Positions 1-53,825 of a stretch of DNA of 53,825 nucleotides are shown piece after piece. Position 1 is the first letter of the stretch. The number at the start of each line of letters is the position of its first letter. The notes beneath the pieces are model-generated. The model saw only the letters and a program-made list of their open reading frames with translations. It ran no database searches and was not told where the DNA came from. The DNA is from Octopus bimaculoides. Lineage: Eukaryota. Position numbers and translations under genes: made by a program. The DNA lies in NCBI RefSeq assembly GCF_001194135.2, contig NC_068981.1, positions 84,909,380-84,963,204 of the forward strand, read 5' to 3'.

Positions 1-422
1 TATATATATGTATATATATATACGTTTCATTGTCAGGACATTGGCAACAAGTGGTCAGAATCCTGTTCGGGATTTCCAGGGTAATAGGGAATAGATAGTT
101 GCTCCTTCGTATCCTTTGGCTTGGAGTAGCAGTCCCTGTCAAGGGGTTCAGTTATGTGTATGTACATAGATACAACATGCGCGCGCGCACACACAGACAC
201 ACACACTCACGTACTCACAGACATATCCATATATTCATACACATATAAACATGAGTATGCACATACATATAAACATACGTATACATACATATATTAACAT
301 ATGTATACATACACACATGCACACACACACAAATAAATAACCAGTGGATAGATTCCACTGAAATTAGATAAATAACCTTCGAGCAGATAGTCAGCAGCGC
401 CGCCTGGCTAAGGCTTGGCTAC

Positions 423-469
423 TCTGCATTGACAAGGGGCAACACCCTGAAACTAGTCTAGTCTGCAGA
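423..469 (+). ncRNA. Type I minimal hammerhead ribozyme-like motif, U3-A8 variant
   Basis: Stem I TCTGCA/TGCAGA, core TTGACAA, stem II GGGG-CAACA-CCCT, GAAA, stem III ACTA-GTC-TAGT, GTC cleavage triplet at 461-463. Confidence 0.6.
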
Positions 470-1502
470 TGCCAAACCAGCAGGGGGACACTGCTGACCT
501 CCCCTGTTCGAAGGTTATAAAGGACACAGGTTTCGTGTGTCACATAGCTAGCTAGAGGCGATGGCTTCTTGGAGCTAATTCACGGCAGCTTTCGTCCTAA
601 TTTTGGGACTGCCATGTTGGCTTGGCGATAACTATTAATTTCCAGTACCGCTGCCGTAGNNNNNNNNNNNNNNNNNNNNNNNNNNNNNNNNNNNNNNNNN
701 NNNNNNNNNNNNNNNNNNNNNNNNNNNNNNNNNNNNNNNNNNNNNNNNNNNNNNNNNNNNNNNNNNNNNNNNNNNNNNNNNNNNNNNNNNNNNNNNNNNN
801 NNNNNNNNNNNNNNNNNNNNNNNNNNNNNNNNNNNNNNNNNNNNNNNNNNNNNNNNNNNNNNNNNNNNNNNNNNNNNNNNNNNNNNNNNNNNNNNNNNNN
901 NNNNNNNNNNNNNNNNNNNNNNNNNNNNNNNNNNNNNNNNNNNNNNNNNNNNNNNNNNNNNNNNNNNNNNNNNNNNNNNNNNNNNNNNNNNNNNNNNNNN
1001 NNNNNNNNNNNNNNNNNNNNNNNNNNNNNNNNNNNNNNNNNNNNNNNNNNNNNNNNNNNNNNNNNNNNNNNNNNNNNNNNNNNNNNNNNNNNNNNNNNNN
1101 NNNNNNNNNNNNNNNNNNNNNNNNNNNNNNNNNNNNNNNNNNNNNNNNNNNNNNNNNNNNNNNNNNNNNNNNNNNNNNNNNNNNNNNNNNNNNNNNNNNN
1201 NNNNNNNNNNNNNNNNNNNNNNNNNNNNNNNNNNNNNNNNNNNNNNNNNNNNNNNNNNNNNNNNNNNNNNNNNNNNNNNNNNNNNNNNNNNNNNNNNNNN
1301 NNNNNNNNNNNNNNNNNNNNNNNNNNNNNNNNNNNNNNNNNNNNNNNNNNNNNNNNNNNNNNNNNNAAAGAATTCATTAAGAGACTTAATAAATCAAAAT
1401 TTCTTTACACATCTTCAGGAATAAATATAACACCAGAAAAACTACATTCGGTTTAAAAATACAAACCGTTAATGGCGAAAAAATATATATACATACATAC
1501 AT

Positions 1503-1612
<110 letters not shown>

Positions 1613-1650
1613 ATGTAGCAGTACATATGTACTTAATCACACACACATGT

Positions 1651-1690
<40 letters not shown>

Positions 1691-1971
1691 ACACACACAC
1701 ACACACTCATATATATGTGCGCATTCAAAGCCACTGAATAACAATGACGATATCGGTTTGACTTTGAATCTCTTTAACAATTCAAAATAATGAATTTAAT
1801 TCCTCTTAATTCTACCTCAGTTCATCCAATTGTATTTATTTATCGCTACTTTTCATTAAAAAAAAAGCCTTTATTTTGTTAAAATTCAGTGTCCATTTTC
1901 GCTTTTTTTCTTCTTACTTTCCCCATATCTTTTCCACGTGTAGTTTCTATTTTCTTTTTGAAACATATTTC

Positions 1972-2034
<63 letters not shown>

Positions 2035-2524
2035 TATGTACATATACATATCTCTATATACATATGTATATATACTCATGTGTATATGCATATTCATGCA
2101 TAAATACACACAAACATATATAGACATATATAGATATAGATAGATACAAATATATGTACATGTATACACACATATATATGTATACAAACACTCACATATA
2201 AATATGTATGTGTATACACACGCACATTCATACACACATACCATCTCACTATAATCTGTCAAGTTTTGTAGTGAATGAATTGCTAAGTAAATACACAAAA
2301 ATGTACATTTGGTGTCCTAGAATAATAAAATTACTTAGAAATTAAAGAATTCTATAGATAGGTCAATATAAATTGGATGGGTTGAAACTGAGCGAGTGAA
2401 CTAAAACACTTTTTAAAATTCAGAATCAAGTGACACTTTTGACTTTTTACATCAGCATCGTAATCTTGACAATGCAAATATTTTCTTTCGAAACTTTTTT
2501 TATGAAATTGTATTGTAGAGATAC

Positions 2525-2526
<2 letters not shown>

Positions 2527-2603
<77 letters not shown>
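2527..2603. repeat. (ATT)n microsatellite; representative of numerous (AT)n, (AC)n, (AG)n, (ACT)n, (ATT)n and (TACA)n tracts across the window
   Basis: Seen directly. Others include 2930-3020, 4457-4532, 17327-17404, 23780-23890, 25051-25152 and 39595-39670. Most N gaps abut such tracts. Confidence 0.97.
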
Positions 2604-2606
<3 letters not shown>

Positions 2607-2639
2607 TATACACACAACAAATTAGACTGTTGGAAAAGA

Positions 2640-2920
2640 AAGATTCCTAACGTCAGGCTACAACAAGTAACCTTAGATGCCAACAACCCTCTAAAATATC
2701 GTAGCTGTCCCTAATAACACTGCTTCCTGGAGCTCTACTAAACTGGGTTTTATGCCTCTTTTCTCTATACATTAGTTCAAATTTTTAGGGATAATTCCTA
2801 ATGCACCTATAACTACTGGGATACATTTTACCCGCACTTTCCATAGTCTCTGTAACTCAATGGCTTGGTCCTGGTACTTGGCTATTTTTTCTATACCTCT
2901 CATATTGATTTTGTTATAAT
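2640..2920 (-). mobile_element. 3' end of an R4/Dong-like LINE
   Basis: Minus strand EKIAKYQDQAIELQRLWKVRVKCIPVVIGALGIIPKNLN*...LQEAVLLGTA, typical of the REL-domain C-terminus; adjoins a (TAA)n tract. Confidence 0.8.
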
Positions 2921-2928
2921 TATTATTG

Positions 2929-2968
<40 letters not shown>

Positions 2969-2978
2969 NNNNNNNNNN

Positions 2979-3021
<43 letters not shown>

Positions 3022-3022
<1 letters not shown>

Positions 3023-3233
3023 AGGCAATGAACTGGCAGAATCGTTAGCACGCCGGACGAAATGCTTAGCGGTATTTCACCCGTCGCTACATTCTGAGTT
3101 CAAATTCCGCCGAGGTCGACTTTGCCTTTCGTCCTTCCGAGTCGATAAAATAAGTACCAGTTGAAGACTGGGATCGATGTAATCGACTCATCCCCTCCCC
3201 CAAAATCGTTGCCCTTGTGGCAAAATTTGAAAC

Positions 3234-3296
<63 letters not shown>

Positions 3297-3443
3297 TGAG
3301 GCGGTGAGCGGGCAGAATCTTTAGCACGTCAACCAAAGTGCTTAGCAGCATTTCATCCGTCTTCACGTTTTGAGTTCAAATTCCGCCAAGGTTAACTTTA
3401 CATTTCATCCGAAATTTCAGGCCTTGTGCCTTTAGTAGAAAGG

Positions 3444-3494
<51 letters not shown>

Positions 3495-3590
3495 GTTATT
3501 ATTATTATTATCATCATCATCATCATCATTATTATTATCATTAAGGCTGTGAGCTGGCACAATCGTTAGTAGAACAGCATCCGTTAGTAT
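3022..3590 (+). mobile_element. Tandem cluster of tRNA-derived SINE family A (full, internally deleted, head-only) separated by (ATT)n
   Basis: Head aggcgg.gagctggcagaatcgttagc, B-box-like gagttcaaattcc, central gtcgactttgcctttcatcctt...gtcgataaa.taagtaccag. Confidence 0.85.
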
Positions 3591-4455
3591 TAGTTAAGTA
3601 TGGATAGAGAACACTAACGTAGAGGAGAAATTAGTAAACAAGTGTATAGAAGAGGCATCGTTAAAAACTTGCTCGGGGAGAGAATTGTCCCAGTTTCTTC
3701 GATGCAAAAAGCGAAGAAAGCGTCGTTCGAGAAGCAAGCGCGTCCACTGAAACACAACGGTACAAAAGACAGTCAATGACTTTGAGTTTGAGAGGAGCAG
3801 TGTAAAAACAAAGCTACAGCCGAAAGAATTGCTGTGGGGTTGAGCAAACCGATTCCAAAAAAATGCGGTTTTCCAGTAGCACTTCTTTTTCAGCTCGGAA
3901 GCAGAGAAGGACTAAAGATGACTAACTTGATACCAACGTGGATGGTTTGCAGTGCTTGGTATTAGCTTTTTCTTTGATGCTAGCATAATTTTTCTGTAAT
4001 GTTGTGCTTTGGTTTTTGTAATTTTTTTTTTGTAATTTTAATATTTTTTGGCTGAGAATTTTGCAGATACGATAAGACCCTATTTTTAACTTTCAGTTTG
4101 GGCTAATTCCTTGTTAGGATATCATGCGAGATATTGACTATAGAGTGTTTCTTTCTCATTTTCCTTTTTCATATAGTTTTGAATATGCTGCTATGCTCGA
4201 CAATATTATGATAAACTCTTCCAGCCTGGCATTGAATGCCCTTGTCTTACATGTAGCAATCACACCCAGATGCTCTCTTCCTCCCACCTCTGTCCCCATT
4301 TCTCTCTCTCCCTTTAAGTATGTGCGTATGTGTCTGCGTATGTGTATGTGAAAACATATTTTTATGAAATAATCTTATAGCATGACCTTCACAGAAAATG
4401 TAACATATTAACATTTGCTTGTGAAGATATATAGTTGATTGAATTGGCACAAATT

Positions 4456-4532
<77 letters not shown>

Positions 4533-4650
4533 AAATGATAAGATAATTCTAGAGAGATTTTATCTAAAAGAGTAATTGGGTAGCTTTACGTACAATTTTA
4601 CGAAATGATAGGCAGAAGTATCTTTTAGTTACTTGGCAATAATGTCTATA

Positions 4651-4866
4651 CGAGGGCGTGCTGAAAAGTTCTTGGCTCTGGGCAAAAGAAAATTCAGAAG
4701 GATCAGTTAATTATGATTTTATTCAACATATTCTTCTCCCAGATTCACACACTTATTGCAGCGGTACTTCAATTTTTCTAAGCCCTGTAAAAGAACTCGG
4801 AAGGTTGGACCGCCACCCCGGCTTTTCGCAATACCCTTAAAGCCAGGATATTTTCAGTACTCCTCG
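4651..4866. mobile_element. Mariner-type MITE
   Basis: TA|cgagggcgtgctgaaaagttcttggct ... agccaggatattttcagtactcctcg|TA: imperfect TIRs with TA duplication. Confidence 0.8.
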
Positions 4867-5025
4867 TATGTGTGACATTCATTTCACGGAAATATTGGCT
4901 ACATAAGTGCATGTTTATTCATTTGGGGCAACTTTTTCCATATAACAATTTTAATTTTGTCATATAGTTGACTTAGCTCCTTTGAATGATGAAGATTGAA
5001 TATTAGAAATCATTATTTATATCAA

Positions 5026-5620
5026 GTGTGAAGGTGACGAGCTAGCAGAGTCGTTAGCACGCCAGGCAAAATGCCTAGCGGCATTCGGTCATTTGCATGT
5101 TCTGAGTTCAAATTCCACCGAAGTTGACATTGTCTTTCATACTTTTGGGATGGGGTCGACATAATCGACTTAGCTCCCCGCCCCAAATTGCCGACCTTGT
5201 ACCAAAATTTGAAGTCAGTATGATTATTATTATATTAGGCGGCAACCTAGCAGAATCGTCAGTACGCCGGCCAAAATGTTTTGCGGTATTTCGTCCGTTT
5301 GCACGTTCTGAGTTCAAATTCCACCGAGTTCACTTTTGCTCTCCATCATTTCCGGGTCGATAAAATAAGTATCAGTTGAACTCTGGGGTCGATGTAATCG
5401 ATTTACCCTCTCCTCCAAAACCGTTGGCCTTGAGTCAAAATTTGAAACCATTATTTATATCAAATATACTTCCGGCTTGCTACATTCTGCAGTCATATAT
5501 CTCGTGGAGGTCAGCTTTGGCTTTCATTCTTCCGGTATCGATAAAATTAAGTACTGGTATCGATATTATCGACTGTGCTCCATTCCATCAAAATTGCTGA
5601 TTTTTCCCCAAAACAATTGC
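5026..5620 (+). mobile_element. SINE family A dimer plus partial third copy
   Basis: Copies at about 5031-5222 and 5237-5448, partial at 5470-5620; same diagnostic blocks. Confidence 0.85.
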
Positions 5621-6017
5621 TCATATCAAAATGTGCTATTGTTGTTGTTTATTTCCAGATCAACGGTGTGTGTTTTAGCAGTTATTTGTAATAGCCAAAA
5701 GTCTTCTGGTGGTATTGTTTACTTCCCAAGTAGATTGTTATTTCAATCAAACGAAATAATCACTGTTTATAGAGCTAAGCGTAACATTTAATCATGCTAT
5801 TTCGAAGTTGAAACGCATTTAGTAAATTGATTCCAAGTTTATTAAGTAATGCCATTTTCATTTCAATTTTCTACGAAACTCAATACAATTTTATGGATAT
5901 TTTATATCTCCAAGCGTAACTGTTTTAGAATAAATCATATTTAAGCTAAATTAGTAAGAGTAAAAACAAATGCAGAGTTCAAAAATTTTATACAAAAGTG
6001 ATTTTTTTTCTTAACAG

Positions 6018-6212
6018 ATGCCTGTGACAGTAACCGATTTTCCAACAAGATTTATTACAATGCTCATCCATCCGATTGCACCAAATATGTATCATGTACC
6101 CAGTTGAGCAGTGGTAATTATTTAGGTGTCGTCATGTCCTGCGCCCGAGGCCGCTTTTGGAATGATAAAGTATTGACATGCGATTACCCATGGAATGTTA
6201 AATGTGCTCACG
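6018..6212 (+). CDS. Pif-like matrix protein, first visible exon: chitin-binding peritrophin-A (CBM14/ChtBD2) domain
   Basis: Acceptor ttaacag|6018, donor 6212|gtaagt, 195 bp, phase 1-1. Translates DACDSNRFSNKIYYNAHPSDCTKYVSCTQLSSGNYLGVVMSCARGRFWNDKVLTCDYPWNVKCAH with six Cys and the C-x-x-G-x-x-W/F pattern of CBM14. Confidence 0.9.
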
Positions 6213-7426
6213 GTAAGTATGATTTCTTATTTACTGTTTTTATTTGTATATTAGTACTCCTTTACTATTATTTAATGGACGTGCGTAACCTAGTAGTTAA
6301 GGCGTTGCATTCATGATCACAAGATCGTGGTTTCGATTCGTGGACCGCTGTGTTCTTGAGCAAGCAGTTCATTTTACGCTGCTCCAGTCCATTCCGCCGT
6401 AAATTAGTAACCATGCAATGGAGAAGCATCCCGTTCAAGGGAGACGTTGTGATCTCGGTCACTTATATGTCATGGAAACTGGGTATCTGAAATTATGAGT
6501 CATAGGGCTTGAAACAGTAAGGTCCATTACTTAGCCACAGGAGAGGAAGGATAAGTGAATATATGACATTTTCAAGCTCTCCGCGGTTGATGTTCAGTTC
6601 TATTTTATATTTACAAGAAGAACGTGCGGAAGAAGGAATTTGAAGGGCTGAAGCTCTGTAGAGGAATAACTGAGAAACGTGTGTATTATGGAACCAAGAT
6701 GTGATGAAACACAGTAAAAAATCTTAAGAGCAGGAGATGGACGTGTCTGATCTATTTGGATAAATGTGGTATGCTGCGCCTGCTAGTTTAAACAAATTGA
6801 GATCATTGTAGTATTGTAGACAAGATAGAAAGAAGAAACTTCTTTCTTGAGCTGGGATTGTAGAATGCTGGTGAGTCGATATTTATTAATCAGTTGCGTC
6901 GCCTTATTTTGGATATGATGTAGAACGCTTTACAGTGTGTGACTATAGCACTTGTCTCATATGCATGAGAAGATCTACTCCAAAATGGGTCTTATTAGAT
7001 GTTTAGGAAAGGTTAATATCTGGTAAGAGTTGAAGTATTTTCTGATGCGATATAGGCTTATAACTTTATTTAAATTTAAAAAAAGAATGAAGTATTAAAG
7101 TGAAACGAAGTTAGTGACGCTCTCTGTCAATGAGAATGAGATTAATAACATTAAAAAAAAAATTAGAATAAATCCAAGCGCTTTGACCAAAAGTAAATAT
7201 TAATGTTTTTCGTTTTCTTCGTCAAGAAAGAAATTAGATATGATATGAATGTCTGAAAAATATCGAAATAGCGTATGTAGGGACAGGGAATCAAGTAGAG
7301 AGAGTGGTGATACGTCATGAGACAAGAGTAACAGAGAATAGAGAGGAAGGAAAAGCCGTTGACAAGTTACTTAGAAACGACATTATGTATATATATGCAC
7401 GCACATATCCAATATTCGTACGTGCA

Positions 7427-7465
<39 letters not shown>

Positions 7466-8199
7466 CAAGTAGACATTCGAAAACTTACGCGCACGTACGA
7501 ACGTATCTAACATATACAGATACGTATATATGAATACACATGCATATGTCTACGCTTGCACATAAGTATACTATGTCATAACAACACAGAAAAGTACGTG
7601 AGGTATGAAGTGATCTGGGAAGTGTGGTGGTTAAAATGAGGTGTAGCAAGACAAAGGTTTGAGACACGAAGAGAGAAATGTCACCAAGGTCAAAGGTGGA
7701 AAAAAATTCATTAGCTCATACAAAGGTAGGGTAGCAACAAGTCGGTCTATGCGGATATGAAACAGAAACATTTACGCATTCAATTTCACGCGCCCGCACA
7801 TACACCTACACAAGCACGCGCACAAAACGAATGTACACATACATGGGCAAATAGTAAATGCACATCAAGACTACTATAAACATACCTATGATTAAAGACA
7901 TTTTAGCCGAGACTATCCTGCCTATTTTCTATGTGTAGGGGACATAGGGAGCACATGGAATACATTGTCATTATCCAATGGGTCCCTTTGTTTAACACTA
8001 TAGAGCATATTTCTGAGAGATGTGACTTGTTTCTAGCAGATCGAGCGATATCATTCAGTTTCCTTTGTCGGCTCAATAAACAATGGTGAACGCATATTGT
8101 AGAAATGATGATTATTTACCTAAGACGGTGGTATGAATGTTAGGGACCGTATGATAATTGATACGTCGTTTAACAAAAGTGTATTTTTATTTTACAAAG

Positions 8200-8580
8200 A
8201 CGTTACAGGTATTTTAAAAGTGAATATGCTGGCCAAAGATCCCATCCACTCCGTCTAGAGTGAGGACCATGTACTGAAAAAGCTTGGGATTCAAGGGCCG
8301 CCAGATATGTAATGCTTTGCCAAAACATCTGAGGGATCTTCGTGGAGTAGGAGTAGATGTTTTGTTTTGAAGAGACAACTTGATTTCTTTCTACCCAAGG
8401 TCTTAGATGAACCTATGTCACGGTAAGAAACTGAAAAGAGGGTAGCAACGTCAAACTCACTACTTCGCTAAAAGTTAATCGCATAAGAATGGCCATTGAA
8501 AAGGTGACTACACTAACGGTGCTCCAGTATGGCTGTAGCCTTTTAGCTGAAATGTATGAAAGAATGAAAGAAAGTGGAAG
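8200..8580 (+). mobile_element. 3' end of a CR1/L2-group LINE
   Basis: Remnants KSLGFKG...NALPKHLRDLRGVGVDVF..KRQLDFFL...DEP and a tail ggtgctccagtatggc...ctgaaa. Confidence 0.7.
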
Positions 8581-8959
8581 AAAGGGTAAAAACAAATACT
8601 TTGATTCACATTTAACATTATGAAGTTACTTTCTCACCTGACGTGCAACAGGTGCAGACCCTGGAGGAACTGCTTTTATTTTTTTTTTTTTTGGTAAACG
8701 TAAATGACTTCATGGTATCTTGCACGGACATATCAAGCAACTAGTGTAGGGCTCTGAAATGAACTTCGACTATCAGCATTGTTCCAGAGCCGTCTTCAAA
8801 AAGTTAGTATACAGTTTCAAATAATACGGAATATTGGAAACAATTTCTTCATTTTGTTGTGTCTAGGGAGAGTCATTACACCAAATTTTTTTTATTGTTT
8901 TACATTTAAATGTGTATGTAGTGATATCAAATTATGTTTACTTAGGGTAAAGACCTCTT

Positions 8960-9262
8960 TCAGTCATGAATGACCATGGGATTGCACCTAGAAAGTTACC
9001 CTCCAAGGCACAAGTCCAGGCAATGTTGTTTACGGTAGACCAGCAGTCGCTCATGCATACTAGCCTCCCCTTTTCATGTCACCGACGTTGTCCAAGGGAA
9101 AGGCAAAGGCCGATTTCAGCTTTCCACCAGTGACATCGCAACTCATTTCTACAGCTGAGTGATATGGAGCAACGTGAAATAAAGCGTCTTGTTCAAGAAC
9201 ACAACACACAGTCCAGTCCGGGAATCGAACTCACTACCACGTGATTGTGAGCCCAACGCTAT
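8960..9262 (-). mobile_element. tRNA-derived SINE family D; related copies at about 6277-6470 (+) and 44546-44790 (+)
   Basis: Head ...ctcacaatcacgtggtagtgagttcgattccc, then tgtgttcttgaacaag...ttcacgttgctcca shared among the copies. Confidence 0.65.
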
Positions 9263-9866
9263 GCTGGCCACATCTGGCCCAAATATTCAACCTGTTTTGT
9301 GTTCAAACCAGCCAGATCCAACCTCACACTCCTACCCTAGAATGTTATTCTAAAAATAAATAATCACATCATCAAAATCTCGAAGCTGCATAATACAAAT
9401 CAATATAAATAAATAAGCCTTACATTTTTCAGGGTAATCAGAATACTAAAGGGTTAAAGGGTTCTCTCGGTAACAATAACAATACCAGGAGACCATTAGA
9501 TTTCACCCAAAATATATGGTAAACGTTCATGCACTCTCAGACTTATCTTTGGATTCTTTATTCTAAGTGGCCAAACATAGCTTCTTTAAACGTGTCACCC
9601 GCTGGAGTGTTAGTACACAGCCATCGTTAAAATTCTTTATTTAAAAATGTCATGTCTTCGAAAATTTAGTATGTAATTTCAATAATCATGGAAAATAGAA
9701 TATATATTCTTTAATTGTTTCACGTTTAAACGTGTTCATATTTCTAAAATATTCAGTAGTACTAATGAGTTTTATATAAACGTTATAAAAATTAACACCT
9801 GTGTATTTCACAAATACAAACAAGCGTAAGTGTGAAACGAAATGATTTTCTTACATGTTGTGTGTC

Positions 9867-9930
<64 letters not shown>

Positions 9931-11095
9931 NNNNNNNNNNTATGTTTGTGCGTGTGAGTGTGTGTGTGTGTGTGTGTGTGTTTGTGTGTGTGTATGTTTG
10001 TGTATGTGTTTGTGTGTGTGTGTGTGTGTGTGGTTGTTTGTGTGTGCGTATGTTTGTGTATGTGTTTGTGTGTGTGTATATATGTGTGTGTATGTCTATG
10101 TACATATGTGTTTGTTTTTATGTATGTGTGTATATATATATATCAATGAATGTGAGTATGTGTGTGTGTGTATTATACAAAATGGGTAGATGGAAGAGAG
10201 ATTATGTGAGTGTGTTTAGTGGATGAAAGACTATAAAATGATGAAAGAGAATGAAAACAAAAATTCGCTGTGCCTTTCTGACAACACTTTATGTATCTCA
10301 TTAACACTCGCTCCAGCTCAACAACTGCATTTCAATCTCTCTACTGTTCCTTTCTTGACTCTTCAATGTTTTACCCCATGGGTACCTAAGATACAGGTTG
10401 TTTTATGCATTTTTTCTGAGACTCTCTACGGAAAATGGTAAAGATTGTATGAGAAATGGTAATTTTTTTAAGCAAATAGCAAACATCGACGCTTATACAT
10501 ACAGATGGAGGGTGGATTTAAACGAATGTTTATATAATACCAAACCAATGAGGCATATAAGTTTGTATATCATCAAATTTTACGGTGAAGTATTGAAAGG
10601 AATGTTTTGGAATTTCCCCCAATCAACATCCTCCCAAAAGGGTTTCGGTAATTCGTGAAGTATTTTCTTTCAAGAATTACTATCTTAAAGGAACTTACGA
10701 GCTCATCGTTAGTGACAAAGTGACAAATATAGGTAACGAAGCAACTTATGACTAAATGTTATCGAATGTATTTTTTTCGTTTCGAAGTTGAGAAAGGATC
10801 AGTGAAAGATTGAGTGAATGTTTAGTCGGAATGCAAAAAGCGGAAATTGTGGAGGATAATGTGCTATATAGAAAAACTGAATGAAAGATAATATTGAAGA
10901 CCAAAAAAGGAATACAACACACAGGTACTGGCAGACACGCGTGTTTAGTAGCAATTCAGTGGCTCTACTGATTCCAAGAGTTATTTGTCACCATCGCACG
11001 AAATCATTTAGTAAAACATTATATATATAAACAATTATATATATATTTACAAATGCAAAGTTATCCTTGATATTTTAATGTATCTTCTCTTTCAG

Positions 11096-11293
11096 ATAAA
11101 TGCAAAACACTGGGAAATCCTGCTGTCTATCAAACAGATTCTACATCATGTTTAATGTGGGGAGTCTGCAGCTATGGAATAACAACTTCTATTCAACCTT
11201 GTGCAGACCTGAAAGCTTCAGGAACTTACCATTCGATGTTAGGATCTTGCCTTGATTCCCGAGAATGTACACCCCATGGTATCACTACTCCAC
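11096..11293 (+). CDS. Pif-like matrix protein exon: second, divergent six-Cys chitin-binding-like domain
   Basis: Acceptor ctttcag|11096, donor 11293|gtaaga, 198 bp, phase 1-1. Translates DKCKTLGNPAVYQTDSTSCLMWGVCSYGITTSIQPCADLKASGTYHSMLGSCLDSRECTPHGITTP. Confidence 0.85.
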
Positions 11294-11875
11294 GTAAGAT
11301 ATTTTTGGGTCTCTAAATTAAATGTAATACAGTATCGACCTCTTATCCGGCTTCTAGAAATCCGGAATTACCAAAACCCGACTATTTTTGAAATTGGCTA
11401 GTTTTGAATTTCACGCGCTAGCCGTAGTTTGCCCCGCAGATGCTTTGTTAGTTAATTTGCATACGGTTTGTTAAAAAATAGCTTTGTTGTTTACATTTTA
11501 AGTGGATAGAAAAAGATTAAACACTCTGTTTTAGAAGTGTATTAATTTGTACCTGTATCTATTAAATTTGTCTTCGATTAATTTTCATCCTATAAGTATT
11601 ATACCGTATACGTGGTGCAATATGATATACTTTAAAATTTTAAAGTGGTTTAATAATTATGAAGCAGACCCTGCTTTAGAAGTATATTAATTTGACTTGT
11701 GAATACAGTTTAGTCCTTTACTTTACATAGATTATCATATATTTTAAGTATATATTTCAGCTGTCTCTACAAGGAAAATCCAGAAATCCAGGCCATTTCC
11801 AGTATGAAACTTGCCTGATATTTAGTCAGACACAGTATACATTAAAATGTATTTCAATGTATGCATAATTTGTAA

Positions 11876-12088
11876 GACGGCGAGCTAGCAAAATCGTTAG
11901 CATGTTGGGCAAAATGCTTAATGACATTACGTCCAGTCTTACTTTCTGAGTTCAAATTGTTACCAGGTCGACTTTGTCATTCATCCTTTCCAGGGTCAAT
12001 AAATTAAGTACCAGTTGAGCACTGGGGTTGATGTAATCGACTAACACCTGCCCCGAAATTGCTGGCCTAGTACCAAACATTGAAACGA
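11876..12088 (+). mobile_element. SINE family A (intronic)
   Basis: Full head-core-tail match to the 3022 copy. Confidence 0.85.
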
Positions 12089-12175
12089 ATATATGTATAA
12101 TTTTGTTATAGAAAAATAAGATGTCACAGTTTGAGTCGATTATAAATAATGGTATTATATTTTTTTAATTTGTAG

Positions 12176-13924
12176 CATCGAGACCTTGCTTTCCCGTACC
12201 AAAATGCCAACTTTCTGAAATCCTTGATTATGAAAATTGTCGGTGCTTGCCGAAATGTGCTTATCCACCAAACTGCGGGGTTAATGAACGACTGAATACT
12301 ACAACTTGCCGTTGCCAAAATGCTTGTCCTTTTACTCAGCCATGCAGTGATTCGCAAACTCTTGATTTGATTACATGCCAATGTGTTTCCAAATGCCCAA
12401 CATTGTATTGCCGTAATGGTGAAAAGATAAATTATGATACCTGTCGTTGTGAGCCTCGTTGTCGAAATGTGCAGTCTTGTGGTATTTCTCAAAAGTTCAA
12501 CGATATCACATGCCAATGCGAAGAAAAATGCAGTTATGCAGTTTCATGCCGAGCAAATGAAAAAATGAACTATGATACTTGTCGTTGTGAACCTCGTTGT
12601 CGAAATGTACAGTCTTGTGGTATTTCTCAAAAGTTCAACGATATCACATGCCAATGTGAAGAAAAATGCAGTTATGCAGTTTCATGCAGAGNNNNNNNNN
12701 NNNNNNNNNNNNNNNNNNNNNNNNNNNNNNNNNNNNNNNNNNNNNNNNNNNNNNNNNNNNNNNNNNNNNNNNNNNNNNNNNNNNNNNNNNNNNNNNNNNN
12801 NNNNNNNNNNNNNNNNNNNNNNNNNNNNNNNNNNNNNNNNNNNNNNNNNNNNNNNNNNNNNNNNNNNNNNNNNNNNNNNNNNNNNNNNNNNNNNNNNNNN
12901 NNNNNNNNNNNNNNNNNNNNNNNNNNNNNNNNNNNNNNNNNNNNNNNNNNNNNNNNNNNNNNNNNNNNNNNNNNNNNNNNNNNNNNNNNNNNNNNNNNNN
13001 NNNNNNNNNNNNNNNNNNNNNNNNNNNNNNNNNNNNNNNNNNNNNNNNNNNNNNNNNNNNNNNNNNNNNNNNNNNNNNNNNNNNNNNNNNNNNNTTATGA
13101 TACCTGTCGTTGTGAGCCTCGTTGTCGAAATGTGCAGTCTTGTGGTATTTCTCAAAAGTTCAACGATATCACATGCCAATGCGAAGAAAAATGCAGTTAT
13201 GCAGTTTCATGCCGAGCAAATGAAAAAATGAACTATGATACTTGTCGTTGTGAACCTCGTTGTCGAAATGTACAGTCTTGTGGTATTTCTCAAAAGTTCA
13301 ACGATATCACATGCCAATGTGAAGAAAAATGCAGTTATGCAGTTTCATGCAGAGCAAATGAAAAAGTAAACTATGATACCTGTCGTTGTGAGCCTCGTTG
13401 TCGAAATGTACAGTCTTGTGGTATTGCTCAAAAGTTCAACGATATCACATGCCAATGCGAAGATAAATGCAGTTATGCGGTTTCATGCAGAGCAAATGAA
13501 AGGGTAAATTATGATACCTGTCGTTGTGAGCCTCGTTGCCAAAATGTGAGAGTTTGTGACGTCATTAAACAACGGTTCAATGATATTACATGTCAATGTG
13601 AAAATAAGTGTAATTATTTGCCAACCTGTCGAAATGATGAACGAATAAACTACGATACTTGTCGCTGTGAATCCCGTTGCGCGGTGGTAAGCAACTGCAA
13701 TGCAAACCAAAGATTTGATTATGTGCAATGCCGATGTATCAATCAGTGCATTAGGCCACCAGTATGTACAACTGGTGAGCAGCTTGATCTCATCAACTGT
13801 AGATGTGTTAATGTCTTCTGTCCAGATGCTCCAATTTGTCAGAATGGAGAACGTTTAGACAGTACAAGATGCATCTGTACAAGAACCGCTACAGATTCAC
13901 CAGTAGTACGACCAACAGGATTAG
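12176..13924 (+). CDS. Pif-like matrix protein exon: long Cys-rich tandem-repeat region (23-aa units, 46-aa dimers); contains an N gap
   Basis: Acceptor ttgtag|12176, donor 13924|gtatat, phase 1-1, open on both sides of the gap. Unit NYDTCRCEPRCRNVQSCGISQKF/NDITCQCEEKCSYAVSCRANEKM with a 138-bp period (12430 vs 12568). Ends in Thr/Pro-rich linker TRTATDSPVVRPTGL. Confidence 0.9.
12430..13900 (+). repeat. Coding minisatellite, 69-bp monomer / 138-bp dimer
   Basis: Near-identical 138-bp units in the centre, degenerate units toward both ends of the exon. Confidence 0.95.
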
Positions 13925-15469
13925 GTATATTATTTTCCATATATATATTTTTTTTTATCAACAAATTTTAATTTATTCCCTGTTGATAGCAGTTATTCGG
14001 TTAATGTATCGAGTCATTAGGACACCACCAAAGGCCTATCTTCAAGTGACCGTTTGTGTAAGTTTCCTATACCATCTCCGAAGCCACGACAAGCTGTCGA
14101 GGCTAATGAGACATTCTTGTTTTATAGTACTGTTTGTATTAGTAGCCGTAAACATTACCTCTTCGTGGCACCGACTTAGAGTTAGGTTAAGTTGGACTTC
14201 CTTTAGCCACTCAGTGAACGAATATGGACTATATTAGGTGGCTGTCATTTGCTTTAGACAATGGAAGTAAATCACGCTATCAGATATGTCGATTTTATAA
14301 TCTAATCTTTATCTTTGTCGGCATGACTTGTTATCGCTAATATTTGGATTTTTAATGATTTCTTCCCTCTAAATCCCGTGGTCTTGTTAGGATTCTTGAA
14401 AATGTTTGTGTTTTCAATTGATAGATCTGAATAGTTTATTATGTTTCAATTGATAGATCTAAATAACAATTGATTGCTGTCGTCAAGTCTTCAATTCTTG
14501 GAAAGTTTGGGAGTGCTCGCTAAAAAAATATGTACATACTAGTGAGTTCTGTGATTTAGGCTTCACCTTTACAAAGCATAGGTGAAGAAGGTTAGATACA
14601 AGTTTATAGTGGTGTAAATGATGTGTAAGTTGTTGTTGTTGTTATCGTCTAGTCCTGATTCATCAATTCTATTATTGAAAATGCTCCATACTCGACAATT
14701 TTGTCTTTTATTTTGTTGACGTAGTGTCGACTGGCCAGCGTTAACCAATATATTCATTGTTTTTAAGTCGAGTATGATTTGAGGGAAATTTTACTGATAC
14801 TTCCACAAGGTCAAGCAAGCGAGTAAAGTCTCCTTCATTGGCTTGAAACGGGGGAATATGTAGTCTAAAGCAGCAGGGGCTAGAGAAAGAAAAGGAAGGT
14901 GTAGCCTTAAAGCGTACCCAAGTTCGATGGATTGAATATAAAGCAAGGTTCTTTCTTTGAATACATGGGATTGAAGCATTAAAGCCATTAAATTAGTGCT
15001 GGAAAAAATGCCTAGACCAATATATTATGTAAGAAGCAGTAACTTTTGTATTCATTTTCAAAGTCAGTAATCTCGTTAGATTTATTGGTCCGGTGGGTTA
15101 GCTTTGACTGAGGGCACACTCTAGAAGGTCAAAACACAGTGGTGTCTCAAAGTTTTGTTTTATCGGTGAATCACATGTGTTATGAACATACAGCGTCTAA
15201 AAGGAGACGTTCTCTGATAATGACGACTAACAGCGATTAGATATTTACGCTCGAATACGACAGAATATATCGAGAATCAATAGAAATATTATTTTAGATT
15301 CTCTGCATGAACCCCATGAGTAAATAACATCTATTTCCGAACTATATTTCATCTTTTCGTCACTAGATTATAAGTAGAAGTCAGCACAACCGAATACATA
15401 CATACATACGTAGATACATGCATACATACATACATACATACATACATACATACATACATGAAAAGAAGA

Positions 15470-16110
15470 ACTCACAGTATATAGAAGCCATACTGATCTG
15501 GATTATTAGTGAAATGTGCCAGTGAATGCCTCATAAAATGTGAATATAATGACCTGGCATAGTGATTTGGGACAAAGAGAAACTGTGTAAAGTTGTAGAA
15601 ATCAGCTGCCCAGCAAATGTTAGCATAAGGCTAAGAGCCAGTGAAAAAGGAAAGACCTACGCTGAACTATCGAGAAATCTAGTTACTCTACCCAGATTAC
15701 AAGCCCAAGTTTATACCTGTCATTATTAGGGCACTGGTATATGTAACACACTGCCTAAGTACCTATCTTGAGAAATTAAGCATCTCAGAACCAAATTCGA
15801 AAACTGTTGATCCAAGCCATCACTGGAACTCTAAATGTTTGTAAAACTTTTCAGACGTTTATCATTTAAGTATATATCTGCATGTCTAGACATGCAACTA
15901 TATGCATGAGAATACATACATAAAAAAAAATACAAGTCTGCACATACACTGACTCCAAGTACTACACATAAACGCACATACATGCAAAAATACCCTGTTG
16001 ATGTTGTTGAAATTCCAATGAAGGAGCTCTGGATCTAGGCTAGAAACCGGCTCTTCTTCTACCGACAAGAAATCTTGAAATAAAATTGAATAATGACATA
16101 TATACATACA
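15470..16110 (+). mobile_element. 3' end of an R4-like LINE with 3' UTR
   Basis: Remnants WDKEKLCKVVEISCPANV, FIPVII.ALVYV and IQAITGTLNVCKTFQTFII*; (TACA)n-type repeats on both sides. Confidence 0.7.
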
Positions 16111-16291
16111 TACACACGTACCTACCTACATGCATACATATACGCACACATGTGCGTGTGTAAAAATATATATTTATATAGTGTGTGTGTGTGTGTGTGC
16201 GTGTAAGTTTTCTCTATGTCAATGCATTCTTCCGTAATTCTTGCTTTTCATCCTTTCATTTTGTTTTATTTTCAATTCTTACTTTGAAAAG

Positions 16292-16656
16292 ATTGCAAAC
16301 CAACTGTGAATATCAACTTTCGAAGTCTTAACCAGACCAATTCGCGATTCCTACACGTAAAAGGTGTTACAACTAGATACAACACAGAAGCTGAAGATAA
16401 CTACACCGGAGTGTTCGATGGTTATTGTCAAATACTTCTTACGAAATTCAATTTCGGAAATACCATTCCTCCAATAGCCATTTCACTTCGATACCGCCTA
16501 GAAAAGAGCCAATTGGGTATGAAACCATACGCTCTTGTAACCAACAGTAATAACATGCAGACACCATCCATTTTAATCGCAGCCACATCAAGCTATATAG
16601 AATTCGGAATTCGAACACTACAACAAGGCTACAGATCAATCAAGGTTTTAGCTTCA
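16292..16656 (+). CDS. Pif-like matrix protein exon: N-terminal part of LamG/ConA-like domain
   Basis: Acceptor tttgaaaag|16292 (weak), donor 16656|gtaagt, phase 1-0. Translates DCKPTVNINFRSLNQTNSRFLHVKGV...GVFDGYCQILL...PIAISLRYR...SILIAATSSYIEFGIRTLQQGYRSIKVLAS. Confidence 0.85.
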
Positions 16657-16964
16657 GTAAGTTAAACATTTTTTATATGTATCTTCATGTACATTGACAT
16701 TATGATAAATGAAACACGCATTCGTAGGCATGACTTGATTTTTATTTTAATTCTTTGTAACAATGCAACAAAGTGTTCCCTGATAATTCTTTGTGCTTAA
16801 GTGTCCAGTTGGATTTGGGATATTCAATACAGAGATCCAAACAACCACGATGGTAAGACATTCGTAGAAACAAATAGTATAAACTTATGTTAATCGCAAA
16901 AGTCTCATATATAGTATAAACCTGTGTTAATCGCAAAAATCTCACATATATGTCTCACCATGCA

Positions 16965-17044
<80 letters not shown>

Positions 17045-17312
17045 CACGCATATAATGTTAAATGCGTTACGCTATCACATAGTTAGTTGAACCGAGAGGC
17101 AAAGAGTGAGGGGTGAAGTAGGGAAAAATAATAGTTATTACGCTAAAATCGAATGTTTGACGCTAGTTAGTTTAAGGGTGCGGCAAAGGGGAGGGAGAAG
17201 TGTGTTAGTGCTGAGAGGTAAGAGAAACGTGTAGTTAGTTGAAGAAAGAAGCGGGAAGTAAAGAGGGTACAAACATGTTAAGCGGAGGAACATGTAGTAT
17301 AATTGAAGCGAG

Positions 17313-17410
<98 letters not shown>

Positions 17411-18080
17411 GAGAGGGAGGGAGAGAGAGTGAGTGTTGATTGAAGGGAGCGCAGTCTTGGAATGCAGTTACATTATTTTAAATGTAGTATAATAGGATAT
17501 TGAGACAGACAGTAAAAATAAAGGTTCAGTTGTCATTACAGGTTTTATGTTCAGTTGTTTCTATATCTTCAAGCCGTCAATTTTTTGGATAGACAGATTA
17601 ACTGACGGATAAAAGATAAAAATGAAATGGCCTAAGCAAATAGCTGTGGATGTTACTTCTACCATTTTATGTGTAGAAGCCCAGAGACTGAATCCATGCT
17701 ATGGAACCGCAATTTCTGAGTACAAAGTTTCTGGGTACAAATACCACGGAAATTAACTTTGCTTCTCATCCTTACGGAATCGATAAAATAAAGAACCGTT
17801 CAAATGCTGAGATCGATGTAATCAGTGAATCCTCGTCTTCTCAAACTGTTGACCTTGTGCCAAAATTTGAAACCATTTTAAAAGTCTATTTACACTTAAT
17901 TTTCATAATGGTTTGAAAATGAAATTTTTATAGATATTTAACTTCATTTTATGTTGTAATTGAACTTATTACTTTTTTTAAAAAATAATATCGATAGGAA
18001 ACGAATTTTTATTTCATTCCCAGTGCCTTATGAATCAGTAAATTGACTATTATATATTCCTTCAATTCCTTGTGTTTTAG

Positions 18081-18171
18081 GGTTCTGATTGGGAATATGT
18101 TGGTTTAATATATGATGGTAATCAACTTATTGCCCAGGTTGGAGATTATGTTCAGAAGACACCTGTATCAG
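18081..18171 (+). CDS. Pif-like matrix protein exon: LamG-like domain
   Basis: tgttttag|18081, 18171|gtaata, 91 bp, phase 0-1. Translates GSDWEYVGLIYDGNQLIAQVGDYVQKTPVS, matching the LamG W-x-x-V-x-L-x-Y-D-G strand. Confidence 0.88.
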
Positions 18172-18538
18172 GTAATATCGACATTATTTCTTTTGATGTT
18201 ATTAATAAATGTGAAAAGGAAAAAAAAAAAATTCATTTAAAAAGAAAATTACATATCAATTTGTAAACACAAGCATTGTCTAATAGATCAATTATTCTTT
18301 ATAGAAAACAAACATAGTTAAGAGAACATATGTTGAGATTTTTACCAATCAGTTTTATCCATTTCTTTAACTTATCAAGAAACATCCTATAAAGAAATAC
18401 GTATCCCAAGTTCTCAAGTCCTCTCTTTAAAATATCTTGTTTCGTGTATAAAATAGTTTAAGATATATACAGTCCCATATACTGGAACGAATCTTAATGA
18501 ATTGGATTTAATTTGTTATTTACTTTTGCATTTTTCAG

Positions 18539-18618
18539 GAACAATTGAAGCAAAGTCAAATAGTTTGGTAATTGGTGCTGGTTATGGATATGAAAATTTC
18601 CGAGGAGAAATAGATTAT
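18539..18618 (+). CDS. Pif-like matrix protein exon: LamG-like domain
   Basis: tttttcag|18539, 18618|gtaatt, 80 bp, phase 1-0. Translates GTIEAKSNSLVIGAGYGYENFRGEIDY (LamG L-x-I-G...F-x-G-x-I-D motif). Confidence 0.88.
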
Positions 18619-18699
18619 GTAATTTATCACATCTTATTTTCCACTTCTTTCTCATATTCTCCCAATAAAAGTCTTGGTTTTAATACAGGAAACGTAAAA

Positions 18700-19295
18700 A
18701 AGCAGCAAGAATCTTTAGCACAGCGGGCAAAATGCTTAGTGGCACAATGCTTAGCTGCAAAATGCTCTGAGTCCAAATCCCACCGAGGGCAACTTTACCT
18801 TTCATCCTCTCGGAGTTGATAAAATAAGTACCAGCTGAGTACTTGGTTTGATGTAATCAACTTATCCCCATCTCCGAAATTACTGGTCTTATACCAAAAT
18901 CTGAAACTAGTTTAAGAAAGTAAATTGAATTTTGTCAGAAGCGTATTGCCAGCGAACTGAGAGAACTACATATAGAGGGTTGAAACCTTTTCAGTAACTT
19001 GACAAATACCTGAATTCTTAGGAAATATTTATAACATTATTCATCATTCTACTTCGTTCGAAATAGAAGGAAAAATAACAGAATTGCATGAAGAGAAACG
19101 TTAGCACGCCCGGCGAAACGCTTAGCGGTATTTCGTTTGTCTTTATGTTCTGAGTTCAAATTCCGTCGAGGTCGACTTTGCCTTTCATCCTTTCAGAGTC
19201 GATAAATTAAGTACCAGTTGCGCACTGGAATCGATCTAATCGACTGGTTCCCTCCTCCAAAATTTCAGGCCTTGAGCCAAGAGTAGAAAAGAATA
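18700..19295 (+). mobile_element. Two SINE family A copies (18700-18910, 19090-19295), intronic
   Basis: Diagnostic ttagcac.ccgggc.aaatgcttag and ctttcatcct...gataaa.taagtaccag blocks. A further partial copy lies at about 17700-17880. Confidence 0.8.
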
Positions 19296-21288
19296 TTGCA
19301 TAAATAGTTGGAGTCATATGGGAATGTATCAAATCTCTCTGCAAAATTAGGTCTTGTAAGGGCCTTTCTCGTTGTCTGGGATGAGGGTCGAACTGACTGG
19401 TTTCATTATTACTTAACACTGCATTGGGATCTACTTAAATCTACTGCGCTTGCTCTCAAGAGCCTTAGTTTCACAGTGAGACTAAATACGTACAGCTATT
19501 ATTCCCTGCAAGTATTTATTTATAACCAATGCTGTAATAGTAATCTGGTAAATGGATCACTGATTATTAATAATAAGTATTTAGGTATTTAGTTGTTTAA
19601 TCACCTGCATTACTTACTGATTGAATTCGCAGGAAATTGCTGTGTATTCTGCAGATTAGTATACCCGCTTAGCGTTATTTTCGGGAAGAATCAGTGACAG
19701 AATGTGTAATAGGCTGTAACATTGAATTTCAAGTATAATCCATCCAGTGAACTTTTGCACGCTTTCTGTCCATCCAGTTTTACCAACAAGGATTGCGTGA
19801 AACTAGGTTATCATAGAAAACATATGTACTAGATTCCACGTAGTAGAGTCCATGTGATTGCAACGCAAACTGCATTTATGGTACTCAGGTAATTAATGTA
19901 TATTTACATTGGTTTGTACATTTGAACCAAAATACAACATTACGAACTCAATAATTATGTAACATATCAGCGCTATAATATATTTGCTTATTGCTTTTAT
20001 CCTTGGACTGGTTTCACTTATCCGAATGAGGGCATGTTGGAGCACTACATCGAAGTAACTTAATCGATAATATCGGCTCTCAATGCTAATTTCCTCTTTA
20101 ATTGCTCTCTATTTAATCAAATCACCAAACATTTGCTTTCCCAATTACCATACATTACCTTTCGATATCTCGAAGCATCGATTTACACTGATGTGTAGGA
20201 AGAAAGCACAATCGCATACAAGCGTCCACAAATGCACTATTTGTCTTCTTTTCTATATCTATTTAGATTAGAGTAAAACGTCAGGAGAGTACAGAACATA
20301 TATCAATTAATAACATATCAATTAATGCATGACAAGAAGAGCAGGGATTACGGTGATTGTGTGATTCTTGTTCTTTTGGTATTCATTACGTAGAGAACTA
20401 GCTAGTAGTCTTTCAGTAATAGTCCTGGCTTCCTGAACACTTAGTTGAAATCGCGCCTAGAGCAACCCTGCCGTTCATCCTTTTGGGGTCAATTGAAACA
20501 GAATACCAGTTTAATGTTTTGCTCAATATTTTTGTCTCTTTCTATCTTTCTCTGGTTCTTTCTGCAAGAAATGTGTTGTTGTTAGACCTGGATAGGGATG
20601 AATCCACCAGGCTTTGATGAAGAAGACATGTCATAAGTTATGACAGTGACCATGAAATTCTATCACAAGTTGAGAGACCGATGCAAGGAAAATATACAAC
20701 ACACGTGTACATCGTACACATATTCGTGCAAACACACACACACCTTGTACCTGTACGAACACACACACACACACACACACACACCTAGATATACAAACAC
20801 GCACACACATATATACACACACACGCACGTACAAGTGCACGCACGCGCACACACGTGCTCTCAGACACGCACGCACAAATATTTTTCAATAAGTTCAGTG
20901 AAGATAAGACAATTTGTTACGGTCTTAGACCTATTTGGCTCACTTCATTTAGTATTTCCCACTTTAACCACGTGTACTTTACGCAGAAGACTACGCACAG
21001 GAAATCTTTTTAAATTGTTTAACATTTTATGTTTTGCAAAAAATCTACCCATTTTGTCATTCGTTTCTAATGTCAAGTGCGTACAGCTTCTACTTTACTG
21101 AAAAGGTTTTACATAATCTAAAACATGTCTGACGTTTTACAAACTCAAACTCACACTTCATTGCATACACACATTCAGTTTCGGTTTCAGAGTCCTGTTC
21201 ATTACGCGCGTGATTTTTTTTCTTATTGATAAAACTATTTTTTCCGGCTCTCTGCATTAGAAATGTTAGCGAGTTGTTAAATATTATA

Positions 21289-21427
21289 CAGAGCCGTCAT
21301 AAGGCATGTGCACACTGGGCACTTCTGATCTATCTCTGCTGTAGCTTGATATCAAGAAGCAAATATACGAATAGTGCCCAGTGATTTGATTTGCTCTTTG
21401 GCTCTTAATGTTGCTAAGACGGCCCAG
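21289..21427. mobile_element. Small palindromic MITE-like element
   Basis: Outer inverted repeat gccgtc/gacggc; inner perfect 11-bp inverted repeat cactgggcact (21313) / agtgcccagtg (21373). Confidence 0.45.
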
Positions 21428-22092
21428 AATATATGTTTTTTTATGTTGAGGTAATTCAAGGAAATTGCTTCGTGTGTTTTATTACATATAACAGAACAGC
21501 TGTGCTTTACGTCTGACTAGTGACGCTAATCCAAATATCGCTTGGTCTATTCATGTTCGAATTATTTTTTATTTTTATAATTAAGCAAATACGAAACAGT
21601 CAATTAAGAGTCTCTTCACTAATGCTTTATGTACTTGAATCGGAAATCAACCGTGAATGTCTGTTTACTCTGAATTACTTGTTTCTGATATATGCTGTTA
21701 ATAATCTCCTCTTCTATTTCTTAGCTTTAGCTTTTGTTTTGATCTTTGACTCTATCAAACCAGTTTTAAGGTATGCAGTAATGGAAATCTTAAGATGGTC
21801 ATTTTGGGATTATAAAGTTAATCTTAAGAGACTATACCTATACTGCTTTTATTTGGGACCTATCATCGAATATCTTTAGATATATTATTTCTGAAGATGT
21901 ACAATGATGTAGATTAAGTTACCGGCTCGTGTACGCAGTATAAATGCTTATATTTTAAATATATACTTTAAAAGTGAGGTTAATAGTGACCATCATTAAG
22001 TTAGTAACCGATAACTCATACAGTAAAGTTGTAGACTTTTCATACAAGAATCTTGTTATATTCTATTTTGTATTAACCCTATATACATATAA

Positions 22093-22167
<75 letters not shown>

Positions 22168-22545
22168 TGAGTGTGCACGAGCATGTTTGTCAGTCTCCCC
22201 ACTCCGAAGATGGAGACCGGATTTACGGTGATGTTTATATGTATTCACTACTGGTTGCATATCCTTGACTTTTAGTATATTCCATCTGCCAACACATATA
22301 GTATGTAATTCTGAACCCCAGAAACAGTCAGAAACAGCTGCCGGACCATGAAATACCATACCTTCTCCTGTTAATGTTCTGTCCTTTGTGTACTCCATGC
22401 AAATCCGTTTTATAAATAGATACATATCTGTACGCTTAGACATGAATGTTCATCCGAATATCTTCACGTTTTGTTTCTCTCTCCATCTATGTATCCCTAT
22501 ATATATTTACATGTATATACACGCACACGCACGCACACACACACC

Positions 22546-22576
<31 letters not shown>

Positions 22577-22742
22577 ACACAAACACATACACATATATAT
22601 GATATATGTGTGTGATTGTGTGTATTTCTATATCAAGTTCAAACATGCTTGTTTATTAGCATGATTACCTCTCCCCACCTCACACAATGTATGTATGTGA
22701 ATACATACACACAAACACACACACACACACACACACACACTT

Positions 22743-22785
<43 letters not shown>

Positions 22786-23030
22786 TCCATACATGCACAC
22801 ATACATACACATATGATATCCTGCATATACACACGCGCATTGATAATTTCATTCCTATTCCTATCGAATACTCGTTTCTCTTTCACATAAAGATTACAAA
22901 AATAAGACAAAGAAAGAACGAGAGAAAGAAATAAGAAAATAATAAAGACAGGAAGAATGAATGAATAAATGAATGTATGAAAGCCATATTGTAACTCGTT
23001 CACATTTTGTACGTTTCTTTCTCATTGTAG

Positions 23031-23063
23031 GTGAGATTTTTCCAATGCAACCCAGATCCATAG
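23031..23063 (+). CDS. Pif-like matrix protein terminal coding exon
   Basis: Pyrimidine tract and cattgtag|23031; VRFFQCNPDP then TAG. Completes FRGEIDYVRFFQC. An AT-rich 3' UTR with AATAAA (about 23248 and 23329) follows. Confidence 0.8.
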   Translation: MRFFQCNPDP

Positions 23064-23779
23064 GATGAAATTCAGCTTTGATTTTCAAGACAAATATAGA
23101 CAAGTTTGAACGGAATCTAACGACGAAATTTTATTACAGTTTTCTATAATAGGAAAATAATGTCTCAGATTAACAACTTTCTCATCCAATGAAGTTGGTG
23201 CTAAATGGTTCAATATCGGTGATAAAAGTATGTTTCTTTTTCTTTCAATAAAACATTTAAATTCCGAAATAATTTTTACGCTTTCGCGACCCCCTCCCCC
23301 AACTAAATCCTTTTTTGTATATTTTATAATAAAGTGTCTCCAATATCACTTCAAAGATCTTTTCTTTTATTTTGTATTTTGAAGGCGAACACTATTATAT
23401 AGTTAACATACTGTTCCAATGAGCAGTTTCTGTTATTTTTCCTTGTTAAATAGAAATTGAATCAAAAATTTTAAAAATTAAAAAAAAAAAATGTGAAATA
23501 AAATATGTCACATTTTATTTCACATTTACAAAAAATGTGACACTTTTAGATGCGTGTGTTTTCAGTGGTCTAGAAAGATTATCAAAAGGTAAACTTATAT
23601 AGCTCTTCTTGAAACTACACACACACACACACACACATGTATGTATGCATTCATATATATATATATATACACACGCATATACATACATGTAAATATATAT
23701 ATATGTGAGTATATACATACACGTATATATATGTATATATATATATACATGTGTGTGCCTATATATGTACATGTATATA

Positions 23780-23858
<79 letters not shown>

Positions 23859-24329
23859 ATAACAATAATAATAATAATAATAATAATAATATAAATGATA
23901 TATATATATATATATGCATATATATACATACGTATATGTACATACATCTATACGTATATATATGCATATCTGGCACAGGACGTCATGAAACGTGTACAAT
24001 AAAAAATACGCAGAAATAATAGGAGGAGAGTAAAAATATCGAGAGAAAATAATTGACATGTCTCAATAGGACAATCAGCGCATGCTGAAATGATCCGAAT
24101 GATAGAGGTCGCTAAGGCGTGAGTAACAAGGGCGACAACAGTGAATTTTGACTGGAAGCGTGGGTGGCAAGGGAGTCAACTGTGAATCTGGTATATGTAT
24201 GTGAATGTGTGAGCAACAGCATGAGAATGTATGATGGTATTATGTGCAATATACTCTATGTGATCGTGCGTGTGTATACGTGTATATGTGTGTATGTGTG
24301 CGTGTGTATACATGCTTCTGTGCAAGGCC

Positions 24330-24650
24330 AGTCCCAATGAGCAATCTGACGGAAATGGAGTGATACTGAGGTGTCATTATGGAGTCTAATGTGCCGAAGC
24401 TCCTCGGCAAAATGATCAGCCAGGTATCGACCAGTTTGTCTAATATACGGGGAATGCCAATGAGAGCAGAGAATGCAGTAAACAGAGTGCTGGACATGCA
24501 AGTGAAGGAGCTGGTGACATGGAAGGAGCGCTCGCGTGTGCCAGTGAAGACGTTGGTGTCAGAAAGGAAGCCACAGGGGAAATAGAGTGCCAGGATTGAG
24601 GAAAGAGTAATTGGTCAGTAGGTCTTGTAGGTCAGCAATTTTGGGCGAGC
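24330..24650 (-). mobile_element. Decayed GIY-YIG fragment of the same Penelope-like family as 51350-53375
   Basis: PYIRQTGRYLADHFAEELRHIRLHNDTSVSLHFR aligns by eye to LYIGQTGRRLADRFVEHLRDIHLGNDTPVSRHFR. Confidence 0.8.
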
Positions 24651-24652
24651 GA

Positions 24653-24826
24653 GTAAGTCGATTACATCGATCCCAGTGCTCAACTTAAATTTATTTTATC
24701 AATCCTGAGAGGATGAAAGGCAAAATTGACTTCGGCGGAATTTGAACACAGAACGTAAAAACGGATGAAATGCCGCTTTAACATTTTGCCCGGCGTGCTA
24801 TCGATTATGCCAGCTCGCTGCCTTAA
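24653..24826 (-). mobile_element. SINE family A
   Basis: Reverse complement of head and core blocks. Confidence 0.8.
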
Positions 24827-25041
24827 ATGAAGGTAACAATTGCTAATAAAGGATGAATGTTCAGTATATCACATAGAGAAAACGTTGCTAGTATTTTAAG
24901 TTTCCTGCCAAAATATTTAAGTTATGTGTATGCCTTGGTTTATCACAAGTTTTCAGTAGCAATTGGTGTGAGTGTAACGTTCCGACTGTAAATCAACGAT
25001 ATAGCGATTGGCAATAATTTTACAGTTTAACATAGACATAT

Positions 25042-25158
<117 letters not shown>

Positions 25159-25314
25159 TACACCCACACATATATATAAAAGTATTTATATATTTTCTGG
25201 TTTCACATATATTTATACCCACACAAATATATATATATATATATAAATGTACACACACACATACACACACACTCACATATATATATGTATACACATACAC
25301 GCATATATATAGGA

Positions 25315-25468
25315 GTGGCGTGGCTGTGTGGTAAGAAGCTTGCTTCCCAATCACATCGCTTCGGGTTCAGTACCACTGCGTGACATCTTGGACAAGTGTC
25401 TTCTTCTATAGCCTTAGGCCGACCGAAGCCCCCTGGATGGATTTGGTGGACAGAAACTGAAAGCAGTC
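25315..25468 (+). mobile_element. tRNA-derived SINE family B (CORE-like central block)
   Basis: gtggctgtgtggtaagaagcttgctt...gggttcagtaccactgcgtgacatcttggacaagtgtc...gaaactgaaag. Related copies at 26806-26945 (+) and about 42258-42415 (-). Confidence 0.8.
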
Positions 25469-26805
25469 CATGACGCCATCGCCCTCTTCGATAGGGATAT
25501 TATTGATAAAGAACTGGCAAAATGTTTGCCAGTTAAAAATTATTTTGTGTCCAGGGGTGTCAAATATGCAACGGTGTGGTTGCTTTTTGACATCCCTGAG
25601 GAAGCTTGCATTGCTGCAAGCCAGCCTCTAGAAGGGGAATTAATATTGTTCCTTCCCACATATTTTGGGAGGAAGGTAATAAGAGCCTGGGTATGTGGTC
25701 TACCCCCGGGCACCGAAGCGGGGTGGATTGGAGATACCATCCGGCAGGGACTGGGGGATAGCGGACCCAGTCTCTTAAATGTAAAACTGACGCCGGCGAC
25801 CGATCGGGAGGGATCAAAAGCGATTTTGACCCTGTGGAGCCCATCAGGCTGCGGCCGAAATAGTCTTTCCAGACTTTTTTTTAATGGCTGGCTACAGGTA
25901 TCCGGTGATACTTGAGGGACGCCCCACAGGTGTCACTCGTGCATGGAGCCAGGTCATATTAAAAAGAACTGCCCCCAGGACCATCGTAAGGTCCTGGAAC
26001 AGTCACTGGAAGCCACCTCTCCTACCCGGTCAAAAGGAGAGGTGGATGTGGTTGAGGAGGCTTCAGCATCCTCGACCCAAAAAGGATTAAAAAAGAAGAA
26101 AGCGGGCAACAATGGTTGCCCGCTGAAAGACCCTAGGGCTTCGGGAGGTGGGGGGAGAGACTCCGGACAAAGCGGAAGAACGCCACTCTCCCGAAGTCAG
26201 GAAGAAAAGGAAAAAGAAAGAAGAACGGGTCATTGCAGGCGGACGATGATGTGCCGTCTGCATGTCCCGAAGTTGTGCCACCTACGGTGGAAGAAACGAT
26301 CCCCACCCCTGAAGATGAAGAATTACTTATCTTTTTCTACAAGGGCGGGAAGGTCGAAAATAGTAGAAGAACATAAAGAGACAGTAGATATGGCCTGCAC
26401 ACGAGATCCCGAATGGCCTTTGCAGATAGCTGTGGAGGTCATAAGGATTTTCGTGTAGGAAAAGCATAGAATACTTAAAGAGGATTGTCGACTAGGAGGT
26501 GCAAAAGCCTCGTTAAGAGGGTTTGAAACCGCATCTTATTACATTATTTGTAGTGGTTTAAAACCTTAATTGTGTTTTTTTAAAAATGTTAAGTAAGTGG
26601 TTTTAGTGCCTCTTTTTTGTAAGAGGTTTGAAATCTCATATTGATTTTTTTTTTAAATACGTTTCCGAGAAAAACCCAATCGGCGGGCGTTAGGTTTCGT
26701 CTCTCATTTATTCATTTTATGTCATTTCATTTTCATTCATTAATGTGTTGCCCAGCCCGTAGCTACTCTATGTATTGCCGTTATGGCAAATAAAATGAAA
26801 TAAAG
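25469..26805 (+). mobile_element. Gag/ORF1-only LINE-derived element (L1/Tx1-like zinc knuckle) between two SINE copies
   Basis: Frameshifted ORF1-like sequence leading to YPVILEGRP and CHSCMEPGHIKKNC (CX2CX4HX4C, 25931-25972), then a Lys/Glu-rich tail. No RT seen. 3' end has hairpin TTGCC-GTTAT-GGCAA and two AATAAA. Confidence 0.7.
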
Positions 26806-26945
26806 TAGCTTGCTTACCAACCACATGGTTCCGGGTTCAGTCCCACTGCGTGGCACCTTGGGCAAATGTCTTCTATTATAGCCTCGAGCCGACCAAAGGC
26901 ATGTGAGTGGATTTGGTAGACGGAAACTGAAAGAAGCCTGTCGTA
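26806..26945 (+). mobile_element. SINE family B copy lacking its extreme 5' head
   Basis: Starts tagcttgctt immediately after the AATAAA pair of the gag-only element; ends gaagcctgtcgtatata. Confidence 0.8.
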
Positions 26946-27754
26946 TATATATATATATGTATATNNNNNNNNNNNNNNNNNNNNNNNNNNNNNNNNNNNN
27001 NNNNNNNNNNNNNNNNNNNNNNNNNNNNNNNNNNNNNNNNNNNNNNNNNNNNNNNNNNNNNNNNNNNNNNNNNNNNNNNNNNNNNNNNNNNNNNNNNNNN
27101 NNNNNNNNNNNNNNNNNNNNNNNNNNNNNNNNNNNNNNNNNNNNNNNNNNNNNNNNNNNNNNNNNNNNNNNNNNNNNNNNNNNNNNNNNNNNNNNNNNNN
27201 NNNNNNNNNNNNNNNNNNNNNNNNNNNNNNNNNNNNNNNNNNNNNNNNNNNNNNNNNNNNNNNNNNNNNNNNNNNNNNNNNNNNNNNNNNNNNNNNNNNN
27301 NNNNNNNNNNNNNNNNNNNNNNNNNNNNNNNNNNNNNNNNNNNNNNNNNNNNNNNNNNNNNNNNNNNNNNNNNNNNNNNNNNNNNNNNNNNNNNNNNNNN
27401 NNNNNNNNNNNNNNNNNNNNNNNNNNNNNNNNNNNNNNNNNNNNNNNNNNNNNNNNNNNNNNNNNNNNNNNNNNNNNNNNNNNNNNNNNNNNNNNNNNNN
27501 NNNNNNNNNNNNNNNNNNNNNNNNNNNNNNNNNNNNNNNNNNNNNNNNNNNNNNNNNNNNNNNNNNNNNNNNNNNNNNNNNNNNNNNNNNNNNNNNNNNN
27601 NNNNNNNNNNNNNNNNNNNNNNNNNNNNNNNNNNNNNNNNNNNNNNNNNNNNNNNNNNNNNNNNNNNNNNNNNNNNNNNNNNNNNNNNNNNNNNNNNNNN
27701 NNNNNNNNNNNNNNNNNNNNNNNNNNNNNNNNNNNNNNNNNNNNNNNNNNNNNN

Positions 27755-30200
27755 AAAAAAACAATCTCAATAGAAGAAATTAATATTTTGTCAAAAGGCT
27801 TAAAATTTACCCCAACACCACAGCACCCTAACTCCAATGTAATACAGAACGATATTTGACAGTTCTGTAGAAAACTACGCCCAACAGAGGAATTGTACGA
27901 TAAAGAAAATAGGGGCGTATCAATTGTAAGAAACAAGAGCAATTACAAGCCTACGAAAGGTAAGAATAAAGCTTTAGATAAATTTTGTGATTTTATTGGG
28001 TTGTCCGGAAAGTTCCTGCCGATTTATAGTAGCTTACCTTTCGACTTATTTACGATGAAATCGCCTCAATTCTGGGAAGAGGGTATTTTCAAGTTAAAGG
28101 AAAGATGGAGACGCATTGTGCAACAAAATGTTTCATATTTGGTTGATTAAAAATGTAATGGCAAGTATTTATTGACCTTTTTCTTTCCTTTAAAAATCGG
28201 CACGAACTTTCCGGACAACTCAATATATCTACCTTCCCTTACAAAGAACTTACACACCCTAAAATCAAGCCCAATACCAGTCGAAAAGAACGGGATATTA
28301 TACATGAACTGAAAAACAGTAAAGACATTATAATTAAGGAAGCGAATAAGGGTAGTGCTATAGTCATTATGGATATTGAACACTACAAAAGAGATATACT
28401 ATCTATATTACAAGATATGACCCACTACGAAAATGTATGTAATTACCAAAAATCAAAGACAATGACTGAACTGAACACACTCATTCACAGACATCAAAAA
28501 GAATGTGACTACCTAATGCATTTTGATTGCAAAACTAGCTACTTCTACGGTCTCCCAAAAATCCACAAGAATCAAACTATTAAGAATGCATGTAAAGAAC
28601 CAACTTCAAGTATAAGCATACAATATCCGACCGACCTTAAACTTAGACCAATCGTAGCAGGCCCAAACTGTGAAGCACACACTCGGCAACGTTTTAGATA
28701 TATTGCTGAAACCTATTTTAGAATACATACCTATTCTTGTAAGGGACGACCTGGACCTGTTAAATCACCTCCCCAAATCTATAAACAATGATGCCACTAT
28801 TGTATCTGTTGATGTAGTAAACCTCTATACTACAATCCCACACCAATATGGACTAGAGGCAATAAATTCTGGATTGAGAAATTCCCTCATGAACTTCCAA
28901 CCAGAATTGAAAAGACTGTCATCACAAAAAGATTAGAATTTGTCCTCGAAAATAACTTTTTTGACTTCGAAGGCAATATTTACAAACAAATATTTGGGAC
29001 GGCGATGGGTACAAGAGTTGCTCCGACTTACACCAATCTAGTCATGGCATACATGAACAATCTAAATAAATATATGGCTTGAAATCACACAAATATCTAC
29101 TCGAAAACTGGAAACACTACTTAGAAGACTGCCTAATCCTATGAACGCACACATTCGAACAACTTTAAAAAATCTTATCAACAACATAAGCAATAATATT
29201 ATGGAATATAGTAAAACTGGAATACAATAAAGCTCAACTACCATTCCTGGTTATACTAATCATCTAAAGAGATAAAAAAAACATTGAAGCAGATATTCAC
29301 TACAAAGAAACAGATTCTAAACAATACTTACCGTTCTCCTCATGCCATCTCAAACACACGAAGAATAATATCCCCTTTAAGTTAGCAAGAAGAGTTTGCA
29401 CAATTGTCTCAAACCATGAAACTCTCAGTAAAAGACTCCAGGAAGTAAAACAAGTATTATTTAACAGACAATATCCATTAATGTTAATAGACAACGGAAT
29501 AGAAGTGCCTAAGTAGTAGATATAGAAGAACTATGAAAAACGAAAAACGCTCTAGATATATCCAATACTCTACCCTTTATTGCAACACACAACCCACGGA
29601 ACACAGAAGTTTACATTATCCACCAGAACATCCTACTATTAAAACAATACACAAGAATGAAACAAGCATTCGAAATACACAAAATAATCAAAAGTAAAAC
29701 ACAATCAAAGTCCCTCAAAAAATTCCCATCGAGTGCTAAATTATCGTCCCCAGTTCCTACACGAACAATCAAAAAGTGTGGCTGCCCCAACTGCGGGACC
29801 TGCATCAACCATATTTAAGACACAACATACAAATTCAAATCAGGACAGTAATTTACTGTAAAAATCACTTTACATGTCCTTCAAAGAATTCAATATACAC
29901 TATCAAATGTCAAGGATGTAATGAAGATTACATAGGTCAAACAAAGCTTACACTAAGACATAGACTGACCATTCACCGACAACAAATACGAGACCCCAGT
30001 ACTAGACAGATTCCAAAGAGTGGACACATCGACATATGTGCAAAAAATAAGTCCCCCAAATTCCAGGTCTTCCTACTCTACCTGTGTTCATCGAATACAA
30101 CAGATGAAGCACGGCTAAACAAAGAAAATACTTTCGTACAAAATTACAAACCAGGACTTAACAAACTTTAACAGAATACATACACAAATAACTATTCACA
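27755..30200 (+). mobile_element. Penelope-like retroelement (RT + GIY-YIG), frameshifted, 5' end lost in gap
   Basis: Translated blocks LSKGLKFTPTP, IIIKEANKGSAIVIMD, FYGLPKIHK, LRPIVAG, VSVDVVNLYTTIP, GTAMGTRVAPTYTNL, CGCPNCGTC and IYTIKCQGCNEDYIGQT...YKPGLNKL*. Confidence 0.92.
27996..28223. mobile_element. Internally deleted mariner nested in the Penelope-like element
   Basis: About 30-bp TIRs (ttgggttgtccggaaagttcctgccgattt / aaatcggcacgaactttccggacaactcaa), TA on both sides, transposase C-terminal remnant KSPQFWEEGIFKLKERWRRIVQQNVSYLVD*. Confidence 0.9.
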
Positions 30201-30879
30201 CACAAAACTCATTCTGCTACTTATCATGAGGAACATACACAATTAACAATCTAAACTTTAACCACTGTACAAACGACTCCTGTCCACTCTCCCACCAGAC
30301 AAATTAAATTTGGAGTGCCTTTATTATAACTAAATATGTTCACTCAACCATGTCGGCCTTCTTTTTAGGCGCAGAATATACTGTCATGTGACACTAACGC
30401 GCGCACCTAGCGAGAAACGTACAAAAGGTTATAAACTTAAACATGTGTTCATTCTCTACAAACACGGTTGGCATAAAACATTCGGAGCATTGACCTTTTG
30501 GATATATTCAGCCAACCGTGTCAGCCTTAACTTGCGACGCCAAACCTCATCACTTGATACTAACACACGGAAGTAGCGGGGAACCTACAAAAATTTCGAG
30601 GACCAGCCATGTGACGATCGTCTACCAATCAAATCCTATTCAAAACATATACTAATTTGAGGCATGAACACCCTATAAAAAATAGGCCAAGCTTTAAGCA
30701 CTAGACAGCTGCGACATAAGCCACGTCTTTTTATTTGAACTATTTGAAAATCAGTGTAAACTGTGAAACCGATTAAAGCTATAATTATATTAATAAAAAA
30801 AATTAACTATTCTCAGTGCATTTTCAACTTCTATTTTTCTTTCATTTCTACACGTGTGGAAAAAGATAACTTTGTTTTT

Positions 30880-30926
<47 letters not shown>

Positions 30927-32715
30927 NNNNNNNNNNNNNNNNNNNNNNNNNNNNNNNNNNNNNNNNNNNNNNNNNNNNNNNNNNNNNNNNNNNNNNNNNN
31001 NNNNNNNNNNNNNNNNNNNNNNNNNNNNNNNNNNNNNNNNNNNNNNNNNNNNNNNNNNNNNNNNNNNNNNNNNNNNNNNNNNNNNNNNNNNNNNNNNNNN
31101 NNNNNNNNNNNNNNNNNNNNNNNNNNNNNNNNNNNNNNNNNNNNNNNNNNNNNNNNNNNNNNNNNNNNNNNNNNNNNNNNNNNNNNNNNNNNNNNNNNNN
31201 NNNNNNNNNNNNNNNNNNNNNNNNNNNNNNNNNNNNNNNNNNNNNNNNNNNNNNNNNNNNNNNNNNNNNNNNNNNNNNNNNNNNNNNNNNNNNNNNNNNN
31301 NNNNNNNNNNNNNNNNNNNNNNNNNNNNNNNNNNNNNNNNNNNNNNNNNNNNNNNNNNNNNNNNNNNNNNNNNNNNNNNNNNNNNNNNNNNNNNNNNNNN
31401 NNNNNNNNNNNNNNNNNNNNNNNNNNNNNNNNNNNNNNNNNNNNNNNNNNNNNNNNNNNNNNNNNNNNNNNNNNNNNNNNNNNNNNNNNNNNNNNNNNNN
31501 NNNNNNNNNNNNNNNNNNNNNNNNNNNNNNNNNNNNNNNNNNNNNNNNNNNNNNNNNNNNNNNNNNNNNNNNNNNNNNNNNNNNNNNNNNNNNNNNNNNN
31601 NNNNNNNNNNNNNNNNNNNNNNNNNNNNNNNNNNNNNNNNNNNNNNNNNNNNNNNNNNNNNNNNNNNNNNNNNNNNNNNNNNNNNNNNNNNNNNNNNNNN
31701 NNNNNNNNNNNNNNNNNNNNNNNNNNNNNNNNNNNNNNNNNNNNNNNNNNNNNNNNNNNNNNNNNNNNNNNNNNNNNNNNNNNNNNNNNNNNNNNNNNNN
31801 NNNNNNNNNNNNNNNNNNNNNNNNNNNNNNNNNNNNNNNNNNNNNNNNNNNNNNNNNNNNNGTTAGCCTATAATAGAAAGGTTTATTAGCTACTGCCAAT
31901 ATGCTTCAGCCACTTTTTGACAAGGAAATAATAATTTTATCACCGATAGAATTGTTTCAGAATCGTTTGTTTATGTAGTCGGCACTTAATGTATATCGGC
32001 TGAATGGACGTTAGTGATTGGTTGAAATTACAGAAATACGACAACTTTAACATGGAATGACTTAGGGATTTCTTTTTTTTTTAAGAAGACTAAGAGAAAA
32101 AGATGTTTTATATGACACATTCTACCAATGTTCCAAGTTTCAAAGTGTTTCGTTAAGAAAATACTGTGGCCCCGTTTTTAAAAAGATCCATCTTGGCTTT
32201 CCTGCTAAAGATAGTTGACCTAGCAAATTATTTTATTTTGCTGAAAATAGCTTGAAACCTTGGTTCAGGAAATAGATGGTGAATATTTTTATTTTTCATT
32301 CCATTTCGAAATTATCCCTAATTGTGGGTTTGACTGCTCCTTCTAGCGGGTTAGATGTCCTATCATGGACATCTCTCTTATGTGTTTAAATGTACACTGT
32401 AATATTTATAGGAATNNNNNNNNNNATATATATATATATATATACATGTTTGTGTGTGTGTATGTATGTGTGTGTACCAGATGTATGAGTGGTTAGATGT
32501 AGGTGTTTACTTGCTTTTCTTGTGTGTATGTGTGTAAGCTGGCATGTAGGTGGTAGCTGATGGCATCAGCTTCTTGGTGCTTATGTGCGTGGTTTGCTAG
32601 AGTGTGTATACGTATGGGTGCAGGTACTTATCAGCCATGTATGGGTGTGTGAGTGTGAGAATACATGTCCGTTATTGCCTGCTGTATATATGTGTACGGT
32701 GCCTTCTTACTCTGT

Positions 32716-32781
<66 letters not shown>

Positions 32782-33292
32782 NNNNNNNNNNNNNNNNNNN
32801 NNNNNNNNNNNNNNNNNNNNNNNNNNNNNNNNNNNNNNNNNNNNNNNNNNNNNNNNNNNNNNNNNNNNNNNNNNNNNNNNNNNNNNNNNNNNNNNNNNNN
32901 NNNNNNNNNNNNNNNNNNNNNNNNNNNNNNNNNNNNNNNNNNNNNNNNNNNNNNNNNNNNNNNNNNNNNNNNNNNNNNNNNNNNNNNNNNNNNNNNNNNN
33001 NNNNNNNNNNNNNNNNNNNNNNNNNNNNNNNNNNNNNNNNNNNNNNNNNNNNNNNNNNNNNNNNNNNNNNNNNNNNNNNNNNNNNNNNNNNNNNNNNNNN
33101 NNNNNNNNNNNNNNNNNNNNNNNNNNNNNNNNNNNNNNNNNNNNNNNNNNNNNNNNNNNNNNNNNNNNNNNNNNNNNNNNNNNNNNNNNNNNNNNNNNNN
33201 NNNNNNNNNNNNNNNNNNNNNNNNNNNNNNNNNNNNNNNNNNNNNNNNNNNNNNNNNNNNNNNNNNNNNNNNNNNNNNNNNNNNNNNNNNNN

Positions 33293-33338
<46 letters not shown>

Positions 33339-33339
33339 T

Positions 33340-34400
33340 GTTTGTATGCTAGTGCGGTTGAAACGGCGCTGCCGGAGGTGAGGAGATTTGGCGTTGGATT
33401 GAAATTTGGTGGTTTGGGGGAAAGTTTGGTCGTGTTAGAGGAAGAAAAGAGAGGAAAAGCATACGCGCGTGCCTGTGTGTATGTGTGGAACTCCTGTATA
33501 TGGAGACGGACGTACGGATTACAGAGAATGTATAAGGTTGGTAGATCAGCACGCTGTGGTCTGTGTTGGCATCTGTGGTTAGGAACCCTGTCCCTGATTG
33601 TGGGGCACCAGTGTTGAGGTACCGTCAACATAAAGGTGGTATACATGAGTTGTAGGTGGCTAGTGGTTTGAAGACGGCAGCAATAAGTTTGTATTTCCTG
33701 TTGATAGACACTGCAGTCTGTCTCGGAGAGAGAGAAAGCTGCCAATTGCGGGTGTCGGGTAAGGAGGGACCCTGTCGATGATTGTCCATTCGATGTTGGA
33801 GTTTCATTCCGGATGAAACGAGCGAAAGAGGTGGAATTCTCTTTAACCTTGCATATAAGCGAATCCATATCCTGTGTGTACCGTCCCTTGAAGTCATTGC
33901 CCTTCATGCCGATGTAGTACCTTGTGATGCCATCGGATGGTGTGAGGGTGGGTTTTTACAGTACAGTCCTTGAAAAACAAGATCCTCTTATAAGACAGCT
34001 GGTAGAGTTTCGAAAATTAAAGTGTTGGGTTTGGAATTAGTGTGGATGCATATTTGCGCCTGTTGTGGCGCGTAGCGTTAGCAGCGATGTTGTCTAAGCA
34101 GGAGTAGCTCACCATGAAGTTATGTGGGTTGAAAAGCTTACAGTTTTTATGGCCCTGGGAAACTGTTTCTTAATCAACGGCAGGAAGCTCAAAGATACGT
34201 TAATGAAAACTTCTTGGTCAAATGGAGGATTGAACAACCAAACTATCTTTCTTTTTCTGGTTCTCTTCCGGTGCGGGGGTAGAGGTTTTAAGTCTTCCGG
34301 AAATAGGTACTCAAAGAATCAAACAATACTCACGGTAAGCTCTTCGTAGAGTATTTCACTATCAAGAAGACAGTTGTTGTTTTTAGGGTATAAAATTAAC
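33340..34400 (-). mobile_element. Decayed 3' part of a third Penelope-like lineage (NPP-linker type, possibly Naiad clade)
   Basis: Minus-strand remnants RKRKIVWLFNPPFDQEV, KLFNPHNFMVSYSCLDNI and GSCFSRTVL*KPTLTPSDGITRYYIGMKGNDFKGRY (GIY-YIG YIG motif). Clade name is inference. Confidence 0.75.
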
Positions 34401-35499
34401 GTCAACGTGCTTCTGAAACTCCGGGTGTCACAATGGAGGAGAGTAAAAATAAGTAAAAGAAAATAAGCTTAATGTAAAATAAAATAAACTAAATTTTATT
34501 TTGTTTTACATATTTTATATTATCTACTTTATTCTTTCGTTTTATTTACCCGAGTTTCTAAATTGAGCGTTTCTTATATTTAAGAAGGTTGCATCATTAG
34601 CTAATAAATCCCAGGTCAATTTGTATATATTGAATAGACCCAGCTTAATTCGATAGAGCCAATTATTTAATGCCCATAAAATGTTCTTATGGGAAATCTT
34701 ATTCATTGTTCTACACTACACGTATGTCCATAGATCTGTATGTATATTTATATGTATGTCCGGCGCTTTAGGGGTGATAATATAACTGAAAACAGAATAC
34801 GAAACAATCATAAATATATGGAGTAAATACTTTTATCTCTCACTTCTCTTGAAATTAATTAATTATGTTTTGTATAATGAATACAAGTGGTTAAATGGTT
34901 AGGAATTTCAGCTTCTGTTCCTGTTCCTACATTGGTGAGTTAAATTTTTTAAGCTGTTGTATTGGTACTTCATATCACATTGCTTTTATCTACATAACCA
35001 TGATTTAGATTTTTTTTACTCTGTCTCAATGAATTTTATAAAATATATGTTAGTTCATCAAAACATCAAACTACATATTTCAAATAATGTACTTTAGTAA
35101 TTAAGAGAAATTAATAATTCCCTCAAACAGCATTGCTGAAGAGTCAGAATTACTAGGATTAAAAAAAAATGAGAGACGCTTAGAATATGTTTTATAATTT
35201 TATTAAATACGAAGCTTTTCGTAATGCAGCTTTCTTCAGAGTGTCGTTTCCGCCATTAAACCATAAGACAAGTCTTGCTTTAAAACTGGAACAGTAAGAA
35301 AATGGCATTGATGTCGATCTCTTTCTTTGGCCTAAAAGCTCAGCATGTAAAAATACATAACTTGAAATGTATAAATAGGCAGGAACGGAAAATGAAGAAC
35401 ACTTAATAATATTTCTATAATTAAGAGTTTGATATATACACACACACACACACACACGCACTCATACACCCATATATATNNNNNNNNNNNNNNNNNNNN

Positions 35500-35539
<40 letters not shown>

Positions 35540-36569
35540 CAAAACAAAAGATGCGAGATAGTTTATAATATATTTACTTACACCACTTTGCGTTTCATTA
35601 ACAAAATAATTATATTGTAATTTCTACAACCAATTTGCATTGACAGATCTTCTGAGATGTGTAACTTGCATTCATAATTTAGTAATAGAAACGCTGTCAC
35701 CATCCCAGTGAAATTACGAATGAGAGTTATGGCAAATTTGACAATGTGATCTGATTATATAATTTCCATTATATAACTAATAATAACCCTTTGTCAATGA
35801 GACGTGCACAAGATAGTGTAACTAAATATTTTATAACCACTCTCCACTGTTTTGTTTTCTATGTGTAGTCTGTGATATATCCAATAGTGAATTCCAGCCA
35901 AAATAATATTTAGGCTTTAATACAAGTCCTTCTCACAGTTTCCATCCAGATATATGGAAATACAATGCAGCATCAGCAACTGAATAAGCACTAGTACCAA
36001 AAGATTTCGCTGGAAAAAGAAAAATTGTGGACTGGTCTGTTTATTGTCAACGACTGTCACTTAAATTGGTAAAGGTGGCTGAATGAGAGAAACAATAGAA
36101 GCTTCCGGCATTTTGTCCCATTCTTAGTTTAAGTAGTGTCGAACGTAGCCGCCTTCGATTTTCATCCCTCTGCGCTTGATAGAGTAAGTACTAGTCACGT
36201 TAATGGTTCGGATGTGTTAACTACACAGCCGCAAACTAATATGTACAAGCGTAAAATATAAACTTAAATTTTCAAAATTAGGGTCTGGTTGTATGAAGAT
36301 TACCAGCAAAGTTGTGGTGTTAGTAAAGTGCATTAGATGTAAAGTTCTACTGAAATCAGAAAAGTTGTTTGGAAAGCTCAAGAGATTTAGACGGCTAGAG
36401 CTTCGCCCTTGTTTGTATGTTGCTAAGCAGCAGAGACGTGGAGTTGTCTTTGGTGAGGACACTTACCGATTAAACCAAACGTTTCTAACTGATCTGGTGA
36501 CTGTCAATTTCCGATACCTGGCTAAATTAATGAGTGTTATACACATATATTGACCGTATTTATGGCATT

Positions 36570-38230
36570 TGCTGATAAAAATAAATACAGGGACCAGAAT
36601 AAGATTGATCTGCCAACAGCCAATGAAAGGGTCTGTGGACGATCTTACAGTGACAAACACAACCCATGTGGAGGTGAAACGAATGATGACTTCAACTGAA
36701 TAAACAGTGATACGTGACAGGTTAAAGCTTAAGCCTAAGAAATATAGGAATATGGTGATCAGGAAAGGAAAATTAACAAACAAGATCAAGCAGCAAATTT
36801 AAGGAGAGGTTATTCTATTGATGTAGGAAAATACGATCAAATACCTTCGAAAGTGATCTGATTATTCACACATTAACAGAAGCAATGTCGCCAATATTTA
36901 GAAGCAGAGGAGTGGCTGAGAAGGAATGAAAAGTCATCGCTTCTGGGAAGATTCAAAGCATGGACCTCTACCACAGACTGCCTCTAAGTCCCATATGGTT
37001 GTTGACTATGTATGACATTCTAATGACATGGATAGAAGAGGTGGAGAGGAAGATATACAAGTACTCCGAAGATACTTGGGTATCCCTTCATGCTTCATTA
37101 GGCCTGTACATAATATCTGGACAGCTCCAACTTACCCTGTCATTCGTCATGGATGAATTCAAGGTCGCAAAATATAGAGCTTTAATGATGTACAGAGACG
37201 CCCACAATGAGCATGCCAGACATGCAGATATCACTAAAAATTGAGTGACATGCAGATATCACTAAAAATGAGTAGCCAGCACTACAGTTGCATAAACTGA
37301 AAACGACATCTTTGGAATTACGTGCACTGGCTGGCAGGTTTTCGGTTTTTTTCTATTTCCAGCAATGGAAGAAGAGAGGTACCAAAGAAAGGAGAGCCAT
37401 AACCCAGGCAGAAGTACTGCATCAGAGAAAAGAAAAGAAGCTCAAGAGCTGTAACGATGGTATCTCAGAGAGCCTGGACAAAATAGAACCTCTCCACAAA
37501 AAGATAACCTGGACTGACCTGTGGAAACTAGGACCTTTACGTATCTCTTTCCTGTTGCGAGCAGTGTATGACAATCCCTCAGTGCCAATAAAGCTGCATA
37601 GATTAGCTATGAAGGTGATCAGCAGTGTCAGCTCTGTGGAGAAAAGTGCACTTTGTAATTATCTTATCAGGGTGCAAAACAGGCTCACTCAAGTGGAATG
37701 CAAGTGACTCTATGACAAGGTGCTTGCAATATTCGTTCACAAAAGCAAGAAAGACACAAGAAATACCGACAACAGGGGAAAATAACGCCAGCAATCAAGT
37801 TTGTGAGAGGAGAAAAGAAAAACCAATGATGACCGCAAAAGAAAAAGCAGTCTACTACTTGAAGCCAATAATGGAATATGAAAACAGATCGGGGGTAAGA
37901 TTGTAGATTCCCCAGGTCGTCTAGACAACAGTGAAGACAGATGAGGTTTTCTTGCCTGAAAAGGCAAAAAAAAAGAACGATCTTGATCCAGCTTACAATC
38001 CTGTGGAAAGAAAGGTGCGATCAAGCCATTGAAAAAAAGCGATCCCAGTATTAGAACCTTTTGCAGAATTGCAAGGAGATAGGATGGCAGTCATGGCTTT
38101 TACTACTCAAGGTTGTCTCAATCCATATGAAGAATGTTTGCAGCTACTGGAATAAGAAGACAGCAAAAGACAGATGTCCGCATGATGGGATAGGCAATAG
38201 AAAGAACGCTTTGCTGGTTATAGAACAAAA
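36570..38230 (+). mobile_element. Decayed restriction-like-endonuclease non-LTR retrotransposon (HERO/NeSL-like)
   Basis: Remnants KGSVDDLTVT, LKLKPKK, LQLTLSFVMDEFKVAK, KITWTDLWKLGPLRISFLLRAVYD, zinc knuckle-like CQLCG...IILSGCK and C-terminal CKEIGWQSW; many stops and frameshifts. Confidence 0.8.
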
Positions 38231-39587
38231 GAGGGAAGTTAAGCTGGAATTCCAGAGGAGATTGATGGGCAATGATTTGGCCACCACTACTGACTCACTA
38301 ATGGGAGCGTGTTACAGTTCAGAACCGAAGCAACTAATAATCTTGGATACTACTTGATGGCATGAATTCTTCCTACCTAAAGCAGCTAGATTCAAATGTA
38401 AATGAAAATAAAACATCTTTTAGATATAATCAATATCATAATATATACATACATATATNNNNNNNNNNNNNNNNNNNNNNNNNNNNNNNNNNNNNNNNNN
38501 NNNNNNNNNNNNNNNNNNNNNNNNNNNNNNNNNNNNNNNNNNNNNNNNNNNNNNNNNNNTATATATATAAATCACGTAGATGAGGAGAAGTGTGCAAAGA
38601 AAATGCTCTGCATGTTACATCTCAATACTGCTTTTATCTTTGAGAAAGAAAAACCTTGGAAACTATATGCCATGATTTTAAAAAGAGAGACAGCGGAGAA
38701 AGAAACTTTGAAATCTCATATCGAAAATGCGCAGAGAAATTCATTTGTATTTAGCCCAAAATCTATGAGTTGACACTCCATTACTATATCAATCAGAGCC
38801 TTTTAATTGTAGCTTAGTCAGTACAAATACTCTATAACATATGTTTCAGTAGATTGAAATGCAGAGCTGAATATTTCAGGAGGAAGCAATCCTGCTTGCT
38901 TCAGTTTACGAGCTATCATTGTAGTAGACAAGCATTATAGTCTTCATTTCTCCTACTTTAATGACTAGCTGATTAATTGAAATATTTCTGCCAAGGAAGT
39001 AGTAAGCAAAAAAGTTAATTCAGGGTAACAAAGTGAATTTAGAGAATTTGGAAATATTTTTTAAAGTAAGTACAAAGAAATAAATTGACTAAATAATACA
39101 GTAATTAATGCAGATTCAAGTAGATGAGAACAGAGCTTCATATTTTTAAAAAGTGCCCAGCAAAGTTTGTCTCATATGCCTTTCTTAGGCGCATTAATGT
39201 GGTCGAAACCAGCTAGTGGATATAAACGGCCTGAAGCTTATCGCCTATACTCCAGAACTCACTACGTGCATGGTTCAAAGTGATAACTATATCAGAAATT
39301 TCAATGGTTAAACATGTCAATTTCGTACATTGGCGCGAAGTTAAACATTTTGATCGATTATACACAGGAACGCAAAGACTAGTATTTAACTGGTATTTAT
39401 TTCAGCAACCTTGGAAATATGGAAGGCATGTAATATAAAGCTCTGTTCTACCAATGCAACCATATTACAAATTTAAGAGACAGAGAATTTAGAATGTAAA
39501 TGCGAAAAAATTGTGTGTGCGATTAAAATCCAGTATAAACTATGCCTCAAAAGTTTTTTCACCCATGATAAAATAAAACGCCCACCA

Positions 39588-39675
<88 letters not shown>

Positions 39676-40124
39676 AAGAGAGAGAGAGAAAAAAGAGAAG
39701 GGAGTGACAGTGAGAAATAGAGACAACCTCTGAAATTGGTTTATATAAAGTAAGTATACCGAATGAATTATAAGGTTAAAAGAAAAATAGAAAAAAACAA
39801 AACAACAAAAAGGACGCACAATAGAAATCAATGTAACTAAACCAGCAGGAAAAATAGCATTTAAGTATCTCTTGAAACAAGTTTTATTCGAATTATCGTC
39901 ATCACCTTCAAAATCCTTAAGAGAAATGTGTCGTAAATACACAACGCAGTAAAATATTAGATTCTAAGCAAAATTTAGTTTTGATTTCAATTTGAGAAAA
40001 TTCTACCTTTCGTTTCCATGAAAATGTTCCTTTCTATCTCTATATCTCCTACCCTGTGCATTCATGATCACTAGTATGGAAATTAAAGATTATTCCTTTA
40101 AGTTTTCATTACTGCAAATATTGA

Positions 40125-40563
40125 TTTCAAATTTTAGTACAAGGCATGCAGTTTTGGGGTGCTGGACTAAGTCGATTAAACCAATTGGTATTTATTTTAT
40201 CGACCCCGGAAGGATGAAAGGCAAATTCGACCTAGGCAAAATTTGAACTTAGTACTAAAGACAGATTAAATACCGCAAGGCATTTTGCCCGACATGCTAA
40301 CGACTCTGCCAGTTTACCGCTTTCATCACTACAAACATTGATTACAAATATTGATTTCAAATTTTGGCACAAGGCCAACAAGTTCGGGGGGTGCGGGTAA
40401 GTCGATTACATCGATCCCCGTGCTTAACTTATTTTACTGACTCCTAAAGGGATGAATGGTGTAGTCTACCTCGGCGGAATTTGAACTCAAAGCATAAAGA
40501 CAGACGAAATGCCGCTAAGCATTTTGCCCGGCGTGCTAACGATTCTGCCATCTCACCGCCTTT
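40125..40563 (-). mobile_element. Two diverged SINE family A copies in tandem
   Basis: Copies at 40125-40322 and 40355-40563, bounded by three copies of an (a)ttacaaatattga-like sequence. Confidence 0.85.
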
Positions 40564-41109
40564 ATCATTACAAATATTGAAAATGTAATTACGAATTGAT
40601 TTCATTCCGAACTACAAAACAATAAGTATGAAAAATACTAATCCTCATTTTCCTATCCACTTCATACATATTTCAGTGAATCAATTCTCGTTATCACTTA
40701 TTCAGCTGTAGGTTTATTTCAGGAATATTTAGATTTATTCAGGAATTAGTAGTTGGTTGAATGTGACCGTAAACATATATAGAAACAATGCAGTCGATGA
40801 TAAAATTACAACATTGGGTTGAAACAAGTCAGGCAGAATTCTTTCTTCTGTCCAAGATATTTTATATTAACAAAAGTTTTTATATATATCTGGTATTAAA
40901 CTACGTTGACTAAGATCTATAAACATATGTTGTACAGTATAGTACAAACAGCATCATCTTTCGGGGGCAGATACCCTATTTTATAAGCTATCTTTTATTT
41001 TTTATGTCGGGCGCCGCCTTAAAAGGTCTTTAATAAAATTACAGTGACGTAAACAAACCGATACTAGTTGTCAAGCAGTTATTGAAGACAAAGACACACA
41101 CAGACATAT

Positions 41110-41930
41110 AATTTAGGGAAAAGGATTTGCACAATAGTGTCTGATGGAAATACTCGGGACCACCGTCTTCAAGACCTCAGAACAACACTAACTGAGACAC
41201 AATATCCACTCTCAGTTGTAGATGATGGAATTAAAGGTGCCAAGAAATGAGGCTTTAAATCACGAAGGGAAGCTAAACGTAACACTGCACTACATCTGAA
41301 AATACTACCGTATATATCAACTCACAACCCTAGGAAGAATGAGGCATACAACACTATTGTACAAAATCTACCTATGCTCACCAGGGATCCAAAAATGAAC
41401 AACATTCTGAAAAGAACATAAATTCGTCAAATGCAAAAAGCAAGTCAAATCGCTGAAAAGACTTCTGACAAATGCGAAGCTTTACACAACAACCACGAAA
41501 CCAATGGTTAAAAAATATGGATGTCCAAACTGCAGAATATGCCCAACCTACCGGAAGGCTCGGAATTCCTATTCAGGCAAGGAGAGAGTCACAATTAAAA
41601 CTAACTTCACTTATGTTTCCGAGAATCTATATGTTATAACATTTTTCAGGTTGTGGACATAACTATATAGCACGGAAAAGTATGGCTCTTAGTCGGAGAA
41701 CCACACTACATAAGGAACAGATCCGTTTCCCACAGTACAGACAGATTCCGTTGAATGAACACATACAGAGATTTACAGGTAATATCCAACCAAACGTCAC
41801 AGTTTACCCCGTCTACTAGTGCAAAGAAACAATTTCTGTCCAAGAACATTTAAATAAAGAAAATTTATTTATCGAAAAATACACAACACACCTAAATATT
41901 AGCGCATAACCAACTTAACCCTAACCCATC
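41110..41930 (+). mobile_element. 5'-truncated decayed Penelope-like element related to the 27755-30200 copy
   Basis: Remnants NLGKRICTIVSD, LPYISTHNPR, VKKYGCPNC and a GIY-YIG-like tail (GCGHNYI...HKEQIR...RQIPLNEHI...LNKENLFIEKY) collinear with 29370-30171. Confidence 0.8.
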
Positions 41931-42597
41931 ACTGTACATATTTCATCTCACTACTTTAACTTTTGAGTTTTTGTATAATTATTTATTACCCTCACAAAAA
42001 TGAGCAACTGCCTCCCCTGTCCCGAATAATAACGATCACCAATTACCGCCCCTTAGATGTTTCTACTTGTTGATTCATTCACAAACTTCCTTCCAAGAAC
42101 ATGGACTAAAATCCCCTTAAGAAAATACAAAATTACAATAATTTCAATGTCATGATCAACGAAAGCGAAACCGGCCGACAAACAATACACTTTCACTTAT
42201 AAAATATATTTAAAAATATATCAAAATTACGTAAGCTATGTACATATACAGCAAGATTCTTTCAGTTTCCGTTTTCCTAATCTACTCAGAAGGCTTTGGC
42301 CGGCGTGTGGCTAGAGTAGAAGGCATTTGTGCAAGGTGCCACACCACAAGACTGAACCAGGAGCCATATGGTTAGGATGCAAACGTCGTACTACACATCC
42401 AAACCTACGAATATTAATATTTTATTTTCTCTATTATTGGCTAATATCTATTGATTAGCCTATACTGTATAGACTGGTGTAAGCACCATGTTATATGAAA
42501 TATTTTCGTTGTCATAAAGAGAGACTAGCTGAACTAGTTTCAGTCATTTGTTTAGATTTCCTCAGCGGCCAAATGCACTTTTTTGCTTTGCAATCAT

Positions 42598-42800
42598 GAA
42601 GGCGGTGAGCTGGCAGAACCGTTAGCATGTCGGGTCAAATGCTTAGCAGCATTTACTCCGTCTTTACTTACTAAATTGAAATTCTGCCGAGGTCGACTTT
42701 TCCTTTCATCTTTTCGGGTTCAATAAAATAAGTATCAGTTGGTTTAATCGACCTAGCCCACCCCCAAAACTCCTGGCCTTGTACCAAAATTTGGAATTAA
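42598..42800 (+). mobile_element. SINE family A
   Basis: aggcggtgagctggcagaaccgttagc...ctttcatcttttcgggttcaataaaataagtatcag...ggccttgtaccaaaatt. Confidence 0.85.
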
Positions 42801-43339
42801 TATTTGCAGCGATGAAAACTTTAAGGAATAATTTAAAATTCCCATTATAGGGATCATGGATGCACAGTCTAGGACGTATCATCGAGATAGAGATTTTTTG
42901 TTATTTCGTCTTTTCTAAGGAATATTTTCATGTTTCAAAATGGTTACAAATTGAAATCAAAACTAAATTTTGCTTAGTATCTATTATTTTATTGCTTTGT
43001 GTATTTGCGATGATACTAATTTCTTTGATTTACTAGCCTGTAGGTCTGGCTAAGTCAAATTGTTTTTTTGTATTCTTCCTTTCTACTTGGAGAGTTTAAA
43101 TGTAGTTATAAAAATATGTCCTTCTGCTGAAATATAATTTCAGTAAATTTCTATATCTTTGTGCAGCTGATGATTGCTCTGCATTTTATATTTGTTGTAA
43201 TGTTCACATTGCTTAATTAAATGGAGTCGCATGAAACGTTTGTACTGCATTAACTTTGGATATCCTTGTTGCTTATTTTGACTATATATATATATATATG
43301 TAAGTGTTGATGTGTTTGTTTTTATGTCTGTGTTTGTCC

Positions 43340-43517
43340 CCCATCATCGATTGACAACTGATGTTGGTGTGTTTTCGCCCTCGTAACCTAACGGTTCGGC
43401 AAAAATGATACAATAAGCACTAGGCATTCAAAGAATAAGTCCTGGGTCGATTTCTTCGATTAAAACCTAGCATGGTGGGAATCAAATGACTGAAACAAGT
43501 AAAAGAATAAAAGAATA
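43340..43517 (+). mobile_element. SINE family C; related copies at about 45080-45275 (+), 19985-20110 (-), 41010-41095 (-)
   Basis: Shared blocks gtttacgtccccgtaactta.cggttcggcaaaa and tail agcatgg...aaatgactgaaacaagtaaaaga. Confidence 0.65.
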
Positions 43518-43849
43518 CACGCACACACACAAACACAAACACACACACAAACACAAACACACACACAAACACACACATATAGTTCTTGTATTCTTGTATT
43601 TGGTTTGCAAGATTCTTTATGTGAATTCGTGTGTTGAAGCATATTTTATTTTGTCTGGGGAGATTTCCACTCATTTGCTTATATATTTTTCTGGTTATGT
43701 ACACATCACTCTACGCACCGCATATGCTTGTTTACTCATACACATACACACGCACGGTCCCATACTTACATAGAAACATGCGCTCGCTCGCCCATACATA
43801 TGAACTCACACATCATCTTCACATACGTACATGCGATTGCGCGCCCACT

Positions 43850-44112
43850 TTAGCGAGGTCGCATTTATACCCCCACTTCCATTCAACCACTTCCTCCGAG
43901 TCGATTCCACATGTGAAACCGTTAGTCCAGGCACGTTTTACCCCCTCTCAGTTGTTTTACTCACTCTATTTTCTTTCTTACTACCTTTCTGCGGAAGAGC
44001 ATAGGCTCGAAACGTCAAAGCCTTTCCTATTTTCCCTGAGAGTCAAACTAATACACCTTGTTTGTTGTTTCCTTAGCTGCATGTGTCTTTTGCTTTTTGT
44101 ACATTTCGCACT
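43850..44112 (+). mobile_element. Solo Penelope-type terminal repeat without ORF
   Basis: Similar by eye to the reverse complement of about 51350-51560, including the hammerhead-like motif and the actaataca...gtttgtt...ctatata tail. Confidence 0.65.
43985..44020 (+). ncRNA. Minimal hammerhead-like motif in a solo Penelope-type terminal repeat
   Basis: CTTT-CTGCGGA-A-GAGC-ATAG-GCTC-GAAA-CGTC-AAAG. Palindromic ACGT stem III; position 6 is C instead of A. Confidence 0.55.
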
Positions 44113-44827
44113 ATATATATATATATATATATNNNNNNNNNNNNNNNNNNNNNNNNNNNNNNNNNNNNNNNNNNNNNNNNNNNNNNNNNNNNNNNNNNNN
44201 NNNNNNNNNNNNNNNNNNNNNNNNNNNNNNNNNNNNNNNNNNNNNNNNNNNNNNNNNNNNNNNNNNNNNNNNNNNNNNNNNNNNNNNNNNNNNNNNNNNN
44301 NNNNNNNNNNNNNNNNNNNNNNNNNNNNNNNNNNNNNNNNNNNNNNNNNNNNNNNNNNNNNNNNNNNNNNNNNNNNNNNNNNNNNNNNNNNNNNNNNNNN
44401 NNNNNNNNNNNNNNNNNNNNNNNNNNNNNNNNNNNNNNNNNNNNNNNNNNNNNNNNNNNNNNNNNNNNNNNNNNNNNNNNNNNNNNNNNNNNNNNNNNNN
44501 NNNNNNNNNNNNNNNNNNNNNNNNNNNNNNNNNNNNNNNNNNNNGGGCTAATGGTTAGGATCTTGCACTCACGATCACTAGTTCGTGGTTCGATTCTCTG
44601 ACTGGGTCACGCATTGTGTTCTTGGAGAAAGTTATTCATTTCACATCGCTCCAGTTTTCCTTCGATCAGGAGAGGCGAGAGATTGTTGGCCTACTCGCAT
44701 TACTAGCGGGGTGGCGTCATTGGAAGGCTAGAATAATGAAAAAGCGCATTGTGATCAGCGATGTATAACAACATCTGATAGCCTTGTTGGTCAAGTGATC
44801 ACTTGATATGTATCTATATATATATAC

Positions 44828-44861
<34 letters not shown>

Positions 44862-44911
44862 ATCGTTGGCGATTTTCTTTCTCTGTCTTACCTTCTTTGG
44901 ACGTTTCCTAC

Positions 44912-44946
44912 ATTTCTGATGAAGAGCTCCGCTCGAAACGTGAAAT
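44912..44946 (+). ncRNA. Minimal hammerhead-like motif, probably inactive
   Basis: ATTT-CTGATGA-A-GAGC-TCC-GCTC-GAAA-CGTG-AAAT. Canonical core but GTG at the cleavage triplet. Confidence 0.5.
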
Positions 44947-45418
44947 CTTCTTTCTTTTCTTTCCTTTCCTGAGCGTCCCAATAACACTGTACTTATTCCA
45001 CGTTCTCGGTTGTTGTTTTTTCGTGTTTTTCTTGCTTGTTCATGTTTGAATTGACTATATATATGTATATATATATGCGATTGTGTAAATTGTGTTTGCT
45101 CTCCGTCTTCGCTTGGCAACCAGTGGTGGTTTGTTTACGTCCCCGTAACTTAAGGATTCGGGAAAAAGAAACTCACAGAATAAATATCAAAGTGAGAAAT
45201 TAAGATTTGTTCGACGAAACCCTTCACGTCTGTGCCCCGACAGTCTAATGATCGAAATGAGTAAACGGTAGAAGATACGTACGTACTTGTTTGCGTGTAT
45301 TAGTGCAAAGTATGCGTGTGCATACGTTTATATACTCATATACATATATTGTACCTGTGTGTGTCTGTTAAGGTCGGTTGTGCATACAAGTCCATCCATT
45401 GTATGTATATATTCATGC

Positions 45419-45470
<52 letters not shown>

Positions 45471-45866
45471 NNNNNNNNNNNNNNNNNNNNNNNNNNNNNN
45501 NNNNNNNNNNNNNNNNNNNNNNNNNNNNNNNNNNNNNNNNNNNNNNNNNNNNNNNNNNNNNNNNNNNNNNNNNNNNNNNNNNNNNNNNNNNNNNNNNNNN
45601 NNNNNNNNNNNNNNNNNNNNNNNNNNNNNNNNNNNNNNNNNNNNNNNNNNNNNNNNNNNNNNNNNNNNNNNNNNNNNNNNNNNNNNNGAAGCAGATGTAG
45701 GGATAGGCAAGTTAGGTCAATATATAAAGTATATTAAATACACGAAATGCAAAAATTTTATATAAAAAGGTCCGACTTAGTATACAAATGATGTAGAGAA
45801 TTGAAGAGGTTGTGGGAAAATATTACAAATCCAACAGTTGTTTCTGGGGGCTTGGTGGATATATGT

Positions 45867-45907
<41 letters not shown>

Positions 45908-47489
45908 TGTGTGATAGAGAGAGAGAGAGAGAGTGAGAGTATTAAGCGTTCTTAAACTGCTAAAATAACTCTTTCGTTGCCAAAAATATTAGCACAACAC
46001 TCCATATTTCTAGTTTAGAGTTCATTTTGTTAAACCTTACATGAGAAATACAAAATATCTATTCCCATATTTATCTCAAATTTGTGAAATCTGAAAGAAA
46101 AATTTGTAAAGTTTCACCTAAGAAATAATTACATATAATTATTTAATGATAACGAGGTGAAAATGAAGTACGGAAAAAAACCAAAAGTAACCCATTATTT
46201 TGCCAAGTATATAGTAATGACCTCTTAAACCTTTGAAATAAACATTATTTTCATGCAGAAATACTCACAGTTAGATTGATAAGCTTTAACCTTGAAAAAA
46301 GAACAGCATTATTATTATTATTAATCAAATAATAGAGGCAACATGTTAAATATTGCGAAAAATATTTCAGTTATTTCCATCTCAGTTTTAAACTAAGTAA
46401 AATTTGTTTGTGAAGAGTGTCTAAAATATGAAACATGAAAAGCAGTGTCTTAGCATGGCCTTGACCATTTTAGCTAAAAGAAACTAAAGAACATATCAAT
46501 ATTTTAAAGCTTGTTAGGTTTAAATTTAATATGAAAAAGTACAAATGACATCAATTTATATTTTTAAAAAATTTATTTTCAAGTTCAAATGTACGTAAAA
46601 AACTTTAAAATTAAAGTGTAAAAAATAAAGATGTGAAAATTGTTATAAAGTAAAAAAAACTGTATATACTTTTTAAAGGGAATAAATATTAGTAAAACAG
46701 AATTGTAGGGGCTTTTCTTGCTCTTAAGCAGTACGTTTCAATTTAATTTTCGAAACAAAAACTGCACCAATTAAAAAGAACATACCAACATATTTATTTA
46801 GTTCCAAAGGATTTCAAAAAATCAACAATAAAAATAAAGACCTTTCTGGTGAAATTATTTATAATCGCTCTGTTTAATGAAACATCTAAGTAAATGCTAA
46901 CAATGAATCTTTCTTAAGGCAATCGCTCTTGTAAATATTGTCCATGATTTCATCCCATTTTAAAATTTTCTGTAAATGATTAATTTTAGTAACAACCAAT
47001 GTTTTGCAGAGAACTATCGCTTAAAATTTGCATTTCGACAGAACTCACATGCATATAGCACGAAGGGGAATTAGTTCTATTAATTACTGTTAGAATAATA
47101 TTTTTATTTATTGTTTTACTTTGTGGTTTCAACTCAAGCCAGCCTAAGAATTGTGAGAATTCATAAATCAAAACAATACTGCCTGAAATGTTGACAACTA
47201 ATTTCTGTGCCAATTGATTGGTGAAAGTCATTTCGAGCCATATCTAATTTCGGTCTTGTGACCTTCATGAGTTTTGAAGAGGAACTAATACTGATAACTT
47301 TCTTTATTGTTCGATGGGACAAATGTTGCTGAGAATAATAATAACACATTTTAGTATTTTGTAAATACATTTTCATATATTGTTTAGAATATATATATAT
47401 ATAAACAAACATACTTATAGCTCTAAATTCTCTTTAGAAAATAATATTATAAAATATAAAATGTAATGTAAACAACATTAGAGAGTCAA

Positions 47490-47654
47490 TTAACTAAGAT
47501 AAGATAAAACAATGGAAAAGACAACCAATACTGAGAATGCTTTACTCATACCAGAGCTGTTTCTATAGACTTTTCTTTGATTTATTGACTGAGGTGGTCG
47601 AAAATTTGATAGTGCCTTTCCATGACTATCTTTAGCCTTCCAAAACTTGTCCAG
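47490..47654 (-). CDS. Alpha-carbonic anhydrase, last exon with GPI-signal-like tail (not in the ORF track)
   Basis: Acceptor atattgcag, phase 0 matching the previous exon. Translates LDKFWKAKDSHGKALSNFRPPQSINQRKVYRNSSGMSKAFSVLVVFSIVLSYLS*, with the conserved NFRPxQ..N.R motif followed by small residues and a hydrophobic end. Confidence 0.9.
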   Translation of the reverse strand: MDKFWKAKDSHGKALSNFRPPQSINQRKVYRNSSGMSKAFSVLVVFSIVLSYLS

Positions 47655-48338
47655 CTGCAATATATTACAAGAGAGAATTTTTTATAAATATTAATATTAC
47701 TGTAATTTATGTTAATTTTGAGAATGGTGGAAAACATTATGCAATTAACTAATTAATCCTTTTCTTTCGTATCGAATTTAAAGTGATAACATCCTCGACT
47801 GAAGAATATCTGCTTGTCTATAATTATTATCTCTAGTTTATTTACACTCATACCAATGTCTATTAAAGGAGCCCTGTATATCTATAAGGGGGAAAAACAT
47901 GACAACGATACAAATTAGTGATATTGGTGCTGCTTATGTGCTCTCTTTTGAAAATTAGATGCGTTTATATAAACTAGTTTTAGATTCATTCCATAAGATG
48001 CTGTAGATAGGTGTATAAAGATCAGTACGCTTGGACATGCTATTTACATAAGATAGAAAATATGATACATATTTACTTGTATCAATATTCTAATTGGATT
48101 GTTGCTAGAAATATGATGGGATTTACGAACCGAACCTAAAATATATCCTTACACTACTTTTCGAGATATAAATAATTTCTTAAGTGAACTCAGACAATCC
48201 AAAAAGTAACCTCCAATATGAACAATTGACAAACGTAATTAGCTATTGTTGGCTGCTCTTTTTATCATGCTGCTTTAGATTATTTTACATTACTGTTGAT
48301 TCTTTTGCTTTTGAGATTTTAAGTCATTTTTCTAAAAT

Positions 48339-48532
48339 TTAACCTTTTAGCATTCTGTTTACTCATACTATTCAAAATAAATCATGCGTTATCTTTTAGC
48401 TTCATAATCTCAATGACGATATTTCTTATTTTTAGAATGACACTATAGAATAGATGTGATCTGACCAGTTTCAACATAAAACAGCTAAAATATTTGAGCT
48501 GGATACGGCCAGTTTAAATGCTAAAGAATTAA
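48339..48532. mobile_element. TTAA-flanked (piggyBac-type) MITE in the carbonic anhydrase intron
   Basis: TTAA-ccttttagcatt ... aatgctaaagaa-TTAA imperfect TIRs. Confidence 0.6.
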
Positions 48533-48644
48533 GATAGCACACCAAACTGCGGAGCTCTCTTGCAACATCAATCTGCAGCTACGATCATAAATCATTAAGT
48601 AAAATATCCATTAGCAAAATTGTTTGTGATTTTAGTTGGCTTAC

Positions 48645-48808
48645 CTGAGCCTGAGATATTGAGAGTGGCGTTTCATAAACGGTCCATATGACTGCTTCAG
48701 AGCAAGGAGGAGTTGTAAGGCTTCCATTGTATCGGAAATATTTGTTAGAATCAGTTGCCTCTGAAATCAAGCCCTTCAGATCGAATTCTTTTATACTCTT
48801 TCCCGAAC
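48645..48808 (-). CDS. Alpha-carbonic anhydrase, penultimate exon
   Basis: On the minus strand ctttcttag|exon|gtaagc, 164 bp. Translates GSGKSIKEFDLKGLISEATDSNKYFRYNGSLTTPPCSEAVIWTVYETPLSISQAQ, containing the alpha-CA signature Y-x-G-S-L-T-T-P-P-C-x-E-x-V-x-W. Confidence 0.93.
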
Positions 48809-49682
48809 CTAAGAAAGTAAAGCATGAATTTATATATTCTACAAACCAATCTTTAATGTTAGTTATGTATATTTTAAGAAGTTTTAAATGTATTCTTTTC
48901 AATAAATACATGTACAATATGCTGACATTTCTCAATAGGTTCCGTACTTTGCTTCATCTAGGGCTGTGAAGTTTAGCAAACAAATATGCACACAAAACAA
49001 GTTTTTTTTTTTGTATATATAGCTGGTGTTTAAAATATACTGTTATCTTAATGTAATTTTAAGTGATTGATAGTTCTATATAATTGTACTTAACTGATAT
49101 TCATATTTTTACTCAAGAGTTCCACATACAACTGGTTTAAATCGGAGTGATTTCTTAAAAATATCTACTCGTAAATAGCCAAAATATACACCCTCTTTTG
49201 GTAAGTGAGAACCTGTTAATAATTTCCTTAATGACTCAGAATCACGTATTATGTAAAAGACAAAACTGATCATTTACAGAAATTTAAAAAGTAAATCCGT
49301 TTGAAATATTTTTCTAATTTTTGTAACACTTATGATGCCTTAACTTGTACTAAACTACGAACAACTTTGTCCACTTGGTTGAAAATTACTACAGGCTAAG
49401 AACGACACACCGTTTTGCAAATGTTTAGTAAACTTCATATAGGAGATCAACAAACTATTCTACTTTATCACGAAAACCGATGTGCACTATCATTATTTTT
49501 TTATGTCAGAAGTTTTGTATGATACTGTGCCATTCCAATGTTTTCCAGGTCCACGTATGATTCACGGTTCTTTTATGCACCATACATTCTTCCTTGTTTG
49601 ACCAATGGGTTGTACACATGCCCGTTTATAAAGATGATAACTCCGCAATATGAGCGGAATAAAATGTGGATAAAATATATTC

Positions 49683-49745
<63 letters not shown>

Positions 49746-50163
49746 NNNNNNNNNNNNNNNNNNNNNNNNNNNNNNNNNNNNNNNNNNNNNNNNNNNNNNN
49801 NNNNNNNNNNNNNNNNNNNNNNNNNNNNNNNNNNNNNNNNNNNNNNNNNNNNNNNNNNNNNNNNNNNNNNNNNNNNNNNNNNNNNNNNNNNNNNNNNNNN
49901 NNNNNNNNNNNNNNNNNNNNNNNNNNNNNNNNNNNNNNNNNNNNNNNNNNNNNNNNNNNNNNNNNNNNNNNNNNNNNNNNNNNNNNNNNNNNNNNNNNNN
50001 NNNNNNNNNNNNNNNNNNNNNNNNNNNNNNNNNNNNNNNNNNNNNNNNNNNNNNNNNNNNNNNNNNNNNNNNNNNNNNNNNNNNNNNNNNNNNNNNNNNN
50101 NNNNNNNNNNNNNNNNNNNNNNNNNNNNNNNNNNNNNNNNNNNNNNNNNNNNNNNNNNNNNNN

Positions 50164-50235
<72 letters not shown>

Positions 50236-50589
50236 GTGAGTTGAAGGAAATAACATTTTAATGCTGAAAAATTGCAAACCTTGTGTCAGCTCAAAATTAA
50301 TGCAATGCAGATATAATACATTGAACGAAGAAGGGCTACAGTCTTACAGCAACAATCAGTGCATCTTTTCATATGCATATTACTAAGATGACAATTAAAT
50401 ATACACGAGTAGCCAAACAGATTCAAAGAACGTTCGGGATAAGAGGAAGGAAACCATGATGTTTCTATGTGGTCATTTGTACTCAGTTGTCTAGATTTTT
50501 ACTCCCAATTATGATCACCACATAGCGTGAATTAATGGCGAAAACTGAACCAATTCAACGACGCTATACAAAAAGATTTTTTCAACGAA

Positions 50590-50960
50590 ATGTTGAGCAA
50601 GGTTGAAAAGTTAACACTCTACTTCCTACAACATAGACAGGAAAGATATGTAAATGTCTGGAAGACTCTGGAAGACAGTGCATCAAATGTTGACATTGAA
50701 AGCTACACTAATCCACGAACATGGCAAGCACAATATAGCACCAAAGATTCCATCCCCTTCAAAGACCAGATACTGCATTAGCTTAGGGTTCTAACGCTTA
50801 CATCTTTCAATATCCTACCGAAAGCCTTTAGAAACCTACATAGTGTGGATGGAGGTGTTTTCAAAAGGCAATTGGATCTTCTACTCCTAGAAGGTGAGGA
50901 TTCTCCATCCCCCAGTACCATGTGTTTTGTGATTGTACGTGACCGGAGGGATGAAATCAT
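50590..50960 (+). mobile_element. 3' fragment of the same CR1/L2-group LINE
   Basis: LTLYFLQHRQERY..VWKTLE, SYTNPRT, FNILPKAFRNLHSVDGGVFKRQLDLLL. Confidence 0.7.
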
Positions 50961-51270
50961 GCCTCATCACTCATTTTTGTACCGGAACGGGTGTAGTTCA
51001 CCATTAACAATGCTATTCAAAAAACCATGTGCAATAAGTTACTCGTTTGCTCTTGCCATCTACTTAAACTTGTGAAATATATGGATTTAACTTTAGAATT
51101 TTCAACAACCGTTGGCGTGACCTCTTGCTTATGTGAGACTGCTGCAGAAATTTATCTGATGTTCGAACAGTAAGGTTTCTTTGTTTTGGGGCGTTGTGCA
51201 TTGATCCCGTAATGCGACACTGCTTAACCGATATTTGTATCGTTCTCTTTGTCAGTTAGCCTATACCCGG

Positions 51271-51349
<79 letters not shown>

Positions 51350-51351
<2 letters not shown>

Positions 51352-53375
51352 TATATACATATAGAGAGAATTCACAAAAAACAACAGACGAAGACAGGCG
51401 GTGTAGAAAACAAACAGATGTATTAGTATAACGTTCGGGAGTTGAAAAAGTCTTTAACGTTTCGAGCCTACGCTCTTCCACAGAAAGGAACACAGAAAGA
51501 AACAAGGAGAGAAAAAAGGTGTGTAGTGGTTAGCGATTTATCATGGTGAATGCCGGACAGAAGGGTCACACAGGAGAGCTAAGAAGAAGTGGAGATAACA
51601 AAGTAATAGTGATCCCAAAACGAAGGAGCGCGTAAGAGAGTGCTGGTGATCTTGACGTGTGCATGTGTGTATGTGTAGGTGTGAAAATGTGGGGATGGGA
51701 ATTCGTCAGTGCTGGTGTGTGTGTGGTGGTGTGTTGTGATGTGATGTGTTGTGTGGTATGGTGTAGTGTGGTGTGGTGTGATGGTGTTGGGAGGTGGGGG
51801 CGAGAGGGAGAAAGCATGGATGGGTGTGGGTTNNNNNNNNNNNNNNNNNNNNNNNNNNNNNNNNNNNNNNNNNNNNNNNNNNNNNNNNNNNNNNNNNNNN
51901 NNNNNNNNNNNNNNNNNNNNNNNNNNNNNNNNNNNNNNNNNNNNNNNNNNNNNNNNNNNNNNNNNNNNNNNNNNNNNNNNNNNNNNNNNNNNNNNNNNNN
52001 NNNNNNNNNNNNNNNNNNNNNNNNNNNNNNNNNNNNNNNNNNNNNNNGGGTAGGAGTGTGTAGAGGTGGGGTGGGCTTATGATGGAGGGTTGACGATGAA
52101 GGGGGGAGGGGAAGGTGGGTATGAGAGAAAGAGAGTAAGAGAGAAGAGAGAAAGAAAGTAGGGGTGAAGAGAAGTAGGAGTCGGAGCAAGAGAGGAGAGG
52201 TGGGTGGGAGGAGGTTAGATGAAGAAGGGAGGAGGGTTGAGCCCATGTGGCGCAAAGGAGCGATGATAGAAAATTAATCCCTGTTCACGGCCCAAACGGG
52301 AGTCTGGATAACCCCTGTGCAAGGACAATCCTAACACGGACAGGTGTTGCAAAGAGTGACCGGTAGAGCGGAAATGGCGTGAGACCGGGGTGTCATTGCC
52401 AAGGTGGATGTCTCGGAGGTGTTCCACGAACCGGTCAGCCAAGCGGCGTCCCGTTTGTCCGATGTACAGAGAATGGCACAGAGAGAGCAAGAGATGCAAT
52501 AGATGATATTGGTGGAAGTACAGTTGAAGGAGTCGGTGATGTGATAGGGTCGATGATGGGTGCCTGTGAAGAGGGTGGTGTTGGAGAGGTAAGGGCAAGT
52601 GCGGCAGCGTGGGCGGGAGCAGGGGAACGAGCCAGGTTGGGAGGTTGGGTTGGGGAAGAAGCTGTGGACCTAGAGGTTTCGTAGGTTGTGGGTTCGTTTG
52701 AAGGAGGGAGGGGTCAGTTAGGGAAGATGTGTGAAGTGGAGGGGTCGGACTGGAGACGGAAAGCTCGGAGAATGATGCGATGGAGAGGTAGGGTGGTGAG
52801 GTGGTAGGTGAGGGAAAAAGGGAGGTGGGAGACGGCAGGGCGGGTTTAGGGAAGAGAGCAGATGCACGGTCCATCGAACGTGCTCTGGCAAGGGCGGTGT
52901 GGATAGTGGTGAGGGGATATCCACGTAGGATGAAGTGGCGAGCCATGAGTTGAGACTGAGTCTGAAAGTCATGCGTAGACGGAGGAATTGGGAATAGGGG
53001 ATGGAAGGCTTATGAGTGTGAGTCTGTGTGTTTATAGTAGATGGAGGTGGTAAGAGTGGAGTGATGAATGCTAACCGAAATGTCAAGAAAGGAGACAGAG
53101 GTGTCAGAGATAGTGCAGTAGAAGTGGAGGGCAGGATGGAAAGATTTGACAAAAGAGAGGAAGGAATCTAGATGTTCGCGGGAGAGTGAGGTTGCACCGA
53201 TATAGTTGTCAATATAACGGCCATATAGTTTGGGAGTGGGACCAGTGAAACTTGAGAATATTTGGGCCTCAACATAGCCAACGAACAGGTTCGCATAGTT
53301 GGGGCCCATTCTCGTTCCCTTGGCCACTCCCGAGAACTGCTGGTAGAAATCGCCCGCGAACGAGAAGCAGTTGAG
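51350..53375 (-). mobile_element. Penelope-like retroelement, second family (RT fragment, GIY-YIG, terminal repeat)
   Basis: KGTRMGPNYANLFVGYVE, LYGRYIDNYIG, TSIYYKHTDSH, LYIGQTGRRLADRFVEHLRDI...PVSRHF; followed by a repeat carrying a hammerhead-like motif. Confidence 0.9.
51452..51487 (-). ncRNA. Minimal hammerhead-like motif at the 3' end of a Penelope-like element
   Basis: Minus strand reads CTTT-CTGTGGA-A-GAGC-GTAG-GCTC-GAAA-CGTT-AAAG, downstream of the GIY-YIG ORF remnant. Confidence 0.55.
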
Positions 53376-53825
53376 TGATGTCTCATACTTAATGCATATA
53401 CACCGTTGACAGGCCAGCTATTGCGGTATTAGTCCTAAGGTGATATCTCTTAAATAAGAATTCGTCACCATCAATATAAGAAGCACTCATTAATGTTGCA
53501 GATAGTCGTACGGCTGAACAAAGATCCAGTGAACTCAAATGAGGTGGTTTTAAATTACAATGACCATCTATATCTCATATACATGAATCATCGTAAAGCC
53601 GTACGATATTAAATGAAAGTTCTAAGTTTTCTTCAGGTTTAAGTTACGGTTGTAACACCGAACAAGGTATTGGTTTTCATAGTTAGCATTTTATTCTATT
53701 TAAAGACGGGAAGAGTATAGAAGTATTATTCGGTAGCCATGATAAAACTCCGAGTTTCGGATGTCGGTGCGGAAACTCACGCCGCCATGTATGTGTGTAT
53801 GTGGGTATGCGGGTATATATATAAA

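What the first reader, a model, noticed from the sequence alone, without database searches (positions are those of the whole stretch)
6018..23063. Pif/BMSP-like chitin-binding + LamG protein with a long silk-like Cys-repeat spacer
Seen: seven phase-compatible GT-AG exons give about 900 aa (5'-partial, gap included) in the order CBM14, CBM14-like, long Cys repeat, LamG ending FRGEIDYVRFFQCNPDP*. Established: ChtBD2 plus C-terminal LamG is the architecture of molluscan Pif/BMSP shell-matrix proteins. Inference: I do not know of a Cys-repeat rod in that family, where inserts are usually charged low-complexity tracts. If the host is a shell-less octopod, this may be a shell-toolkit gene repurposed for beak, radula, sucker cuticle, stylet, statolith or egg-case matrix.
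Basis: partly seen in the sequence, partly recalled or inferred. Interest (0 to 1): 0.75.

Follow-up and report, generated by a model that had tools for sequence, protein, structure and literature searches.

The report
Octopus Pif-like gene with silk-like repeats
This is a real, conserved octopus gene for a secreted chitin-binding matrix protein related to the Pif/LamG3 shell proteins of other molluscs, in which one small cysteine exon has grown into a long silk-like repeat; databases list it only as "balbiani ring protein 3-like".

Summary
Seven phase-compatible GT-AG exons (window 6018-23063, + strand) give CBM_14, a degenerate second chitin-binding module, a long Cys-repeat exon and a C-terminal LamG-type domain ending FRGEIDYVRFFQCNPDP*. 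The window is Octopus bimaculoides chromosome CM046601.1. The gene is RefSeq XP_014775856/7, "balbiani ring protein 3-like", with a 66%-identical orthologue in Argonauta hians.

The Pif-family reading is largely right. An exhaustive HMMER search with the LamG domain finds mollusc Pif-like, BMSP-like and LamG3 proteins first. All six introns match, in position and phase, those of an Argonauta VWA-type "PIF-like" gene. The repeat exon sits exactly where that gene has a 159-nt exon with a single C-x10-C-x-C module. The repeat is Pfam CXCXC (Balbiani-ring-3 type).

There is no VWA domain, so this is the LamG3/Pif-like type, not Pif or BMSP proper.

The 10-N gap is intronic. The 403-N gap lies inside the repeat array. 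The frame is kept, but copy number is unknown, because the 260 nt on either side of the gap are identical.

A Nucella protein also combines CXCXC repeats with this LamG domain, so the repeat is not unique to octopods. Function and tissue are untested.

The parts
6018..6212 (+). Exon with the first chitin-binding domain (ChtBD2/CBM_14). It enters in phase 1 from an upstream exon that is not in the window.
   Evidence: AG/GT sites and phase. Pfam CBM_14 at 39.6 bits, E 6e-10. 100% match to XP_014775857.1.
9931..9940 (.). 10-N assembly gap inside a (TG/CA)n microsatellite in intron 1. Not coding.
   Evidence: the gap lies between exons 6018-6212 and 11096-11293, within CVCVCV/THTHTH-type microsatellite frames.
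11096..11293 (+). Exon with the degenerate second chitin-binding-like module (six Cys).
   Evidence: No Pfam hit. It aligns colinearly with the family's second ChtBD (exons 1+2 score 83.6 bits against a family profile). Omega is 0.06 against Argonauta.
12176..13924 (+). Single long exon encoding the CXCXC (Balbiani-ring-3-type) array. Units are 23 aa (C-x5-C-x10-C-x-C-x3), organised centrally as a 138-nt / 46-aa super-repeat. The exon contains the 403-N gap.
   Evidence: Pfam CXCXC above cutoff. Tandem Repeats Finder gives period 138 with 94% matches. Unit listing. The Argonauta orthologue has the array as one uninterrupted 1353-nt exon in a gap-free assembly.
12692..13094 (.). 403-N assembly gap inside the repeat array. 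Its length is inconsistent with the repeat register.
   Evidence: The same gap is present in GCA_001194135.2.
12432..12691 (+). The 260 nt immediately before the gap, 100% identical to 13095-13354 immediately after it. This is either overlapping contig ends or a perfect higher-order duplicate.
   Evidence: RefSeq isoform X2 (776 aa) equals the join that merges the two copies; X1 (822 aa) has one more unit.
13095..13354 (+). Post-gap copy of the same 260 nt.
16292..16656 (+). LamG-type domain, exon 1 (starts D|CKPTVNINF).
   Evidence: Same intron position and phase as the Argonauta PIF-like gene.
18081..18171 (+). LamG-type domain, exon 2 (GSDWEYVGLIYDG...).
18539..18618 (+). LamG-type domain, exon 3 (...NFRGEIDY).
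23031..23063 (+). Terminal micro-exon VRFFQCNPDP plus the TAG stop. It carries the conserved C-terminal Cys of the family (y.C.P).
   Evidence: The intron at the same position and phase (0) is present in both Argonauta genes.

Best explanation
The region holds the 3' seven exons of one protein-coding gene of Octopus bimaculoides (RefSeq XP_014775856/7, 'balbiani ring protein 3-like'). The gene is a paralogue, so far found only in octopods, within the molluscan BMSP/LamG3/Pif family of secreted chitin-associated matrix proteins.

Shown:
- The full protein, from the octopus RefSeq v1 models and the Argonauta orthologue, is: signal peptide, about 6 GDQT[RQ]NG heptads, ChtBD2, a degenerate ChtBD2, a CXCXC array, then a LamG3-type domain. 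There is no VWA domain.
- The gene keeps the family's exon skeleton. The array is a single exon in the slot where a VWA-type Pif-like paralogue has a 159-nt exon with one C-x10-C-x-C module. Both exons are flanked by phase-1 introns.
- The central 46-aa units are more alike within a species than between species.

Inferred:
- The array arose by tandem duplication inside that exon and is still turning over.
- The protein is secreted.
- It anchors to chitin through its N-terminal ChtBD2.
- It uses the four-Cys-per-23-aa array as a stiff spacer that can form disulfide cross-links, as in Chironomus BR3 silk protein.
- It presents the C-terminal LamG3 jelly roll to a second ligand (mineral, glycan or another matrix protein).
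- In a shell-less octopod the target is most likely a chitinous extracellular structure. Which one is unknown.
For: Identity: 100% match to XP_014775857.1, and 66% identity with the same architecture in Argonauta hians. The window is identical to CM046601.1.

One gene:
- The exon phases are compatible.
- The Argonauta gene has the same junctions in a gap-free assembly.
- Omega is 0.06 for the ChtBD exons and 0.15 for the LamG exons, with no indels.

Family:
- The LamG profile search gives Lottia BMSP-like at 1e-14 and chiton PIF-like at 7e-13. Lottia, Patella, Haliotis, Mytilus, Nucella and an Argonauta PIF-like protein follow.
- Of the 44 hits with a full-length LamG match, 34 carry CBM_14 and 15 carry VWA.
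- Exons 1+2 align at 83.6 bits to the family's ChtBD1-ChtBD2 block.
- The six introns are identical in position and phase (1,1,1,0,1,0) to those of Argonauta PIF-like GAB1600178.

Fold: AlphaFold pLDDT 91 and pTM 0.89. Foldseek finds 484 PDB matches at E<=1e-3, all ConA-like/LamG jelly rolls.

Array:
- Pfam CXCXC above cutoff.
- 138-nt period.
- Central units are 91-100% alike within a species and 67-76% between species, while the last unit is orthologous at 78%.
- The family's pre-LamG module has the same C-x10-C-x-C spacing.
Against: - There are no expression, proteomic or binding data for this gene. No paper in the library mentions it.
- Signal-peptide status rests on inspecting orthologue and RefSeq N-termini, which lie outside the window.
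- The current RefSeq model (421 aa) and the O. vulgaris model (392 aa) start inside the array and omit the ChtBD exons.
- A position-specific test of residue similarity between the octopus units and the family's pre-LamG module was not significant for Octopus (z=1.4). It was not specific either, since bacterial CXCXC proteins scored higher. The in-situ origin therefore rests on exon position, not on sequence.
- The LamG placement within the family is unresolved: it is a long branch with no supported sister.
- Nucella has its CXCXC array in a different position, upstream of the ChtBDs.
Confidence: 0.8

Rival explanations
1. Two separate transcription units. One would be an upstream chitin-binding gene (exons 6018-6212 and 11096-11293). 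The other would be an independent 'balbiani ring protein 3' gene that starts inside the repeat exon and ends with LamG.
For: The current RefSeq XP_014775856.2 (421 aa) and O. vulgaris CAI9715631.1 (392 aa) both begin inside the array and lack the ChtBD exons.
Against: - The 421-aa model starts at a Met 134 nt after the 403-N gap (L001 10001 = window 13228). It is truncated by the gap.
- The O. vulgaris model opens with an out-of-frame translation of the repeat (MPMRRKMQLCSF is the window's other frame).
- The earlier RefSeq isoforms X1/X2 and the Argonauta model from a gap-free assembly join all exons.
- The phases fit.
- The same exon order and phases occur in the paralogous PIF-like gene.
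- The repeat exon has a 3' splice acceptor and no upstream in-frame start of its own.
Confidence: 0.07
2. A genuine Balbiani-ring-3-type silk or mucus protein, as the RefSeq name says. On this reading its resemblance to Pif-like proteins comes only from common, promiscuous extracellular domains (CBM_14, LamG).
For: CXCXC is the only repeat family detected in the array. The 23-aa period with four Cys resembles Chironomus sp185/BR3 (from memory). Whole-protein Pfam scans report no CBM_14 or LamG.
Against: - No insect BR3 appeared among the homologues. Outside octopods, only bacterial or metagenomic CXCXC proteins matched, through the repeat.
- The LamG domain hits named mollusc Pif/BMSP/LamG3 proteins specifically.
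- Six of six intron positions and phases are shared with a PIF-like gene.
- The failure of the whole-protein Pfam scan is a filtering effect, since the segments do hit.
Confidence: 0.05
3. The long repeat is partly an assembly artefact. On this reading the true array is short (the RefSeq X2 form), and the gap plus the duplicated 260 nt are unmerged overlapping contig ends.
For: The 260 nt on both sides of the gap are exactly identical, and the identity starts and ends at the gap edges. 403 N does not fit the 138-nt register. X2 equals the merged join.
Against: - Even the merged form keeps a 362-aa array of about 16 units.
- Argonauta has a 451-aa array in one gap-free exon, so the array itself is real.
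- A sized gap (403 N rather than the 10 N used elsewhere in the window) and a contig break inside a repeat are what extra identical copies would produce.
- This rival concerns copy number only, not the nature of the gene.
Confidence: 0.4

Closest known systems
Laminin G3/Pif-like proteins (the 'LamG3' clade of BMSP/LamG3/Pif; Setiamarga et al. bioRxiv 10.1101/2021.07.10.451900; Yoshida et al. 2022, PMC9635652)
   Same: Secreted. No VWA. N-terminal ChtBD2 modules followed by a C-terminal Laminin_G_3-type domain bracketed by conserved Cys (C[KR]P ... F[KR]G.ID...C.P). Mollusc-restricted. Already known to persist in shell-less octopus.
   Different: The canonical form has three consecutive ChtBD-type modules and is about 350-420 aa. 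Here the third module's slot is filled by an array of at least 16 CXCXC units, and an NG-rich heptad tract precedes ChtBD1. I could not test whether the published octopus LamG3 (Ocbimv22010162m) is this gene or another. Its reported three-ChtBD architecture suggests another.
Argonauta hians 'protein PIF-like' GAB1600178.1 (VWA-ChtBD-LamG; P0026)
   Same: Identical intron positions and phases from ChtBD1 to the stop codon (six of six). Same order of modules after the VWA. Homologous LamG domain (46.7 bits).
   Different: It has an N-terminal VWA domain and a Thr-rich linker. Its third module is a 53-aa exon with a single C-x10-C-x-C. It lies on a different chromosome-scale contig. The LamG domains are only about 25% identical.
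Nucella lapillus KAL8620138.1 (hypothetical protein; P0017)
   Same: Besides the octopod proteins and its own close paralogue P0102, it is the only protein in the set that combines a Pfam CXCXC array (59 bits), ChtBD modules, the Pif-type LamG and NGG-x-x-T-[RQ] heptads.
   Different: It has two VWA domains. Its CXCXC array lies upstream of the ChtBDs, not between ChtBD and LamG. The heptads are C-terminal, not N-terminal. The unit is 19 aa (C-x10-C-x-C-x-C-x3), not 23 aa.
Chironomus Balbiani ring 3 secretory protein (sp185) and the VEGF-C/D silk-homology domain (Pfam PF03128 CXCXC)
   Same: C-x10-C-x-C-x(1-3)-C spacing repeated every 22-26 residues. Secreted, disulfide-rich, fibre- or matrix-forming context (from memory for BR3).
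   Different: No chitin-binding or LamG domains. No detectable homology outside the Cys pattern. The RefSeq name reflects only the repeat.
Pif (Pinctada fucata) and BMSP (Mytilus) shell matrix proteins
   Same: ChtBD2 plus a LamG-like C-terminal region. Extracellular chitin-associated matrix role. The Lottia BMSP-like shell protein is the best LamG match outside octopods.
   Different: Pif and BMSP are defined by one to four VWA domains, and Pif by a cleaved acidic/basic aragonite-binding Pif80 part (PMC11291548). Neither feature is present here.

Membership tests
BMSP/LamG3/Pif family, LamG3 (Pif-like, VWA-less) type | N-terminal secretion signal | tested here: inconclusive
   The signal exon is not in the window. 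RefSeq X1/X2 and the Argonauta orthologue start MKMRVITFGLLLCFLSEASG / MKMQAISFGFLLLFCSEAFG. By inspection these are textbook signal peptides, but no predictor was run.
BMSP/LamG3/Pif family, LamG3 (Pif-like, VWA-less) type | At least one ChtBD2 / CBM_14 chitin-binding domain upstream of LamG | tested here: met
   CBM_14 at 39.6 bits against a cutoff of 22.1. Exons 1+2 score 83.6 bits against the family's ChtBD1-ChtBD2 profile.
BMSP/LamG3/Pif family, LamG3 (Pif-like, VWA-less) type | C-terminal Laminin_G_3-type domain homologous to that of the family | tested here: met
   Pfam gives 23.4 bits, below the 27.6 cutoff. The exhaustive HMMER search's best non-octopod matches with a full-length LamG alignment are mollusc Pif-like/BMSP-like proteins, E 1e-14 to 1e-6. 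The conserved bracketing Cys and the F[KR]G.ID motif are present. AlphaFold pLDDT is 91 with a ConA-like fold.
BMSP/LamG3/Pif family, LamG3 (Pif-like, VWA-less) type | Three consecutive ChtBD-type modules directly before LamG | tested here: not met
   Only two ChtBD-type modules are present. The third slot holds the CXCXC array. The slot itself is conserved as an exon flanked by phase-1 introns.
BMSP/LamG3/Pif family, LamG3 (Pif-like, VWA-less) type | Shared gene structure with family members | tested here: met
   Six of six introns coincide in position and phase with Argonauta PIF-like GAB1600178. Only one family member was compared.
BMSP/LamG3/Pif family, LamG3 (Pif-like, VWA-less) type | Monophyly with the published LamG3 clade (Ocbimv22010162m, Aargo013232, Nautilus LamG3) | not tested
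   Those sequences could not be retrieved. A rough NJ tree of 46 LamG domains left the octopod pair as a long branch with no supported sister.
BMSP/LamG3/Pif family, LamG3 (Pif-like, VWA-less) type | Presence in a shell, eggcase or other extracellular matrix (proteomics) | not testable with these tools
   No proteome or expression data were accessible. No paper mentions the accession.
Pif / BMSP sensu stricto (VWA-defined; PMC11291548) | One or more VWA domains | tested here: not met
   Segment-wise Pfam of the window-encoded part found no VWA, and none was detected in the full-length models. The full-length sequences run signal peptide, heptads, then ChtBD with no room for a VWA domain. tblastn with Argonauta and Nucella VWA finds nothing in the window or in the 51.7-kb Argonauta locus.
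Pif / BMSP sensu stricto (VWA-defined; PMC11291548) | Charged low-complexity mineral-binding region (Pif80-like) | tested here: not met
   No Asp/Lys/Arg-rich tract. The only low-complexity tract is the N-terminal GDQT[RQ]NG heptads.
CXCXC-repeat proteins (Pfam PF03128; Balbiani ring 3 type) | Repeated C-x10-C-x-C-x(1-3)-C units scoring above the Pfam cutoff | tested here: met
   29.6 and 21.8 bits against a cutoff of 15. At least 19 units are visible in the window.
CXCXC-repeat proteins (Pfam PF03128; Balbiani ring 3 type) | Orthology to Chironomus BR3/sp185 beyond the Cys pattern | tested here: not met
   No insect protein appeared among the homologues at E<=1e-3. Only octopod orthologues and bacterial or metagenomic repeat proteins did. 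That search is word-indexed, so it is not exhaustive.

The most novel reading that the evidence does not exclude
The octopod gene and the Nucella VWA-CXCXC-ChtBD-LamG protein may be surviving members of an old, unrecognised branch of the BMSP/LamG3/Pif family. That branch would couple the chitin/LamG shell toolkit to a silk-like, disulfide-cross-linkable rod and NGGxxT[RQ] heptads. In octopods, which have lost the shell, this branch would have become a structural fibre-former for an octopod chitinous structure (sucker lining, stylet, beak/radula sheath or egg envelope, or the Argonauta eggcase). Domain-based surveys would have missed it, because full-length Pfam scans return nothing.
Probability: 0.25. 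Interest if true: 0.6.

Novelty: new variant of a known kind. Interest (0 to 1): 0.42.

Why it matters
The BMSP/LamG3/Pif proteins are the best-studied link between chitin and mineral in mollusc shells. What happens to them in lineages that lost the shell is an open question in cephalopod evolution.

This gene shows a concrete route of change. The family's exon skeleton is retained intact, while one symmetrical (phase 1-1) exon is amplified into a silk-type cysteine rod whose core units are still being duplicated or homogenised in each lineage.

It also explains why the gene has escaped Pif-family surveys:
- It has no VWA domain.
- Full-length Pfam scans return nothing.
- The automatic name points to an insect silk protein.
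- The current RefSeq and O. vulgaris models are truncated by an assembly gap or by the repeat.

If tissue data place it in a specific chitinous structure or in the argonaut eggcase, it becomes a tractable example of shell-toolkit redeployment. Without such data it is an interesting architecture, not a functional discovery.

Tried and rejected
1. AlphaFold on a two-sequence alignment gave pLDDT 36 and was unusable. A 30-sequence family alignment solved this.
2. A PDB sequence search with the LamG profile gave nothing significant (best E 0.08, neurexin and pappalysin). Only the fold comparison worked.
3. A position-specific scoring test asked whether the octopus 23-aa units derive from the family's pre-LamG C-x10-C-x-C module. 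It was not discriminating: z=1.4 for Octopus and 3.8 for Argonauta, but bacterial CXCXC proteins scored higher. I dropped it as sequence evidence and rely on exon position instead.
4. A word-indexed homologue search with the LamG family profile returned only 16 short mollusc or metagenome fragments and no cephalopod LamG3. The published octopus LamG3 gene could therefore not be compared.
5. An NJ tree with bootstrap found no supported sister for the octopod LamG.
6. Searches for the upstream exons (signal peptide, heptads, VGDGLPP micro-exon) in the window found none. An exact look-up of XP_014775857.1 in the contig index also found nothing.
7. The newer chromosome-level octopus assembly carries the same gaps, so it could not resolve the repeat number.
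8. Literature searches for the accessions and for 'balbiani ring' with cephalopod terms found no relevant paper.
9. A motif scan for further carbonic-anhydrase exons near 48.6 kb found none.

Full report
**What is there**

The window is AT-rich eukaryotic DNA (36% GC) with 14 runs of N. It is identical, gaps included, to Octopus bimaculoides GCA_001194135.2 chromosome CM046601.1. Window base 3228 corresponds to record base 84,912,607.

It has seven + strand exons with AG acceptors and GT donors:

| Exon | Coordinates |
|---|---|
| 1 | 6018-6212 |
| 2 | 11096-11293 |
| 3 | 12176-13924 |
| 4 | 16292-16656 |
| 5 | 18081-18171 |
| 6 | 18539-18618 |
| 7 | 23031-23063 (TAG) |

- The intron phases are 1,1,1,0,1,0.
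- With the gap read as X the product is 904 aa and ends FRGEIDYVRFFQCNPDP*.

**Domains (Pfam on segments)**

- Exon 1: CBM_14 at 39.6 bits (cutoff 22.1).
- Exon 2: no hit.
- Exon 3: CXCXC (PF03128) at 29.6 bits (cutoff 15).
- C-terminus: Laminin_G_3 at 23.4 bits, just below the 27.6 cutoff.

The array is built of 23-aa units with the spacing C-x5-C-x10-C-x-C-x3. At least 19 units are visible. The central ones form a 138-nt / 46-aa super-repeat with 94% matches.

**The gaps (tested first, as asked)**

- The 10-N gap at 9931-9940 lies in a (TG)n microsatellite in intron 1. It does not touch coding sequence.
- The 403-N gap at 12692-13094 lies inside the repeat exon. As written, the frame runs through it.
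- 403 does not fit the repeat register. The flanks stop at ...SCR and resume at YDTCRC, which requires 16+138k nt. Every such in-register fill also keeps the frame.
- The 260 nt before the gap are 100% identical to the 260 nt after it, with the identity ending exactly at the gap edges. Neighbouring units differ by 5-7%.
- RefSeq isoform X2 (776 aa) is exactly the join that merges these two copies. X1 (822 aa) has one more 46-aa unit.
- The newer chromosome-scale assembly carries the same gap.

Continuity and frame are therefore well supported, but copy number is not. The exon is 1086, 1224 or at least 1362 nt.

**Identity and integrity of the gene**

- The model is 100% identical to XP_014775857.1, 'balbiani ring protein 3-like isoform X2'.
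- A 66%-identical orthologue exists in Argonauta hians (882 aa, also named balbiani ring protein 3-like).
- Both full-length proteins begin with a signal-peptide-like N-terminus, followed by about six GDQT[RQ]NG heptads and then the modules seen here.
- These upstream exons are not in the readable window. In Argonauta they lie more than 10 kb upstream of the ChtBD exon, with a VGEGLPP micro-exon between them.
- The Argonauta locus has no gaps. It has the same six junctions with the same phases, and it carries the whole array in one uninterrupted 1353-nt exon.
- Between Octopus and Argonauta the ChtBD exons have dN/dS 0.06 and the LamG exons 0.15, with no indels over 320 codons. This is a functional, conserved gene.

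The current RefSeq model (XP_014775856.2, 421 aa) and the O. vulgaris model (392 aa) start inside the array. The first begins at a Met 134 nt after the gap. The second begins with an out-of-frame reading of the repeat. I read both as annotation truncations, not as evidence for a separate gene.

**Relation to Pif/BMSP**

I searched a profile of the two octopod LamG domains exhaustively against 1.84 billion representative proteins.

- After the octopus protein itself, the hits include Lottia 'Uncharacterized shell protein 26 / BMSP-like' (1e-14), chiton 'protein PIF-like' (7e-13), Lottia 236718 and Patella 'protein PIF'. Further Lottia, Nucella, Lymnaea, Haliotis, Mytilus, unionid, Dreissena, Solemya and oyster proteins follow. 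So does Argonauta hians 'protein PIF-like'.
- One unnamed 3,368-aa metagenome protein (P0007) outranks these at 3.5e-19, but only through nine partial stretches of the C-terminal half of the domain. I did not characterise it further.
- Every named hit with a full-length LamG match is a mollusc.
- Of the 44 hits with a full-length LamG match, 34 carry CBM_14 and 15 carry VWA.
- The octopus domain shares the family's bracketing cysteines (C[KR]P at the start, C.P at the end) and the F[KR]G.ID motif.
- With a 30-sequence family alignment, AlphaFold gives pLDDT 91 and pTM 0.89. Foldseek finds only ConA-like/LamG jelly rolls.
- Exons 1+2 align colinearly with the family's ChtBD1-ChtBD2 block at 83.6 bits. 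Exon 2 matches the family's degenerate second module.

The strongest single result is gene structure. The Argonauta VWA-type PIF-like gene (GAB1600178, on another chromosome-scale contig) has introns at the same six positions and in the same phases as the window gene:

| Junction | Window gene | Argonauta PIF-like | Phase |
|---|---|---|---|
| ChtBD1 / ChtBD2 | KCAH\|DKC | NCTT\|DLC | 1 |
| ChtBD2 / third module | — | — | 1 |
| third module / LamG | TGL\|DCKP | VKE\|ECKP | 1 |
| LamG 1 / 2 | VLAS\|GSDW | LFLQ\|ADGF | 0 |
| LamG 2 / 3 | PVS\|GTIE | AVT\|GNIE | 1 |
| LamG 3 / 4 | EIDY\|VRFFQC | QIQY\|FLLYMC | 0 |

**Origin of the repeat**

- In that PIF-like gene the third module is a 159-nt exon with a single C-x10-C-x-C, flanked by phase-1 introns.
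- In the window gene the exon in that slot is the CXCXC array, with the same flanking phases. A symmetrical 1-1 exon can grow by internal tandem duplication without disturbing the frame, and I infer that this happened.
- The family's pre-LamG module generally has the C-x10-C-x-C spacing.
- A residue-level scoring test could not separate this origin from generic CXCXC similarity. The inference therefore rests on exon position.
- The central 46-aa units are 91-100% alike within each species but only 67-76% alike between Octopus and Argonauta. The last unit is orthologous (78% between species, 39-50% to the other units of its own array). The core of the array is therefore being duplicated or homogenised independently in each lineage, which also explains why it broke the assembly.

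- Pif and BMSP proper are defined by VWA domains (PMC11291548). This protein has none. It corresponds to the VWA-less 'Laminin G3/Pif-like' type.
- The literature already reports that type in shell-less octopus, in the Nautilus shell and in the Argonauta hians eggcase matrix. It is highly expressed in arm and mantle epithelium (bioRxiv 10.1101/2021.07.10.451900; PMC9635652).
- The canonical form has three consecutive ChtBDs and no repeat, so this is a distinct paralogue or variant.
- The Cys rod is not unique. Nucella lapillus KAL8620138 has two VWA domains, a CXCXC array (59 bits), ChtBDs, the same LamG type and C-terminal NGG-x-x-T-[RQ] heptads.
- Among 129 proteins collected, such heptads occur only in the octopod proteins and in this Nucella protein and its paralogue. 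The module order differs, so common descent versus convergence is open.
- No orthologue from squid, cuttlefish or Nautilus appeared. No hit falls between E 1e-122 and 3.5e-19. As far as this collection shows, the gene is restricted to octopods.

**Why it has been overlooked**

- Full-length Pfam scans of the octopus and Argonauta proteins return neither CBM_14 nor LamG, and the precomputed annotation is empty.
- The segments do hit, so I attribute the failure to filtering of the Cys-rich repeats.
- The automatic name reflects only the repeat.
- No paper in the searchable library mentions the accessions.

**Mechanism**

Shown: a conserved, secretion-type multidomain protein with a bona fide chitin-binding domain, a Cys-rich periodic array and a LamG3 jelly roll.

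Inferred:
- It binds chitin through its N-terminus.
- The array acts as a rigid, disulfide-stabilised spacer that may cross-link.
- The LamG3 end binds a second matrix component.

In which octopus structure this happens is unknown. The beak, radula, sucker-lining, stylet, egg-envelope and eggcase ideas are all untested.

**Verdict**

The finding is a real and correctly described gene, and the Pif-family idea is largely right. It is already annotated under a misleading name. It is best classed as a new variant of a known kind: an octopod LamG3/Pif-like paralogue with an exon amplified into a silk-type repeat. Interest is moderate. The evolutionary anatomy is neat and well supported, but there is no functional evidence.

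Noticed in passing
window 48588-48953, minus strand: An open frame encodes an alpha-carbonic-anhydrase exon (FRYNGSLTTPPCSEAVIW; Pfam Carb_anhydrase 70.7 bits, E 2e-19). It lies about 25 kb downstream of the Pif-like gene on the opposite strand, so a second biomineralisation-toolkit-type gene is a neighbour. A motif scan found no further CA exons. Gaps at 49746-50163 and 51833-52047 may hide them.
   Followed up: partly
window 28159-30168 (+) and 52218-53417 (-): Reverse-transcriptase-like open frames are followed by a GIY-YIG nuclease domain (PF01541, 28.4 bits, in 29740-30168; 'YIGQTGRRLADRF' in the second copy). These look like remnants of Penelope-like retroelements.
   Followed up: partly
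window 25916-26455 (+): A 180-aa open frame has a CCHC zinc-knuckle (weak, 17.4 bits) and a basic tail. It is probably a gag-like retroelement remnant.
   Followed up: no
window 13228 onward; proteins XP_014775856.2 and CAI9715631.1: The current RefSeq model for this gene (421 aa) starts at a Met 134 nt after the 403-N gap. The O. vulgaris model (392 aa) starts with an out-of-frame translation of the repeat (MPMRRKMQLCSF). Both lose the signal peptide and the chitin-binding exons.
   Followed up: yes
proteins P0096 / P0002 (full length) versus window segments: hmmscan of the full-length proteins reports no CBM_14, CXCXC or LamG at E<=0.01. The same regions scanned as segments hit CBM_14 and CXCXC above cutoff. 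Domain-based surveys would therefore miss this gene.
   Followed up: partly
P0017 (Nucella lapillus KAL8620138.1), residues 1289-1357; octopus P0001 residues 38-79: NGG-x-x-T-[RQ] heptad arrays occur only in the octopod proteins (N-terminal) and in the Nucella VWA-CXCXC-ChtBD-LamG protein and its paralogue (C-terminal), among 129 collected proteins. Shared ancestry versus convergence is unresolved.
   Followed up: partly
L002 (Argonauta hians BAAFZT010000002.1) about 21004-21025: A micro-exon encoding VGEGLPP sits between the signal/heptad exon (about 20148-20414) and the ChtBD1 exon (31359 onward). The octopus equivalent (VGDGLPP) is not in the readable window.
   Followed up: partly
window-wide: N runs of exactly 10 (2969, 9931, 32416) versus sized runs (101-935): Two classes of gap are present. 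The 10-N gaps look like unsized placeholders and the others like span-estimated gaps. This bears on how much weight the '403' deserves.
   Followed up: no
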